Source of the DNA: a virus
Lineage: Duplodnaviria; Caudoviricetes
DNA length: 64,000 nt
Strand: one strand, 5' to 3'
Virus record (IMG/VR): IMGVR_UViG_3300028392_000067
Location: 512-64,511 of that record
The notes beneath the pieces were generated by a model. That model had not been told where the DNA came from. It saw only the letters and a list, made by a program, of their open reading frames with translations, and ran no database searches. Position numbers and translations under genes: made by a program. Below, piece by piece: positions 1-64,000 of this stretch (its first letter is position 1; each line of letters opens with the position of its first letter).

Positions 1-197
1 AACGTACATTTTTACAATGAATATTTTTATATTTTAGAAACAATTATAAACAATAAAAAATAAAAAAATGATTTCAATTTTAACCGCTTCTTTAATTGCT
101 TTCTTTACTGTTGTAGCAATTGCACTTTTTAAAACAATATTTCCAAAAACATCAAAAAAAATCAATAACACATTTTAAAACCTTTAATTTTTATCTT

Positions 198-398
198 ATG
201 CAAAATTTAATCAATTCCCTAACTATTTTCGACATCGTTTTATTTAGTACCTTTTTTATTGGTATGAATGTAATTTTTTACAAGCTTATTAAAGACGTAT
301 TAAACAGCAACAAAGCAAAGTTTTTAGGCGTTTTAAGTATTTTAGCTCTTGATGTTTTGGCCGTTGCTATCCTTTACGCTAATTTTTTAAATATTTAA
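198..398 (+). CDS. small early membrane protein (2 predicted TM helices)
   Basis: ATG at 198 after an A/T-rich leader (the track's 120 start is probably too long); two hydrophobic stretches. Confidence 0.55.
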   Translation: MQNLINSLTIFDIVLFSTFFIGMNVIFYKLIKDVLNSNKAKFLGVLSILALDVLAVAILYANFLNI

Positions 399-423
399 TA
401 AAAACCTTTTAAACCTTAACACA

Positions 424-1266
424 ATGAAAAAAGTATTTTCAAATGCTGATTTGGCACACACTTACGCCCAACAAACACAAAACGAGGGGCGAAATTCAAA
501 CGGTTCATTCAAATTTTATGGCCGTACCTTGTATTCATACGGCTCTCACTTTGCCATTTGTAATTTTGTAACCAACGAACAAGCCGAAACAAAACTTTTG
601 TTCACTTTACGCACTTATTCAAATACAACGGCAAAGCAAATAAGATTGGCCGAAAATGCGACTAGTCAATATCAAAAAATTTATTGCCACTATCCAACGG
701 GGACACATTCCGAAAATTTCAACGCCCTATTAAGAGAGGCGGAGCAATCAGCAACAAAGCTACAAAAGGCCAAAAAACCCGAAATTTATCTAAATGAATT
801 GGGACGAGTGGCAAACCTTGCGACAAAATACGCCCAATTTTTTGGAATTGAAATACCCGAAACTTTGCAAAAGGTGGTTAGTATTAAAGATAAGGCCGAA
901 AATATCGCATATTTAGCCGACAAAAACGCCCTTTTATTAATAGAGAATAAAAGAGAGGCAAAAGAGGCTAAAATTAAATTTAAAGAGAACTTTAAAAAGT
1001 GGCTTTCATTCGAAACGCCCTATTTATATGGCCGTTTAAATTTTGACTTTTTGAGATTAAACAGCGAACGAATAGACACCACGCAAGGCGTACAAATTCC
1101 CACCGAATTAGGCAAAAGATTGTATCAAAAAATAAAAACCGATAATTTAAAAGTGGGGGATAAAGTTTTGAATTTTGAGGTTAACGAGGTAGGCGAAAAA
1201 ATTAAAATAGGTTGCCACACCTTTACAAAGCGTTATTTGTTACAATTCGGGGCAAAATTAGCTTAA
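424..1266 (+). CDS. early phage protein, unknown function (host-takeover region)
   Basis: 280-aa ORF with LYSYGSHF...YSNTTAKQ motifs of a kind seen in phage early proteins; leader AAACCTTAACACAATG. Confidence 0.7.
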   Translation: MKKVFSNADLAHTYAQQTQNEGRNSNGSFKFYGRTLYSYGSHFAICNFVTNEQAETKLLFTLRTYSNTTAKQIRLAENATSQYQKIYCHYPTGTHSENFNALLREAEQSATKLQKAKKPEIYLNELGRVANLATKYAQFFGIEIPETLQKVVSIKDKAENIAYLADKNALLLIENKREAKEAKIKFKENFKKWLSFETPYLYGRLNFDFLRLNSERIDTTQGVQIPTELGKRLYQKIKTDNLKVGDKVLNFEVNEVGEKIKIGCHTFTKRYLLQFGAKLA

Positions 1267-1289
1267 TTTTTAAATTAATTTTTACCCCT

Positions 1290-1330
1290 CTCCCATCGTT
1301 CAAGACGTGGCATTCAATTGCAAATGGGAG
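1290..1330 (+). ncRNA. 41-nt structured intergenic element, copy 1 (three-way junction, T-loop-like hairpin)
   Basis: CTCCCAT/ATGGGAG outer stem; CGT-TCAAG-ACG and GCA-TTCAAT-TGC hairpins; covaries with the copy at 1817. Confidence 0.55.
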
Positions 1331-1361
1331 CTAATTTTTTTTAACCATAAAACCTAACAAA

Positions 1362-1805
1362 ATGAAACGAAGCACAAAGCAAATAATTTGCACAATTGAA
1401 AACAGCTATTACAAATTAAACGTAGGCAAAAAAGCCATATTAAAAAAAGATTATTTTTATAATGGAGAGGGGTGGTATCGTGGAACATGGGAGGACGGCT
1501 CAAAATTTGAGGCTCCCTCTATTTTTTTTGATGATGTTGAGCAATATGACAATAAAATGATTTTAACAAGCAAAGAGGCTTCAAATGATGGCAATATTTA
1601 TACATACGAAACGGAGGGAAAAGATTATTTAGTGAGCTTTAAAATGCACCCTAAAAAGGCTTTTTGCTTTGCTGTTATTGATAACCCGCAATCCTTAAAA
1701 AACACAATTTTAAACGATATTTTTGACGCTTTTATAAAGCAAGGTATAAAACAAAAAGATTACAAAGGCGGTTTTAATGAAGCCGTAAGCGTTCTAAATT
1801 TTTAA
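1362..1805 (+). CDS. hypothetical early protein
   Basis: 147-aa ORF with A-rich leader. Confidence 0.6.
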   Translation: MKRSTKQIICTIENSYYKLNVGKKAILKKDYFYNGEGWYRGTWEDGSKFEAPSIFFDDVEQYDNKMILTSKEASNDGNIYTYETEGKDYLVSFKMHPKKAFCFAVIDNPQSLKNTILNDIFDAFIKQGIKQKDYKGGFNEAVSVLNF

Positions 1806-1816
1806 TTTTTACCCTC

Positions 1817-1860
1817 CGCCCATCGGTTAGGCCGTTGCATTCAATTGCGAATGGGTGCCA
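1817..1860 (+). ncRNA. 41-nt structured intergenic element, copy 2, followed by CCA
   Basis: CGCCCAT/ATGGGTG stem; CGG-TTAGG-CCG and GCA-TTCAAT-TGC hairpins; CCA at 1858-1860. Confidence 0.55.
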
Positions 1861-1886
1861 ATTTTTTAAACCTTTAACCCCTTTTT

Positions 1887-2111
1887 ATGTATTTAATTAC
1901 ATGGGAAACGGCAAATTTTCAATTTTGCTATGTTTCACAATCTCAAAGCCTTGCACCATTGCGCAAAGCATGGGCAAAACATTGCCAACAAACGCAAGCC
2001 GAAAAAAACTATTTAAACCAACACAAAGACGCTGTTAAGATCCTAAAAATTGAATTTAACAGGGTTTACCGAGATTATGAACAAACCGCCTTTTTTAATC
2101 CTGTTATTTAA
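1887..2111 (+). CDS. hypothetical early protein
   Basis: 74-aa ORF, ATG after AAACCTTTAACC leader. Confidence 0.5.
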   Translation: MYLITWETANFQFCYVSQSQSLAPLRKAWAKHCQQTQAEKNYLNQHKDAVKILKIEFNRVYRDYEQTAFFNPVI

Positions 2112-2206
2112 AATGATCACCTTTTGCGCTTGTCCTGGTTTGTCCTGGTTAAATAAAAAAATACAAAAAAAATAATATTTTAACACTTTTTTAAGGATCA
2201 TCTATT

Positions 2207-2214
2207 TATTTTTG
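2207..2214 (+). promoter_or_regulatory. Bacteroidota-type -7 promoter element (TAnnTTTG)
   Basis: TATTTTTG in an intergenic region upstream of an early gene run. Confidence 0.45.
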
Positions 2215-2237
2215 TTTGCCAAATGTAAACCAACATA

Positions 2238-2254
2238 AAACTATGTCGCACATT
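2238..2254 (+). promoter_or_regulatory. AAACTA-N3-CGCACATT motif, copy 1 of 4 (others at 2477-2493, 3687-3703, 5005-5021)
   Basis: 14 fixed bases identical in four copies at gene boundaries, all on the sense strand. Confidence 0.7.
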
Positions 2255-2298
2255 AAAAAATTTATTTTTATTTATAAAACCAAAAACAAAAAACACTT

Positions 2299-2466
2299 AT
2301 GAAAAAAATCAACCAACTAAAAAGCCAAATCAAAGCTTTAAACACCCGAATTAAGACGGGTAAAGTAAAAAACTTGTACGCTGTCCAGAACAAGGTTAAA
2401 ACCCTTAAAATGACGCTACAAATTGAGATTGATAACTATAATTGGGAAAACTACCTTTCAAACTAA
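2299..2466 (+). CDS. small basic coiled-coil protein (55 aa, not in ORF track)
   Basis: ATG 2299 to TAA 2466, MKKINQLKSQIKALN...; AAAACCAAAAAC leader. Confidence 0.55.
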   Translation: MKKINQLKSQIKALNTRIKTGKVKNLYAVQNKVKTLKMTLQIEIDNYNWENYLSN

Positions 2467-2526
2467 AAACAGTTTTAAACTAGAACGCACATTTATAAAT
2501 TAAAAAACTTTTTAAAATTAAATTTT

Positions 2527-2709
2527 ATGCAACAAAAAATTAAAGTGGGTACAAAAGTATATGTATTATTAGATGGTTTTAAACTATTACGAACTATTAA
2601 CTATTCAAGTAATAACATATTTGAATGGAAAAAAGGATGGGCCTATATTAAGGACATTAAAATAAACCCTGATACAAAAAGTAAAGTAAAATATATTATA
2701 AACAATTAA
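2527..2709 (+). CDS. hypothetical protein
   Basis: 60-aa ORF in tightly packed early run. Confidence 0.5.
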   Translation: MQQKIKVGTKVYVLLDGFKLLRTINYSSNNIFEWKKGWAYIKDIKINPDTKSKVKYIINN

Positions 2710-2719
2710 ATTAAATTTT

Positions 2720-3043
2720 ATGCAAAACAAAAAAAACACAATTAGCTACATTAAAAAACTTATCAAAGAAAATGGTAGTTTTTCAATTTCCGAATTTGAT
2801 GGTATTGCTTGTTTACCTGCAGTAAACGAAATGGGTAAATTAGTAGCATTGGCCGAATATTTTTATCCTGATCGTGTAATGGTGAATATTTACGATCCTA
2901 ATAGCTTTTCAGGCGATCCAATTGGCGATCCTTACTATTTACCTTATGAAGAATTAAGCCCTGATCTATTGGCCGAAATTGAACTTTTATGCGACAATAT
3001 GGATGCCGATAATTGGCAAACTCAAAAAAGAATTTCAAACTAA
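2720..3043 (+). CDS. hypothetical protein
   Basis: 107-aa ORF. Confidence 0.6.
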   Translation: MQNKKNTISYIKKLIKENGSFSISEFDGIACLPAVNEMGKLVALAEYFYPDRVMVNIYDPNSFSGDPIGDPYYLPYEELSPDLLAEIELLCDNMDADNWQTQKRISN

Positions 3044-3063
3044 AAACAATTAAATTAAATTTT

Positions 3064-3693
3064 ATGAAAATTTTAGTAGCCTGTGAAGAATCACAAGCAA
3101 TTACAAAAGAATTTAGGGCATTAGGTCATGAGGCTTATTCTTGTGATATTTTGCCTTGTAGTGGTGGTCATCCCGAATGGCATTTACAAGGGGATGTATT
3201 TAACTTTGTTAATCAAGGGTGGGATCTTATGGTGGCTCATCCTCCTTGTACTTATTTGTCTGTTAGCGGGGCTAGGCACATGTATAACAAGGATGGAAGC
3301 GTAAACCAGGATAGGGCTAAAAATCAATTAGAAGCCCTAAATTTTGTTCAAAAATTGATGGAAGTGAATATACCTAGGATTGCTATTGAAAACCCTGTTT
3401 CGGTCATATCTAGCAAGATAAAAAAACCCGATCAAATAATACAGCCTTGGATGTTTGGGGATGAAGCCACAAAAACAACTTGCTTATGGCTCAAAAATTT
3501 GCCACACTTAACACCTACCAATATAGTAGGTAAAGGGGAGAGAACAATTTTTAAAAGTGGTAAAAGTCATCCTAAATGGTATGCGGACGCACTTGCAAAT
3601 GCAAAGACTCCCGAAGAAAGGCGTACATTGAGAAGCAAAACATTTAATGGGATTGCCAAAGCTATTGCTCATCAATGGACAAATATAAACTAG
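3064..3693 (+). CDS. phage DNA cytosine methyltransferase-like protein (atypical family)
   Basis: MKILVACEES SAM-binding-like start, AHPPCT catalytic-type PC motif, IENP motif, terminal RSKTFxGIAxA; likely start ATG 3064. Confidence 0.75.
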   Translation: MKILVACEESQAITKEFRALGHEAYSCDILPCSGGHPEWHLQGDVFNFVNQGWDLMVAHPPCTYLSVSGARHMYNKDGSVNQDRAKNQLEALNFVQKLMEVNIPRIAIENPVSVISSKIKKPDQIIQPWMFGDEATKTTCLWLKNLPHLTPTNIVGKGERTIFKSGKSHPKWYADALANAKTPEERRTLRSKTFNGIAKAIAHQWTNIN

Positions 3694-3733
3694 GTCGCAC
3701 ATTAACAAACTTAAACCTTTTAAAAATTACTTT

Positions 3734-3910
3734 ATGACAACTTTAAACTTATACCCCGATGACTTTGCAAAATGGCATGATTGGACAGCCGTTTGCGATC
3801 AATTGAATATTCCGCATAACTCAACCTCAGTGGAACTAAAAATTAGTAAAATACATTACGAGGAGGAGGGTAATTCCCTAGACTTTTACGGGGATAAAGA
3901 GGATAATTAG
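3734..3910 (+). CDS. small acidic hypothetical protein (58 aa, not in track)
   Basis: ATG 3734 to TAG 3910. Confidence 0.45.
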   Translation: MTTLNLYPDDFAKWHDWTAVCDQLNIPHNSTSVELKISKIHYEEEGNSLDFYGDKEDN

Positions 3911-3950
3911 TTAATTTAATTAATTATTTTGCTCAAAACAAAATTAATAT

Positions 3951-3958
3951 TACCTTTG
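3951..3958 (+). promoter_or_regulatory. Bacteroidota-type promoter (-7 TACCTTTG; TTTG at 3928-3931)
   Basis: consensus match ~20 nt upstream of ATG 3979. Confidence 0.6.
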
Positions 3959-3978
3959 TTTTTCTAAACCAAAACACT

Positions 3979-4110
3979 ATGAAAAAAATTCTTTTTCGGG
4001 GATTAGGCTTTGCGTACTTCTTTTTTGTATGCGTCCCCCTTGCTTGTACCTTATTGTTAATCGGGCAGACTGCCTATGAAATTACAAGACTATGGAAAAA
4101 AACATTATAA
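3979..4110 (+). CDS. small membrane protein (43 aa, not in track)
   Basis: MKKILFRGLGFAYFFFVCVPLACTLLLIG...; AAACCAAAACACT leader. Confidence 0.45.
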   Translation: MKKILFRGLGFAYFFFVCVPLACTLLLIGQTAYEITRLWKKTL

Positions 4111-4340
4111 CACTATGCGATGACAATGGCTTTGAGATTGTGGCCCAGTACATAATTGGGCACACTGAATCACAAATCGAACAAGGACATGGCCTACATC
4201 AAGTAGGGGATTGTGATTATATCGAACTCATTAGTTTGGAAGTTTATTTTTGCCAACAAGGGATTGATATTGCCCATAGATTGAGTGAAAAACAATTTAC
4301 CGACATAGAAAAACTTATTTTAGAATCAATTAAAAACTAA
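4092..4340 (+). CDS. hypothetical protein
   Basis: 82-aa ORF. Confidence 0.55.
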   Translation: MEKNIITLCDDNGFEIVAQYIIGHTESQIEQGHGLHQVGDCDYIELISLEVYFCQQGIDIAHRLSEKQFTDIEKLILESIKN

Positions 4341-4344
4341 ACAA

Positions 4345-4620
4345 ATGGAAACACCAATTTCGAGGCTTATAAATGCCTTTGAGAGAGCAATTGAGGGTAT
4401 GTCTAGTACCCCCGACAATATAGTTAGAAACACGACCATTGAATGCATGGAATTATCAAAAGTATTTTTATATTATGAGGAAAAAGCAATTGAGCAGGCT
4501 TTTACCGATGGAGAACAAAATGTATGTGATAGGGATAGAGATGAACATTATTTTGAATACGAAGGAGGAAAAGATTATTTTAATAAAAACTATAAAACCA
4601 ACAATTATGGCAAAGTATGA
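4345..4620 (+). CDS. hypothetical protein, paralogous to 6145 and 6449
   Basis: shares EK..I..AF.DG and (D/E)Y(F/Y)N pattern with the MKTAMQELIE proteins. Confidence 0.6.
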   Translation: METPISRLINAFERAIEGMSSTPDNIVRNTTIECMELSKVFLYYEEKAIEQAFTDGEQNVCDRDRDEHYFEYEGGKDYFNKNYKTNNYGKV

Positions 4621-4807
4621 ATTAGTAAAAGAAACAGAAATCAATGGGAAAGTATGGTATCACATTACAAAAGATGAACTACATGTCAACGAATCATGGA
4701 CAAGAAGTTTAGAAGAAGCAAGTGAATTACTTAATGAGCTTGCGAAAGGGAAACCTAGTGAAAAAATTATTGAAATCATTAAAACAATTGAAACAGATGA
4801 AAACTAA
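4607..4807 (+). CDS. hypothetical protein
   Basis: likely start MAKYELVK at 4607. Confidence 0.5.
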   Translation: MAKYELVKETEINGKVWYHITKDELHVNESWTRSLEEASELLNELAKGKPSEKIIEIIKTIETDEN

Positions 4808-5000
4808 ACAGATTAGTATTAGGGAATACGTAGCTACAATTGATCCTAATTACTTTAGAATATCAAACAAACATCCCGACTCACCCGTAACAAGGCAAGC
4901 AATTAAGTATCGTATTAAAAAAAATATGAAATTACCAGAAGTCGTAAAGTATGATAAAATTGGTAAAGTTCATGTTCTTACTGTAACAGCAGATTTTTAA
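4797..5000 (+). CDS. small putative DNA-binding protein
   Basis: VTRQAIKYRIKK resembles an HTH recognition helix; likely start 4797. Confidence 0.4.
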   Translation: MKTKQISIREYVATIDPNYFRISNKHPDSPVTRQAIKYRIKKNMKLPEVVKYDKIGKVHVLTVTADF

Positions 5001-5035
5001 CTTTAAACTATAACGCACATTAAAAAAATTAAATT

Positions 5036-5275
5036 ATGACAAAACAATCAATTAGCGAACAAGTATTGGGAACCCCAATTGAACCTCAAAATTTTACCAC
5101 ATTTGCTGAATTTACACCTTATGAAAGGCAAATGATTATAGCTGAATTATATCATAATGCATGGTATGATCAGGAAAGATTTGAGGAAATGTATGATTTA
5201 TATAATAAGTGGGCCAATAACCCAATAACAAATAGAAAATTTATATTACCATTAACTGAAAATCAAAATGACTAA
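5036..5275 (+). CDS. hypothetical protein
   Basis: 79-aa ORF. Confidence 0.55.
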   Translation: MTKQSISEQVLGTPIEPQNFTTFAEFTPYERQMIIAELYHNAWYDQERFEEMYDLYNKWANNPITNRKFILPLTENQND

Positions 5276-5450
5276 AAATAAATATGAAATGGGGCAAAAT
5301 TATATTCTTAATTTAGAAAATGAAACTTTGCGAGAAAAGGTTAAAAAATTAATTGCAGATTATAAAGAATTAAAAAATGAGTATGATAAAAGGGAAGCCG
5401 AAAGGTTGGTACAACTTGAAGGGGAAAATGCAATTATTCAAGAGCGGTAA
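5268..5450 (+). CDS. small coiled-coil protein
   Basis: 60-aa ORF overlapping the previous stop. Confidence 0.45.
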   Translation: MTKNKYEMGQNYILNLENETLREKVKKLIADYKELKNEYDKREAERLVQLEGENAIIQER

Positions 5451-5597
5451 GCTAATTAGGGAATACACGTTTCATAATGTATATCATAGGAGAATAATAT
5501 TAAATATATGGAACGCAGAAGTAAAACCAAATGGGATTGATACTTATGAATTAATTATTAAACTAGATTAAAAAATCAGTATAAATACTTATAATTA

Positions 5598-5615
5598 TTA
5601 ATTTAATTAAATTAA
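5598..5615. promoter_or_regulatory. 18-bp perfect palindrome TTAATTTAATTAAATTAA (putative operator); exact copies at 12821-12838 and 49738-49755
   Basis: three exact and several partial copies, all intergenic. Confidence 0.55.
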
Positions 5616-5646
5616 TTTTACATTATTAAACCAAAACAAATAAACT

Positions 5647-6141
5647 ATGAAAACATTTAAAGAACTATTTGCTGGTACTGGAATAGAACCAACAACAGAT
5701 GAAAATGGTGGTGTGCATTACAATTTTAATGCTACATTAAAAACAAACGCAGAAGCTTCTGACAAAGCTGTTCTATTAACACCAAAAGGTACATTAACAA
5801 TAGGAGAAGAGTATTCAAGTCCTTCTATATCATTCTATAAAAATAATGAAGTTGAAGATGTGATTACTATTAAATACACTAAGTTTATGTATAAGGGTAA
5901 AGAAGTAAAAGATTTGCAGACCATTTATGATATAATTAAATCATTAACCTCAATAGAACTACCAAGTGATTTAAAAGATTTTCACAAATGGATAGAAGAT
6001 AATGAGTGGTACTTTAATCCAATATCTTTCAATGGTGTTATTCAATATAGATGGGTTAAAGAATTTTGGATTGGTCAAGAAACTACTGATAAATTGTATG
6101 AAATTTATATTGAAGAACAAATACTTAACCAAAACAAATAA
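5647..6141 (+). CDS. hypothetical protein
   Basis: 164-aa ORF flanked by AACCAAAACAAATAA direct repeats. Confidence 0.6.
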   Translation: MKTFKELFAGTGIEPTTDENGGVHYNFNATLKTNAEASDKAVLLTPKGTLTIGEEYSSPSISFYKNNEVEDVITIKYTKFMYKGKEVKDLQTIYDIIKSLTSIELPSDLKDFHKWIEDNEWYFNPISFNGVIQYRWVKEFWIGQETTDKLYEIYIEEQILNQNK

Positions 6142-6144
6142 CTT

Positions 6145-6342
6145 ATGAAAACAGCAATGCAAGAATTAATTGAATATTTACAAGAAGAATTTACTAAACA
6201 TAAAATTCCTTTAGTAATTGATGCAAAGTACTTTTTGGATAAAGAAAAAGTTCAGACAATTAGAGATTTTAAAAGTGGGTGCAAGTCTGAGCCATTTTTA
6301 TGTGAAGCCTACTACAACAAAACTTATACCCAAAACAAATAA
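6145..6342 (+). CDS. MKTAMQELIE-family small protein, copy 1
   Basis: first 10 residues identical to those of 6449. Confidence 0.6.
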   Translation: MKTAMQELIEYLQEEFTKHKIPLVIDAKYFLDKEKVQTIRDFKSGCKSEPFLCEAYYNKTYTQNK

Positions 6343-6448
6343 TTAAGAGGAGATAAAAATCGGAGGATGATATTCGTATCAGTTTAGTAAGTCAGAGTTG
6401 GCAAGGACTTCCGATAATGCAACACCTCACTTTTAAACAAAAAAACCT

Positions 6449-6688
6449 ATGAAAACAGCAATGCAAGAATTAATTGAAGAAATGGAATATTGTTATAAAG
6501 ATCATAATATTTTTTTAAAATCTGCTATTGGAAAAGCTAAAAAACTACTTGAAATAGAAAAAGAGCAGATACAAAAAGCCTTTTCAGATGGTCAAGAAAT
6601 ACCAATAAACCATCCTACTTTACCACATTATAGTAGAGAGGAATATTATAATGACAAATTTATAGTAGAAAATCGTTTTCAAGATTAA
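6449..6688 (+). CDS. MKTAMQELIE-family small protein, copy 2
   Basis: paralog of 6145 and 4345. Confidence 0.6.
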   Translation: MKTAMQELIEEMEYCYKDHNIFLKSAIGKAKKLLEIEKEQIQKAFSDGQEIPINHPTLPHYSREEYYNDKFIVENRFQD

Positions 6689-6855
6689 TTCAAAGAAATA
6701 ACATCAACATCGCCATCCGGCAACATATCTACTTCATGAACCATTACAACCTCAATTCCTTTGAATTGATTAAGTACTTCCAATAAAGATTCGGCATAGA
6801 CCAATTTAGTTAGGTTTATGCCGTTTTTTTTAAAATATACTCGGTATGCTTTCAT
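6685..6855 (-). CDS. hypothetical protein, last gene of leftward late run
   Basis: likely start MKAYRVYF at 6855; stop overlaps the convergent gene (TTAA). Confidence 0.45.
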   Translation of the reverse strand: MKAYRVYFKKNGINLTKLVYAESLLEVLNQFKGIEVVMVHEVDMLPDGDVDVISLN

Positions 6856-7252
6856 CAGTAGGTTTTTGAGAACTTGATATAAATTTAGCGAATTTCTTTT
6901 TAGCATCCTCGCACTTGCTATAAAGATACTGAACTAGGTATGCTTCATTCTCATCATTATCTACATCTAGTTTAATGCCTCTTTTTGAGTATATAAAGTT
7001 TTTGGCATGGATTATTTCATGGAACATAAATTCAGTGGCAAAATTGCCCTCTGTTGGCAGGCAAATGTAAATATCATCTTTGTATATTAAACATAAGGCA
7101 GCAGCCGTTTTTGCATAGTTATCTTTGTTATCATCTAACTCAAATATCTTATCGGAAACCATGTCGGACATTTTAGGCGCAACCATTATTTTAATAGTAA
7201 CGTAAAACGTTGGTATCTTATAAGTATAAGTCTTATATGGCTTATGCTTCAT
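6830..7252 (-). CDS. putative zincin-like metallopeptidase-fold protein
   Basis: HEIIH motif followed by ENEAY. Confidence 0.55.
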   Translation of the reverse strand: MKHKPYKTYTYKIPTFYVTIKIMVAPKMSDMVSDKIFELDDNKDNYAKTAAALCLIYKDDIYICLPTEGNFATEFMFHEIIHAKNFIYSKRGIKLDVDNDENEAYLVQYLYSKCEDAKKKFAKFISSSQKPTDESIPSIF

Positions 7253-7838
7253 GGCTTATTCTTTTGAATTTATAACCACCCGTATGATTTCTTCTTCCAT
7301 TTAAAACTGCCGATACTCTAGTTGCAGTTACATTTAATTTTTCAGCGCAATCTCTAATACCTTCATATTGCCCCAAATAAACCCCATCCTTGAATACTTG
7401 GATGTAACCCTTAAAGTTCTTACATCTTACCCCAGTAATGCCAAAAGCGGGGTTCTTTTGCCCTTTTCTGTTCATTAATAGCTCCATTAAGGCATCACTA
7501 TTCTTTCTTCCTTTGTTAACCTTGCTAATCTTATCTCTTGCTTCTTGGCTTGGGTTTATGGTTCCATCCCCTCCATTAGTCAAATTAGCTAAAGTACCAT
7601 TACCTAAATCAATTCTACCATACAATTTTATAAACTCAATTTCTTTTAATTTTGCTTCATCATAAGTAATATCATCAAATAGTATTTCAATTTCATAATC
7701 AGATTTGGCAACTATTTTTTTCCAAATATTGTTTCTTCTGGCTTTTTCATTTGCTCTTTTATTAGTCATATCGCTTCCTATACCTATGTAAAATGGTTCG
7801 TTTTTATCAAGTCTAATATGTCTATAAACGTAAGCCAT
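7242..7838 (-). mobile_element. free-standing GIY-YIG-like homing endonuclease with NUMOD-type DNA-binding region
   Basis: YVY..FYIGIG, E...I..YG, NLTNGGDG; C-terminal GIRDCAEKL...GGYKFK. Confidence 0.75.
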
Positions 7839-8845
7839 TATAATATTTTACCATTAAATATACGATAATTATGAAATTCAAAATCTTCGCCATTTTGATC
7901 TAAATCAACTTCTCCAAAGCCATGATTCCATTTGTTTAAAGGCATATATTGAGGATGCAATTCCGAAAGACAGCCTAAAGACCAAGTTGTAACTAATTTA
8001 CCAGTTAATGTTGGTTCAGAATGTTGAGACGTGTTGTGATTATGACCTTGAAAACAACTTACCTTGGCTTTTAAAAATAAGCCTCTAGCGGGGTTAACAG
8101 GGGCAGAAATACCACCTACGTATTCGTGGCCATGAATTCCCCATAAATTATTTAATTTCATAGGTCTTTTATCACCTATAATTTCTATGCCTCTTGCCCT
8201 AGCCTTGATGATATTTTCAAACTCAAATTCTTCTATGCCTACTAATTCGCCAGCTTTCTCATAAAGAAAATGCTCATATCTTTCCTCATGGTTTCCTATC
8301 TTAAAATAAATTTTGCACTTTAACTCTTTTTCAAACACATCAAACAAAGCCTTGAATGTATCTAATTCTAGTTTAAAATTACGTTTCTTTGGATCTTTTA
8401 TAAATCGGCTTAAACGATGGCAATCTATGGTATCTCCATTCAAAAGTAAAGCATCAGGTTTACTTTTCTTGGCATATTGTAAAGCTGCGGTTATACTATC
8501 TATGTTATGATATGGAACATGAATATCAGAAAGAATTAAAACTCTCTTGTGGCCTTTAAATATAAATGGTTCAAAAGCTGTTTCATCTGATTTTGGTAAA
8601 TTATATGGATTGTAAGGTCTAGCTTCTTCTTTAAAGAATTCATTATTTTTTTCTAAAATTTTTTTTCTGTGGATTTCTCCATTTTTACCTTCTATATATC
8701 TCAATGAGCTTCTAGCCGATTCTAAATTTGGGAAATCTAAATTGTTATCATTATACATTATCCTTGCCAATTTTAGTGTAGGCATTTCAGGATATTCTTT
8801 ACGATATTTTCTTGCAATTGTTGAGTTACCGTTGCTTGATGACAT
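7838..8845 (-). CDS. calcineurin-like metallophosphoesterase
   Basis: SDIH, GDTID, GNHE, HGHE, GHNH motifs. Confidence 0.85.
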   Translation of the reverse strand: MSSSNGNSTIARKYRKEYPEMPTLKLARIMYNDNNLDFPNLESARSSLRYIEGKNGEIHRKKILEKNNEFFKEEARPYNPYNLPKSDETAFEPFIFKGHKRVLILSDIHVPYHNIDSITAALQYAKKSKPDALLLNGDTIDCHRLSRFIKDPKKRNFKLELDTFKALFDVFEKELKCKIYFKIGNHEERYEHFLYEKAGELVGIEEFEFENIIKARARGIEIIGDKRPMKLNNLWGIHGHEYVGGISAPVNPARGLFLKAKVSCFQGHNHNTSQHSEPTLTGKLVTTWSLGCLSELHPQYMPLNKWNHGFGEVDLDQNGEDFEFHNYRIFNGKIL

Positions 8846-8859
8846 ATATTATGTTTTGT

Positions 8860-9387
8860 TTATGCAGTATAATTAATAGCATTTACCCTATTCATCCATC
8901 CTTTAATAAATTTAGATTGAGAAGGGTTATTTGCTACGATGGAATTGTATTTATCTATTCTTCTTTGTTTTAATTTGGTATATAAATCTAACCCATCATG
9001 AGAATTAACTGCATCTAACGATTTACTACCAAATATTCCATCTTCTACTAGACCTAATATGTGTTGTATGTATTTAGTAATCGTTCCAACTCCTTGATTT
9101 ATTGCCCCATCTACTATGTATTCTGCTAATGACTGGTTTTTAATTTCATCTGCTTTAAACTTGTCCCAATACAATTTTTTATAAATAATTTTGGCATCAT
9201 CTTTTGTTAATGCTTTTACATCTTCACATGTATATTTGCCATCATTGTTTTTATCTATATGGAATAATTTTAAATCATCTAATATTATGCCAAAATGAGT
9301 ACACCCTCCTGTATCAGTAGGATCATTTTCATAAGTTTTTCCCTCAAATTGTAAAATCTTTGGGAAATATGATTCAAAATTTGCCAT
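8860..9387 (-). CDS. endolysin, glycosyl hydrolase family 108 with peptidoglycan-binding domain
   Basis: EG...NDPTDTGGCTHFGI, DGIFG.KS, KFIKGWMNR; likely start 9387. Confidence 0.85.
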   Translation of the reverse strand: MANFESYFPKILQFEGKTYENDPTDTGGCTHFGIILDDLKLFHIDKNNDGKYTCEDVKALTKDDAKIIYKKLYWDKFKADEIKNQSLAEYIVDGAINQGVGTITKYIQHILGLVEDGIFGSKSLDAVNSHDGLDLYTKLKQRRIDKYNSIVANNPSQSKFIKGWMNRVNAINYTA

Positions 9388-9397
9388 TACAAATAAA

Positions 9398-9601
9398 TTA
9401 TTTTTGTTCAGGTTCGTCAGCAAATAAATTAGATATGAATTTACCTACAAAAGCACATGCTAAAACTATATAAGCCACCACCTTATAATCAGACATGAAT
9501 GTATAAGCTGATACGGCCAATGATGCTGCACTTAAACTATCTGCAAATTTTCTAACTTGCTTAGGAGTAGGACTCCAGTAATGTTTTAATCCGAATTTCA
9601 T
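9398..9601 (-). CDS. putative holin
   Basis: 67 aa, two TM helices, adjacent to endolysin. Confidence 0.6.
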   Translation of the reverse strand: MKFGLKHYWSPTPKQVRKFADSLSAASLAVSAYTFMSDYKVVAYIVLACAFVGKFISNLFADEPEQK

Positions 9602-9603
9602 TT

Positions 9604-10173
9604 TTAAAATATTTTTTTATACAAACCAAAACTTATTTGATTTGTGGTATAATTAATAATATAAGATTCATTTTGTTTTTTATAATTCAAACCCACTCCA
9701 AAACCTAATTTATTGTCAACACGATTTACATCACCAATCAAACCAATAAACAATTCATTCTTTGGTTTGTGATAAATATCATTGGTAACAACGATGGTTT
9801 TTTGGGTTAAATTAGCCTTATAATTTCTGCCAATAATTTTGTTTTGAGTAATTGTGTCTTGAATATATACGCTATTATCCGTATTTATACGTAAAGTATC
9901 TGAATATACTTTTACCTTGTTGTAATCATTTACTATGTAAGTAGTATCATGAATATGTACCTCATCAATTTGGTATATTGTATCTAAAACAGCAAAAGGG
10001 ATTCTATCCCCCTTTTTATATTCTTTTATTGTATCAACTTTGTAAAGTGTATCTATCTTGGTAACTATGGTGGTGGAAGTGCCTGTCCCAATATATTTAG
10101 GATCACTAAAAATAAAAAAACCAATAACTATTAATAATAAAACTATTAATAAATTTTTAATGCTTGGCATCAT
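9604..10173 (-). CDS. lysis-cassette membrane protein (spanin-like candidate)
   Basis: N-terminal TM anchor, DT-rich middle, C-terminal amphipathic beta strands ending in F. Confidence 0.5.
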   Translation of the reverse strand: MMPSIKNLLIVLLLIVIGFFIFSDPKYIGTGTSTTIVTKIDTLYKVDTIKEYKKGDRIPFAVLDTIYQIDEVHIHDTTYIVNDYNKVKVYSDTLRINTDNSVYIQDTITQNKIIGRNYKANLTQKTIVVTNDIYHKPKNELFIGLIGDVNRVDNKLGFGVGLNYKKQNESYIINYTTNQISFGLYKKIF

Positions 10174-10339
10174 TCATATGTTTAGTTTTCCAATAATAAT
10201 ATCTTATTGCAAAAATACCTGAAACTATTGCTACCAACCCAGCAAACAAACTCACAAAAGGCTGTATGCTACTTACTGTAACTACGGCACTTAAAATACT
10301 AACTGTTGCAGATATACCAGCATGAGTCGGATGTGTCAT
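10157..10339 (-). CDS. small 2-TM protein (holin/antiholin-like)
   Basis: hydrophobic, basic C-terminus, first gene after promoter at 10353. Confidence 0.55.
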   Translation of the reverse strand: MTHPTHAGISATVSILSAVVTVSSIQPFVSLFAGLVAIVSGIFAIRYYYWKTKHMNDAKH

Positions 10340-10352
10340 GTCAATTTTTTCC

Positions 10353-10360
10353 CAAATATA
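10353..10360 (-). promoter_or_regulatory. TATATTTG promoter for lysis operon; same element before other leftward operons at 22882, 39386 and 46553 (variants at 16614, 49727, 53774, 62535)
   Basis: Bacteroidota -7 consensus 13-22 nt upstream of start codons. Confidence 0.65.
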
Positions 10361-10399
10361 AGATTAATTTATTTATATTATGTTAAATTAAACATTTTT

Positions 10400-10618
10400 T
10401 TACTCTGCCCATTTATGAGCAGGGCAAGCATCAGCACCTCTAGGGGTAAAAACTTTACCTTTTGTAAGGCAACCACATAAACCACATCTTGCTGGATTCT
10501 GTACCCAATGCTCACATTCAACACATGTTTGCAGTCTTTTTTCAGCCAACTCTTTTTGCTCCTCTGTTGGATTTAAAGCTGTCATGTAAGATATTAAAAT
10601 TTCTTTTACTTTGTTCAT
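10400..10618 (-). CDS. small Cys-rich (metal-binding) protein
   Basis: CVEC...CGLCGC...CPAHKW. Confidence 0.6.
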   Translation of the reverse strand: MNKVKEILISYMTALNPTEEQKELAEKRLQTCVECEHWVQNPARCGLCGCLTKGKVFTPRGADACPAHKWAE

Positions 10619-11478
10619 ATAAATAAATTTTTATAATCATTAATATTGCCCCAGTAAGGATGGATTTCTGTTAAATTATTTTTATCATAAATAGAATTAT
10701 GACTAGTAAAATGAATTCCATGATTAATATGAACTGGTTCATTTTGGCACTCCCATTGAATTCTTTTTAGCTTCTGTGTTTCAATCATTCCGCTATTAGT
10801 AACTAAAGCATTTGGCAATATTGACAAGCAATGCTCAATTGCATCATCAAATCTCATAGTCATTTGATGAAATGGTTCATCATTTTGTTTTCTTTTTTGC
10901 CATCCATCCTTACAAACGCCACCATAATTCATATTAGTCAAAACTTGACCTGATTCAAAATTGGGGTAATCAAAGTAACCTTTAGGGTACATCACATCAT
11001 GTTCCAAAAATGAAACATAATCATAATCACCCATAGTTTTAGCATTATAAAGACATTGCATTATTTGTAACAATTGATTTAAATGAGATTGGCTTTGATA
11101 CCAACTATTTATTTGATAAAATGGTACATTTGGCATATTTTCCCATGTGCATATTACTATATCTGCTACCCCTATGCTTGCATCTTTAATAGTATCAAGA
11201 GATTTGTATATAGCTGGCCAAATTGCATGATTATTATTATTTGAATAAAAAATGCCCAATTTTCGGTTTTTAGATTCTGGATATACAAATGTATCACCTT
11301 CTTTTACTTTGGCTTTAAAACCATCCTCAAATTCAATTTCAAGGTACTTTGTCTGACCTACTAATGGATCACCAATAATATCATTAGAAGCTCTAACAAC
11401 TAATTTATCACTTACTACCATTTTTTGTATCTTATTAGTACAATTTGCCCCACCATAAGTGGCTTTTGATATTATCAT
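10615..11478 (-). CDS. SUEL-like lectin domain fused to GT-A-like glycosyltransferase
   Basis: N-terminal ATYG...ASNDIIGDPLVGQTKYL; FLEHDVMY metal-binding motif. Confidence 0.55.
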   Translation of the reverse strand: MIISKATYGGANCTNKIQKMVVSDKLVVRASNDIIGDPLVGQTKYLEIEFEDGFKAKVKEGDTFVYPESKNRKLGIFYSNNNNHAIWPAIYKSLDTIKDASIGVADIVICTWENMPNVPFYQINSWYQSQSHLNQLLQIMQCLYNAKTMGDYDYVSFLEHDVMYPKGYFDYPNFESGQVLTNMNYGGVCKDGWQKRKQNDEPFHQMTMRFDDAIEHCLSILPNALVTNSGMIETQKLKRIQWECQNEPVHINHGIHFTSHNSIYDKNNLTEIHPYWGNINDYKNLFI

Positions 11479-12407
11479 AACAATACTGATTTTTTTTCTA
11501 CTCGCTGAATATATTCATAATACTTTTTGGATGCTGTTCCATCTTTTATTTTCAAATTTTGATTGTAAGGCAATCTATTCATAAATTCTGCTTTATAGAA
11601 TAATCCATCAGAAGATGTAGTTACACCTGCATTATGCAATATGTTTAATCTATCATAATCGTTTTCAGAACTAGTCCCCCATGCAAACTCTAAATCTGGA
11701 TGACAAACTGTTTCTTTGCCTAATTTCCAACCATTCCAAAGAACGGCCCACATATCTGCGCACCATATTTGTAATTCGTGGTATTGGTTATCTCTAGCTT
11801 TTTTTGTGTTGCTTAGTTCAGTAATATCTTTGTATAACTTTTCGCAATCCCTTTCTACATTATACCAAAATTCTGCATTAATACCTTTCATTAAATACTG
11901 GGCTCCGATTGAATTAAGTTCATTATCTTTTATAATTGACTCGTCTATGCCTACTATTTCACACATCTTATCCATTATGTCTTGGCCTTTGCTTAAAATA
12001 TAGCTATGGGCAATATACCATCTTGTATCTGATCCATACCATTTATCATCTGTCAAGAATTGTTTCCAATCAATTGGTTTAGTGAATATTATGTCGCAAT
12101 CATGGTAAAATATTGCTTCATTTTCTAATTCTGGATTCGCCTCAAAATGTTGTTTTAATATGTTTGGGCGAATGGATGATATGTAATGTTTAATGGCCCT
12201 TGTATCATCATAAAAAAAGAATCTTGCAGGATATTTTTGAGTTAATTTTACCCACTCTACAGGTATTACATTATTTATTTTCCAACATACTATATCAATA
12301 TTATTGGGATTTATACCCATATCCATAAAGTTGTTGACTAACACTTCTACTTGCCAAGCATAAAATAAAGATGTTGGCTGTGCACAGATAAATCTGAGAT
12401 TTTTCAT
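11475..12407 (-). CDS. GT-A glycosyltransferase resembling peptidyl-Ser/Hyp O-glycosyltransferases (GT95/GT96-like)
   Basis: YAWQ, SIRP, FYHDCDIIFTKP (DxD) and WCADMW motifs in the same order as recalled for HPAT/SERGT1. Confidence 0.6.
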   Translation of the reverse strand: MKNLRFICAQPTSLFYAWQVEVLVNNFMDMGINPNNIDIVCWKINNVIPVEWVKLTQKYPARFFFYDDTRAIKHYISSIRPNILKQHFEANPELENEAIFYHDCDIIFTKPIDWKQFLTDDKWYGSDTRWYIAHSYILSKGQDIMDKMCEIVGIDESIIKDNELNSIGAQYLMKGINAEFWYNVERDCEKLYKDITELSNTKKARDNQYHELQIWCADMWAVLWNGWKLGKETVCHPDLEFAWGTSSENDYDRLNILHNAGVTTSSDGLFYKAEFMNRLPYNQNLKIKDGTASKKYYEYIQRVEKKSVLL

Positions 12408-12410
12408 AAA

Positions 12411-12788
12411 TTAATGGTGTTTATACGATTTTTCTTCTATTAGTTCTGAACCATACTTTTGGTTAATTTGCTTTTTAACTATGGCTCTGACATCATTTAA
12501 TTGGTAAACTTCTCTAGCCAATTCAACAAACTTTTCGCCAAAATAACTTTTATGCTCACAATCTCTTATGTCATCCTCTACTTTCCATAATTTTTTGTTA
12601 ATATCATAAAGTTCTTGAGTGAATGGATCTGTTAATGTTTCAGGGTGTTTTCTGTTTAAAGCATTTTTAATTATTTTCCATTCTTTTTCAATGTTTACAA
12701 GCTTTTCAGCATCATGTATAAAAAGCTTTTTTATGGTTAGGATAGTATATTTATCTACCACTTCACCTATACTTACTTCTATTTTCAT
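12411..12788 (-). CDS. DUF6165-like helical protein
   Basis: SIGEVVDK.TIL.IK ... LWKVEDDIR ... ND.R..K..IN...S..IEEKSY. Confidence 0.7.
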   Translation of the reverse strand: MKIEVSIGEVVDKYTILTIKKLFIHDAEKLVNIEKEWKIIKNALNRKHPETLTDPFTQELYDINKKLWKVEDDIRDCEHKSYFGEKFVELAREVYQLNDVRAIVKKQINQKYGSELIEEKSYKHH

Positions 12789-12792
12789 ATGG

Positions 12793-12851
12793 TAAAGGTA
12801 ATAATTTTATTAATATTTATTTAATTTAATTAAATTAATTATATAGCTTTG
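12793..12851. promoter_or_regulatory. divergent promoter pair with central 18-bp palindrome
   Basis: TAGCTTTG (+, 12844), TACCTTTA (-, 12793), palindrome 12821-12838. Confidence 0.55.
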
Positions 12852-12873
12852 TGGAAACCAAAACAAATAACCT

Positions 12874-13068
12874 ATGAACTCACTTGAATTTGCCTATTGG
12901 CTACAAGGTTTTTTTGAAATATCAAAAATATCTAATTTACAATCACTAGATGAAACACAGGTACAAATCATTAAAGAACACTTAGATTTAGTTTTTGAAA
13001 AGAAAACATACACTTCTATGGGATATAGTGGTACTTGTGGCATATTTGTAAATCCAAACAATAAATAA
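12874..13068 (+). CDS. small conserved phage protein
   Basis: FAYWLQGFFE...QVQIIKEHLDLVF motif. Confidence 0.6.
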   Translation: MNSLEFAYWLQGFFEISKISNLQSLDETQVQIIKEHLDLVFEKKTYTSMGYSGTCGIFVNPNNK

Positions 13069-14438
13069 TGCCGACAAGTTATCCGTTATATAAAGATTCA
13101 ATTAGAAATTGGGTTTTACAAAATATACCATTAGATGCTAAAATACTAGATATTGGTGCTGGATGTGGCACTTATTCAGATTTATTGCGTGGTTATGGTT
13201 ATAAAATAGATGCAGTAGAAATATGGAAACCATATATAGATAAATATGAATTAAAGAAAAAATATGACGTAGTTTATCATAAAAACATACTTGCGATAGA
13301 TTTTGTTATACTTGACAAGTATGATTTTTTTATTTTAGGAGATGTATTAGAGCATTTGACAGCAGAGGAAGGGAAATCATTAATATTATTTCTAAAACAA
13401 AATAACAAAAAATACATTGTTGCAGTACCATACCAAATGGAACAAGGTGAGCATGAGGGGAATACACATGAAACCCATTTACAGCCAGACTTAACGCCAG
13501 ATATAATGAAGCAAAGATACCCTGAACTTGAGCTTTTATATGGTAATGAGTTTTATGGTTATTATACAAATAAAAAAGTAAAACATGAAAAAGCCTATGT
13601 ACTTTATGCTGATGAGTCTTATTTGGATCTTGTGGTTAGTTGTTGTAATTCCATTAGAAATTATAGTGATATTCCTATTTGGATTTATTTACTTAATTCT
13701 AAAATTAAAATAAGTGTAAGAAATACGCAAACTATAAATTGGGAATGTGATGTAAGACATTTAAAAAATAGGAATGAATATATTAACCGACAGGATAAAC
13801 AAATCTATAAGTTACTTATTGAAAGGCCTAAAATAGTAGCTCATGCACTAGAAAATTATGCAGAAACGGTTGCATATATTGATACAGATAGTATAGCAAC
13901 AAAATATGTTGATAGCATTTTTGATTATTTTAATCCCGATTCTGACCATCCTTATTTTGTAGAAGGTATTTATGACTATTTGCATTTAAATGGCAGAGGT
14001 GGAGCTGAAACAAGGGAAGATATGTCAACTACATTAGAAGCACCAATATGTGATTTATTTGGTATTAACCAATATGTTAGGCAAAGGTACAGGCAAACAG
14101 GTTATTTTGTAGCAGGACAAAAATGTATTGATTGGTTACAGGAATGGGCATGGATGTGTCAAAATCCAAAAGTAATTAATAACCATTCTTGGTATGCTCC
14201 ATTCCATGAAGAAACAATAGCAAACGCATTATTATGGAAATATAACCAACAAAATGGATTGCCATACTGTTATATTAATGGGTTGCATGATAAACTAGAA
14301 TATAAAAAACATGAATATTTTATTAAAGATTGGCAAAGGGTGCCATTAGAAAAAAACCATTTATTTTATCATGGAGAAAAAAATATAAATAAACTAAATC
14401 AATTTAATGAAAATATTATTTTTAGCCCCACATCTTAG
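13068..14438 (+). CDS. class I SAM methyltransferase fused to GT-A-like glycosyltransferase
   Basis: ILDIGAGCG and GDVLEH; C-terminal YIDTD (DxD) and HEETIAN. Confidence 0.75.
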   Translation: MPTSYPLYKDSIRNWVLQNIPLDAKILDIGAGCGTYSDLLRGYGYKIDAVEIWKPYIDKYELKKKYDVVYHKNILAIDFVILDKYDFFILGDVLEHLTAEEGKSLILFLKQNNKKYIVAVPYQMEQGEHEGNTHETHLQPDLTPDIMKQRYPELELLYGNEFYGYYTNKKVKHEKAYVLYADESYLDLVVSCCNSIRNYSDIPIWIYLLNSKIKISVRNTQTINWECDVRHLKNRNEYINRQDKQIYKLLIERPKIVAHALENYAETVAYIDTDSIATKYVDSIFDYFNPDSDHPYFVEGIYDYLHLNGRGGAETREDMSTTLEAPICDLFGINQYVRQRYRQTGYFVAGQKCIDWLQEWAWMCQNPKVINNHSWYAPFHEETIANALLWKYNQQNGLPYCYINGLHDKLEYKKHEYFIKDWQRVPLEKNHLFYHGEKNINKLNQFNENIIFSPTS

Positions 14439-16422
14439 TACAGGTGGTTGCCCTCAATTTATACTTAAAAGAATTCAAGCCCTAGGTGAATATACCGATA
14501 ATGAATATTATGTAGTTGAATATCAATGTCATAGTTTAGATTTTGTAGTTCAGCGCAATGCCATAAAAAGTTTACTAGTAGAAAACTTTACTACTTTGTA
14601 TGAAGATAAAATGGAATTATTTAAGATAATTGAAACGTGGAAACCAGATATTATTCATATAGATGAACCATCAGAAAGATTAGATAGGGAAATGGTAACT
14701 AAGCTATATTCTAATAATAGAAAATATAGAATAGTTGAGACCTGTCATGATGTGTCATTTAATCCTGATAATGATAAATTATTCCACCCTGATTTATACA
14801 TGTTTTGTAGTCCATATCATGAACAAACATTTGCTAATATGGAATCTAAATTTGTAACAATACAATATCCTATAGATAAACAAGAATTTAATGCAGAAAA
14901 AACTGGCAACCATGTTGTTAATGTAGGATTGTGGACTCCAGGAAAAAATCAAGCCGAGGGGATAGAAATTGCTCGCAAGTACCCTAATTTTATATTTCAT
15001 TTTATTGGTAACCAAGCTGGGAACTTTAAAGAATATTGGGAACCTTTGATGAAAGATTTACCTAAAAATGTAAAAGTATGGGGAGAGAGAAAAGATGTAG
15101 ATACTTTTATGAAAGGAGCTGATATATTTATGTTTAATTCTACGTGGGAGTGCAATCCTTTAGTTTTGCGCGAAGCCATAAGCTATGGTTTGCCTATTAT
15201 AGCTCGTAATTTGCCTCAATATGGTGATATGTTTACTAAATATTTACAGCCAATAGATACTGATCTAAATACTATAGAAGCTAATTATGAAATACCTACA
15301 GATAATACCACACCAATATTTTCTTTTAAACATGAAACAGCTTATAAAAAGTTATTAGAATTGCCAATTCATAAACAATCTGTAAAAATTACACAGCATT
15401 TTGTGGATGGCCCATTCTTAGAAATCAAAGGTGTTTCTGATAGTAATTTTAAAGTTCAATTTTTAGATGAAAAAGGTAGTATTGCTTATGAAAATACAAT
15501 AAAATCAAACCATTGGGTAAGATTAGATAGAAAATGGTTTACAAAATGGACTACAAAGGTTTGGCAGGATGGTTATTTAATTTATAAAAACACCCTAAAT
15601 TTGACAAATAAAAGGGTTTTAATAGTTTTGGATAGTAAATCCCTGGGAGATACAATTGCATGGTCAGGATATGCCTTAGAATTCCAAAAAAAGCATAATT
15701 GCAATGTAGTATTGTCCACTTTTTGGAATAAAATACTGGACTATCCTGAATTAGAATTAATAGAGCCAGGCACATCTATTGATTGTTATGCTTTATATCG
15801 TATTGGATGGTTTTGGGATGATAATAAAGAGCCTGTAAAATGCAATATAATACCATTACAACAAGCTGCTAGTAATATACTTGGTTTAGAATTTAAAGAA
15901 GTTAAACCTAGGCTTAAAACCAATAATGAAATACTTGGCAATAAAGTTCCTGATTATATTGCAATTGCTACAAATTCAACAATGGAATGTAAGTTTTGGA
16001 CTAGAGAAGGATGGCAACAAGTTATAAATTATCTATATGATTTAGGATATAAAAATATAGTTAATGTGTCTAAAGAAGATAACCCCTTTGACAATTGTTA
16101 TAAAATAAGTGATACGTCTATAGAAAACACAATGAAAGTAATTAAAGGAGCTAAATTGTTTATTGGTTTATCTAGTGGCTTATCTTGGTTATCATGGGCT
16201 TTGAATCAGAAGGTAGTTATGATTTCTAACTTTACTGAATCTGACCATGAATTTGATTGTTATAGAGTTACCAAGCCTGATGTATGTAATAGCTGTTGGA
16301 ATGATCCTAATATTAAGTTAGATCCATATTGGAACTGGTGTCCTAGGAATAAAAACTTTGAATGTCAAAAATCAATAACAGCAGATATGGTAATAGAACA
16401 GATAAAAAAAGCTAGTATTTAA
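14407..16422 (+). CDS. GT4-like domain fused to Aah/TibC-like (autotransporter O-heptosyltransferase family) glycosyltransferase
   Basis: HLSTGG and ECNPLVLREA (GT-B EX7E); SKSLGDTIAW, GLSSGLSWLSWAL, four-Cys CNSCW..WCP..FEC iron-finger-like motif. Confidence 0.8.
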   Translation: MKILFLAPHLSTGGCPQFILKRIQALGEYTDNEYYVVEYQCHSLDFVVQRNAIKSLLVENFTTLYEDKMELFKIIETWKPDIIHIDEPSERLDREMVTKLYSNNRKYRIVETCHDVSFNPDNDKLFHPDLYMFCSPYHEQTFANMESKFVTIQYPIDKQEFNAEKTGNHVVNVGLWTPGKNQAEGIEIARKYPNFIFHFIGNQAGNFKEYWEPLMKDLPKNVKVWGERKDVDTFMKGADIFMFNSTWECNPLVLREAISYGLPIIARNLPQYGDMFTKYLQPIDTDLNTIEANYEIPTDNTTPIFSFKHETAYKKLLELPIHKQSVKITQHFVDGPFLEIKGVSDSNFKVQFLDEKGSIAYENTIKSNHWVRLDRKWFTKWTTKVWQDGYLIYKNTLNLTNKRVLIVLDSKSLGDTIAWSGYALEFQKKHNCNVVLSTFWNKILDYPELELIEPGTSIDCYALYRIGWFWDDNKEPVKCNIIPLQQAASNILGLEFKEVKPRLKTNNEILGNKVPDYIAIATNSTMECKFWTREGWQQVINYLYDLGYKNIVNVSKEDNPFDNCYKISDTSIENTMKVIKGAKLFIGLSSGLSWLSWALNQKVVMISNFTESDHEFDCYRVTKPDVCNSCWNDPNIKLDPYWNWCPRNKNFECQKSITADMVIEQIKKASI

Positions 16423-16598
16423 CTAGCTTCTTCTTCTGTTTGTTTAGCTTTTTCAATTTCTAAAGCTGCATTTTCAATAAATAATAAAATATCCTTACCA
16501 TACTTCATTGGTATTTGTTCATTAGCATAATTCATTAATGCTTGAACTTGTTCAGGATTTAATGATGGTACTGGTAATTGCTTTGGTTCTTGATTCAT
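16419..16598 (-). CDS. small protein downstream of tail fibre (59 aa, not in track)
   Basis: ATG 16598 to TAA 16419; own TAAATTTG promoter at 16614. Confidence 0.5.
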   Translation of the reverse strand: MNQEPKQLPVPSLNPEQVQALMNYANEQIPMKYGKDILLFIENAALEIEKAKQTEEEAS

Positions 16599-16648
16599 AA
16601 AATTTTATTTTTACAAATTTAGTATAATTAATTTAATTAAAAAAAATA

Positions 16649-16972
16649 TTATACTTCTTGTGTAATAGGCCCATCTACAAAAACAATGTTTAATTTACTT
16701 GCTGCCCAATTGTAAGCCCAAGCATTTGAGTTAGGGTCGCTTCCCCAAGAATCATAATCTGCTCCTGAAATATCTAGGTTTGCAGTGATAATGTTTTGGA
16801 AGGTTTCTCCCCCTTGCTCGTCTGTTACTACTGATTGTAACTCGTAGTAAAAAGTAGCTATACCTTCTAATGGTACTAATGAAAGATTATCTCCAATAGA
16901 CCTTAATGTAAAGTTGGTAGCTTGTTTTGTTTCTCCGTTAATCCACAATGTAAGTGGTTGAATTTTTGCCAT
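16649..16972 (-). CDS. tail-fibre-associated protein
   Basis: 107 aa directly after the fibre gene. Confidence 0.5.
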   Translation of the reverse strand: MAKIQPLTLWINGETKQATNFTLRSIGDNLSLVPLEGIATFYYELQSVVTDEQGGETFQNIITANLDISGADYDSWGSDPNSNAWAYNWAASKLNIVFVDGPITQEV

Positions 16973-16982
16973 TTTATTTATT

Positions 16983-19900
16983 TTATTTATTTTTTAATTG
17001 TTCTATTTCTTCTTTTAATTCTTTAATTGCATTTACTAATGCTGCATATATAGCATCTTTTTCTAATCCTAGATATTTAACATCAGTTCCAAATTCTTTT
17101 ATAGCATCAGGCATAATTTCTTGTACTTCCTGAGCTATAAATCCAAATTGAACACCTTGGTTTATTTTATCATCTTTCCAATGGTAGCTTACAGGTCTAA
17201 GTTGTAGTATTTCTTTTAAGCCATAAGAAAGAGAAGTGATATTATCTTTTAATCTATTATCTGATGGGTTTGTGCTTGTCAATACCCCTGCGTTAGAATA
17301 AACTAATCCTGTTCCTAAAACTCCTGAAGTTATTTGACCTGTTGTTAAACCTGCACCATTTGAAATATTACCTGAAAAATACCCTGCACCAACTACGTTT
17401 AATGCATAGTTAACTACTCCTGTAAATGCACCATTCGTAAAGGTTGGGTTTATATATAAAGCACTTAATACATCACTGTTTGCTGCTGCTACTAAAGTAG
17501 ATGAAACTACCATTCCCCTTGCTATCGCAGAAGCAGCGGTTGTAGAACCAGATACCTCTAGTTTAGCTGACGGTGCAGTTAATCCAATACCTACGTTTCC
17601 TGCATTTGATTGCATAGCGATATTACCACCGTATGAAACGTTACTTTCACTTGTTTGTAATAAGAAATATCTATTAGCAAGAGTGGCAGCTCCAACATAA
17701 GATATATCAAATTTTTGTGGTTGTGTGTTTTCATTTGATGCTACTGCAAATATGCTAATTGAAGTAGTTGAAGTTTTTGCCGAAGATGCTTGGGCAACTA
17801 TTGCAGGATTTGTTCCATTGGCTAATACTGTTAATGCAGAACTAAATGTAGATGTTGTAGTCCCAATATTAACGTTTCCACTTACCGCTAATCCATTAGT
17901 AGGTGCTGCCGTTGATGCTGAATATCCAATAGCAGCATTTCCGTTTACTTGTAACTTACTACCCACAGTAAGAGTACCTAGTCCTGTATTTCCACTACCA
18001 TTTACATACAAAGCGTTTGCACCACTTAATGTCTTAAATACAATACCACCTGAACTACTATTATAAACAGTTGCATCTAAACTACCTGATGTAAATTGGA
18101 ATTGTAAGTTTGCACTACCACCTGTGCAGGTTAAAGCGGTTTGTGTACCTGTACCGCTCCCAAACGTTCCGCCATTTGCAGATAGGTTTGTTGCAAAAGT
18201 AACTCCATCATCACGAACATATAAAGTATTAGTACCAGCACTATTTGTTAAGTATAATTGATATGTTGATGAAGTCGTTCCTGAACCTTTAATCTGCAAT
18301 TTACCGCTACCATCGGTTGTAGTACCAATTAATACGTTGCCACCTTGTGTAATAGACATTTTAACAGTAGATCCACCTGATTCAATGAATGTTAATTGTT
18401 TATCATCTACGGCAACAGCATCTACTGCAATTCTCCAAGTTTGTGTTGAGTTTCTATTTGTTAAAGCTAAAGCACTACTTAATGTAGCTGATTCTTGCAA
18501 TGATAAAACTGTACCTGATGTAGTTGTTGTTGAATTAAATACTCCTGCTCCAGCTACCGCCAAACCATTTGTAGGAGCAGCAGTAGAAGCTGAGTAACCT
18601 ATTGCAGCGTTTCCGTTTACTTGTAAGGTTGAGCCTACTGTTGTTGTTCCTAATCCTAATGTTCCTGATGTTGTAAGAAGCATTTGCAATGTTGAACCAT
18701 TATTTGCAGAAAAAGCTAATCTTCCACTATTTGCTCTTATACAATAATCATTTATTGCACTATTTGTAATTAAGTCTCCTGCTGCTGCTGCAATACCTAT
18801 TGAACCATAGTCAGTACCATTTCTTCTAAATAATGAATAACTTAAACCACTTGTAGGATTTATAACAACTACGTTACCATTGAATATTGCACTACCTACT
18901 GTATTAATTGCCCAATTTGTAACTCCCGTGAAAGAACCGTTTGTGAAAGTTGGACTAATATATAAAGCACTTAATACATCACCATTAGCAGCAGCAGTTA
19001 ATGTAGGAGTGAAACTTAATCCTCTAGCAATTGCACCTGATGCTGTAACACTATTATTTACTAATACACCTGTTGTTAAATCTTGTATAGAACTATTACC
19101 TATGGTAGTTGAACTTGTGAATTTAACCACTGTATTTGTTGTACCACTCACTGATACTGAGGTACCAGATGTTCCACTTGTTCCTGTGGTACCACTAGTT
19201 CCAGTTGTACCTGATGTACCACTAGTTCCAGTTGTACCTGATGTACCACTAGTTCCAGTAGTTCCACTAGTACCTGTAGTTCCTGATGTTCCAGAAGAAC
19301 CGCTTGTTCCTGTGGTTCCACTAGTCCCTGATGTTCCTGAAGCACCACTAGAACCAGATGTTCCTGAAGTACCTGATACACCAGATGTTCCACTTGTTCC
19401 ACCTGTACCATCAGTTCCAGAGGTTCCTTGATTTACATAAGATATTGACCAATATTGACCATTAGCAAGTGTATAAGAAGCATTACCATTAAGAAAATTT
19501 ATTGTTATTGAATATACACCAAGACCAGGAACAGCAGTGCTAGTGGCTAGATATGTTGCATATACATTAGTTCCACTAGAACCAGATGTACCAGCTGAAT
19601 AATATAATATTTGAATAATTGAACCTACGCTAATATTATTTACCCAATTTGAAATATCATTACCATTTAAATCATTTTGATATAATTGTAAAAGAGTTCC
19701 ATATTGTAATGTACTAGATGATGAAACATTAAAATTACCATTTACAAAATAAATAGGAGCATTATTCCTAATAAACAATATACTATTACCACCTAAACCA
19801 GTAGTTCCTGATGTACCAGAGGTTCCTGATGTACCTGTAGTTCCTGATGTACCTGATACTCCACTTGTTCCACTAGTGCCTCTAGTTCCGCTTGTTCCAC

Positions 19901-21260
19901 TAGTACCACCTGTACCATTGGTACCGCTAGTTCCTGATGTACCACTAGATCCACTTGAACCAGTAGTTCCAGAGCTTCCAGATGTAGCACTTGTTCCACT
20001 AGTACCTGTCGTACCACTTGTTGCAGATGTTCCTGATGTACCAGAAGAACCACTTGTTCCACTATTACCACTTGTTCCACTAGTACCTGAAGGAGCTGTG
20101 AAAGTGGTTTGTGCATATGAATAAAATGTATTACCTTCTGTATAAAAAGTAGCTGTTTTGCTACCTGTACCATTGTTTTTACCAATAACTTTAAAATATA
20201 ATCTATCAGTTACATTTACAGCTCCTCCAATCCAAAATGCATCAACATAAACTTGTTGAGGGAATGAATCATCTAAAATTAAAACTCTATTAGTAGTAAA
20301 TAATAATGTGGAAGTACCACCATTAGAATATTTATACATTTCTACATAAATATCCCAACCATTTGTTGTATTTAAGTTTTCAATATGTACTATAAATGCC
20401 CAGTTACCAGCAGGTATTGTTGTAAGTCCAGGCACCCCAGTATCAGTTGCAAATGTATCAAAAGTACCTGTAGCCCCCGCTGCTAATGTTAATGCTTGAG
20501 TTGTTTGTCCTGTAATTGTAGGAATAGGACTCCATTGTTTATATGTAGGTGAACCAATTGCACTATTTGTATTTAATGATTGATTCATCCAATATATCTG
20601 ACCACCACTAACACCATTTAAACCAGATGTACCACTAGTGCCACTTGTTCCACTTGTCCCACTAGTTCCACTGCTTCCACTTGTTCCTGTAGTTCCTGAT
20701 GAACCACTAGTACCTGTACTACCACTAGTTCCAGATGTTCCACTTGTAGCAGAAGTACCACTTGTTCCACTTGTCCCACCTGTTCCATTAGTACCACTTG
20801 TTCCTGAACTACCACTAGTTGCTGAAGTACCAGAAGTACCACTAGATCCGCTAGTACCTGTAGTCCCACTAGTCCCATCTGTTCCACTAGTTCCAGAAGA
20901 ACCTGCTGAACCAGAAGAACCAGTTCCACCACTTGTACCTGATGAACCTGAAGTTGCTGAAGTACCAGAAGAACCAGAAGTTCCACTTGTACTAGAACTA
21001 CCAGAGCTACCTGAACTACCACTAGTTCCAAAAGTTCCATTTATTCCTGAAGTACCAGACGTACCTGTTGTACCTGAAGTACCTGTTGTTCCGCTTGTGC
21101 CATTTGTACCACTTGTTCCATTAATACCACTTGTACCGCTAGTACCAGAAGTTCCTATAGTTCCAGAAGTATCTGCCGCCACTATTCCATTTACGGCAAC
21201 AAGAACTCCATTCTCATTTCTAAGCTTTAAATCTCCGCTAATTAAATTCTGAATTGCCAA
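16983..21260 (-). CDS. tail fibre with Gly-X-Y Ser/Thr repeats and C-terminal intramolecular chaperone (peptidase S74)
   Basis: (GTS)n blocks; GNVGIG..P..KL repeats; SDNRLK...GFIAQEV autocleavage domain; TTG start. Confidence 0.85.
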   Translation of the reverse strand: MAIQNLISGDLKLRNENGVLVAVNGIVAADTSGTIGTSGTSGTSGINGTSGTNGTSGTTGTSGTTGTSGTSGINGTFGTSGSSGSSGSSSTSGTSGSSGTSATSGSSGTSGGTGSSGSAGSSGTSGTDGTSGTTGTSGSSGTSGTSATSGSSGTSGTNGTGGTSGTSGTSATSGTSGTSGSTGTSGSSGTTGTSGSSGTSGTSGTSGTSGTSGLNGVSGGQIYWMNQSLNTNSAIGSPTYKQWSPIPTITGQTTQALTLAAGATGTFDTFATDTGVPGLTTIPAGNWAFIVHIENLNTTNGWDIYVEMYKYSNGGTSTLLFTTNRVLILDDSFPQQVYVDAFWIGGAVNVTDRLYFKVIGKNNGTGSKTATFYTEGNTFYSYAQTTFTAPSGTSGTSGNSGTSGSSGTSGTSATSGTTGTSGTSATSGSSGTTGSSGSSGTSGTSGTNGTGGTSGTSGTRGTSGTSGVSGTSGTTGTSGTSGTSGTTGLGGNSILFIRNNAPIYFVNGNFNVSSSSTLQYGTLLQLYQNDLNGNDISNWVNNISVGSIIQILYYSAGTSGSSGTNVYATYLATSTAVPGLGVYSITINFLNGNASYTLANGQYWSISYVNQGTSGTDGTGGTSGTSGVSGTSGTSGSSGASGTSGTSGTTGTSGSSGTSGTTGTSGTTGTSGTSGTTGTSGTSGTTGTSGTTGTSGTSGTSVSVSGTTNTVVKFTSSTTIGNSSIQDLTTGVLVNNSVTASGAIARGLSFTPTLTAAANGDVLSALYISPTFTNGSFTGVTNWAINTVGSAIFNGNVVVINPTSGLSYSLFRRNGTDYGSIGIAAAAGDLITNSAINDYCIRANSGRLAFSANNGSTLQMLLTTSGTLGLGTTTVGSTLQVNGNAAIGYSASTAAPTNGLAVAGAGVFNSTTTTSGTVLSLQESATLSSALALTNRNSTQTWRIAVDAVAVDDKQLTFIESGGSTVKMSITQGGNVLIGTTTDGSGKLQIKGSGTTSSTYQLYLTNSAGTNTLYVRDDGVTFATNLSANGGTFGSGTGTQTALTCTGGSANLQFQFTSGSLDATVYNSSSGGIVFKTLSGANALYVNGSGNTGLGTLTVGSKLQVNGNAAIGYSASTAAPTNGLAVSGNVNIGTTTSTFSSALTVLANGTNPAIVAQASSAKTSTTSISIFAVASNENTQPQKFDISYVGAATLANRYFLLQTSESNVSYGGNIAMQSNAGNVGIGLTAPSAKLEVSGSTTAASAIARGMVVSSTLVAAANSDVLSALYINPTFTNGAFTGVVNYALNVVGAGYFSGNISNGAGLTTGQITSGVLGTGLVYSNAGVLTSTNPSDNRLKDNITSLSYGLKEILQLRPVSYHWKDDKINQGVQFGFIAQEVQEIMPDAIKEFGTDVKYLGLEKDAIYAALVNAIKELKEEIEQLKNK
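19140..21170 (-). repeat. three blocks of 9-bp-periodic repeats encoding Gly-Thr/Ser-Ser (~20620-21170, ~19800-20090, ~19140-19430)
   Basis: visible in DNA and translation. Confidence 0.9.
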
Positions 21261-21261
21261 T

Positions 21262-21804
21262 TTAAACGTATTTAAATGTTGTTAAATTTTTATTTTGACC
21301 ATTTAATTTAGCTTTTAATGTAGTAGGCTTTAACCCCATTACAAAGGCAGCTTCATTAATACCAGTATAGTAAATACCAGTCGCTTCGTTTAAAACAATT
21401 TTAGATGTTTTTAATCTAGCTTTTCTTCCATTTTCAGCCCCACACATTTTTCCAGCATATCTGCCTCTTTCTCTCATTGCGTCATCAACTTTTCTTAATC
21501 CTGTATCAGAACAATGTTTTTGATTTTCTGAGGCTGTCATCCACTCCAAATTGCATCTTAAATTATTCAATTTATTTCCATCCATATGATTAACTTGAGG
21601 TTTATTTTCAGTATTTGATATATATGCATCAGCAACTAATCTATGAATTGAAAAATACTTATAATCACCTTTACCACAAAATAATTGGATTTGTTCATAA
21701 CCAGCATTGGTTACCTTAGATTTAAGAAACTTCATGGTTATAAGGCTAAAAACCCTTCCATCAAGTGTAATTAAATAGTTTTCAAACCCTTTTATCTGTT
21801 TCAT
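21262..21804 (-). mobile_element. NUMOD4-HNH homing endonuclease
   Basis: IKGFENYLITLDGRV; HRLVA...VNHMDGNKLNN...NLEW. Confidence 0.85.
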
Positions 21805-21809
21805 ATACT

Positions 21810-22343
21810 TTATTGTTGAACAATCACTCTCACAAACTCATTATCATAAAAAGGAACATCTGCTGCCACAGTTAATGAAGCTGCTGCTGAATTCCAAACA
21901 ACCTGATTACCAGTTGGTGTTCCTGATGTTAATATTGTTCCAATGTTATTACCTTGTCTAAATGCGTTTATGCAACGCTTATTTACTGCATCTGGGAAAT
22001 GTACTACGATTGAGCCACCTACAGCATTAATTGTATATTCATATACACTAAAGTTTCCACCACCACCAGGGATAACACCACCACCGCCTGTTCCTGTTCC
22101 TAATATTTCTATTGCTAATTGTAGTTTTGCACCACATAAAGCATAAACATAATTTGATGTGCCCGGCAATCCACTTAAATCTTGGTCAATGCCATATTGT
22201 AATGCTTTTCTTTCCATATAAAGCTGTTGAGCTTTACGTGGATCAATGCTTCCATTAAAGAAAACATTTTGCTTTGGAATAGCATCATTCCATAAGTATT
22301 GAGAAATTTCTGCTATTGATACTACTGTTTGTGGATCTAACAT
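21810..22343 (-). CDS. virion structural protein (tail/fibre associated)
   Basis: context; 177 aa with Gly linker. Confidence 0.5.
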   Translation of the reverse strand: MLDPQTVVSIAEISQYLWNDAIPKQNVFFNGSIDPRKAQQLYMERKALQYGIDQDLSGLPGTSNYVYALCGAKLQLAIEILGTGTGGGGVIPGGGGNFSVYEYTINAVGGSIVVHFPDAVNKRCINAFRQGNNIGTILTSGTPTGNQVVWNSAAASLTVAADVPFYDNEFVRVIVQQ

Positions 22344-22345
22344 GA

Positions 22346-22864
22346 TTAGAAGAATAAAGCTTGGTTAGTAGATATATATGTTGCTCTGTTTAGTGCAGCT
22401 TGTGCTGAATAAATATCAGATGCAAATGTAATTGCTTGGTCTGCTGAATCTAATTCAACCCTTAATACTAATTTAGTTTGATACCAGTTTGTACTAGCAC
22501 TTAAATTTGAATTAGCTACTTGGCTTTCAGTAAGACCATAGTAGAAAGTTTCATTATATGCAGTAAATGCAAATGAAATTGTTTTTGATGTAACGACTGC
22601 ATTTGCTGAAGTTAACCATTGAACAGTAATACTTAATGCACTATCTTGTGTTAATACATCTAAAGTAATTTCTGAATCCGCAATAGACCAGTTAATATAA
22701 TCTGTAGTTGTACCTTGTGGCACTAAAAAAGTACCATTAGCTTGTAATAAATACACTCTTCTTTTAGTAATAGTTACATCACTTCCTGTAGAAGTATCTA
22801 TTAATGTAATATTTGAAGGCGTTCCACTATATTGTTTAGCCTCAAAATTTGGTATAAAGCTCAT
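22346..22864 (-). CDS. virion structural protein
   Basis: context; beta-rich N-terminal half. Confidence 0.5.
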   Translation of the reverse strand: MSFIPNFEAKQYSGTPSNITLIDTSTGSDVTITKRRVYLLQANGTFLVPQGTTTDYINWSIADSEITLDVLTQDSALSITVQWLTSANAVVTSKTISFAFTAYNETFYYGLTESQVANSNLSASTNWYQTKLVLRVELDSADQAITFASDIYSAQAALNRATYISTNQALFF

Positions 22865-22906
22865 CTTGCTTGAATTTTACCCAAATATAAGAAAAATATG
22901 GCTATA

Positions 22907-23071
22907 TTAGCTCATTTTATTTTTCTTCATGGACTTCATTTTGCTGACTTTGGCAGGCAAAGCCATCCCTTTACTAGCTTTATTCCATTCCTCTACATTT
23001 ACCCCCTTTTTTTCTAGTTCTTTTTTGTGGATATTGAAGTAAGCCTCTTGCGCTGTGCTTTTATATGGCAT
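22907..23071 (-). CDS. small basic protein (54 aa, not in track)
   Basis: MPYKSTAQEAYFNIH...EEWNKASKG..LP. Confidence 0.5.
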   Translation of the reverse strand: MPYKSTAQEAYFNIHKKELEKKGVNVEEWNKASKGMALPAKVSKMKSMKKNKMS

Positions 23072-23090
23072 TTTTTTTAAATTTTATTAA

Positions 23091-26000
23091 TTATTTATTA
23101 TTTTCTTCATTTTGGTCATTTTCATTATTACTTTCGCTTCCAGGTTGCTCTCCTGTAAGTAATCTTTTTCTTATTCCTCTTTGTATTTTTATAATTTTTT
23201 CATTAATAGTTCTACTTACATTTGGATTTTTAGATTTTGTACCAAATAATAATTTTTTAGCTAATAAAGCTGCTTCTTCCTTAGCTCTATTAATTTCCTT
23301 ATATTTTTCTTCTTTTGTAGCGACAGGCAATAAATTACCATTTTCATCTTTAACTCCCTTATTATATGATTTTAACAAAGCTGAATCACCTTCCATAACC
23401 CAAAAACCTTCATTTTTATTTATACTATCTATTTTATTGTATAACTCTTCAGATTTAGCCTCTAATGTTTTTCTTTCTTGAGGTGTAATAGGTCTTCCTC
23501 CTTCATTAAAATTCATTACTTTTTCTTGTTCTACCAATGGTTCTCCCATATCATCTTTTACTTCTTTTGTTTTAATACCTGTAGCACCAGAAATAAGAGC
23601 AGTTTCTAATCCTTTCATATAATCATTAAATTGCCCCTTAGTAACACCATTTTCTTCAGCTGATTTTTGCATTGTTCTAAATCCTTCAGCCAATGGCAAT
23701 GGTAATACATGACCTGCAAGGTATTCACCCCAACCTAATTGCCTTTTTTCTCCTTTAGGTTTATCACTAGACCATGGAACAACATTTTCATTAAAATCTT
23801 TTCCAGTAGCAGCTTCTATAGCAATAGCTGTAGCAGGGTTTAATTTACCCCTTAAATAACTACCAACAGCTCCCCATTCAGCTTCTCCTCTTGATTTACC
23901 TCTAGGCAAATTCTTTTCATTTGTAACCGCATATTTACCAATTCTAGATAATAAACCAACAGTAGATAATAATCCACCACTTAAATCAACTGTTACATCA
24001 TGATTACCAAATTTAGGTAATAAAAAATCTGATTTAGTTGGATCTGTTAAATTAACTTTCCTATCTGGATGCAACGCTGCCTGAACAGCTGCATTAGCTC
24101 CTAATAATGTTCCATATGTAGCTAATTGCCTACCAGCTCTTTTGAACCATGCTTTTGCAAATGCTTTTTCATCAGGAGTGCCATTACCCGTTAATCCTTT
24201 TAAAAGATAACTAACTGCTTTAGGCCCAGACCCTAGTCTTTCCCATCTAGAAGCTTCCATATTAGCAGAAAATGCCGCATCTTGAACTGCACTTGGTAAC
24301 TTAACATTTGTAGCACCTGTCCAATTATTAACTAATTTAGCTATTCTTTCTACCGATTTAGGGTCTTGTTTTTGTTCATCAGTTAAATTTTCATATTCAT
24401 TATTGAATATTTGCTGTCTTAATACTTTAATAGCATTAAATCCTCTTTTACCAGTTTCCCCAACTCTTTTTATAAAAGAGTCATAATTATCTTGGTCATC
24501 AAAATGTAATACATCTGGATCATTAGCTAAACCTGCTTCTCTAGCAATACTATAAAGAGGATGATTTTTTAATGCCTCCATATCCCTTTCATAATTACCT
24601 CTATTACCATAAGCGTATTTATATGAATTAACCATTGCTTTCAATGTTTTAGCAGTATGTACAGGATCTACAATATTTGTAATACCATGAGTTCCAACAA
24701 ATACGTGACCATGCCCAAATGTCATTGCTGCTTTAGGGAATCCAAATATCTTTCTAAAAATTTGCGTACTTTTAGATTGATTTTTTTCTTCAACCCATCT
24801 TTTAGTAGCTTCTCTATTTTTATTTGCTGTTGACCTTTTTACAAAATATTCACCAGCTGCTTTTTTTGTTCTAGGTGTAACTACTGAATTAGCAACTTGT
24901 TCATATGTCATTCCTAAATCTTCTCCTGTTTTCTTTAATGCTTCATTATATTCTACTCCATTGTCAATATATTTTTTCTTCATATATCTCCATATAGACT
25001 TAGCCTCATCAGTAGTAAATTTATTATCTTTCTTATTTACAAATTGGGCTTGAAGATTACTTAATTCTTCTTCTTCAGTTAATGGAGTTTTTGTTTTACT
25101 ATTAATTAAACCTAATTTTTCTTTTTCAGCTTTTATTTGAGCTTTTAATTCTTTTTCTCTATCTGACAATTCTCTTGGAGTAGTTTTTTCCTTATATTTT
25201 CCATTCTGTAAATCATCTAATTGCTTTTCAAGTCGTGCTATATTTTTAGATTCAGGTGTTTCTTCAATAGGGATTTCAAAATGACTAGTTAATTGGTCTT
25301 CAAAATTAGCTTTATCTCTTTTAGATAAATTCTTATACCAATCTTTATCTTTTACTTCATCAATAATTGCTTTTACTCCATCTGCGACTTCTCCTGTTGC
25401 TTCAATTGCTTTTGCTCCTATTTCAATTATATCATTCCATGCTAATCCCATTTTATGAATAGGAATATCATTTCCATTTTCATCCTTAAAAGTAAATTCT
25501 TTTGTTTTTAATTTTCTAAATTTATCAGCAGCTACTTTAGCTTTTTCTTTATATAATTTAGCACCTTCAGTTGGTTTAGCTCCTTCACCTAAATCATTTT
25601 CATGAGCTGCTACTAAAGCTGATTCAGAATCTTTTTGAGCTTGAGTTGAAGCTTTATTTTGATCAGCCTTTTTTTGTATTATTGCTTCTTCTTCTGGAGT
25701 CAAATCTCTTCCTAAATTATCTTTTAACTTTCTTGCCACAGATGAAAATGAACCTGTATCTAAATCAGTAACACCCTGCATAGCAGTACCTCTTTCACCA
25801 AATGTTGTATTTTGAATTTTAACTACATTTCTTGCCCAATCATCTACTTTATTTACTGCATCTTTATATTCAGGACTATCTGCACCAAATTCTTGTTTTG
25901 CCTTATCCGCAAGATTATCTAAATCAATTAAATGAGCTCTAGCTATTGATATTTCATCAGGAGTAGGGTTACTTACATTATCTCTTACAGATTCTGGGTC

Positions 26001-29000
26001 AACACCACCATCTACAAGTCTTCTACCTCTTGCAGCATATTCTTCTGGTTTTAATACTGTTCCTCTTTCTATTTTTGGCAAACCTAATCTTTCTGCAAGA
26101 TTTTCTAATGCCGCATGAGATACTCCAGAAGTTCTTTGAGGACCTTCTGCTGCAGGTACTTCTTGATTTATTTCTTTTTTATTTTTTGTATTTACTACTG
26201 GTTTTTCATTTTTTTCTTCAACCAATGGTTGATTATCTTCTTCAGAAACAGGAATTTCAGCAGTTGGAACTACTTGTTCAGTTTGTTGTTGACTTTCAGC
26301 TTTTTCTGAATTAATATAATTTTCCTTTAATTTTTCAAAAGTTTTAACAAGCTTAGGGTTATTTTCATTTTTAGAATTTTCAATAACATTATTTATTACT
26401 TCAATAGGATTATTTTGAATATATTGTATTCTAGCTTTATCATTTTCAGTAAGTTCATAATCTGGATTATTAACATCTGGAACATATTGTTCTACAATTT
26501 TATTTAAAATTTCATCTTTTGATAAAGGCTCTTCTTTACCTGTTATAAGTTCTTTAACTTTACCATAAGCTTTAGAACCAAAATCAGTTACCCCTTTTAT
26601 CATATTTTTAATATCCTTACCAGATATACCAGCTGTTTGAACAATTGGATTTCCTAATTTGTCAGTTTCATGCATATATGGATCATCTCCATGATATATA
26701 TCGTTAATTTTTTTATCATAATCTGCTATTTCTGCTTCTATATCTTTTTTTCTAGCCTCTACAGGTGTGGTTTCTAATTCTGCTTTTAATTTTTCAATTT
26801 TTTGAATCATCCCAGCCATAGAAATTGCAGCTTCTGGATTAGTTATATTTTTAGGAACTAAAGATTTTGCTTTTTTATAATCTTCTATATTTTGAATAAT
26901 TTGATCTCCTTCACCAGGTTTTAAAATTCCATCTTGTTCTGCTTTAGCAAATATGTCTTTAAGATTTTGAGTTGGAAGCTCTGCAGCAACATTATATGCT
27001 CTATTGGTGATAACTTTTGATGGTACTTGATCTTTACCAGCCATTAATACTGAAAGTGCATGTGGAACAACGGCTTGAACAAGATGTAATCCAGAAAATC
27101 CAAGAGCCATTCCTGCATTTGATTTACCTGCTTCATTCGCATTACTTAATATATCAGTATGCGATTCTCCAGAACCATATGCCTTAGCTATTTCACCTCT
27201 ACCTAATTCACCAGCAAATGATGCCCCATACATTTGAGGTACTGTTGTTTTTGCATTTTTACCAACTTCAACAACTTTATTAAGAAGATTATTTTCAGCT
27301 ACAGGAGCAGCTTTTCTAACTGTTTGAATAGCATTTTCATAATTTTTTGCTGCCTTGTTTAATCCTGGAGTAAGTTTTCCAAATGGCATACTCATTAGTA
27401 CGCCTTCAGCTTGACTAGCTAATTTTGAATAATTTGCTGATTCTGTAGCAATTTTAGCTGCAGCTAATTTTTGTGCTTCTGTTGGATTTGGTATATTTGC
27501 TAACTGACCATAATAACTTTTATCCCAACCAGAATTATATCCCCTACTACCTAAGTTTTCTGCCCATCCTAATGCAGTACCAAAATTCTTTGCGCCTTCA
27601 ACTACTTCTGGCAAAGAAGCTGCTGCTACACCTAATTCTGCTGCTAACCCAGTCCCTGTTATAGCTCCTATACCATATATTATAGGTTTTTCAACTGCAC
27701 GTTGTAAACCAGCGGCAAAACTTCCAGCATTACCAAAAAAACCACTTGGTACTTGTGGCATTGATTGATTTATAGAATTTCCATATGCCTCATTTTCTTT
27801 ATATTTTATTTTATCTTCATCAGATAAACCTTCAAAATAATTATCATATGCATCTTGTGCTACTGCTTTTTTATAAGTTTCATCATATTGATTAAAAAAA
27901 TTATTATCAGCTAATCCAAGAATAGGATATCCAGAATCATCTTGAGTAATAACATATTCTCCATTATTTAATCCATTCACAAGCATTGTTGAATCACTAG
28001 CTCTATTGCTATTTGGGCCAGATTTTATATAAGCTTTTCTATTAAGAGTATTTTGTATAGCAGCTTTTTTTGTTTCTTCTGCTATTACACCAGCTTTATA
28101 ATTTTGGAAATCTGATTTGTTTATTGCGCCTGCTACTATTGTTGCATTAGGACGTCCGCCTGTTAATGAATTTATATAACCAGGATAATATGGATCATTT
28201 TCGTCTAACTGAACAAAACCATGATTACTACTTTGTCTATTAAGTTTATTAATATATTGTTCTAATTGTCTTTGTTCTTTTTCTCTAGCTTGATTCTCAG
28301 CGTATATTCTAAACCCTGCAGATTCTTCATCTTCACCTGGTCTAATTTGATCTTTAGTAACTATAAGTTGTTTAGCAGGTGCAACTCTAGGTAAAGATAT
28401 ATTTGAACTATTTAACTTATTTATTACTGCAGGATTAATATCCATATCACCAATAACTTTTTGGCCATTTTTTGCCATATAAGCTAATACCTTAGCTTTT
28501 AATTCACCTGTTATTAGCTTCCCATCACTAGTTAAATTAAACTCTGTTGTTTTCTTTTTCTTTTTACCTGGGCCTTCTCCGTCACCTAAATTTTCAATGT
28601 TTTCTAAATCTTGTGATAAATTTTCTGAACCAACTCCAGTAGTAGCGAAGTCTTTTTTTTTTAAACCATTATTATATGGGTTTAAAAATTGATTATAAAA
28701 ATCATCAAATTTTAATGTTGTTAATGGATTACCTTCTCCATCTTTAGTTGAAGTCATATAATCATGAATATCTTTAGCATTTTCTTTTGTAGAATAATTT
28801 TTAATAAAATTACTCTCATCTAAATCTGTAAGTCCATGCTTTTTCATATAATCATAAATAGGATGGCCCATTTGTGGCATTTCTGTTATTGGTTGACTAA
28901 TTACATCTTCTCTAACAACAGGTATTTCTACAGGATTTTTATATGCAGGTGCATTTTTTATATAATCAGGTAAATCGTCAAAAGAATATTTTAATTGGTT

Positions 29001-29006
29001 TGCCAT
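23091..29006 (-). CDS. large internal virion (ejection/cargo) protein
   Basis: 1971 aa, largely helical, typical podovirus position after muzzle and small ejection genes. Confidence 0.65.
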   Translation of the reverse strand: MANQLKYSFDDLPDYIKNAPAYKNPVEIPVVREDVISQPITEMPQMGHPIYDYMKKHGLTDLDESNFIKNYSTKENAKDIHDYMTSTKDGEGNPLTTLKFDDFYNQFLNPYNNGLKKKDFATTGVGSENLSQDLENIENLGDGEGPGKKKKKTTEFNLTSDGKLITGELKAKVLAYMAKNGQKVIGDMDINPAVINKLNSSNISLPRVAPAKQLIVTKDQIRPGEDEESAGFRIYAENQAREKEQRQLEQYINKLNRQSSNHGFVQLDENDPYYPGYINSLTGGRPNATIVAGAINKSDFQNYKAGVIAEETKKAAIQNTLNRKAYIKSGPNSNRASDSTMLVNGLNNGEYVITQDDSGYPILGLADNNFFNQYDETYKKAVAQDAYDNYFEGLSDEDKIKYKENEAYGNSINQSMPQVPSGFFGNAGSFAAGLQRAVEKPIIYGIGAITGTGLAAELGVAAASLPEVVEGAKNFGTALGWAENLGSRGYNSGWDKSYYGQLANIPNPTEAQKLAAAKIATESANYSKLASQAEGVLMSMPFGKLTPGLNKAAKNYENAIQTVRKAAPVAENNLLNKVVEVGKNAKTTVPQMYGASFAGELGRGEIAKAYGSGESHTDILSNANEAGKSNAGMALGFSGLHLVQAVVPHALSVLMAGKDQVPSKVITNRAYNVAAELPTQNLKDIFAKAEQDGILKPGEGDQIIQNIEDYKKAKSLVPKNITNPEAAISMAGMIQKIEKLKAELETTPVEARKKDIEAEIADYDKKINDIYHGDDPYMHETDKLGNPIVQTAGISGKDIKNMIKGVTDFGSKAYGKVKELITGKEEPLSKDEILNKIVEQYVPDVNNPDYELTENDKARIQYIQNNPIEVINNVIENSKNENNPKLVKTFEKLKENYINSEKAESQQQTEQVVPTAEIPVSEEDNQPLVEEKNEKPVVNTKNKKEINQEVPAAEGPQRTSGVSHAALENLAERLGLPKIERGTVLKPEEYAARGRRLVDGGVDPESVRDNVSNPTPDEISIARAHLIDLDNLADKAKQEFGADSPEYKDAVNKVDDWARNVVKIQNTTFGERGTAMQGVTDLDTGSFSSVARKLKDNLGRDLTPEEEAIIQKKADQNKASTQAQKDSESALVAAHENDLGEGAKPTEGAKLYKEKAKVAADKFRKLKTKEFTFKDENGNDIPIHKMGLAWNDIIEIGAKAIEATGEVADGVKAIIDEVKDKDWYKNLSKRDKANFEDQLTSHFEIPIEETPESKNIARLEKQLDDLQNGKYKEKTTPRELSDREKELKAQIKAEKEKLGLINSKTKTPLTEEEELSNLQAQFVNKKDNKFTTDEAKSIWRYMKKKYIDNGVEYNEALKKTGEDLGMTYEQVANSVVTPRTKKAAGEYFVKRSTANKNREATKRWVEEKNQSKSTQIFRKIFGFPKAAMTFGHGHVFVGTHGITNIVDPVHTAKTLKAMVNSYKYAYGNRGNYERDMEALKNHPLYSIAREAGLANDPDVLHFDDQDNYDSFIKRVGETGKRGFNAIKVLRQQIFNNEYENLTDEQKQDPKSVERIAKLVNNWTGATNVKLPSAVQDAAFSANMEASRWERLGSGPKAVSYLLKGLTGNGTPDEKAFAKAWFKRAGRQLATYGTLLGANAAVQAALHPDRKVNLTDPTKSDFLLPKFGNHDVTVDLSGGLLSTVGLLSRIGKYAVTNEKNLPRGKSRGEAEWGAVGSYLRGKLNPATAIAIEAATGKDFNENVVPWSSDKPKGEKRQLGWGEYLAGHVLPLPLAEGFRTMQKSAEENGVTKGQFNDYMKGLETALISGATGIKTKEVKDDMGEPLVEQEKVMNFNEGGRPITPQERKTLEAKSEELYNKIDSINKNEGFWVMEGDSALLKSYNKGVKDENGNLLPVATKEEKYKEINRAKEEAALLAKKLLFGTKSKNPNVSRTINEKIIKIQRGIRKRLLTGEQPGSESNNENDQNEENNK

Positions 29007-29019
29007 TGCTAATTATTTT

Positions 29020-30327
29020 TTATTTTTTACCAAATTGGGAATCAGGTATAATAGGACCATTATGTGTAGTTATTAAACTTTCTTTATTATTATTTAATAA
29101 TCTATTTTTTAATATATTAGGTGAAACATATTCATCTTTTATACGATATTCTGGTGGGAATACTAATCTCCATTTACCACTAGATTTATTATATAAATAT
29201 TGTTTTGGAATTATTAATGTACCATCAATTTTATCAGTAGCTAAACCACCTAAATAATCTGTAGCATCTAATTGATTAACATCATTTGTTGGTGTAAAAT
29301 AATTTCTATTACCAGCTACAACAGCAGCAATTATATCATTAGGATGAGGTGGGTTATTTAGATTTTCTTTTAATTTATCAGCTATTTTAATATTTGTAAC
29401 ACTTCTATTAGCTGCAGCTATTTTCATAGCCCTTTCAAATGCTTTTTCATCTTGCCAAACTTTATCAACTTCATTTTTATTTATTATTTTACCATGTCCA
29501 GTCAATCCTAATCCTACAGCTGCTGCTACTTGTCCCCCTTGAGCTTGTGTAATATCTTCTCCAGGAAATAAATCATTAAATTGTTGTTTAAAATTCAAAT
29601 ATTCACCACTTTTAATTAATTGATTAACTTTATTAGTAACACCAGGAACTGTTGCATAAAGCATTGATGCCCTATTAGCTAATGATTGTTTTGATGGATT
29701 GCTATAATCATATGATTTAGTTACTAATACATTACCTTTATTGTCTGGTACCTGACTTATAATATTTTCATCTTGCTGTAACCCCCTTGTTATTGATTTT
29801 ACAAAATCATCTTCATTAAATGGTTTTGTAAAATTCCAATGAAAAGGATCTAATGTTTGATGTTCTGGATGACCTAATGGTAAATCAGCTTTTCTTCTAG
29901 CTTCCATATATCCATCTGGTATATCTAAACCTTGTACAGTAGCTTGATAAAAATGGTCTGCATCTGTTTTTGCATTAGCAGCCTCTTGTTTTGATTGATT
30001 AATTAAAGATTGTGCTTCTTTAAGTCTCCCCATATAATCAGATTGATATTGAGCACCATATTTAGATGGGTTTAATATTTTATCTTGATTTTGCAAATAA
30101 AATAATTTTGCATCATTCATTTTTTGTAAAAAAACATTTTGATCTTGGTCTCTCATTCCTGCAGAATTTATAGATTTTTCATAATCTTTAAAATATCTGT
30201 CAAGAGCATCTTTTTTAGCTTGTTCTTTTTGCTCTAATTGAATAGCTGCATTTGTAGCCCTAGTAGAAAAATCTAAAGGTACTACTTTACCATATGCATT
30301 AGAACTTAATAAACCTGTTGCTGCCAT
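29020..30327 (-). CDS. putative internal virion/ejection protein
   Basis: 435 aa, context. Confidence 0.55.
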   Translation of the reverse strand: MAATGLLSSNAYGKVVPLDFSTRATNAAIQLEQKEQAKKDALDRYFKDYEKSINSAGMRDQDQNVFLQKMNDAKLFYLQNQDKILNPSKYGAQYQSDYMGRLKEAQSLINQSKQEAANAKTDADHFYQATVQGLDIPDGYMEARRKADLPLGHPEHQTLDPFHWNFTKPFNEDDFVKSITRGLQQDENIISQVPDNKGNVLVTKSYDYSNPSKQSLANRASMLYATVPGVTNKVNQLIKSGEYLNFKQQFNDLFPGEDITQAQGGQVAAAVGLGLTGHGKIINKNEVDKVWQDEKAFERAMKIAAANRSVTNIKIADKLKENLNNPPHPNDIIAAVVAGNRNYFTPTNDVNQLDATDYLGGLATDKIDGTLIIPKQYLYNKSSGKWRLVFPPEYRIKDEYVSPNILKNRLLNNNKESLITTHNGPIIPDSQFGKK

Positions 30328-30349
30328 TTTTATATTTTTTTAATACTAA

Positions 30350-31186
30350 TTAAGGGGTAGTATATGTTCCAGTATATGGATTCCATCTAGGAAGTTTAGG
30401 TGACCAAGATGTTAATGGTGGTAATGCATTACTACCTGACAATGATTGATAACTTGGAGAATAATTTGGGTATCTACTACTATTAGAAACACCATAATTC
30501 ATTCTTGTTTGTGGATTTACACCTAAATTAAAACCACTATTAGCACTATCTGTAGAACCTAATTTACCACTATAATAATCTCTTTGCAAATCTAATCCTT
30601 GTTTTGATAAATCATTTGATTGTTTAGCATTATATAAAGAAGCTGCATTTCCTATACCTTGAGCTGCCATTTGTAATCCTGCATTATATTGGTCATTTGC
30701 ATGCTGAGATGCCATTTGAGTTAAACCAAACTTACGATTAAAAGGAGTCATTTCATTTACATCAAATAAATATTTATTTTGAGCATCTTGCATTTGCGCT
30801 GCTCTCCCCATATTTGCAAATTGTCTTTCTTTGTAATTTTCAGCTTGAACACCTGCATTAGCTAAAGCATTATTTTCTACAATACCCAATTTAGGCATTC
30901 CTCCTATTGCAGACCTTCTATCATTTAATGCATTTAATCCAGATGCGGTAGCTCTTCTTGCATTTTGAGCTGCCATTTGATAAAAAGCAGATTGATATGG
31001 ATTTTCATTATATCTATTTGCTGCTTCTTGTGCATAATTATCAATTAATGGATTTCTTTTTGCTAAAGGACTATTAGCAGCTAATTTTTCCATCTTTTTT
31101 TGATAATCAGATGCATTTTTACTTGCATTTACTGCCTGCAAACCACCATAAATTCCTTGTCCTAATGCTAAAAATGTTACTGGCAT
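30350..31186 (-). CDS. putative ejection protein (T7 gp14-like position)
   Basis: Gly/Ala N-terminus, Ala/Gln/Asn-rich helices. Confidence 0.55.
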   Translation of the reverse strand: MPVTFLALGQGIYGGLQAVNASKNASDYQKKMEKLAANSPLAKRNPLIDNYAQEAANRYNENPYQSAFYQMAAQNARRATASGLNALNDRRSAIGGMPKLGIVENNALANAGVQAENYKERQFANMGRAAQMQDAQNKYLFDVNEMTPFNRKFGLTQMASQHANDQYNAGLQMAAQGIGNAASLYNAKQSNDLSKQGLDLQRDYYSGKLGSTDSANSGFNLGVNPQTRMNYGVSNSSRYPNYSPSYQSLSGSNALPPLTSWSPKLPRWNPYTGTYTTP

Positions 31187-31605
31187 ATATATATTAATTT
31201 AGTTACGTTATTAATTTTACTTTTTACTTCTATCATACCACATTTTTTTAACCAATTTATGGCTCTAGTATTTCTAGTCCACATATATGATTCAAAATTA
31301 CCATCAAAACTATTTTTTATAATATTAAAAACTTTAAATAATTTTTCAGGTGTTCTATATTTTTTATTTACCCCAAAACTAACTAAAAGATTTTTATAAT
31401 TAAACCCATACCCAACTAATTCATTATCAACAATTAAATCATAAAAATTACAATTACCTAATTTATTATATTCTTCAATTTTTTCATATACACTATAAAC
31501 CAATTTTTTTCTTTCTTTATTCTCATAATCTGGATCACAATATTTATTTATTTCATCATCATCATGAAAAACGTATAAAATAGTTTTATATTTTACTTTA
31601 CTCAT
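31177..31605 (-). CDS. GNAT-like protein (T7 gp13-like position)
   Basis: NTRAINWLKKCGM motif, between muzzle and ejection genes. Confidence 0.55.
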   Translation of the reverse strand: MSKVKYKTILYVFHDDDEINKYCDPDYENKERKKLVYSVYEKIEEYNKLGNCNFYDLIVDNELVGYGFNYKNLLVSFGVNKKYRTPEKLFKVFNIIKNSFDGNFESYMWTRNTRAINWLKKCGMIEVKSKINNVTKLIYICQ

Positions 31606-32150
31606 CGGTTATTCAACGGAGAATCAATATATTTAATTCCTACGTTGTTCAAATATACGAAAGAATTTGCATTAGATTTCTTTAATTTTATTACAATATA
31701 CCCTCCTTTTAAAGAATCTCCATTCAAAATGCCACCCTGGCTATAAATATCCTTTAAAAATGAAGCATTATATGTAGATTCTAAAACTGAAAAATCAGAC
31801 TCTACAAGTGAACTTTCTTGCCTTTGGCTTCCATAACTCATCATTTGAGTATAAATTAATGGGCATTCCCATATAACATTACCTGTTTCAGCTATAGAAA
31901 TCCATGTTTTTTTGTTAATATTTACTTGATTAAATACCGTAGTTATTGATGCATCATATTGATTACCATAAAAATTACAAAAATTAGTGCTTGTATGAGC
32001 CCAAATTTGTCCATTTTTGAAAGTAAATAAAGTATTAGTGAGATCACCCATCATTTCTGGGAAATACGAGTAAAATGACTCAAAAGCATTACCAACCTCA
32101 TCAAAAGAGATAGTATATGGATCTTGATGGAATTGTAAAGTATTTGCCAT
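31602..32150 (-). CDS. probable separated C-terminal part of the muzzle/tail stabilization protein
   Basis: TISFDE...SFYSY.PE...FTFKNGQIW.H...NFYG.QY...VFN resembles the C-terminus of phage muzzle proteins as recalled. Confidence 0.55.
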   Translation of the reverse strand: MANTLQFHQDPYTISFDEVGNAFESFYSYFPEMMGDLTNTLFTFKNGQIWAHTSTNFCNFYGNQYDASITTVFNQVNINKKTWISIAETGNVIWECPLIYTQMMSYGSQRQESSLVESDFSVLESTYNASFLKDIYSQGGILNGDSLKGGYIVIKLKKSNANSFVYLNNVGIKYIDSPLNNR

Positions 32151-32161
32151 TTAATTAAATT

Positions 32162-32422
32162 TTATGGTGCTGTGGTTGTTGTAGTTGTTGTAGTTGGAAC
32201 ATTTATATCTAAATAATTAACACAATAAATAGTAGATTTTACTCTTACAATAGTAGTCATTATTGGTAATGTAGGTAAATTATAAGTTAAATAACCTGCT
32301 AATATTTGGTCTCTTGTTACGCCTGTGGCAAATGGTGTAGTAAATCCATCAGAATCTGAATACAAATCAAATGGGCCAGTTGCTATTCCTGCTGTTGTTA
32401 ATTTTATTGTTGCTATTGCCAT
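32162..32422 (-). CDS. small virion-associated protein with poly-Thr tail
   Basis: GPFDLY...VRVKS..YC.N domain plus PTTTTTTTTAP. Confidence 0.6.
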   Translation of the reverse strand: MAIATIKLTTAGIATGPFDLYSDSDGFTTPFATGVTRDQILAGYLTYNLPTLPIMTTIVRVKSTIYCVNYLDINVPTTTTTTTTAP

Positions 32423-32438
32423 TTTTATTATTTTTAAT

Positions 32439-33008
32439 TTAACCTAAACATGATCCTGAAGCAGAACCTACAGCTCCTGTTGAACTATTATAATTATATA
32501 CACTATTAGCACCACCTGTAGGGAACACAATATCTAATACATAAGTATTAGGGAATGTAGTTGTTCCATATGGATCTGCATATAAATTTGGAGGAGGAGT
32601 AAATATATAACCAGGTAACCCATAAGCGGGTACTGATGGTAAAATACATATATCAGTAGCTCCTGTATTGCTAAAAACAAATCTATTAGAATAAAGAACA
32701 TATGGAGATACTGTTACAGTTCCTCCAGATAATAAACATTCTACATTTGTGGTTGTAGTAGTAGTTGAAGTTGTTGATGTAGTAGTAGTTGTAGCAGGCA
32801 ATATATTAAGAGTTAATGTATTAGTACATATACCTTGAGAAGTTACAAATATTTGAGTAGCTGCATCATTAGCGAAAACTGTCACTCCGACCAATAATTC
32901 ATTTAATGTTGCAACAGCAGGTGCTAATGTCCCAATATCTGCAGTTAATACAAAATCAGGGCCTAAATCTGCACCTTGGGATGGGTTTAATTTAACTAAT
33001 ATATACAT
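32439..33008 (-). CDS. virion-associated protein with poly-Thr linker, paralogous N-domain to 32162
   Basis: GPDFVL...FVTSQGICTN then ATTTTTSTTSTTTTTT. Confidence 0.6.
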   Translation of the reverse strand: MYILVKLNPSQGADLGPDFVLTADIGTLAPAVATLNELLVGVTVFANDAATQIFVTSQGICTNTLTLNILPATTTTTSTTSTTTTTTNVECLLSGGTVTVSPYVLYSNRFVFSNTGATDICILPSVPAYGLPGYIFTPPPNLYADPYGTTTFPNTYVLDIVFPTGGANSVYNYNSSTGAVGSASGSCLG

Positions 33009-33022
33009 ATTTATTTAATATT

Positions 33023-36000
33023 TTAACACTGAGTTGGGTTAATTGTCAAATTGCCAATTGTTGATTTAAATGTTGTAGTTGAGCAACTTCCACCATAATA
33101 TACAAAATAAAATGTTCCTGATATTGCTGAACCATCACTATTTCTAATTACTGAAACAGTATTAGTTCCACCATCTGATAAACAACCACCATTTGCTACA
33201 AATTTAGCATAATCAATTGAATTCAAGAAAATTTCAGGTGTACTACCTATATTTGTACAATTAGATGAACCTGCTATTTGAATTCCTGTACCAATAGATA
33301 CGAATGGATTAGTTGTCGTAGTTGTAATTGGAGCTAATGTAGTTGTTGTAGTAGTAGATGTTGTGGTAGTTGTAGTCGGAGCTAATGTGGTTGTAGATGT
33401 AGTTGTAGATGTAGTTGTAATTGGAGATGATGTAGTTGTAGTTGTGCTTGTTGGATAATAAACAATTGCAATGCCACCATTATATGTACAATCAGAATAT
33501 CTATTAATTTCTTCCATTGCAATTATATACTTATTTGTATAAGAGTCAAATACACCATAAATACAAGGATTTCCATTATAAATTTGACCATCTGCTGCAG
33601 CACCATTATTCAATTGTTGTCTATAAGCATTTAATTTAGCTACAAAAAAAGCATTTGTATGATAAATAATACTTAATGGTTCAATACCATTTTGGCTTAA
33701 TCTACATACAACGCCCCTGTAATCATCTACAAAATAATCAGAGAAATTATTCCAAGCTAAACTAGTAGCTGCATCTCCTATACCATAATTACCTTCATAA
33801 TATTGAATCTTATTAATTAATTTATCTGTATTAGCTTGTAATGGGTTATTTGCACTATCCTTAATAATTTGAGTTAAAATAGGAACATTACCTACCTTAA
33901 ATTTTTGAAAAACTTTCAAATATCTATCTCGAACATGCAATCTCATTACATCACCAAAACTTCTATCATATTCATCAAAGTTTTCAAAATAAAAACTATT
34001 TGTACCATTTATATTAGTGTCAACTTGATAAGATTGACTAAATCTAATTAATGTAGGGAAATATACGTTTCTTGCATTTACATCAATAACAGACTGTCTT
34101 CCATTGCTATTCATCGTTAAATTATATGCATCATTAAAACTACTTTCAATAATTGAAATAGTCTGAGTTTGTAATATATTAACCTTCATTTTAAATATAG
34201 AATAATAAACACTTTGTCCATCTACTGCAACCCATGCTTTTGTATGAGCAGGTATAGTAATTTTTGTAGAACATACTAAAGTATCAGAATCTGTACCTTC
34301 TGTTCTTACAGTTGATAAAGTTTTAAATGTCTTTGTTGTAGAATCTACATAAACAATATAAAAATTAGGAATAACACTAGAAGTGGTTTTATCATAAGTA
34401 GCTCTAACACTAAAATCAATACTTAATAAAATAGTTCCAGATGTTTTATTCCAAAAAAATCCATTATCTGAAAAAGTAGGATAAGAAGCAGTATCTAATG
34501 GATATATTACATTATCTGTTTGACCAGTTATTAAATAATTATCATTACCATATGCGTAAGAATAATTTAAATTATCAGGATTCATTATTAATGAATGAAA
34601 AAGAAAAGAACTTATAGGTATTGTAACATTTTGATTACCAGCATTATAATCCCATAATGTTTGATAAAGTACATTTCTTTGTCTCCAAAATAAATCACCA
34701 TTTGTACCGCTAATAATAGCAGGAACACCAATTGGATCTGATGCAGATTGTGATTGTTCAAGTCCTATATGATATGCATTTTGAGTACCAGGATTACCAA
34801 TACCAAAACATTTATTAAATTCATAAAAAAACTTTTGACTAGCATCGGAATTTATAGAATAATTATATAAAAATATCTCATAATGCCTAAACCCAACATC
34901 ATTACTAAAATTAAAATTTGTTGGGTCTGCATCTACAGCATCCTGTGGATATTTAATTTTAATAAAATTACCTTGTCTTTGCCCAACTGTTGTTTCTACT
35001 AATCCTTCTGTACCTAATATTTCAAAATCAACTACATTTATAGAGGTAGGATTACCTAATGCATCATATCTTTTTAAAAATGTAATTCTATCTCCAGGCG
35101 TAAAAGCATAAGATACAACACTTGTAGATGAACTAAATTGTTTGTTATATTCAGCAATATTAGATATATCTATATATGCAAAAGATTCTAAATTATATGT
35201 AGAAGTAACATCATTTAATGATAAAGGACTTCTAAATGCATTATTACATATCCAAAACAATCTTTTATTATAAGTAGTATTATTTGATCTTACTACTTGA
35301 AAATATCTAGCTTCTAATGGAGGTCTATTTTTAATTTGCAAAAATGTTTGAGTAAATCTAGTTCCATTATTTTTATTAGTAGTAAATGTTGCTAATTTAT
35401 TTGTTTGTGTACCAATTGTTCTTCCTTGCCCATCAAAATATTGTATTCCATATTGATAACCAGAATCCCATGAATTAGCATAAACAGTATTATTTTCAGC
35501 ATTTGTTGCATAACTAATATATTTTACACCACTTGAATATAATGTAAAATCATTCGTATTTGACATTGTCAATATATTTCCAACCAATGATACTTGACTC
35601 CAATTATGACCATTCCCAACTAATCCAGCAGATATATCTGTTAAAATAGAAGAAACAGTTTTAGGACTTGTTAAATTTTGATATGTGTAACCAATATTAG
35701 TATAACTAGAATCTACTGCATTTATAACATATTGTCCAACAGGATTATTTAATGTAGTAACTTCACCATTAGTATTTGTACCAGTACCATATAAGTATAT
35801 TTTCAATATTTTACCAGTAGAACCACTATCTATACCATTACATGTAGCAAAAAATAAAAGTCCACAATAATCTTGAAAGAATGTTATTGGAACTGGTATA
35901 TTTAATGCTGGATTAGGAGTATATGATAATAAATTCATATTTGTTTTATTATACCCTTCAGTTATTCCTGAATATAATAAAGTATTACCATTAGCTAATT

Positions 36001-36961
36001 CAGCTGCATTTGCTTTTTGTGGAACCCAATCCTGTAATTGTGCTGTTTCTATAACATCAATCTGACCATAAATACTATCATTATAAAACTTATAAGTATA
36101 TATATCATTATCTAATATTTGATTATCAAATTTATTTAATTGTTTAATTAAATAAAAATCAGATATTACATTATTATTATCTTCTCTAAAAGCTAATTCT
36201 ATTGCTTTTACATCTTTATCACCAGTTGAAAATGAAATAGAAATCCTTGCATTTAAACTTAAATCAGGATTTGTTAAACTCAATGTATTTTGTTGAGGTA
36301 AGGGAACAATACTTCTAGAGCTCCATACAGATTTTTCATTATTTTGATAAACGAATCTATAACAAAATTGGTATAATGAATTTCTTAAATTATTTACAGT
36401 TACAATGGTATCATTTTCAAATGTAACTTTAGGTGGCATTACAGGAGGAGCTTTGGCTATTAGCAAATATTCCAACTTCCATGATGTACCATATGTATTA
36501 AGTAAATTTATACTTTTAGGTGGATTTAATCCATCATTAAAATATAAAATATCACCCTCATCATCCCTATAAAATATATTAACTGATAATACTTTATAAG
36601 ATGGATTAAAATTCAAAATATCAACACCATTACTATCTGTTTTGCTTTGTAAAACTTTAGTAATTTTATTTGTATTTAAATCTAAATATAAAATATTATC
36701 ATAACCATTGCTATTCCAAACAAAATAATATGCTCTATTTCTTATTTTATCAGGATAAAAACCAATAACTTTATTTGTACCAGATGGTAGAGTATAAGCA
36801 ACATTTGTATTACCCAATATATTAGATACTACTCTATCTTGACCTACTCCTTGAGCATCTTTAGTTATGTTTAAAGCATCAATATAGTCATTGTTATCAA
36901 TTCTATAATCTGCTACATCTAAATTTAATTTACCATTAAATGGGTTGTTTATTATTGGCAT
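33023..36961 (-). CDS. muzzle/nozzle (tail stabilization) protein with mucin-like C-terminal extension
   Basis: FNGKLNLD...YIDALNI, YFNDGLNPPK.IN, YEGNYGI, YFVD..RG.V.RL; ~45-aa Thr-rich stretch near the C-terminus. Confidence 0.75.
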   Translation of the reverse strand: MPIINNPFNGKLNLDVADYRIDNNDYIDALNITKDAQGVGQDRVVSNILGNTNVAYTLPSGTNKVIGFYPDKIRNRAYYFVWNSNGYDNILYLDLNTNKITKVLQSKTDSNGVDILNFNPSYKVLSVNIFYRDDEGDILYFNDGLNPPKSINLLNTYGTSWKLEYLLIAKAPPVMPPKVTFENDTIVTVNNLRNSLYQFCYRFVYQNNEKSVWSSRSIVPLPQQNTLSLTNPDLSLNARISISFSTGDKDVKAIELAFREDNNNVISDFYLIKQLNKFDNQILDNDIYTYKFYNDSIYGQIDVIETAQLQDWVPQKANAAELANGNTLLYSGITEGYNKTNMNLLSYTPNPALNIPVPITFFQDYCGLLFFATCNGIDSGSTGKILKIYLYGTGTNTNGEVTTLNNPVGQYVINAVDSSYTNIGYTYQNLTSPKTVSSILTDISAGLVGNGHNWSQVSLVGNILTMSNTNDFTLYSSGVKYISYATNAENNTVYANSWDSGYQYGIQYFDGQGRTIGTQTNKLATFTTNKNNGTRFTQTFLQIKNRPPLEARYFQVVRSNNTTYNKRLFWICNNAFRSPLSLNDVTSTYNLESFAYIDISNIAEYNKQFSSSTSVVSYAFTPGDRITFLKRYDALGNPTSINVVDFEILGTEGLVETTVGQRQGNFIKIKYPQDAVDADPTNFNFSNDVGFRHYEIFLYNYSINSDASQKFFYEFNKCFGIGNPGTQNAYHIGLEQSQSASDPIGVPAIISGTNGDLFWRQRNVLYQTLWDYNAGNQNVTIPISSFLFHSLIMNPDNLNYSYAYGNDNYLITGQTDNVIYPLDTASYPTFSDNGFFWNKTSGTILLSIDFSVRATYDKTTSSVIPNFYIVYVDSTTKTFKTLSTVRTEGTDSDTLVCSTKITIPAHTKAWVAVDGQSVYYSIFKMKVNILQTQTISIIESSFNDAYNLTMNSNGRQSVIDVNARNVYFPTLIRFSQSYQVDTNINGTNSFYFENFDEYDRSFGDVMRLHVRDRYLKVFQKFKVGNVPILTQIIKDSANNPLQANTDKLINKIQYYEGNYGIGDAATSLAWNNFSDYFVDDYRGVVCRLSQNGIEPLSIIYHTNAFFVAKLNAYRQQLNNGAAADGQIYNGNPCIYGVFDSYTNKYIIAMEEINRYSDCTYNGGIAIVYYPTSTTTTTSSPITTTSTTTSTTTLAPTTTTTTSTTTTTTLAPITTTTTNPFVSIGTGIQIAGSSNCTNIGSTPEIFLNSIDYAKFVANGGCLSDGGTNTVSVIRNSDGSAISGTFYFVYYGGSCSTTTFKSTIGNLTINPTQC

Positions 36962-36964
36962 ATG

Positions 36965-37738
36965 TTATCCCTTAACTGTCATTCTTTGATTAGCTAAATT
37001 CCATTCGTATGTTTCATCTAAATAAAGAGGTTTAAACCTAGCATTTGCTAGTCTTCTCTCATTAAAATAGTTGTTTTTTCTATCACGTTTATCTCCTAAA
37101 TTACCTTTTCTTGATGTTGGTAAATAAGCAATATCTTGCCATGCTAACCATGCAATCATAGCTTCTCTAAATTGCAATGGTATCATATATTTTTCATCAG
37201 GATTTGGACTTGCCAAATACTCAATCATTAAATAATCATAGTAAAAATTTTGATTTAAAAGGATTACTCCATTTGAATCATCTATGCTAAATTCACCTAC
37301 AAATGGGGAACCACTTGGATAACCATATACATTAGTGAAACCATATCCATCCCAATAATTATAAAATAATGGGTAATTTTGATTATACCAATCAACTAAA
37401 GTATTATCTTGAGTTAAAGCTAATCTATTTGGTTGCTGATCAGCATAATTAGTAAGTTTTCTATTAAATGTCAAAGGAATAATTTCTCCTCTTGAATTTA
37501 ATACTCCTATTTTAGTATAATTTACATAATCATTAGGCAATTGAGCTGTATAATTAGTTGTATCAATTGGTACTTTAACTGTTCTTATTTTATAAAAAAA
37601 GTCTAACCCAAGCTCTTCCATACCTCTATATGCTATATTATACAATTTTGCATATTTATGTACAGATTGCTCTGATGCATCAATATAATCGTTGATTACA
37701 GAGTCTAATGTTATATAATTTCTTTCTTGTGATGACAT
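36965..37738 (-). CDS. tail ring/tubular protein
   Basis: LPNDYVNYTKI motif; position before muzzle. Confidence 0.6.
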   Translation of the reverse strand: MSSQERNYITLDSVINDYIDASEQSVHKYAKLYNIAYRGMEELGLDFFYKIRTVKVPIDTTNYTAQLPNDYVNYTKIGVLNSRGEIIPLTFNRKLTNYADQQPNRLALTQDNTLVDWYNQNYPLFYNYWDGYGFTNVYGYPSGSPFVGEFSIDDSNGVILLNQNFYYDYLMIEYLASPNPDEKYMIPLQFREAMIAWLAWQDIAYLPTSRKGNLGDKRDRKNNYFNERRLANARFKPLYLDETYEWNLANQRMTVKG

Positions 37739-37740
37739 CT

Positions 37741-38013
37741 TTAGTTATTTGAAACGTAAGATAATATATCTGATTGACGAATCAAATAATATGGTTCGTC
37801 ATTTATTAAAATTTCTTCCCCTGCGCCCTTTATGTGAAATACAATATCACCTTTTTTTGTTTCCATTTTAATATCTTTAGTCCCTTTTCCAACTTCAATA
37901 ACTTCTGCTTTTGAACTTCTTTCTTGAGCAGAAGAAGGTATAAATAATCCACCTTCAGTTATTGAATCTGCAGCACATGGTTTAATTAATACTAAATCTC
38001 TTAATGGTTTCAT
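37741..38013 (-). CDS. groS: co-chaperonin GroES/Cpn10
   Basis: KPLRDLVLI...TEGGLFIP...VIEVGKG...GDIV...LIRQSDIL. Confidence 0.9.
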   Translation of the reverse strand: MKPLRDLVLIKPCAADSITEGGLFIPSSAQERSSKAEVIEVGKGTKDIKMETKKGDIVFHIKGAGEEILINDEPYYLIRQSDILSYVSNN

Positions 38014-38024
38014 AATTTTATATT

Positions 38025-38657
38025 TTAATTTACATTGTCAACTCCATCATTACTTTGATCTATTACTCTAGATCTTTCAAAAGCTAATTGGGTTTTTATA
38101 TATTCTACTATTGCAGGAACATAATCATCAGGCACAATTAAAGTAGATGACAAGTCAGATGAATTACCTCCGCTTATCATTCTTAAAGTAGCCTTATAAT
38201 TAGATAAAGGTATAGTTGTTCTAACATATATATGCTCTCCCTCTATCCAATATAATATCTTATTCTGAATTGGCCTTATTTGTTCAATATAAGGCACTTG
38301 ATTTATACTTAAAGGAATAGCTGTTTGAGAAGTTTTCTTGTCACCAACGAACTGTAAAGTGGCAACACCTTCATTTCTACCAAGTGAGTAAGGTATTACA
38401 GGCAATAAAAGACTATAAGTAAGATTATCTACTGACTCAGGCTTTATATCTAAATTTGTAAATGTTGTATAAAAGGAGTTATTTATATATGCAACTCCGT
38501 CCATTTGAACATTTTCTGTATAATTCTTTTTAACAACTAAACCAATAGCATCATTTAACCATTGATTAACTAGATTAAAGGTAATACTAGAATCATCAGT
38601 AGGCTGACCATTATAAATTTGCCTTAATATTCTTTCTATAAATATTTTTCTTGTCAT
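38025..38657 (-). CDS. tail ring/tubular protein
   Basis: context and size. Confidence 0.55.
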   Translation of the reverse strand: MTRKIFIERILRQIYNGQPTDDSSITFNLVNQWLNDAIGLVVKKNYTENVQMDGVAYINNSFYTTFTNLDIKPESVDNLTYSLLLPVIPYSLGRNEGVATLQFVGDKKTSQTAIPLSINQVPYIEQIRPIQNKILYWIEGEHIYVRTTIPLSNYKATLRMISGGNSSDLSSTLIVPDDYVPAIVEYIKTQLAFERSRVIDQSNDGVDNVN

Positions 38658-38658
38658 T

Positions 38659-39369
38659 TTATTGTCCTTGTGTTGTTACCATATTAGCGTATTGTTCAAC
38701 TTGAGAATTCTGTAAACTTACTCCTACTAATTTTAATATTCTAGAAATAATTTCTAATTTATCTACATCATACCACAATGGTTGTACGCTGCCAGTTGGT
38801 TGAGTAATTGGATTATATGGAATAGGATTATAAACAGGTCTTCCATTAGCATCTAAATTATATCCCCATATCACAGTAGGAGGATTACTTATATAAGTAT
38901 ATTTTAAATTAGTTAATGCAACAGAATTATCTGTTGTATTTGGATAAATTTTATAACCAGTATCATTTATTAAATAAATAGGATTTGTTGCTATAGGATC
39001 AATTTCACTTCTTAAATAAGAATATAAACTATCTTGTTGAACAAATCTTACTCTTTCATTAGCAGAAGTTCTAATTGAATCTGTTTGTAAATAATCAATT
39101 GGATATAAATAAATGCCTGCTGCATCTGGAGTAAAAGTTACATTTTTAATAAAAGGTGCAACTCTTTGTCTAGTATCTTCATTTTGGCTATAACTTATTC
39201 TTGCCTGTGGTCTTCCTGGTTGATATTGTTGAAATTCTCCCAATAAATAATCCATATAGCTTATCTGAGCTTGATTAGCTAATAAATTGAACTGTGAAGG
39301 AGTCAAATAGCCATTTTGCGCTTTATTTATCGCATATTGGCATACTTGGTACATATCATTAATGTTCAT
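38659..39369 (-). CDS. tail ring/adaptor protein
   Basis: NK.QNGYLTP.QFN..ANQAQ and Y...P..V.WGY motifs of Bacteroidota podophage ring proteins as recalled. Confidence 0.65.
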   Translation of the reverse strand: MNINDMYQVCQYAINKAQNGYLTPSQFNLLANQAQISYMDYLLGEFQQYQPGRPQARISYSQNEDTRQRVAPFIKNVTFTPDAAGIYLYPIDYLQTDSIRTSANERVRFVQQDSLYSYLRSEIDPIATNPIYLINDTGYKIYPNTTDNSVALTNLKYTYISNPPTVIWGYNLDANGRPVYNPIPYNPITQPTGSVQPLWYDVDKLEIISRILKLVGVSLQNSQVEQYANMVTTQGQ

Positions 39370-39407
39370 GTAAAAAAATTATACCCAAATATACAAAAAT
39401 AAAAAAT

Positions 39408-39440
39408 AAAAAAGCCCGTAATTTTTAGATTACAGGCTTA
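39408..39440 (-). terminator. intrinsic terminator after capsid operon
   Basis: AGCCCGTAAT/ATTACAGGCT hairpin followed by T-run on the minus strand. Confidence 0.6.
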
Positions 39441-39462
39441 TTTTAGATGGAAAGTAACAAAT

Positions 39463-40347
39463 TTATTGCATCTTTTTTAATTGATTCAAGAAATTAACAC
39501 TATCGTCATTAGGCATTAATGCAAAATCAACTAAATATGCATTTGGAGGCGTAGCTGGAGGTATCTTACAGATAAATCCACCATCAGAAGCCCAATATGC
39601 AGATCCTGGTTTAATACCTAAGTCAATTTTACCTGAAATAATTGCATTTTTAACGATATAAGCAACTTCAACTTCTTTACTTCCAGCACTTTGCATAAAT
39701 TTTGCTGGTTGTGCTTCAGCATAAAACTCATAGTCATTTCTAAGAGCTTCAGTAGTTTTAGGTATGCTTAATTCATCAAAGAACGGAATTCCAAGATATG
39801 TAGCATGTTTCTTCATATCCTCATCTGACTGCATAGAAGCGAACTTAATAGCCTCAATTCTAGCTATACGCTTGCTTCTTTCAAGTTCAGCCTGACGAAC
39901 TGGATTCCATTCAAAAAAGGTTAATTTTCTTGTTCCTCTTTTGTTTGGATTATCAACATTAGCATTACATTTTTCTAAGAATTCAAGTGCTACAGTATCA
40001 TAACTAGGAACTCTAAGTACACGATTATCAAAAATAAGAGTTCTTCTATTTGAAGAAACATAACTAGGTTCTAAACCTTTTTGATCTCTTTGATAAATAG
40101 TATCTACACCTCTAAGCAATCTGATTCTTATCATTTTTTTCTCTTGAGGGTCCCATACATCATCTGTAGCTTCCATATGATATTTACCTTTTTTGGTAGT
40201 ATCACTAAGCTTAAAAATTCTAAATGATTCAGCAGAAGCCTGGTCTGGCATTCTATTTCCTGCATCTACAGATTCCTCTATTTGTCTTGTTTCTCTTGAA
40301 ACATCTTCTCCTGATAAGGAGTAGTTTAAATCCTTTAAACGTGCCAT
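39463..40347 (-). CDS. conserved capsid-adjacent protein
   Basis: 294 aa immediately after MCP. Confidence 0.55.
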   Translation of the reverse strand: MARLKDLNYSLSGEDVSRETRQIEESVDAGNRMPDQASAESFRIFKLSDTTKKGKYHMEATDDVWDPQEKKMIRIRLLRGVDTIYQRDQKGLEPSYVSSNRRTLIFDNRVLRVPSYDTVALEFLEKCNANVDNPNKRGTRKLTFFEWNPVRQAELERSKRIARIEAIKFASMQSDEDMKKHATYLGIPFFDELSIPKTTEALRNDYEFYAEAQPAKFMQSAGSKEVEVAYIVKNAIISGKIDLGIKPGSAYWASDGGFICKIPPATPPNAYLVDFALMPNDDSVNFLNQLKKMQ

Positions 40348-40422
40348 AAAATGGTTTTAAATGTTTAAAATAAGGCAGCGACAACAATTAAGTTGCCGCC
40401 ACCGATATTATTTTTGGTCTAA

Positions 40423-41832
40423 TTATTGACCTTGAACAATGATGAATTGGTTTGCTGCACAAACACGAGTTGAACGGTAAGTAATCATTGCGATTTGATT
40501 AGTCATTGTACCGTCAGTTGGGTTTGGAGATCCACCACCATATTGCCATACACGAATACCATTACCAACAGTTCCGCCTTTAGGTGGCTCTTGGTACATA
40601 ACTGTGATATTCTTGTAAACTTGAGCTGTTTTAGCATCTTTAGTTTCACCCATTGGGTAGATTAAACCGAAATTACGGAAATAATCAACTTGAGGAGTTA
40701 AACCAGTAGTAACTTCAGAGTTAAATTGAGGATATTTCTTAACAGATAATAAATAACCATCAATGAAAATTTCTTGGAAACCATAAGCTACAGAAGCTTC
40801 TTTTGATTTTTCGCCTTGTCCGTAAACAAAAGCACCAGCAGGGTAAGCAGCGAAGATACCATCACTGAAGTCTTGTCTTTGGAAGATGTCAGTTAACCAT
40901 GCAGATTGCTTTGCACAACCGTTAACGTCCATGATACGAGTGATTTCATGTAATTTAGCAATATCTAAAGAACCTGGAGTATAACCTACAGTTTCACCAT
41001 TTGCTACTACTTTAGGAATGATACCTTGAGCACCTGGAGAATTAGATAAACCACTGTTATTTTGGATATTACCACGCATTAATTTTGCTTCTACGTTGTT
41101 TTTAAAACGAACAAGAGTCTTATACATACCTTTGTAAGTAAACGCAGTTACACCGTTTGCAGCCATATCAGCAGAAACAGGATATTCGTAGTATGTATCA
41201 GCCATTTGAGCCAAGTCAGTATTGCTCCAACCATCACGAATTTCAGTGATATTATTGTTATACTTTTGGTCTAAATGGATTAAAGGATTGATTTGTTGAG
41301 AAGCTTCACCAGCATCTACATCACCTCCAAATAATAAAACCTCACCTGCTAATAAAGAGCCAGAACCTGCTGAAGCAAATCCTTGAGTAGATATTTTTGG
41401 ACGAACTGTGAATGTGAAAGCATAAGGAGTAGTTGTGTCAATTGACAAAATCACACCCTCAATGTTGCTTGAAGCAACACGTAAAGTTTCATTAACTCTT
41501 AATGGAGATTCAGTACCACTAGCGTAGTAAGCTTCAGATCCTAAAGTTAAAGTAACAGTTGCACCTGCTGCTGCTGTAACTGTACTTGCGTTAGTTACAC
41601 CTGGCATTAATTTACCTCTGTTTTCAAACCAGAAGAAATTTTGGTTTTTTACTTCTTCCATTCCACTATGAGCAGCTAACCACCAAGTAAAATCTTCGTT
41701 ACCATACTTTTCAGTATAGTATTTGTAATACTGAGGAGTTAATAATTGTAAATCTACCATTAACTGGCGATTCTGGGATTGCAACGACACTGCACCTGGT
41801 TGCAAAATATTTGAGGTTGGTATTCCAGCCAT
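40423..41832 (-). CDS. major capsid protein
   Basis: 469 aa, after scaffold and portal, highly expressed codon style, downstream hairpin 40374-40400. Confidence 0.8.
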   Translation of the reverse strand: MAGIPTSNILQPGAVSLQSQNRQLMVDLQLLTPQYYKYYTEKYGNEDFTWWLAAHSGMEEVKNQNFFWFENRGKLMPGVTNASTVTAAAGATVTLTLGSEAYYASGTESPLRVNETLRVASSNIEGVILSIDTTTPYAFTFTVRPKISTQGFASAGSGSLLAGEVLLFGGDVDAGEASQQINPLIHLDQKYNNNITEIRDGWSNTDLAQMADTYYEYPVSADMAANGVTAFTYKGMYKTLVRFKNNVEAKLMRGNIQNNSGLSNSPGAQGIIPKVVANGETVGYTPGSLDIAKLHEITRIMDVNGCAKQSAWLTDIFQRQDFSDGIFAAYPAGAFVYGQGEKSKEASVAYGFQEIFIDGYLLSVKKYPQFNSEVTTGLTPQVDYFRNFGLIYPMGETKDAKTAQVYKNITVMYQEPPKGGTVGNGIRVWQYGGGSPNPTDGTMTNQIAMITYRSTRVCAANQFIIVQGQ

Positions 41833-41875
41833 TTTTTTTAATTTTTAAAATAATGCTCTTGCCAAGAGCAAATAA

Positions 41876-43063
41876 TCAAGATCTAAACGCCCACATTGCC
41901 AAATCATCCATTTGCGCATTTGGACTAGGCTGTGGTGTTCCTTGAGGCGTTTTTTGATTTATAGTAACATTACCCGAATTCTTGATATAAGCTAACTTAA
42001 CTTGAGATGCTGCCTCATTCACTAGTTTTTTAGAGATTTTATCAAAATTTTCTAACAAGTATATGTCTTGCATAGCTTGTTTTACATTTGGAGTTCCATC
42101 TTTGTTAAACCAACGATTTTCATAATAAGCATCTGAATCAAAATCTGAAAGCCTATTTTTTAAATCTAATTTTTCTTCTTCAGAAATATTGAAATTAACA
42201 GGCATTTCGACATCCTCGTCCTTTACTGTTACTTCAAAACCATTGAAGTTTTTAAAATCAGATTCAAGTGTTCGTTCATAAACTTGTCTAGCTTGCATAG
42301 CCATTTCGAATGCTTCTCTACTTTGTTCTTCTTGCTGTTCAAGTCCATAAACGTCAGGTAATCTTATATCACTTTTTAATTTCTCTAATTCTGGTCTGAT
42401 AACTTTCGCATCAATAATCATTCTTTTTTCTATGAAATCTATTTCATTTTGCCAATTGCTTAACTTTTGATCATAGTCTTCATCTGTGTCTTCAAATGAC
42501 TTTTCAGGTCTTTGTGGGAAATTATAATTCTGATAAAATAAAAGATCTACTTCATCATTCGTTAAATCCTGATATTTATTTTGGATATTAGTTCGAATGA
42601 TATCTGCAGCTAAGTTACCATTAATTTCTGAAGTTGTCAACTTTTCAAGCTTCTTTTGTTTGTTTAAAACATCATAAATTTCATCAATTTTTCCTTCTTG
42701 AATTGCATTAAACAAGTTTCTACTTGTTTCATTTTCAAAATTAAATCCAGAATTTTTTGATTCTTTTATTTTTTTAAACTCTTGCTCTGCTTGCTCTACA
42801 TTATCAAAACCAAATTTTTCTTTAACAAATTGGTTAGGATCAAATGTAGATTGTCCTGTTTCCTGAACTTGAGCCTTTTCAGGGGATGCTTCTTGTGAAG
42901 AAGTATTTTGTTGTTCTACAGGAGCACTTTGTGTTGGCTCTTGTACTTGTTGAGTAGGGGCCTCTTCTACTCTTTGTTGTGTTTGCACTTGTTGTGCATC
43001 ATCCGAAAATGGATTGAAGCCTTCCGCTAGCTCAATTGGAGCTGCTCCGTTATTCTCTGGCAT
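41876..43063 (-). CDS. scaffolding protein
   Basis: acidic Q/E-rich disordered N-terminus, helical, precedes MCP. Confidence 0.65.
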   Translation of the reverse strand: MPENNGAAPIELAEGFNPFSDDAQQVQTQQRVEEAPTQQVQEPTQSAPVEQQNTSSQEASPEKAQVQETGQSTFDPNQFVKEKFGFDNVEQAEQEFKKIKESKNSGFNFENETSRNLFNAIQEGKIDEIYDVLNKQKKLEKLTTSEINGNLAADIIRTNIQNKYQDLTNDEVDLLFYQNYNFPQRPEKSFEDTDEDYDQKLSNWQNEIDFIEKRMIIDAKVIRPELEKLKSDIRLPDVYGLEQQEEQSREAFEMAMQARQVYERTLESDFKNFNGFEVTVKDEDVEMPVNFNISEEEKLDLKNRLSDFDSDAYYENRWFNKDGTPNVKQAMQDIYLLENFDKISKKLVNEAASQVKLAYIKNSGNVTINQKTPQGTPQPSPNAQMDDLAMWAFRS

Positions 43064-43134
43064 AAAATGCTGATTTGGTTTCTATTTTATATTAAAGCAC
43101 ACCTATATTTATATGCTCTATTTTACTTAATTAA

Positions 43135-43680
43135 TTATACACAAGGTGAACAAGAACTTGTTACTGTAGCAACACTAGTTCCATTAGTTAATACAGAATA
43201 ATATTGTCCTCCAAATGAAATATAACCAGTACCTATTGGTGCAAATGAAAAGTCTATACTTGTTAACTGAGTAGAACTACAGAAGGTAGCACTATTACCT
43301 GTTACGGAAAAAGTACCAAAAGCAGGAGAACCTGAACAAGCATCAGCTCCACTATTACCATATTTTATAGTGTCTGAAAATGGAATAATTGTTGTTGTAG
43401 TTGTTGTAGTAGGTATATAAAAACTTATAGCTCCTGTTGAACTAAAAGTAATAACATATTTTACACTTTTATTTGTCAATAATTGAACTGAATAATAATT
43501 ATTTGCTAAACCAAATACTGGTTGTGTTAATCTACTATCACCATATAATAAATTACTAGTAGATAAAGTATCAGTTGTAGCATAAACCACTCTTCCGCCT
43601 TGAGATACACCTTCAGCAGTTGCTTCTGCACCTGTTGAATAAGGATTAAGGGATAATAAATATCCTATTGAATTTGCCAT
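43135..43680 (-). CDS. head-associated protein with poly-Thr linker and Cys-bracketed C-domain
   Basis: PTTTTTTTII then GNSGADACSG...CSPCV. Confidence 0.55.
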   Translation of the reverse strand: MANSIGYLLSLNPYSTGAEATAEGVSQGGRVVYATTDTLSTSNLLYGDSRLTQPVFGLANNYYSVQLLTNKSVKYVITFSSTGAISFYIPTTTTTTTIIPFSDTIKYGNSGADACSGSPAFGTFSVTGNSATFCSSTQLTSIDFSFAPIGTGYISFGGQYYSVLTNGTSVATVTSSCSPCV

Positions 43681-43681
43681 T

Positions 43682-44029
43682 TTATTGTAATTTTAAATAT
43701 TTACCAATAATACCGAACTCAACAATACCACTAGTAGCAATAGATGAAATATCGGTTTTTGTAGTTAAATTTACTCCAAGAACTGTTATCCAGTTGATTG
43801 GTACTTCTGGTGCAGGTAATAACTGACCTGTAATTGCGCCATCATCGTTAGTAGTAGTAAATGCAATTGAAGCAGATGGGCTTACAAATTGAACTACTGC
43901 AGAATCCCATCCTGATAAATCTTGAAAATAACTACCATTAGCATTAAAAGAATCAGTTGCATCTACAACTGTACTAATTTTAGAACTAAATTTTTGAAGT
44001 CTTATTAAAAGCTTACTTACCGTTGCCAT
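43682..44029 (-). CDS. small structural protein
   Basis: context. Confidence 0.5.
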   Translation of the reverse strand: MATVSKLLIRLQKFSSKISTVVDATDSFNANGSYFQDLSGWDSAVVQFVSPSASIAFTTTNDDGAITGQLLPAPEVPINWITVLGVNLTTKTDISSIATSGIVEFGIIGKYLKLQ

Positions 44030-44053
44030 TTTTATTAATTTTTATATTTTTAT

Positions 44054-46531
44054 TTATTGTTGTTGCATTTGCATTTGTTGTGCCATCATTTGTTGATCTT
44101 CTGGTGACATTTCTTGTTGTTCTTGTTCTTGAGGTTCTTGTTGTGGTTCCATTTGTTCTTCTTGTGGTCCCTGTTGCTGTTCTTGTCCTTCACCTTGCTG
44201 TTGTTGCATAGCTTGTTGTTGTTGCATAGCTGCTTGTTGAAGTTGCTGAACTTGTTGATTTAATTGATAATTATCAATAGATAGTGGCATTTCAATATTT
44301 TGCAACATCTCCTGAATCAAAGGTTGTAATTGAGCTGGTACAGGCAAATTAGCTTTAGCTAAATCAAACATACCTTGAATAATAATTTCCCTTTCTTTTG
44401 CTTGAGTTTGCTTATCTAATAAAGCCTCATCACCTTGTGCTTTAGCTTGTTGACTAGCTTGCTGTATTTGAGCATTTTGTTGACTATTATTTTGTGCTTG
44501 CTCTTGTTCACCCTGAATCATTCTTTTTTGAGCTTGTCTAAAATATAATTCACCTAATTCTGCATTTTCTCTTGCTATTCTCATTACTTTAAATGGATCT
44601 AAATAAAGAACCATTGTTGGATTAGAAGCAATAGCATTATTCATCATTGCTTCTAGTTTTGCTAAATCAATATCAGTAGGCAACATTTTAACTTTAGCAA
44701 TAAAATTTCTATTTTGAACTTCTTCTTGTTTTAATAATTCTCTGTATTTTTTAGCACCAAATGCAACACTTTTATTTAAAAGCGCAGCAACTTTTTTACC
44801 TGTTTCTTCCATTACTTGAGTAAATGCATCATACATATAATCTGTAGCATTATTTGCTAATGTTTGAGATGCAGCTACATTTTGAGATGTAACTCTTGGC
44901 TGTGCAGCTTGCATAGCTAAATTAGGATCATCACCTAATTCATCTTTTAATATTTTATAATGGAAATCATATAAATTAATCAAAGCTTGTAATTGTGGAG
45001 CAAATCCAGTATTAGCTAATTCGGTAATTGGTACTGGTATTCTATTACCTTCAGCATCTCTACCACGATAATAAAGTTTACCTGTTTGCTCCCATATTTT
45101 TTGTACATCTAAAGGTTTAACTGAATCACCTAAACCTAAATCCAATTCCTGCATAGCATCAACATCAATAGAAGCTCCTGCAGGTACCATTTTAGCAACT
45201 AATTGCTGTATTTTTAATCTTGACAAAATCATTTGTTCAAGAGGCTCTTCAATTTTTTCAGGAACAGCTACGTTTCTCATATCATATGTCTGATACATAT
45301 AAAAACTATAAGAAAATTCCGCATCACCAACTTGTTTTGGATCTTGTGGACGTATCATGTTCTTTTTAATATTCCACTTTAAAATTTGTTGAGTAATTGG
45401 GCAATATACACCTTCATATATATTCCATTTTTTCTCTTCTAAATATTCTTGATTTTCATCTAATTTTTCTGGTTTACCCTTTTTTATAATGGTACTACCA
45501 TTCTTTTTTGTTTTTGTAATAGTATATCCAGTAGAATCTAATGTTTTAATTTCAAAATTCATTAAATCAATATTCCACTCATCATATGGACGTAAATAAG
45601 CTACGTTCCAATCTTGCATCCATTTTATCTTATCTGTTAATTGATATTCTTTTGCAAACTGTGCTATTTTAAATATTTCTTCTTCAGTTAAAGTTCCACC
45701 ATTTTCTTTACCAAACTTAGCCCTTATATCACTTATTTTCATTGATAAAATATGACCACGATACGTAGTATCTCTAAAATCTGGAAAATCAGAATATGAA
45801 TAAATAGCATTTTCAGGTCTTATCCAATCTACATGTATTTCACCTTCATCATCCATCCATGTGTAAGTACATACCAATCCAACTTCTGCTGAATCGTGTA
45901 ATATTCTTTCTTTTAATACATCATTCCAACCATTAGCTTCAAATACATTATTTATACCTATACTATATTTTATTTCTTCAGGCAAATGATTGAATTCAGA
46001 AACCCATAAATCTAAATCATCTTGGTCTTCTGCAACAAATTGATTTTGAGGAATTAAAGTAACACCTGATTCTTGTTGTAATTGGGCAAGAGCTTCTTTA
46101 TTTTGATAAATATAAGAAGCATCATCAATAGCATTTTTCTTTTCTTTAATAGAAATTGGATCTACAGCTGTAGCTGAAATCTTTTCTCTTCTATTCATCC
46201 ATGAACCAACTAATCTTGCAACAATAGTATTACCAATAATAATTGATTTCCAATTAATATTTACATAATTTGCCTTACCATTCATTTCTAGTCTATCTAG
46301 AAATACACTCATATCCATTTTACCATTCGCAATCTGCCTATTTTTTCTAAATCTATTATTTCTAATCCAAAAATAAGATTGATTACCATAAATGGTAGAA
46401 TATATATTTTGTGCGACTTTTTTTCCATATGTCATATCTGACTTGGACTTAACATCAGTAGTAAGCTGAAAATCTTTCAGAGCTTGACCACTAGCATTAT
46501 TCGGGCTTATATATAAAGGACTATCTGACAA
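44054..46531 (-). CDS. portal protein
   Basis: 825 aa after terminase, Q-rich coiled C-terminus, TTG start. Confidence 0.8.
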   Translation of the reverse strand: MSDSPLYISPNNASGQALKDFQLTTDVKSKSDMTYGKKVAQNIYSTIYGNQSYFWIRNNRFRKNRQIANGKMDMSVFLDRLEMNGKANYVNINWKSIIIGNTIVARLVGSWMNRREKISATAVDPISIKEKKNAIDDASYIYQNKEALAQLQQESGVTLIPQNQFVAEDQDDLDLWVSEFNHLPEEIKYSIGINNVFEANGWNDVLKERILHDSAEVGLVCTYTWMDDEGEIHVDWIRPENAIYSYSDFPDFRDTTYRGHILSMKISDIRAKFGKENGGTLTEEEIFKIAQFAKEYQLTDKIKWMQDWNVAYLRPYDEWNIDLMNFEIKTLDSTGYTITKTKKNGSTIIKKGKPEKLDENQEYLEEKKWNIYEGVYCPITQQILKWNIKKNMIRPQDPKQVGDAEFSYSFYMYQTYDMRNVAVPEKIEEPLEQMILSRLKIQQLVAKMVPAGASIDVDAMQELDLGLGDSVKPLDVQKIWEQTGKLYYRGRDAEGNRIPVPITELANTGFAPQLQALINLYDFHYKILKDELGDDPNLAMQAAQPRVTSQNVAASQTLANNATDYMYDAFTQVMEETGKKVAALLNKSVAFGAKKYRELLKQEEVQNRNFIAKVKMLPTDIDLAKLEAMMNNAIASNPTMVLYLDPFKVMRIARENAELGELYFRQAQKRMIQGEQEQAQNNSQQNAQIQQASQQAKAQGDEALLDKQTQAKEREIIIQGMFDLAKANLPVPAQLQPLIQEMLQNIEMPLSIDNYQLNQQVQQLQQAAMQQQQAMQQQQGEGQEQQQGPQEEQMEPQQEPQEQEQQEMSPEDQQMMAQQMQMQQQ

Positions 46532-46592
46532 CTTGAGTTGATTTTATAATGTCAAATATAACAAATATCTAGAAATTATTTAAAAAAAATAA

Positions 46593-48641
46593 TTATTGAA
46601 GGGATATTGGGTAACTTTTTACTAATGGTTCCTTTTTAATTTGCATAGGTACTGGTTCCATTAAACATACTAAAAGCATCAAAAAAGATACAGTTTGGTC
46701 AAAATCTGTTCTATTATTTGGATCAAATTTCTTAGCATCTTCTAATAAATTCTCAAAATCTATAGCATCTATATGGTTTTCAAAATACATTATACCAGTA
46801 TCAGCCTGTTTTGTCAAACTAAAAGGAGTTGTTGGGAACCCTTTATATCTTTCTTGCGTATCTCTTTTTGATGGGTCTATAGCCGTAAGTGGATAACTTC
46901 CCAAATAACCAACACGCCCCCTATCTCTAAAATAAGATAAATAATCATCTGAGTTATGCTCATACCAAACCTTATACCCATAATATTCTGCAGCTAAAAG
47001 GACTTGTTCATGTAATGTTTCTTTAACTTGTGGTCTGCCATAAAGATGCCCAATAGCTCTACCAGTCTTATCTGGCTCCAACATATTATATCTTCTTCCA
47101 ATCCAAGCAGACGCTTTTGAACCATATTTACCACCTTGACTATTACTATATCCATCTATTGCAATAGCTCCATCATTAATTCTTTTTGGAATTCTATGTT
47201 TTATATCAATAACATGCTTATTTTCTTCACCAGGTGGTGGAAATTGTGTAATTTTCCAATGAAAATCCTGCTCTTTATCTGTAATTTCTCTCCATCTTAC
47301 TTTTTGATCTATATCTCTATAAAACCATACACATCTTTTCAAAACAGGATTTTCTTTTAAATAAGCTTCTCTAGATGCTATATTAAGTACATTAAAAATA
47401 CATTTATCAGAATCTGTACTAAATGCTTCATCAATAGTTAAAGGTTCTTTCCTAATACGTGCAGAAAGAGCTCTAGAATTGTTTTTTACTGTTTCTCTAT
47501 CAGCCTGTATCTGTGCTTCAGTTAAATTTTCATCAGGGAAACCAAAATCATCAAAATTTCTTGTGCGTTTTGCAGACATAAAAAATCTATACAATCCACT
47601 AGAAGTTGTACCATTTTCCTGTCTTTTACCTTGGTCTGACTCATCCCATAGCAATTTAAATGCATCTTGGATTCCATCTTTTTCTGTACCTAATTTTTCT
47701 ACAGTTGTAGTATAAAGTGCTTTACCAATAATTTTACCTTCATCATCTAGCATACAATAACGAACAACCTCGTGTCTGTCATAAACATTAACTTCTGTTG
47801 TTTTACCACACTCATCAGCTACATATCTATGTAATTTTTGACCATCATAAGCTACTGTTTCGGCAGATTGAAAGTCAATTACAGATCCTAATTCATCTTT
47901 ATCGATGTTTTCTTCAGCTTTTTTACCTCTTACATTGGTTTTTTGGAATCTCATTTCTGACTTTGGATTAACACCCAAAGACATATCATATTCAGGTCTA
48001 AAAAACTTAGGAAGTCTTCTAAATGGATTAACTACCGTCTTAGCAAAAAACTTCTTAGCATCTGAACCTGTTTTAGATTGAATTCCACCATTTGTCATTT
48101 TAGTACGTGTGGTATATTCTGTAACAAATAAACCAGCTACAAATGATTTACCAAAACGTCTTTTAGTAACTTCTAACATTCCCATACAATATGGGTCTTC
48201 TATGCAATATTGCATAAAATAAAATTTCTCCAAATCAGGAATCCTAAACTTAGGATAACCAATATCTATAGACCACCATTGTAAATATAAATAATGCAAA
48301 CCTGTTAAATAAGTTGGAATACCATTATTCATGTACCAAAAACCATTTAATCTTCTATCCCACTCTTGTTTTTTATATTCTTCTAGCTTTTCATCATAAA
48401 ATTCAGAATCTTCATCTTTCTTTTTTTTGTCAAATTCATCCCATTTTTTCATTGTATCTGCATACCAAATAGGCAATGGAATTCTTTTCCAATATTGTTC
48501 TTCTTGTTTTTTTGATTTTTCATAAATACCTCTATATTCTAATTTTTTAGTAAGAATATTATAAACATAACCTTCAGGGGGCAGATTACAAATAATGCCT
48601 TGAATATCAATACTTTTACCACCTTCAATTTTTTCGTACAT
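46593..48641 (-). CDS. terL: terminase large subunit
   Basis: KRRFGKS Walker A, YVADECGK Walker B, C-terminal nuclease acidic residues. Confidence 0.9.
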   Translation of the reverse strand: MYEKIEGGKSIDIQGIICNLPPEGYVYNILTKKLEYRGIYEKSKKQEEQYWKRIPLPIWYADTMKKWDEFDKKKKDEDSEFYDEKLEEYKKQEWDRRLNGFWYMNNGIPTYLTGLHYLYLQWWSIDIGYPKFRIPDLEKFYFMQYCIEDPYCMGMLEVTKRRFGKSFVAGLFVTEYTTRTKMTNGGIQSKTGSDAKKFFAKTVVNPFRRLPKFFRPEYDMSLGVNPKSEMRFQKTNVRGKKAEENIDKDELGSVIDFQSAETVAYDGQKLHRYVADECGKTTEVNVYDRHEVVRYCMLDDEGKIIGKALYTTTVEKLGTEKDGIQDAFKLLWDESDQGKRQENGTTSSGLYRFFMSAKRTRNFDDFGFPDENLTEAQIQADRETVKNNSRALSARIRKEPLTIDEAFSTDSDKCIFNVLNIASREAYLKENPVLKRCVWFYRDIDQKVRWREITDKEQDFHWKITQFPPPGEENKHVIDIKHRIPKRINDGAIAIDGYSNSQGGKYGSKASAWIGRRYNMLEPDKTGRAIGHLYGRPQVKETLHEQVLLAAEYYGYKVWYEHNSDDYLSYFRDRGRVGYLGSYPLTAIDPSKRDTQERYKGFPTTPFSLTKQADTGIMYFENHIDAIDFENLLEDAKKFDPNNRTDFDQTVSFLMLLVCLMEPVPMQIKKEPLVKSYPISLQ

Positions 48642-48643
48642 AT

Positions 48644-49045
48644 TTATTTTTTACTTCCTGCAATTTCACCTACTGCATCAGCTACACTTTCTGGTGTAAA
48701 TGGTTTATTTTGAACAATAGGTTCTTTTTTTTCTTTATCTTCCCTTGTTTGTGCTTCTAAATTGTTAACGCCAGAAAGAACTCCAAGAGCCTTAATTGCA
48801 ATAGAAATACTTTCTGCATCAGACCAAATCTTTTGAAGTCTATCAAAAGTTTTCACTTTAGGATCATCAATATCAATGGCTAATAAACTAGTTCTATTTA
48901 ATAATTCTGCCATTTCATTAGCTTTTCTATTAAGAGAATGGTATAATTTACCAACTCCATCTTGTTCATAATAAGCTAATTGTGCTCTTAATTGAGCCTC
49001 TTTATTTTCTAAAAAATTTATTCTTTGCTCTAGCTCTAATGACAT
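48644..49045 (-). CDS. putative terminase small subunit
   Basis: 133-aa helical protein directly upstream of terL. Confidence 0.45.
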   Translation of the reverse strand: MSLELEQRINFLENKEAQLRAQLAYYEQDGVGKLYHSLNRKANEMAELLNRTSLLAIDIDDPKVKTFDRLQKIWSDAESISIAIKALGVLSGVNNLEAQTREDKEKKEPIVQNKPFTPESVADAVGEIAGSKK

Positions 49046-49046
49046 A

Positions 49047-49712
49047 TTAATTTATTTTTTTTGCGTCTAAGTCAGAAAATCCAACTAAAATTTCACCATT
49101 TTTTACTTTTTCTGTAAGCTCAAAATCTATTCCAATAACTTCATTTCTTTCATGCCAGTCTAGATAATATCTAAGTCTTATAATTTTATCTTCAATACCA
49201 TCTTCATTTTGATATATAATTTCATAATCACAAGCTTTTAAAGTTATAACAACTTTTCCCTTTAAATCACCACTTGTAATATACAATCTATCAATTATTT
49301 TTTCAGGTGATATACCCTGGAATGTCCCAAGGTAAGGCTTAAATAATCTTAATGCTGTTATAAAGTTAGGCAAAGTTTTCCATTCATCTTGTTGATCTTT
49401 TCTCCATAAATAACAATCTCCTTCTGGAACTGAGTAAAATTTAACATCAGATGATGCATCTGTAGTTGGTGGTAAATAGTTAAATAACCTGTAAGTATCA
49501 TGAGTAGCATTATGATGAATAAGTATCTCGCTTTCTTCTGGAATGTTTTTAGCATTTACAACTATAGCATTTACAGGCTTTACTTGCCTCATATTAAAAT
49601 TATCGTACCCTCTTGCTAATTTTATTGTTGTTCCATCAGCAAATTTGTGACTATTCTTACTTTCTAAATCAACTTTAATTATTACTCTGTTAGATGGTGC
49701 TATTAATTTCAT
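49047..49712 (-). CDS. GroES-fold-like protein (extended)
   Basis: N-terminal APSNRVIIKV resembles Cpn10; context. Confidence 0.4.
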   Translation of the reverse strand: MKLIAPSNRVIIKVDLESKNSHKFADGTTIKLARGYDNFNMRQVKPVNAIVVNAKNIPEESEILIHHNATHDTYRLFNYLPPTTDASSDVKFYSVPEGDCYLWRKDQQDEWKTLPNFITALRLFKPYLGTFQGISPEKIIDRLYITSGDLKGKVVITLKACDYEIIYQNEDGIEDKIIRLRYYLDWHERNEVIGIDFELTEKVKNGEILVGFSDLDAKKIN

Positions 49713-49842
49713 TTACTATTTTTTTTCAAAGATAAATTTAATTTAATTAAATTAACAAAATTATTATAACTCAATTTTGCTTTTTTATTTTTATATTTGT
49801 TAAGCCAAACAACTATTATATAACAATTAAAATCAAAAAAGA

Positions 49843-50088
49843 ATGGCAAATTTAATCGCAGTTACGGTTCTTCAAAAGAATCAATACTCATTAGCAACAG
49901 GCGGAGTTGTATGGGCTATCCCATCAGCAGGCCTTGTGGTTGTTCCTTACACAGGTACAGTAAACGGAGTTACAGCTAACTCTTTAATTACAGTTCCTCC
50001 AACAGGATTAAACCAAAGAAGTACACAATTAATTGTTACTTCAACGGTTGCACAAGTTATTACTGCAGCAAATGCTGCACTAGCTTAG
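49843..50088 (+). CDS. small abundant structural-type protein in its own transcription unit
   Basis: 81 aa A/T/V-rich; TATATTTG promoter at 49792 and terminator at 50095. Confidence 0.65.
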   Translation: MANLIAVTVLQKNQYSLATGGVVWAIPSAGLVVVPYTGTVNGVTANSLITVPPTGLNQRSTQLIVTSTVAQVITAANAALA

Positions 50089-50094
50089 TAAATT

Positions 50095-50118
50095 AGCCCC
50101 TTATTTAGGGGCTTTTTT
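50095..50118 (+). terminator. intrinsic terminator
   Basis: AGCCCCT-TATTT-AGGGGCT + T-run. Confidence 0.75.
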
Positions 50119-50252
50119 ATTTTCTTTATAAACCGTTTTAAGGTTTTTATAAATTCTTTCAGCATCATCAATTGTTTTACCCGCACTAGCAGCCATAATA
50201 ACTGATAATCTTCTTAATTTTTTAGCAGCTTTATTATTCATTTAAATAAATT

Positions 50253-50375
50253 TTAACGTCCTTGACCTCTATATTTTTTTGGTCTTGGAGAGTGTTTGTT
50301 ATAAGATTTCTTAGCATTACCTGTTTTTTTAGAACCAAAACTAATTTTTTTTGAATCTCCTGTTATTTTTGCCAT
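50253..50375 (-). CDS. very basic 40-aa peptide ending KKYRGQGR (not in track)
   Basis: ATG 50375 to TAA 50253. Confidence 0.5.
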   Translation of the reverse strand: MAKITGDSKKISFGSKKTGNAKKSYNKHSPRPKKYRGQGR

Positions 50376-50381
50376 TATTCT

Positions 50382-50603
50382 TTATTTTTTTGTAAAATAA
50401 TCTTTGTTGATATTCCCCCCATCCATGTAATTTGGATGTACGAGTATGTCATCATCGTAAAAGTTTCTGACCATGCCACTGTCGTATAATACGACTTTCC
50501 AAACAGTGTTTGTTTGACTTCCATAGTCAATCCATGCGATTGCTTTTCCATATCCAAGTGGAGTTTCGACATCAATTATATTATTAAGTTCGTGAATATA
50601 CAT
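50382..50603 (-). CDS. hypothetical phage protein
   Basis: VETPLGYGKAIAWIDYG motif. Confidence 0.55.
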   Translation of the reverse strand: MYIHELNNIIDVETPLGYGKAIAWIDYGSQTNTVWKVVLYDSGMVRNFYDDDILVHPNYMDGGNINKDYFTKK

Positions 50604-50971
50604 TAAAATGGAGTTTCTATTGTTTCAAAATCATTATTATCTTGTTGATTCAATTTATTCGAAAGTAACTGAATATTAGTTACACGCAAAGATAATTGAG
50701 GAACAATTTCATTTGTAGTTTGATTTCTATATGTTTTTGCTTCTGGAACACCTTCTGCATAAATTTGAGTTCCTTTTTTTAAATACAAAGATACATTAGT
50801 TTTATCAGTCCAATAAGCACAACTTACCCATACTGATTTGTTTACTTCTGCTCCTTCTTTGTTTTTAAATTTTTCGGAATGTGCAACAGAAAAATTAATT
50901 ACTGTTTTGCCATTTACATTGTTTACTGTAGCATCCTGGCCTAAATGACCGATAACTTGTAATTTAATCAT
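50603..50971 (-). CDS. ssb: single-stranded DNA-binding protein
   Basis: IGHLGQDA...FSVA...LKKGT..Y.EG; acidic tail ending PF. Confidence 0.9.
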   Translation of the reverse strand: MIKLQVIGHLGQDATVNNVNGKTVINFSVAHSEKFKNKEGAEVNKSVWVSCAYWTDKTNVSLYLKKGTQIYAEGVPEAKTYRNQTTNEIVPQLSLRVTNIQLLSNKLNQQDNNDFETIETPF

Positions 50972-50990
50972 TGTTTTGTTTTTTTAATTA

Positions 50991-52853
50991 TTAAAATATT
51001 ACTTCTTCTCCGTTTTCATCTTTGTATGGAAGCCAAGATTGACTAGCTTCTTTGCGTTTCCAAAAATCCATTTTTTTAGAATTCAACAAATCCTGCAATA
51101 TATCCCTTCCTTCTATAAAAAATCTTCTTCTTTCCCAAACATAATCAAGCATCATAAATCCTTTCCTACCAACACTTTTCTTTTTAATCTTTTTAGAATG
51201 AAATTCTGCCAATGGATTGTTTGGATCTGTCTGAGCAAATGGTCTATGATAAACTAAAATATTATCCATTTTATTTGACCACATAGCACCATCATTAATA
51301 TCAAAAACATCAGGGCATTTATAGTTACCAGTTCTATCTCTTTCCATTAATTTAGGGTGAGCAATAATCCAAAAATAAACATCATTTTTTCTAGCAAACC
51401 TTGAAAAATCAGCTAATAATGTTTCAAGATATTTATCAGTTCTACCACCATAACCTTTATAATCATTTGTCATTTGATTAAAAGGATCAATACAACAGTA
51501 ATCAACTTTTTCTTGTACTATCAATTCTAAAAATTTTTCTTTGATATATTGCGGAGTTGGAGATAGCATTTCGGCACTTATATAAAAAATATGTTTAGAA
51601 ACAAAATCATATGCTGCCTCATATATATCATCAGATGGTCTATTAGGATTATAAGGTGTACATTCGCAACCTAATAGCATCTCAACATAATCATGAAAAT
51701 ATTCTTCAGCAGGTACATCCTCTGGTGAAAATGTAGCAATTTTTTCTCCAAACATTACCATTCTCATTAGTAATTGAGCTTTTTGCCATGCTGTTTTTCC
51801 ATAGTTTCCTATACCAGTAAGTAATGTAATTTCACCTCTTTTTGGTTTAAATAAATAATCTATTTGTGGAATTCCAATTCCTAATACTTTATCAAAACCA
51901 TTTTGATTGATATATAATGCTCTATCTTTTACATCAATTCCATATACCACATCTTCAACTCTATAACTCTCTCCAACCTCTTCGGTAAATTCTTTTTTAA
52001 CATCAATTTCGTAATTGGTAGTTTTACTTACAAGCTTCTCCTTTTGAATTGAAGCAGTACCAAAATTATTCTTATTTGCTCTATATCCACTCTTAACAGC
52101 ACTCCTCATTTCAGACATTGTAAAATCATTGCTAACAGTATATTCTGTAGATATTAAACCTAATGCTGATTCTTCTCCAATACCAAATCTACAACAAGCT
52201 GAGGCTAACTTAAAAATATAAGTGTTTCTCTCACCAGTAACAAATGCATCGTTCTTGTTTGTCAACCATTTCAAAATCCTACGAAAGTTCTCTGAATCAT
52301 CTAAATTCTCATTTTCAGAAACTATTACCTTTTCAATTTTCTTTGCTTTTGTAAAAACATCAGCATTTTCGTTTATGTAAATATCAGGATCAAAACTCTC
52401 ATAGCAAACCCTACTTACATTAATTCCACTTCGGTCAATTTCAGGGAAAACATCCTGAAGCGACTGAAAATGTTCTCTATGTTTTTTACCATCCGCAATT
52501 TTAACTAATGCTTTTAAACCATTACCAGATGGACTAACCCAACAAGCATAAACAAATTTATTAGAAATTATTTCAGTTTGCTTATCTCTTAATTCAGAAA
52601 TATCATCAAAATCAAGCACAATAAAACCACTATGCTCAATAAGCTGTTCATCTTTCCTATCTGCTCCAAATTTACCACTAAAGCATATTGATGGCAGATT
52701 TAACTTCAATTTGTTAGCTTTTTCTTTATCCAAAGCCAATCTAATATCCATTACCAACTGCTTACTTGCACCTAATTTTATCCTTTCAAGTGCCTTTTCA
52801 ACGGTTATAAAATGCGGTTCTTTGCTAAAAATGTTTTTAAAAATTGTAATCAT
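50991..52853 (-). CDS. primase-helicase (BT4734/VirE-N-like domain, PriCT, SF4-like helicase)
   Basis: LDFDD, SPSGNGLK, GERN...LA; GIGNYGKT Walker A, IDPFN, AHPK. Confidence 0.8.
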   Translation of the reverse strand: MITIFKNIFSKEPHFITVEKALERIKLGASKQLVMDIRLALDKEKANKLKLNLPSICFSGKFGADRKDEQLIEHSGFIVLDFDDISELRDKQTEIISNKFVYACWVSPSGNGLKALVKIADGKKHREHFQSLQDVFPEIDRSGINVSRVCYESFDPDIYINENADVFTKAKKIEKVIVSENENLDDSENFRRILKWLTNKNDAFVTGERNTYIFKLASACCRFGIGEESALGLISTEYTVSNDFTMSEMRSAVKSGYRANKNNFGTASIQKEKLVSKTTNYEIDVKKEFTEEVGESYRVEDVVYGIDVKDRALYINQNGFDKVLGIGIPQIDYLFKPKRGEITLLTGIGNYGKTAWQKAQLLMRMVMFGEKIATFSPEDVPAEEYFHDYVEMLLGCECTPYNPNRPSDDIYEAAYDFVSKHIFYISAEMLSPTPQYIKEKFLELIVQEKVDYCCIDPFNQMTNDYKGYGGRTDKYLETLLADFSRFARKNDVYFWIIAHPKLMERDRTGNYKCPDVFDINDGAMWSNKMDNILVYHRPFAQTDPNNPLAEFHSKKIKKKSVGRKGFMMLDYVWERRRFFIEGRDILQDLLNSKKMDFWKRKEASQSWLPYKDENGEEVIF

Positions 52854-53548
52854 TATTCAGAAATTGGTTTATAAGCCATTCTAGCGGCCTCTAATTGTTG
52901 TTGGTAAGGGTTATTATTATTTTGCTGAGAAACTGTCTTATTTGGCTTCCTAATGGCATCTAACACCCATCTTCGTATGGTTAGGTAATCAGATTTTGTA
53001 GAATACGATTTTTCAACCTTATAAGATGATAAAAATTCATAAGCTTTTTCAATCGTATCTTTTCCAAATTCAGAAACAAGTTTTTGATTTTCATCTTCAG
53101 TCAAAAGAACATTATCTTTATATTTTATTTTCTTTTCCTTTACTTTTATTTCCTTTCCTTTCCTTTCCTTTTTAGCATTGCCTTCGGATAGCGTTTGCAA
53201 TGCGTTCGCATTTTCCCATCTATAACTAGCTGATTTTCTTGCACTTTCACTTTTGTTATTTCTTTGATCTAATCTTTCTTGAACAGAATTACTACCAAAA
53301 AAATCACCATTAAAAATAAACAAATCAAAATCATTTACTACGGATGCAACAATTTCGCAATCCGACCTTAAATCATACGCAATACCTTCGTAATCCGTTC
53401 GCAATGCGTTCGCATTATTATATAAATCTTCAACTATAGACCAAAATATACCATAGCCAATCATGCCATGTTTTCTTATTAGCCTTTTTATCTTCTCATC
53501 ATTACGAGCATTATAGTCGTGTGAGAAGTAGAATGTATCTTTTGGCAT
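52853..53548 (-). CDS. replication initiator (DUF4373/Lin1244-like wHTH)
   Basis: YFSHD.NARNDEKI...GYGIFW..VE.L; internal repeats. Confidence 0.75.
   Translation of the reverse strand: MPKDTFYFSHDYNARNDEKIKRLIRKHGMIGYGIFWSIVEDLYNNANALRTDYEGIAYDLRSDCEIVASVVNDFDLFIFNGDFFGSNSVQERLDQRNNKSESARKSASYRWENANALQTLSEGNAKKERKGKEIKVKEKKIKYKDNVLLTEDENQKLVSEFGKDTIEKAYEFLSSYKVEKSYSTKSDYLTIRRWVLDAIRKPNKTVSQQNNNNPYQQQLEAARMAYKPISE
53197..53416. repeat. iteron-like 16-bp direct repeats GCAATGCGTTCGCATT (53197-53212, 53401-53416); putative origin
   Basis: exact repeat with internal dyad inside the initiator gene. Confidence 0.5.
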
Positions 53549-53557
53549 TTGATTATC

Positions 53558-53752
53558 TTAATCGTTAACTAAATCGGTTTTCAAAGCTTCGTTAATACGA
53601 GCAATTTCTGCATCTGTAAATAATAATTTACCCTGCATCTTACGAGATAATTCCGATTCTGGTATCTTTGCATTTAATGAAAGCCAACGCTGCGTGCGAC
53701 CATCAAGAGCTTCCTTTATCTGCTGATGGATTTTCAAAGTCTTAAATTCCAT
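53558..53752 (-). CDS. XRE/Cro-like HTH regulator
   Basis: TQRWLS..AKIPESELSRKMQG; likely start 53752. Confidence 0.7.
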   Translation of the reverse strand: MEFKTLKIHQQIKEALDGRTQRWLSLNAKIPESELSRKMQGKLLFTDAEIARINEALKTDLVND

Positions 53753-53877
53753 ATAAATTTTATTGATGAACCACAAAAATAGTTGTTAAATTAATACAAC
53801 CAAATAATTTTTAACTTTTTTTTAAAATAATTTTGTGATTTAATTAATTTAATTAATTTTGTGTAAATATTATAAAA

Positions 53878-54294
53878 ATGGATGTAAGACCTACAACTAA
53901 AGATGCTTACGAAATAATTAAACAAAATGGTCTTTTAAGCAATACTAGGTTTATTGTTTATGAAATATTATGTAAATATGGTCCATTAACAGCAAATGAA
54001 ATGAGAATGTATGCATCTAAAGATGTTAATTCTGGAGTTTTTTCAACCAGGTTAAGTGAGTTAGAAAGAATGGGAGTTATAAATACTATTGGGAAAAGAA
54101 TATGTAAAACAAGTGGTTATAATGCTTTGCTTTGGGATGTAAATAATAACATGCCAATTAAATTAGAAAAAGAATTAACTAAAAATGAAAAAAAGAAAAA
54201 AATTCTTAATCTAATAAAAGAATTAGGTATTATTATTGATATTAAATGGAAAGAACCATTACGTAATATTTATAAAGAGATTGAAAAATTATAA
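53878..54294 (+). CDS. winged-helix DNA-binding protein
   Basis: GPLTANE...STRLSELERMG.I...GKR.C..SG. Confidence 0.65.
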   Translation: MDVRPTTKDAYEIIKQNGLLSNTRFIVYEILCKYGPLTANEMRMYASKDVNSGVFSTRLSELERMGVINTIGKRICKTSGYNALLWDVNNNMPIKLEKELTKNEKKKKILNLIKELGIIIDIKWKEPLRNIYKEIEKL

Positions 54295-54612
54295 TAATTA
54301 AAATATATAAAAATATGAATTTTATTTTAGGAATTTTATGTGTAATTGGTTTTGCTGCTATTAGCAGTTATATTTATGTTTATAATGATACAAATGAAGA
54401 AAAATGAATATAATATTAATAATATTAGCTTGGGAAATTTTAAAAGTAATTATAAATAAAATAATAAAAAGCCAATTATAATGGAAAATAAAGAATTAAT
54501 ATACGACATGGCTAGAAGATTAGATATGATTATTGAAGTATGGAAACAAGGTAAGTATATTGGTAAATTTAGATTTATTAATGACAAATTGCACAAATTA
54601 AAAGAAGAATAA

Positions 54613-54825
54613 ATGGATTGTTATAAAGATAAAGCTGTTGGAGTTATAACTAAATTTTATATGGCTTACACAAAAGTACCATATGAAGAAAGATTTAAAA
54701 TTGCTAAAAGAAGGTCATTAGAATATTTGCATAAAATGCATGATCAAAGTAATAATGATATAGAAAAAAAATATTACGAAAGTATATTATTTTATGTAAA
54801 GAAAATTAAAATTAAAAATGCGTAA
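54613..54825 (+). CDS. hypothetical protein
   Basis: 70-aa ORF. Confidence 0.45.
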   Translation: MDCYKDKAVGVITKFYMAYTKVPYEERFKIAKRRSLEYLHKMHDQSNNDIEKKYYESILFYVKKIKIKNA

Positions 54826-55363
54826 TAGTACAATTATTGTAAAGAAAAAAAGATGTGTTAATTGTGGTAAAATAGATTATCATTTTTCAAAAAAAATGTG
54901 TAAACAATGCGCTACAATACATTCAACACAAAAAAGGATTGATGAATTTGAAGATGATACAGAAAGTTTTCAAAACCTTGTCCAGGATTTAGATGCAATA
55001 TTTAGCCAATACATTCGTTGTAAGTATGCGGATAAAGAAGGTATGGTTGAATGTTTCACATCAGGTAAAAAATACCATTGGACTAAAATACAAAATGGTC
55101 ATTTCATACCAAGAGCAAATTTAGGCACAAGATGGATGGAAGCAAATTGCAGACCACAATCAGAACATGATAATTGTTTACTATCAGGCAATTTAGAAGT
55201 ATTTGAAAAAAATCTTGAAAAAGAACATAAAGGCATAGTTGATTATTTACAAGAAACAGCAAGACAAATAGCTAAACCAACTAGAGAAGAATTAAAACAT
55301 TTGATTATTGAATATAGATCAAAGTTATCTTTAATTAAAAGTAAATTTATTAATAAAAATTAG
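54818..55363 (+). CDS. ninG: NinG/Rap-like recombination endonuclease
   Basis: LDAIFSQYIR...CFTSG...NGHFIPR...TRW..NCRPQ...N. Confidence 0.75.
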   Translation: MRNSTIIVKKKRCVNCGKIDYHFSKKMCKQCATIHSTQKRIDEFEDDTESFQNLVQDLDAIFSQYIRCKYADKEGMVECFTSGKKYHWTKIQNGHFIPRANLGTRWMEANCRPQSEHDNCLLSGNLEVFEKNLEKEHKGIVDYLQETARQIAKPTREELKHLIIEYRSKLSLIKSKFINKN

Positions 55364-55465
55364 TTTGTTTATAATTAATATTTTAAAATTATGTAATAAA
55401 ATTATAATGAATTCGGTAAAATTCCGAATTGTTCACAAAAATGTGAACTTTTAAATAAAATTAAT

Positions 55466-55524
55466 AAAAAGCCCCTCGTAGAAACGAAGGGCGAGATTAA
55501 ACCGTTAACACTTATTGCAAATGA
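55466..55524 (-). ncRNA. candidate ~55-60 nt small RNA
   Basis: TATATTTG promoter (55529-55536, -) followed by hairpin 55471-55492 and T5, with no ORF between. Confidence 0.45.
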
Positions 55525-55603
55525 AAAACAAATATACAAAAAATACTTAAATATATTTTTTTAATTAAATTAATTAAATTAATTTTGACAAAAAATAAAA
55601 CAC

Positions 55604-55801
55604 ATGGCAAGAGACATTAGCCCAGATTCAGTAAGCAGTAAAGTGGGCAAATTAGAAATTAATGAAACTGCATCATTTAGTAACCCATATACATCTGTTA
55701 CTGTAATGGTTTCGATGTTAAAACGTAAGAAAGACCATAAAGACAAGATTTTTAAAATAAGAATAAAAGATGATGTAACTACTGTGATTAGAATTAAATA
55801 A
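55604..55801 (+). CDS. small putative DNA-binding protein
   Basis: 65 aa, TAATTTTG promoter at 55580. Confidence 0.55.
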   Translation: MARDISPDSVSSKVGKLEINETASFSNPYTSVTVMVSMLKRKKDHKDKIFKIRIKDDVTTVIRIK

Positions 55802-55811
55802 AACAATATAT

Positions 55812-56213
55812 ATGCACATTCAAACCGTTAACTACACTAGAACATTTAATTTGGGAAATTATTCATCTGAAAAAATTGGTGTTGAATTTTCCCTTAATGA
55901 AGGAGAATCTGCTACTAAAGCTCTTGATTATGCAAGAGAGTTAGTTGAAGAATACCATGCTGAAAATGTAAAAAGACAAAAAGAACTTTATGATGAAAAT
56001 GTTGGAGAATCATTGTATAAGATTTTAGGTAGTTCTGGCACTTCAGATAAAAATGAAGTAATCCCAACTCAATCAAAGCAGACATTAGCTGAAAAAACAA
56101 AATCATTTATTGATTTATGTAAAAACAAAGAAGAATTAAAAGCCTGGGAATTAATGAGTAGAAGCAATCCAGATTTACTAGAACACTATAATAATAAACT
56201 TAAAACACTTTAA
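55812..56213 (+). CDS. hypothetical recombination-region protein
   Basis: TFNLGNYSSEKI motif. Confidence 0.55.
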   Translation: MHIQTVNYTRTFNLGNYSSEKIGVEFSLNEGESATKALDYARELVEEYHAENVKRQKELYDENVGESLYKILGSSGTSDKNEVIPTQSKQTLAEKTKSFIDLCKNKEELKAWELMSRSNPDLLEHYNNKLKTL

Positions 56214-56215
56214 CT

Positions 56216-56938
56216 ATGCAATGGGAAAACACACACATTAGATCAAGTTCTGTAGGTTATTTAATGACTGAACCTGTAACAAAAGCTGATAAAGAAGCTG
56301 GATTATTATCTAAAACAGCTCAAAAACATTTATTAGATGTTTATATAGCTGAAAAGTATGGACGTAAAAAAGACATACAAACTAAACAAATGAAAAAAGG
56401 TATAGAAGTAGAACAAGAGTCTATTGAATTACTTTCTATGTACTTAAAAATGCCATTTAGCAAAAATGACCAAAGGTTTACCAATGATTATATAACTGGG
56501 TTTCCAGATATTATTGATAATGATAGAATAATAGATATTAAGTCTAGTTATGATCTTTGGACATTTATTGGTAATATACCAGATAAATTAGATAGTTTAT
56601 ACTATTGGCAAATGCAATCATATATGTGGTTAACTGGAGCAACTAGTGCTGTTATTGCTTATTGTTTAGTTAATACACCAGAAAGCATTATTGAACAAGA
56701 AAAATATTATTTGCTTAAAAAAATGGATGTTATTTCAGAAGAAAGTCCTGAGTATGTAAAAGAAGCAATGAAAATAGAGTTTAACATGTCTTTTGATGAT
56801 ATTTCTATTAATGAAAGAGTATTAATGTTTAATGTTAAAAGAAATGAAGATGATATATTAAGAATTCAACAAAAAGTAGAAAAAGCAAGAGAGTTTTTAA
56901 GAGAATTAGAACAAACACATTTAAACTTTAATAAATAA
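56216..56938 (+). CDS. YqaJ/lambda-exonuclease-like PD-(D/E)XK nuclease
   Basis: RSSS.G.LM, KG..VE, G.PD...IDIKSS, YYWQMQ.YM. Confidence 0.8.
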   Translation: MQWENTHIRSSSVGYLMTEPVTKADKEAGLLSKTAQKHLLDVYIAEKYGRKKDIQTKQMKKGIEVEQESIELLSMYLKMPFSKNDQRFTNDYITGFPDIIDNDRIIDIKSSYDLWTFIGNIPDKLDSLYYWQMQSYMWLTGATSAVIAYCLVNTPESIIEQEKYYLLKKMDVISEESPEYVKEAMKIEFNMSFDDISINERVLMFNVKRNEDDILRIQQKVEKAREFLRELEQTHLNFNK

Positions 56939-57857
56939 TGACACATGGAAGTTTATTCAGTGGGATTGGTGGATTTGATTTGGCAGCAGAATGGATGGGA
57001 TGGGAAAATATATTTCATTGTGAGTGGAATCCATTTGGACAAAAAGTTTTAAAACATCATTTCCCAAATTCAATAAGTTATAATGACATTACTAAAACAG
57101 ACTTCTCTATTCACAAAGGAAACATTGACATCATTACAGGAGGATTCCCATGCCAACCATACTCAACAGCAGGGAAACGAAAAGGGAAAGCCGATGAAAG
57201 ACATCTCTTTCCTGAAATGCTACGAGTTATTAAAGAAATACAACCCAAATGGATTATTGGGGAAAACGTTCGTGGACTTGTTAGTTGGGGGGGGGATTGG
57301 TATTCGAAGAGGTGTGTGCTGACTTGGAAGGGCAAGATTATGAAGTACAATCGTTTATTATTCCTGCTGCAAGTGTCAACGCACCGCACAGAAGGGATAG
57401 AATCTGGTTTATTGCTCACTCCAACAACAAGGGAAGAGGTGCAAGACTTAGAGAAGTTTCAAAAGAGAATGGAGAAATACCCGAATGGGACAACAATGCC
57501 AAATCTAGCAACTCAAGTAATGAATTTACTACCAACTCCTTCAGCATTCGATTGGAACACAGCTCAAAGACAAGAGAAATACAAAATTCGGAAGGAAGTT
57601 CAGAAACAAAAAGGGATAAGCCTTCATTATCCACTAAAACAAATGGTAATGGATATAAATCCAAGTGGAAAAACTTCCCAACTATCTCCCCAATTTGTTC
57701 TGGAAATGATGGGATTCCCAAAAAACTGGACGGAATTACCTTTTCAAAATGGAGACAAGAATCAATAAAAGCAGCAGGAAATGCAATAGTTCCACAAGTA
57801 GCTTATGAAATTTTTAAAACAATAAAAAAAATGGAACTAAATGAATCAAGAAGTTAA
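56938..57857 (+). CDS. DNA C5-cytosine methyltransferase, alpha chain, requiring -1 shift at G9 (57287-57295)
   Basis: motifs I (LFSGIGG), IV (GFPCQ), VI (ENV) in 0 frame; VIII (PHRRDR) and X (GNAIVPQVA) in -1 frame. Confidence 0.75.
57340..57768 (+). CDS. overlapping-frame methyltransferase beta chain (TRD/motif IX-like)
   Basis: LLPTPSAFDW...LSPQFVLEMMGFPKNWT, in a frame different from motifs VIII/X. Confidence 0.55.
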   Translation: MKYNRLLFLLQVSTHRTEGIESGLLLTPTTREEVQDLEKFQKRMEKYPNGTTMPNLATQVMNLLPTPSAFDWNTAQRQEKYKIRKEVQKQKGISLHYPLKQMVMDINPSGKTSQLSPQFVLEMMGFPKNWTELPFQNGDKNQ

Positions 57858-58203
57858 TAATGGTGCTAATATAATAAATGCCATACAAAATATGAAAATG
57901 GCACAAGAACAATTTTTAGATTTTACAAGACAATATCCACACTCTGCTGGTTCTAGATTATTTAAAAAATATTCAGATAAAATAGATTGGATATTTTCTG
58001 ATATTATAACGCACCCATTTTTAACAAAAGAAGTTAGAGAGGGAATTAAAACAGAAATAAAAAGTGATGTTTTTGCAGTACCAGCTATTATAGAAAAAAT
58101 AGCATTATTAACTCCAGATCAAAGAGAAATGATAGAAGATACTTTAGATGCTATTTTAAATGGAGAAGAAGTAAAAATAGTAGATATTAAAGAAATAAAA
58201 TAA
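57841..58203 (+). CDS. hypothetical protein
   Basis: 120-aa ORF. Confidence 0.55.
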   Translation: MNQEVNNGANIINAIQNMKMAQEQFLDFTRQYPHSAGSRLFKKYSDKIDWIFSDIITHPFLTKEVREGIKTEIKSDVFAVPAIIEKIALLTPDQREMIEDTLDAILNGEEVKIVDIKEIK

Positions 58204-58207
58204 AATT

Positions 58208-58471
58208 ATGGCAAAGAAAAAAGCAAATATACCACAAGAAGCTAAACCATATACAGAAGGTTGTGATTTCTGTATGCAATTTGATTATGATGATATTCAT
58301 GTAATAGGAGCAAGTCCTGATGAACATGCAGCAATTGAATTAATTATTAAAGCATATCAAGATGCAGGTGTAACATTTGTATGTCCAAATACAGGTAAAA
58401 AATTAAGAATATTTGCTAGACCATTATCAGATGCAGGTAAAAAAATATTAGAAGATCAATCTAAAACATAA
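58208..58471 (+). CDS. hypothetical protein
   Basis: 87-aa ORF. Confidence 0.55.
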   Translation: MAKKKANIPQEAKPYTEGCDFCMQFDYDDIHVIGASPDEHAAIELIIKAYQDAGVTFVCPNTGKKLRIFARPLSDAGKKILEDQSKT

Positions 58472-58536
58472 GGTTTGTCCATTTAAAACCATTTAGGTTA
58501 TGCATAGCCAATGGTGTCCTTTAAAAATGGTCTCTA

Positions 58537-58608
58537 TGCTGGTTGGTGTAATTGGCAACACTACAGATTTTGATTCTGTCATTTAAGGTTCAAATCCTTA
58601 ACCAGTAA
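58537..58608 (+). tRNA. tRNA-Gln(UUG)
   Basis: TGCTGGT/ACCAGTA acceptor stem, D arm, ACAGA-TTTTGAT-TCTGT anticodon arm, TAAGG-TTCAAAT-CCTTA T arm; CCA not encoded. Confidence 0.9.
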
Positions 58609-58720
58609 CAAAAAAAATAAAAAATATGATATATATAATAATACTTATACTAATGGCAATAGCAGCATGGATTGGATATGAAATGAATAATTTCCCAATT
58701 GATGATGATGATGATTAAAT

Positions 58721-58748
58721 AAAAACCCCCAAGTAAAAACTTAGGGGT
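58721..58748 (-). terminator. intrinsic terminator
   Basis: ACCCCCAAGT/ACTTAGGGGT hairpin followed by T-run on the minus strand. Confidence 0.6.
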
Positions 58749-58783
58749 ACAATTCTAACTAAAACTATATGAAAAAAACAAAC

Positions 58784-59764
58784 CTATGAGACGTAATCAT
58801 TATTTTTCATTGATTGCAAATAATTTGTATCATTTTTTGCTAAATTATTCATTAAATATAATAAATCACTATCTTTAAATGTACTTCTTAATCTATCTAT
58901 TATTAATCCAGGTTTTTTAGGAGGTGCTACATTTGGCAAATCTCCCTTTTTTAAACTTCTTTCACTTGGTAATGTTTGTTGTGTAGTACCTGCTTGCCAA
59001 CCACGCTGCCATCTTGGTGTATTTACTTCTCCTAACTTATATAATTTATCTAACATTTCAGGAGTAAATGATCCTGGTTTATTTTCAGCTGCATCCCAAA
59101 TACCATATTTAGCAGCTAAATATCTTAAAGCCATTATATCAGCTCTTTGTTCTGTTACAAGATCATCATGTGCACCATTAACAGATCTATGCGCTTCACG
59201 AGTTGTCCAATCCTTTAAATTAGATAATCTATAATCACCAGTAGTTGGGAAATTATACATTGGTGTCCCATCGGAATAACGAGGTATATTTTCGCTTGCT
59301 CTTTCTATCATATATTTTGCATCATTCTTCCTATTAGGACCTGTACTTCTAGCATTGTTCCTATCAAGCATTATAAATAAATTCCTAGGTTGATGTGCAA
59401 GTATTTCTTGGTCATTATAATGACCTACTTCATGAGCTAATGCGGAAGATCTTGATTGATTTTCATAAAAGTTTGGATCACCCATATTAATATTTCTATC
59501 AATTAATTGAGTTATTTTTTGTCTGCCTGATGGGTATTGATCATCAAAAGTATATGTTAAATTATTTATTCCTTCTAATGTTTGTTTACTTACAGCATCT
59601 GATTGATTTGGGAAACCTCCATTACCTTGATCATATAATTGTTGTTTGAAAAAAGGAGATTTATAATATTTATTATACCAGTCAATTATTTGCTGTTTAT
59701 CAGGAGCTTGATTTCTTTTTTCTCTAGGGTCTGGTTTTGAAACTTTCATTTGAAACAATGCCAT
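58784..59764 (-). CDS. zincin-motif protein, possibly virion cargo
   Basis: ALAHEVGH plus downstream EQRADIMALRY. Confidence 0.55.
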   Translation of the reverse strand: MALFQMKVSKPDPREKRNQAPDKQQIIDWYNKYYKSPFFKQQLYDQGNGGFPNQSDAVSKQTLEGINNLTYTFDDQYPSGRQKITQLIDRNINMGDPNFYENQSRSSALAHEVGHYNDQEILAHQPRNLFIMLDRNNARSTGPNRKNDAKYMIERASENIPRYSDGTPMYNFPTTGDYRLSNLKDWTTREAHRSVNGAHDDLVTEQRADIMALRYLAAKYGIWDAAENKPGSFTPEMLDKLYKLGEVNTPRWQRGWQAGTTQQTLPSERSLKKGDLPNVAPPKKPGLIIDRLRSTFKDSDLLYLMNNLAKNDTNYLQSMKNNDYVS

Positions 59765-59770
59765 GATATA

Positions 59771-60142
59771 TTATTTTAAACTAAGTAAAAAAAGTGTTTC
59801 TGCATACAATTGAGATATTTCATCAATTTGATTTTGAATCCAAGTTTCTTGATAAACACTTTTTCTTTCTTTTTCAATAGTATTATAAACAGTTTTAAAA
59901 TATTTAATTACTTGTTCTACATTTTTATAATCTACTGGGCTATCAAGTTCATAATGAGTTGGTCTATCATAAATACCACTTACACTTTCTACTAAACCAT
60001 CAGTTAATTCAACTATTTCATTATAAAAATTATTTAATGCTTCATGAACAGCACGAGAATCAGTTTGATGATGCCAAACCACTGATTGTTCAAAAGAATC
60101 TTTTAAATAAGATACTAAATAAGAAAATTTTTCACTAGACAT
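59771..60142 (-). CDS. ferritin/Dps-like protein (DUF5856-like)
   Basis: WHHQT.S.A.HEAL..FY...D.LVE; likely start 60142. Confidence 0.7.
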   Translation of the reverse strand: MSSEKFSYLVSYLKDSFEQSVVWHHQTDSRAVHEALNNFYNEIVELTDGLVESVSGIYDRPTHYELDSPVDYKNVEQVIKYFKTVYNTIEKERKSVYQETWIQNQIDEISQLYAETLFLLSLK

Positions 60143-60162
60143 ATAATTTATTTTATTTTTAT

Positions 60163-60942
60163 TTAATATTCTATTACTGAACCTATTTTTGGTGCAGGCC
60201 CTGTATTGCCAGTTTGTTTCCACCATTTATAATATTGCTCATCAGTCATTGGTCCTCCGTATTTTGTTCCTCCAGGATTTTCTTTTTGATACTTTTTTAA
60301 CATTCTTCTATCTAATCCACGTTGTATTTGTCTTACTAAATTATACCAATGAGGAGCATGACCTTGTTCATCATATCCACCTAAACCACCCCAAGCTTCT
60401 GGTGTTCCCCATGCACTCCATTCGGGTCTTTTAACTACATATCTGCCATGTTTTTCATTTTCATTTACTAATTTTTGTTCTAAAGGTGTAGTAATTGGAG
60501 TAACAACTGGATTTGGTTTTAATCTAACTTCATCATTACTTATATTTATTAATGGTTGTCTTGGAGTTAAATTTTCTTTTTCCAATAAAATAGGTTCTCC
60601 CATAGGTAATTTTGGTCTAAACATCATCATGTCAAGTGTTCTTGCTCCAAGCATATTATCTGCATATGTTCCAGCTCTTGGTTTGCCATATTTAGCTTCC
60701 ATTGCTTTTATAGCATCTCTTCCTTCTGGTGTTTTCATTAACATATCATATTGAGCTTGTTGGAATTCTCTATTTGATGTAGTTGGAAGATTATATTTTC
60801 TAGCATACTCTATTAAATCATCTGGTGTTAAACCACCTGAAGAAAAAGAATTACTTAAACCAGTAGGAGTTTTTTCTTTACTTTCATAAAGAGTTAAACC
60901 TGTACCTGGTACTTTTCTCATTGAACGAATTCCTACTGGCAT
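60163..60942 (-). CDS. hypothetical late protein
   Basis: 259-aa ORF. Confidence 0.55.
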   Translation of the reverse strand: MPVGIRSMRKVPGTGLTLYESKEKTPTGLSNSFSSGGLTPDDLIEYARKYNLPTTSNREFQQAQYDMLMKTPEGRDAIKAMEAKYGKPRAGTYADNMLGARTLDMMMFRPKLPMGEPILLEKENLTPRQPLINISNDEVRLKPNPVVTPITTPLEQKLVNENEKHGRYVVKRPEWSAWGTPEAWGGLGGYDEQGHAPHWYNLVRQIQRGLDRRMLKKYQKENPGGTKYGGPMTDEQYYKWWKQTGNTGPAPKIGSVIEY

Positions 60943-60980
60943 ATTATTTGTTTTTTATGTTTATAATATTTTGTGCTAAT

Positions 60981-61265
60981 TTACGATTTTTTATGTGTAT
61001 TGGCAAAATTTCTAGCGGCTTCAACACTACCAAATCCCCAGGCTTTAAGTGCTAATGCCTTACGAGTAGGTTCACCATTAGGTTTTTTCATAGCTCCCAT
61101 CATACCTGAGAATCTAGCTGCAAATGCAACTCTTCTAGGATTAGTACCTGATTTAACTGGTGCTTTAAGATGACCACCATGAGCATGATTATAAGAATCA
61201 CGACCTTTTTGGTTTAACCCACCTTCAGGATTTTTACCTTCTTTTTTCTGCCAAGCTTCTGACAT
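60981..61265 (-). CDS. DUF6321-like basic phage protein
   Basis: GGLNQKGR...LKAPV...RR.AFAARF...NGEPTRKALALKAWG. Confidence 0.7.
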   Translation of the reverse strand: MSEAWQKKEGKNPEGGLNQKGRDSYNHAHGGHLKAPVKSGTNPRRVAFAARFSGMMGAMKKPNGEPTRKALALKAWGFGSVEAARNFANTHKKS

Positions 61266-61267
61266 AA

Positions 61268-61423
61268 TTATTTTTTTTCTTGTGCTTTAATTTTCTTTTC
61301 TTGTTTTAACATTTCTGCAGTAGGCTTTTTACCTGAGCCAGCAGCTGCACGAATATTATCCCATAAACCACGTGGAGAATACGAACCATTAGCTCGCTTC
61401 ATCATTTTTAATTTACTTTTCAT
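61268..61423 (-). CDS. small basic protein (51 aa, not in track)
   Basis: MKSKLKMMKRANGSYSPRGLWDNIR... Confidence 0.5.
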   Translation of the reverse strand: MKSKLKMMKRANGSYSPRGLWDNIRAAAGSGKKPTAEMLKQEKKIKAQEKK

Positions 61424-61438
61424 ACGCTAATTTACGAA

Positions 61439-62217
61439 TTATCTGTGGCAAAAAGCACCACAACTAGTATCTTTCTTTAAAGATTTATATAATTTCTCTA
61501 TATCTGGAAACATCATTTTCTCCCTTTCGCAATCTACCATTAAATCTCTAAGCCTTTTACCATTCCCCATTATAGAATAAAATTTCTTTCTTTTGTCTTG
61601 TATTTTCTCCTCAAATTCTACCATTTCCATAAATTCTGAATTATTTAAATGATACATAGCTTTATATTCTTTTTCAGACTTAAAAAAGCACATTCTACAT
61701 CCACCTCTTAACATATACACAGGGAAATTTGGGTGCATACCATTTTTTCTAAGTATTTCCTCACAATCATCTCGATCGTAACCATCTTCAATCAATGGAT
61801 AGGTATATTTAACATTTGGCATTGCTTCTAAACTTCCAGTTCTACCTTGTTCATCATAATTAAAACCAATCATTAACTCACATTCTCCTTGTTCTTTTAA
61901 ATACTTATCTATTGGTGCAGCTTTAAAGTAATTAGTACAAAATCTCATCTGTTGGCTAGGCATGACCTTACAAGCTACTATAAGATTCTCAAGACTAGTA
62001 TATAATTGTTTTTTATACAATTTCCCCCCCCTATTCTAACTAAGCTAAAATCGTTTTTATGGTACTCTTTTAGGTACTCTTCAACCTTATTTATTCTGTT
62101 ATACATTTCTTTATGCTCTGCACCTGTATCACACCAAATAGCTGTTGCACCTTTACCATAAAGTAAACACATAGTAGTAGATTCAACTCCTCCACTAAAA
62201 CTTATAAATTTTTTCAT
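61439..62217 (-). CDS. PAPS-reductase/PP-loop family protein with Fe-S-type Cys, requiring -1 shift at G8 (62024-62031)
   Basis: SFSGGVES and DTGAEH upstream; RFCT..FK..PI, IGF..DE..R, YPL, GCRMCFF, SCGAFC downstream in -1 frame. Confidence 0.75.
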
Positions 62218-62228
62218 ATTTTATTAAT

Positions 62229-62516
62229 TTACGAATTTTTTAAAAACCAAGCTAAAGTTCCTTCTTTTGGCTCATTTTTGGCATCTTGTTTATTTGAAAC
62301 TATTGACGCCTTTTGATTAATATCCTCTAATTTTGAGGCATTAATTTCATAAGGAGGCATATTTTTAAATGGTGCTCCTCTTTTTATTTCTCTAGAACCA
62401 TAATTGTCCATTAAATAATTTACTACTTGCTGAACAGATGTCAAATTCTGCTCTTTTTGAATTATATCCAACTTATCTAAGTCAAATCTAACTCCAATTG
62501 GTTTGCTTTTTGCCAT
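62229..62516 (-). CDS. ribbon-helix-helix-like regulator
   Basis: KPIGVRFD beta strand plus two helices; palindromes upstream. Confidence 0.55.
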   Translation of the reverse strand: MAKSKPIGVRFDLDKLDIIQKEQNLTSVQQVVNYLMDNYGSREIKRGAPFKNMPPYEINASKLEDINQKASIVSNKQDAKNEPKEGTLAWFLKNS

Positions 62517-62526
62517 AATTTTAAAT

Positions 62527-62567
62527 TGTAGCTACAAAATTAGGAAAAAATTTGAAATGTAGCTACA
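62527..62567. promoter_or_regulatory. two TGTAGCTACA palindromes (62527-62536, 62558-62567), the first overlapping a TAATTTTG promoter
   Basis: exact 10-bp palindromes 31 bp apart; half site at 62592. Confidence 0.6.
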
Positions 62568-62915
62568 AAAATTAAATTAATTATTTCAAAATGTAGCCCC
62601 CAATCCCCCCCCTAATCCCCCCAACATACAAAGAAATAAAGAGAAGCGACCACCACAAACAAAACAAAACGCAACCAATTGCAAGAGAAAAACCACCAAC
62701 CCAAAACCCCCGAAACCCTCACCACCACCACCACACAAAACAAAGGCAAGGGCAAAACCTAAAAACGAGGTACACAGTTAAGGGAATGCGAGACCCCGAA
62801 GAAGAAGCAACGGCCAACCGCGGGGGGTACCCTTAAGCAGGTATTGATGGAGTTGTTTTCAAAAAATAGGGTGTTATGGAATTAAAAAATGTGGTATATT
62901 TGGTAAAAATTTGGT

Positions 62916-63173
62916 ATGCAATTTATGTCATCTGGTAACGAAAGAATAGAAGAAGTACCAAACGAATCAAAATATAAGAATATGAAACCAAAATTAGGAT
63001 CAGGAGAAAGATTTGCAGAAATCGAAAATAAGGCCTCAAAATCGTACGAAAAAAAAGGAATGAGCCCTGAACATGCCAAAGAAGTTGGAGCAGCAATAGC
63101 AGCCGCTATAGGCCGAAAAAAGTACGGTGCAAAGAAGTTTAGTAAGTTATCTGCAATGGCCCGAAAAAAATAG
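62916..63173 (+). CDS. small basic phage protein
   Basis: KLGSGERF...AIAAAIGRKKYG; TATATTTG promoter at 62895. Confidence 0.6.
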   Translation: MQFMSSGNERIEEVPNESKYKNMKPKLGSGERFAEIENKASKSYEKKGMSPEHAKEVGAAIAAAIGRKKYGAKKFSKLSAMARKK

Positions 63174-63203
63174 CCCATACATAGATACGGTTTAGTAAAT
63201 AGG

Positions 63204-63229
63204 CCTCCCTTAAAAAAGGAGGTTTTTTT
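63204..63229 (+). terminator. intrinsic terminator
   Basis: CCTCC...GGAGG hairpin + T7. Confidence 0.7.
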
Positions 63230-63273
63230 GTTGATTTCACCATTGTGATGTATATTGCATCAAACATCATCAC

Positions 63274-63456
63274 ATGAAAAAAAGAATAACAATTAGCCTT
63301 TCTGAAGAAAGTTACATCAAACTACAACTTTTAGCAGAAAAGAAAAAATGGTCATTAAGTAAAACGGTAGAAGATATTTTAGAAAGACAGTTAGCCAAAC
63401 ACAAAACAGAAATTAAAACCATAGCTGGCATAGCTTATGAAAAAAATAACTTTTAG
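63274..63456 (+). CDS. ribbon-helix-helix (CopG-like) regulator
   Basis: KKRITISLSEE.Y.KL..LA.....SLS..VE; upstream TGATG-N7-CATCA dyad. Confidence 0.7.
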   Translation: MKKRITISLSEESYIKLQLLAEKKKWSLSKTVEDILERQLAKHKTEIKTIAGIAYEKNNF

Positions 63457-63892
63457 TATAACACCTCAAACTCACGTAAGAGCAACACAAGGTGATTCAA
63501 TATTTTTTAGAATACCAAGAGAAAAGCTTAGGCCATCTGGACTCAAAAGATTACTAAGACTAGAAAGATACAACAATTATAAACTTGAACTTGGAGCAGA
63601 AGCAAAAAGGAAGGGATTTGTTATGCCTCCAATTGGGTGCTCAATTACCTTTATTATTCCCGTTCCAAAATCCTGGTCAAAGAAAAAAAAGAAATTGTAT
63701 CATGGCAGATTTCACCAATCAAAACCAGACTTAGACAATTTACTAAAAGCATTCATGGATTCCCTAATGACAGAAGACAAGCAAATCGCACACATCGAAC
63801 TATCAAAAAGATGGGTTGACTTTGAAATGGGATGGATAGAAATATCCTACAAAGACTACGAAGAAGTTCTTGATTTACCCTGTCCAAAGTAG
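63437..63892 (+). CDS. rusA: RusA-family Holliday junction resolvase
   Basis: PKSWSKKKK...KPDLDNLLKAFMDSL..ED. Confidence 0.85.
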   Translation: MKKITFSITPQTHVRATQGDSIFFRIPREKLRPSGLKRLLRLERYNNYKLELGAEAKRKGFVMPPIGCSITFIIPVPKSWSKKKKKLYHGRFHQSKPDLDNLLKAFMDSLMTEDKQIAHIELSKRWVDFEMGWIEISYKDYEEVLDLPCPK

Positions 63893-64000
63893 GCCTCCTC
63901 AAAGAATAGGCTTTTATGAGTATTATATACACGCATAACGTACTTAACATAATATAAATTATAAGTATTAATATTTTAAACATTCTAGCAATCTTAAAAC

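Follow-up and report, generated by a model that had tools for sequence, protein, structure and literature searches.

A candidate protein O-glycosylation cassette centered on a TibC-like domain and linked to a collagen-like tail fibre in an uncultured freshwater phage

The fibre-adjacent cluster and its domains

We analysed a 64,000-nucleotide stretch, hereinafter the window, of the genome of an uncultured freshwater phage, which is 64.5 kb in size and about 98% complete. Beside the tail-fibre gene it codes for five soluble proteins of 287, 310, 125, 456 and 671 aa (Table 1). The genes lie where the original prediction, which described a cluster of four glycosyltransferase (GT) genes, had placed them; those four members are real, and a fifth, encoding a DUF6165 protein, sits inside the cluster. 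The fibre gene, earlier thought to be upstream, is instead convergent with the gene for the 671-aa GT4-TibC protein, with a 107-aa ORF between them. This ORF is without a family match in Pfam, PHROG and NCBIfam and is retained at the same place in eight close relatives (L003-L010). As a weak side observation, the ORF has an identical counterpart in an RNA-library contig.

Table 1. Features of the window, with their positions, strands and principal evidence
Feature	Position	Strand	Evidence
287-aa protein: SUEL-type lectin-like domain and Y domain	10615..11478	-	PDB 5h4s
310-aa GT-A glycosyltransferase	11475..12407	-	phrog_4417 2.6e-67
125-aa DUF6165 protein, small, helical	12411..12788	-	PF19662 1.7e-12
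456-aa protein	13068..14438	+	
Class-I SAM methyltransferase domain, N-terminal in 456-aa protein	13068..13592	+	PF13489, PDB 3cc8
GT-A domain X, C-terminal in 456-aa protein	13593..14438	+	AF2 model, Foldseek
671-aa protein	14407..16422	+	
GT4 (GT-B) domain of 671-aa protein	14407..15420	+	PF00534, PF13692
TibC/Aah-family (BAHT) domain of 671-aa protein	15421..16422	+	TIGR04414, PDB 4rap
107-aa ORF	16649..16972	-	directly downstream of fibre gene
1425-aa tail fibre: five proline-free Gly-Thr-Ser collagen-like blocks, C-terminal S74 chaperone	16983..21260	-	PF01391, PF13884
Fibre collagen-like blocks	20994-21164, 20598-20948, 20025-20087, 19782-19979, 19158-19427	-	Gly-X-Y runs
Fibre Peptidase_S74	17100-17264	-	PF13884
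189-aa virion-region ORF, possible further substrate	32439..33008	-	TTTTTSTTSTTTTTT tract
1312-aa virion structural protein, possible further substrate	33023..36961	-	phrog_14478 6e-57; Thr/Ser tracts, residues 1172-1220
181-aa ORF, possible further substrate	43135..43680	-	TTTTTTT tract
C5 cytosine methylase	56938-57768		

The 671-aa protein unites, as predicted, a GT4 domain with an Aah/TibC-like GT. The former is recovered by PF00534 (4.8e-14; 52.7 bits against a gathering score of 26.4) and PF13692 (1.1e-9); of 19 representative ORFs with a TibC-like domain that were scanned, 14 have a GT4 domain fused to its N-terminus. The latter belongs to the TibC/Aah (BAHT) family and is likely a protein-initiating O-glycosyltransferase: it obtains 231.8 bits with TIGR04414 (cut-off 200; 1.2e-68), with residues 343-668 covering profile positions 24-373 of 374, and matches the structure of TibC (PDB 4rap) at 1.2e-39. 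TIGR02193, the profile for LPS heptosyltransferases, gives it 27.8 bits against a cut-off of 185.3.

In TibC, Asp-110 is the catalytic base, and mutations of four residues that bind the sugar, Arg-286 included, abolished or largely diminished activity, as described in PMC4358343. The window’s domain retains the catalytic Asp in an LGD motif, three of the four sugar-binding residues (T226, K230 and W305) and all four aligned cysteines of the iron finger (C339/342/358/370), with Thr in place of R286. Among 27 phage representatives, 20-24 retain D110, T226, K230, W305 and the iron-finger cysteines, and gaps make up most of the remainder: the catalytic position is Asp in 23, Asn in two and a gap in two, the T226 equivalent is Ser in three, and the iron-finger positions are Cys in 22-23, the others being gaps from truncated domains. 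The R286 equivalent is Arg in just four of the 27; hence, neither heptose as the transferred sugar nor even activity is assured. The stretch aligned to TibC ~258-280, the beta-hairpin thumb, is shorter, with several gaps, and thus assembly into the dodecamer by which TibC handles TibA may not occur. The residue setting stereoselectivity is Pro-300 for TibC and, for AAH, Ser-294 (PMC4358343); the window’s domain has Ser at the TibC P300 position.

The 456-aa protein combines, also in line with the prediction, a class-I SAM methyltransferase with a GT-A domain (X), as established by profile, Pfam and Foldseek matches. As a single sequence the methyltransferase domain scores 21.7 bits with PF13489, under the Pfam cut-offs; all eight of its homologues match that family (best 1.7e-9), and the profile of these eight matches PDB 3cc8 at 2.7e-8. 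The X domain displays invariant residues D97-x-D99, E207, H260, G261 and K263 (domain numbering), and its AF2 model (pLDDT 86.6) is nearest in the PDB to the GT6 enzymes GTA/GTB and alpha-1,3-GalT (6e-8, TM about 0.5). The elongating and methylating enzymes that had been postulated are thus real, and other phages encode them and the TibC-like domain as parts of a single protein: X is fused to GT4-TibC in two different orders, giving the architectures MT-X-GT4-TibC, X-GT4-TibC and GT4-TibC-X-PIG-L.

The 310-aa protein has 3013 relatives, of which the 120 listed are without a Pfam domain and are all named ‘hypothetical protein’. In its alignment the DxD motif (D103-C-D105) is invariant. Its AF2 model (pLDDT 94.3) retrieves WbbM, the UGGT catalytic domain, LgtC, glycogenin and GT6 from the PDB (E 2e-7 to 1e-5, TM 0.4-0.5), and LP65 Orf49 (TM 0.73) together with viral GT8 proteins from BFVD. 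Between them, this protein and X reach a Foldseek probability of 1.00 to LgtC, glycogenin, UGGT and GTA/GTB, with TM scores of 0.4-0.57. Judged by its modelled structure, it is a GT-A-fold enzyme of the retaining GT8/GT24/GT6 kind; the kinship with GT95/96 earlier suggested for it is unsupported, no search having returned a profile or solved structure of those families. The idea of two different peptide-initiating GTs is likewise unsupported: the TibC-like domain alone is of a family known for starting on protein.

Of the lectin-GT fusion proposed for the 287-aa protein, the lectin part has sequence matches and the GT part gained no family match. A rhamnose-binding lectin-like domain occupies about residues 1-70, with PDB 5h4s matching at 2.4e-10 over residues 27-74, where the GDP..G..KYL motif is aligned, and CSL3 at 5.3e-5. 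The segment has a single Cys and no Pfam match at E<=0.01; SUEL/rhamnose-binding lectin domains have disulfide-forming cysteines. The Y domain (residues 72-287) is without a match in Pfam, PHROG, NCBIfam or PDB, and its hhalign comparison with two GT-A profiles is not significant. It has 229 relatives at E<=0.001. Its alignment shows the FLEHD motif and two His residues to be invariant; these fit a GT-A enzyme, and we regard Y as a putative GT-A. A GT2 domain precedes Y in 19 of 27 long relatives, and the Atlas lead for it is GT2, at 0.91 only. As for the DUF6165 protein, a TibC-like domain lies within 10 kb, often abutting, in 68 of the 80 best viral-contig loci among 396 relatives.

The fibre had been described as rich in Ser/Thr repeats. 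A long repeat is indeed present, amounting to 345 residues, and, rather than a generic Ser/Thr tract, it comprises 115 Gly-X-Y triplets in seven runs, devoid of Pro, with Thr at 85 and Ser at 18 of the X positions, and Ser at 83 and Thr at 15 of the Y positions. PF01391 (collagen) matches at 2.5e-38 over eight stretches, and a Peptidase_S74 domain (PF13884, 2.7e-18) follows at residues 1333-1387 in the same frame. The protein also matches tail-fibre PHROGs and carries non-repeat domains, and is a collagen-like tail fibre. Where four other virion-region proteins with poly-Thr tracts had been claimed, we found three ORFs (Table 1).

Pairing of TibC-like domains with Gly-[S/T]-Ser genes

A co-occurrence check across phage genomes had been suggested with the original prediction, and it ties the TibC-like domain to Gly-[Ser/Thr]-Ser genes in diverse phages. 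Six peptide patterns drawn from the query sequence served to collect viral TibC loci, which places very distant relatives outside the sample; a collagen-like ORF was counted if it had at least 15 Gly-X-Y triplets and lay within 10 kb of the TibC-like domain. Such ORFs occur in 46 of 65 loci, with domains 34-81% identical to that in the window; a control set of 80 arbitrary viral loci, matched for total length, has none (Fisher p = 8e-23). In 39 of the 65 they are of the strict Gly-[S/T]-Ser type (p = 3e-18 against the same control). When grouped at 70% identity, the TibC domains form 24 clusters; a collagen-like ORF lies in the locus for 18 of these, and the number rises to 20 when two long contigs, with collagen-like genes well beyond the 10-kb flanks, are searched whole; the strict type is present in 18 of the 24 (clustered p = 8e-18). 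The genes are also linked physically, with gaps between them down to 15-90 bp. The four clusters lacking a collagen-like gene come from contigs of 6-36 kb, and the two that were checked are 4% and 16% complete. Relatives that keep the GTs and lack the repeats, which the original prediction had given as a refuting case, were not found where enough sequence was available.

In the reverse direction, viral collagen-like genes were picked solely by the GGN7 pattern, yielding 62 contigs with flanks, whose repeats are mostly of the G-P-Q, G-A-T, G-P-T, G-N-T or G-Y-S type. A TibC-like domain is nearby in two of the three G-[S/T]-S contigs versus none of the 59 others (p = 0.0016). With six more G-[S/T]-S records searched whole, it is present in four of nine overall; the five records without it are all incomplete (11-76%). 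The pairing extends to contigs with myovirus sheath and tube proteins, to 300-kb contigs, to one MAG contig and to the cultured Microcystis phage Mel-JY01. No paper was found on this pairing of TibC-like enzymes and collagen-like fibres in phages.

A proposed glycosylation cassette and its alternatives

We propose that the cluster is probably a cassette with which the phage O-glycosylates proteins in the cytoplasm, chiefly its own collagen-like tail fibre. The reading of these genes as a virion self-glycosylation system is partly supported, by genome comparison and as an association. The substrate, order of action, sugars and effect on the fibre that we infer are as follows. Either ahead of fibre assembly or in its course, the TibC-like domain would use a nucleotide sugar made by the host to place the first sugar on hydroxyls of the Gly-Thr-Ser triplets; in line with the original prediction, Pfam shows no sugar-nucleotide synthesis gene in the window. 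The acceptor would most likely be the Y-position Ser, because the known members of the TibC/Aah family modify Ser. The fused GT4 domain might then attach the next sugar, the 310-aa protein and X could lengthen the glycan or introduce branches, and the methyltransferase that shares a protein with X may cap it. The lectin domain of mucin-type GalNAc-transferases binds sugars already on the substrate; comparably, the lectin-bearing 287-aa protein might bind the attached sugars and add or tailor more. The DUF6165 protein could be an accessory of the TibC-like enzyme.

An alternative that we consider unlikely is that these enzymes remodel a glycan of the host envelope (LPS core or O-chain, capsule or glycolipid), for instance to block superinfection, and lie near the fibre gene as shared cargo of a host-recognition region. 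GT4 and GT8-like GT-A enzymes typically serve in making LPS and glycolipids, the next-best NCBIfam matches of the GT4 domain are glycolipid glucosyltransferases (far under their cut-offs), and the wider superfamily of TibC, GT9, is the LPS heptosyltransferase family (PF01075, 4.2e-8). Moreover, GT and fibre genes alike cluster in hypervariable regions of aquatic phages, and GTs of the pelagimyophage fibre region have been read as modifiers of the host O-chain in the account of PMC7029224. However, such remodelling leaves unexplained why the link holds for one repeat composition, with TibC near none of the 59 other collagen-like contigs, and the domain passes the curated cut-off for protein-glycosylating enzymes while falling far short of that for LPS heptosyltransferases. 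The Pfam and PHROG scans found no integrase in the 98% complete genome, which makes lysogenic conversion unlikely. The cluster also lacks a membrane-embedded Gtr-like component: none of its six proteins has a hydrophobic stretch of transmembrane strength, the maximal Kyte-Doolittle value being 1.27 versus 2.62 in the neighbouring 189-aa protein.

Still less likely, in our estimate, is genomic hitch-hiking, wherein the TibC and Gly-[S/T]-Ser genes are mere neighbours in a mobile fibre module and the true acceptor is another protein of the phage or host. The Thr/Ser tracts of the three other virion-region ORFs offer candidate acceptors for it, some TibC loci are without a repeat gene, and in the two long contigs the collagen-like genes are found well beyond 10 kb from the TibC gene. 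Yet the pairing holds down to 34% enzyme identity, across gene orders, orientations, genome sizes and tail genes, a distance over which one would expect mere linkage to decay.

To our knowledge, no member of the BAHT family acts on DNA. It is very improbable that the enzymes glycosylate hypermodified bases of the phage DNA in evasion of restriction: phage GTs commonly glycosylate DNA (as treated in PMC12619734 and PMC10202952) and the phage encodes a C5 cytosine methylase, but neither a hydroxymethylase nor any other gene for base modification was detected by Pfam in the set of window proteins scanned, and the repeat-specific co-occurrence would be left unexplained.

Parallels with known systems and implications

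The proposed fibre-glycosylating cassette is closest to the TibC-TibA and Aah-AIDA-I systems of E. coli (PDB 4rap/4rb4), whose enzymes are of the same family by curated score and motifs and, per the account in PMC4358343, move heptose from ADP-heptose to Ser; both they and the phage enzyme are soluble, cytoplasmic and encoded beside a long, repetitive, Ser-rich surface protein that would receive sugar at many sites. Their partners are beta-helical autotransporter repeats, as against a collagen-like Gly-Thr-Ser fibre in the phage, and Pfam found no autotransporter family among the 50 window proteins scanned. Unlike TibC and Aah, the phage enzyme shares its polypeptide with a GT4 domain and has further GTs, a methyltransferase and DUF6165 encoded alongside, which implies an oligosaccharide rather than single heptoses; the departures at Arg-286 and the thumb further set it apart from TibC and render donor sugar and dodecamer uncertain.

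Among viruses, mycobacteriophage GTs decorate their own virion proteins (Freeman et al. 2023, summarised in PMC12619734). In that summary, the glycans are on the C-termini of capsid and tail-tube subunits, in contrast to the hundreds of fibre repeat positions proposed here; further, the putative initiating enzyme of our phage, unlike those systems, is of the BAHT family. Chlorovirus PBCV-1 A064R, with two rhamnosyltransferase domains and a methyltransferase domain, is similarly a soluble multi-domain viral GT+GT+methyltransferase protein, which builds and methyl-caps a virion-protein glycan in the cytoplasm (PMC9614988). The likeness is one of architecture: as described there, A064R extends an N-linked glycan of the capsid protein in a eukaryotic virus, and its domain order differs. 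Mimivirus, with L230 and the collagen-like L71, presents a virus that encodes both collagen-like proteins and their glycosylating enzyme; in the same source, L230 hydroxylates Lys and glucosylates hydroxylysine (PMC9614988). Its family is unrelated to that of the phage enzyme, and Lys and Pro are nearly absent from the phage repeat.

Glycosylated collagen-like repeats also have cellular counterparts: the Gly-X-Thr repeats of BclA from the Bacillus anthracis exosporium reportedly bear O-linked sugars, and glycosylated Thr is said to take the stabilising place of hydroxyproline in the cuticle collagen of Riftia. Both are made with other enzymes, and their Y position is Thr, as opposed to mostly Ser in the phage repeat. 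With these precedents, it is tentatively conceivable that O-glycosylation of the Ser/Thr in every Gly-Thr-Ser triplet enables a chain devoid of proline to adopt and maintain a collagen triple helix, and that the cassette is a self-contained collagen-maturation system, in which the glycan would replace the hydroxyproline of animals or the glycosylated Thr of Riftia. If so, the glycan would set the stiffness and protease resistance of the fibre, and perhaps the host range of the phage, and the cassette of TibC-like starter, DUF6165, extenders and methyl cap would have spread as a module through many kinds of aquatic phages.

The glycosyltransferase cluster and its adjacent fibre gene

The window covers 64,000 of the 64,511 bases of a record rated as 98% complete in IMG/VR. 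It has a G+C content of ~30% and codes for a large terminase, a portal, virion structural proteins, a primase-helicase and a GH108 endolysin; among the 50 window proteins scanned by Pfam we recovered neither an integrase nor a gene for sugar-nucleotide synthesis, the absence of the latter having been noted in the first reading. The glycosyltransferase (GT) region (10000-17000) has no megablast match in 50,697 phage records, and a terminase search of genome contigs matched only two MAG contigs, which gives no basis for naming a host.

Features of the window discussed in the text or found alongside
Feature	Position	Strand	Remark
Homing-endonuclease-like gene, I-HmuI/NUMOD type	7242-7838	minus	near one end of the lysis-GT-fibre stretch
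189-aa protein	9604-10173	minus	N-terminal membrane anchor; between endolysin and GT cluster
287-aa protein	11478-10615	minus	
310-aa protein	12407-11475	minus	
DUF6165	12788-12411	minus	
456-aa protein	13068-14438	plus	divergent from the DUF6165, 310-aa and 287-aa genes
671-aa protein	14407-16422	plus	divergent from the DUF6165, 310-aa and 287-aa genes
Inverted repeat, 13 pairs	16404-16434		covers the 671-aa gene's stop codon; between convergent gene sets
107-aa ORF	16972-16649		convergent with the 671-aa gene
1425-aa fibre gene	21260-16983		convergent with the 671-aa gene
Homing-endonuclease-like gene, HNH/NUMOD4 type	21262-21804	minus	near the other end of the stretch, directly upstream of the fibre gene
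Poly-Thr ORF	32439-33008		
Poly-Thr ORF	33023-36961		tract in C-terminal 170 residues
crAss-like tail ring protein 2, weak match	38025-38657	minus	PF25702, 1.3e-5, below cut-off
Poly-Thr ORF	43135-43680		
C5 cytosine DNA methylase	56938-57768	plus	7.4e-36
tRNA-Gln	58537-58609	plus	one found

The centerpiece of the cluster is the 671-aa protein, in which a GT4 domain is fused to a C-terminal domain of the TibC/Aah family (BAHT, TIGR04414), scoring 231.8 bits where the curated threshold is 200 and matching the PDB structure of TibC (4rap) at 1.2e-39. Among the functional residues defined in the TibC structure paper (PMC4358343), the catalytic Asp-110, Thr-226, Lys-230, Trp-305 and the four cysteines of the iron finger are aligned and conserved in the window enzyme, as they are in most of 27 phage representatives. 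Thr takes the place of Arg-286 in the window, with only 4 of these 27 having Arg there, the stereoselectivity position is occupied by Ser, and the thumb-forming stretch is shorter; the loss of the Arg and the shortened thumb argue against simply naming this enzyme a heptosyltransferase or a dodecamer.

The associated genes code for further enzymatic and binding domains. The 456-aa protein combines an N-terminal SAM methyltransferase (profile match to PDB 3cc8 at 2.7e-8; PF13489 in 8/8 homologues) with a C-terminal domain (hereinafter X) predicted to be a GT-A (model pLDDT 86.6), the best structural matches being GT6 enzymes (6e-8). The 310-aa protein belongs to phrog_4417, with 3013 relatives, of which the 120 listed lack a Pfam domain and are named only “hypothetical protein”; its model (pLDDT 94.3) indicates a GT-A fold nearest to WbbM, UGGT, LgtC, glycogenin and viral GT8 proteins. 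Searches and models thus support GT domains in these three proteins, as originally assigned; for the 287-aa protein no search showed one. Its N-terminal segment is indeed lectin-like, resembling rhamnose-binding lectins (PDB 5h4s, 2.4e-10). The C-terminal domain is marked by an invariant FLEHD motif, and in 19 of 27 long relatives it comes after a GT2 domain; it gave hhalign probabilities of 0.4% and 1.2% against two GT-A profiles, chance matches only in a profile search of the PDB, and leads only in the Atlas. DUF6165 accompanies the TibC-like domain specifically: among the best 80 loci drawn from 396 viral relatives, 68 have this domain within 10 kb, in many cases abutting. A profile search of the PDB returned a single coiled-coil chance match for DUF6165, the term is absent from the literature searched, and a complex prediction with the GT4-TibC protein scored 0.00, giving no verdict and evidence neither way.

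The fibre is a collagen-like protein (PF01391, 2.5e-38) terminating in an S74 chaperone. Its 115 Gly-X-Y triplets fall in five blocks, with X being Thr in 85 and Ser in 18, Y being Ser in 83 and Thr in 15, and not one Pro among them; the Ser/Thr repeat recognized by the first reading is therefore real, but is better termed a proline-free Gly-Thr-Ser collagen-like repeat. That reading also counted four other poly-Thr proteins in the virion region, of which we find three ORFs. In all three the Thr tracts have Cys-rich surroundings, which are unusual for virion proteins assembled in the cytoplasm.

All six cluster proteins lack hydrophobic segments strong enough to span a membrane. The inverted repeat at 16404-16434 may be a terminator working in both directions. 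A promoter/terminator scan of 10000-22000 found fewer promoter-like sites than in shuffled sequence (51 vs 65), which makes it uninformative. The 189-aa protein, whose position is conserved in five TibC clusters, may be a lysis protein. In one lake metatranscriptome library, small contigs match parts of the DUF6165, 107-aa and fibre genes identically, possibly through DNA carry-over, and none cover the GT4-TibC gene.

Linkage of TibC-like domains to Gly-[Ser/Thr]-Ser repeats

The first reading had suggested looking for co-occurrence of these GTs with Ser/Thr-repeat proteins across phages, and we did so in both directions. Searching viral contigs with the TibC-like domain yielded 65 loci (34-81% identity). 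A locus was counted as positive if 15 or more Gly-X-Y triplets occurred in one ORF within 10 kb, and as strict if X was at least 70% Ser+Thr and Y at least 50% Ser. A collagen-like ORF is present in 46 of the 65 loci, 39 of them with the strict type, as against none of 80 control loci fetched by an arbitrary 15-mer and of equal total length (Fisher p = 8e-23 and 3e-18, respectively). Nearly all these neighbors are Pro-free Gly-[Thr/Ser]-Ser proteins, some encoded just 15-90 bp from the enzyme gene. Clustering the loci and the window at 70% identity gave 24 clusters (two sets of identical loci being merged), with 18 positive within the locus. In two seemingly negative clusters the contigs (90 kb and 116 kb) carry Gly-Thr-Ser genes outside the locus, bringing the count to 20 of 24 (18 strict); the remaining four come from contigs of 6-36 kb, and the two assessed are 4% and 16% complete.

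In the reverse direction, collagen-like genes picked by a composition-blind DNA pattern gave 62 contigs with flanks, in which G-P-Q, G-A-T, G-P-T, G-N-T and G-Y-S are the commonest repeats. A TibC-like gene lies near two of the three Gly-[Ser/Thr]-Ser contigs and none of the 59 others (p = 0.0016). When six more Gly-[Ser/Thr]-Ser records were searched whole, the former count became 4 of 9, the five negatives being 11-76% complete; this comparison with 0 of 59 is uneven because the 59 were examined in their flanks only. The same sample contains a second, distinctive class of viral collagen-like proteins in which X is aromatic and Y is Ser (Gly-Tyr-Ser, Gly-Trp-Ser; L191/L192, L199, L225, L268, L269 and L278), with up to 167 triplets and, in one contig, four tandem genes; no TibC-like gene occurs in their available flanks.

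The pairing of enzyme and repeat also occurs next to genes for a myovirus sheath and tube, in contigs of >300 kb, in one MAG contig and in the cultured Microcystis phage Mel-JY01 (PP395634.1, L320), for which we found no publication in the literature searched. In this phage, 1.7 kb upstream of the gene for a GT4...TibC protein (1226 aa, labelled “methyltransferase FkbM”), an open frame of 1016 aa (2-3052, plus) contains 202 Gly-[T/S]-Ser triplets. The fibre gene looks mis-annotated, as the record instead places minus-strand CDSs at 1-651 and 739-2298 and a plus-strand CDS at 2519-3052, and it probably continues across the record start. A “cytidylyltransferase-like” neighbor has only a weak PF01467 match and makes no case for heptose supply. 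On the 90-kb phage contig carrying locus L030 (G009), a single 5216-aa open frame (~43.2-46.5 kb, loci L329 and L338) has long Gly-Thr-Ser runs, with >150 triplets in a 3-kb sample.

Of the 19 representative ORFs that were scanned, 14 have the GT4-TibC fusion. In other phages single polypeptides combine X, a methyltransferase (class I or FkbM), GT4 and TibC; the order takes two forms, and a PIG-L deacetylase is sometimes included. In the GT4-TibC-X-PIG-L fusions (L046, L047, L050, L054 and L057) this de-N-acetylase lies behind X, hinting at an N-acetylated sugar in the glycan of those phages. In five clusters a 2OG-Fe(II) oxygenase gene (PF13640, prolyl-hydroxylase-like; e.g., L031:10997-11635) adjoins the TibC-like gene, yet the fibres lack proline.

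A proposed fibre O-glycosylation cassette

The best explanation for the cluster is a cytoplasmic O-glycosylation cassette acting on the phage's own fibre. Synthesis of the glycan would begin with the TibC-like domain; extension would fall to GT4, the two GT-A enzymes and perhaps the lectin protein, and capping to the methyltransferase. The analysis demonstrates the domain identities and the linkage, and we infer the substrate, order of action, sugar and effect. There are precedents for virus-encoded glycosylation of virion proteins: in mycobacteriophages (Freeman 2023, as cited in PMC12619734), in the GT + GT + methyltransferase design of chlorovirus A064R and in mimivirus L230, which glycosylates collagen-like proteins (both PMC9614988). 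BAHT enzymes are likewise known (PMC4358343); we found no publication linking them to phage collagen-like fibres in a literature search that did not reach ~1.7 million articles in PMC or the majority of subscription journals. The main alternative is that the enzymes remodel the host envelope, as the fibre-region GTs of pelagimyophages have been interpreted (PMC7029224); this would leave the tie to a single repeat composition unexplained. It is possible that enzyme and fibre genes merely hitch-hike together, or that the three poly-Thr ORFs supply the substrates; glycosylation of DNA is unlikely.

If the cluster is indeed a fibre-modifying cassette, the annotation of fibre-region GTs in marine and freshwater phages, now read as modifiers of host O-antigen or DNA, would change, and DUF6165 gains its first functional setting. 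One enzyme and one repeat peptide would make a simple pair for studying how sugars stabilize proline-free triple helices, usable also for glycosylated collagen-like materials, and the hypothesis is open to direct test in the cultured phage Mel-JY01. Virion glycosylation, instead of being confined to a few actinobacteriophages, would then take in many aquatic phages, and BAHT, associated with bacterial virulence, would have a second and much wider use in the decoration of phage collagen-like fibres.
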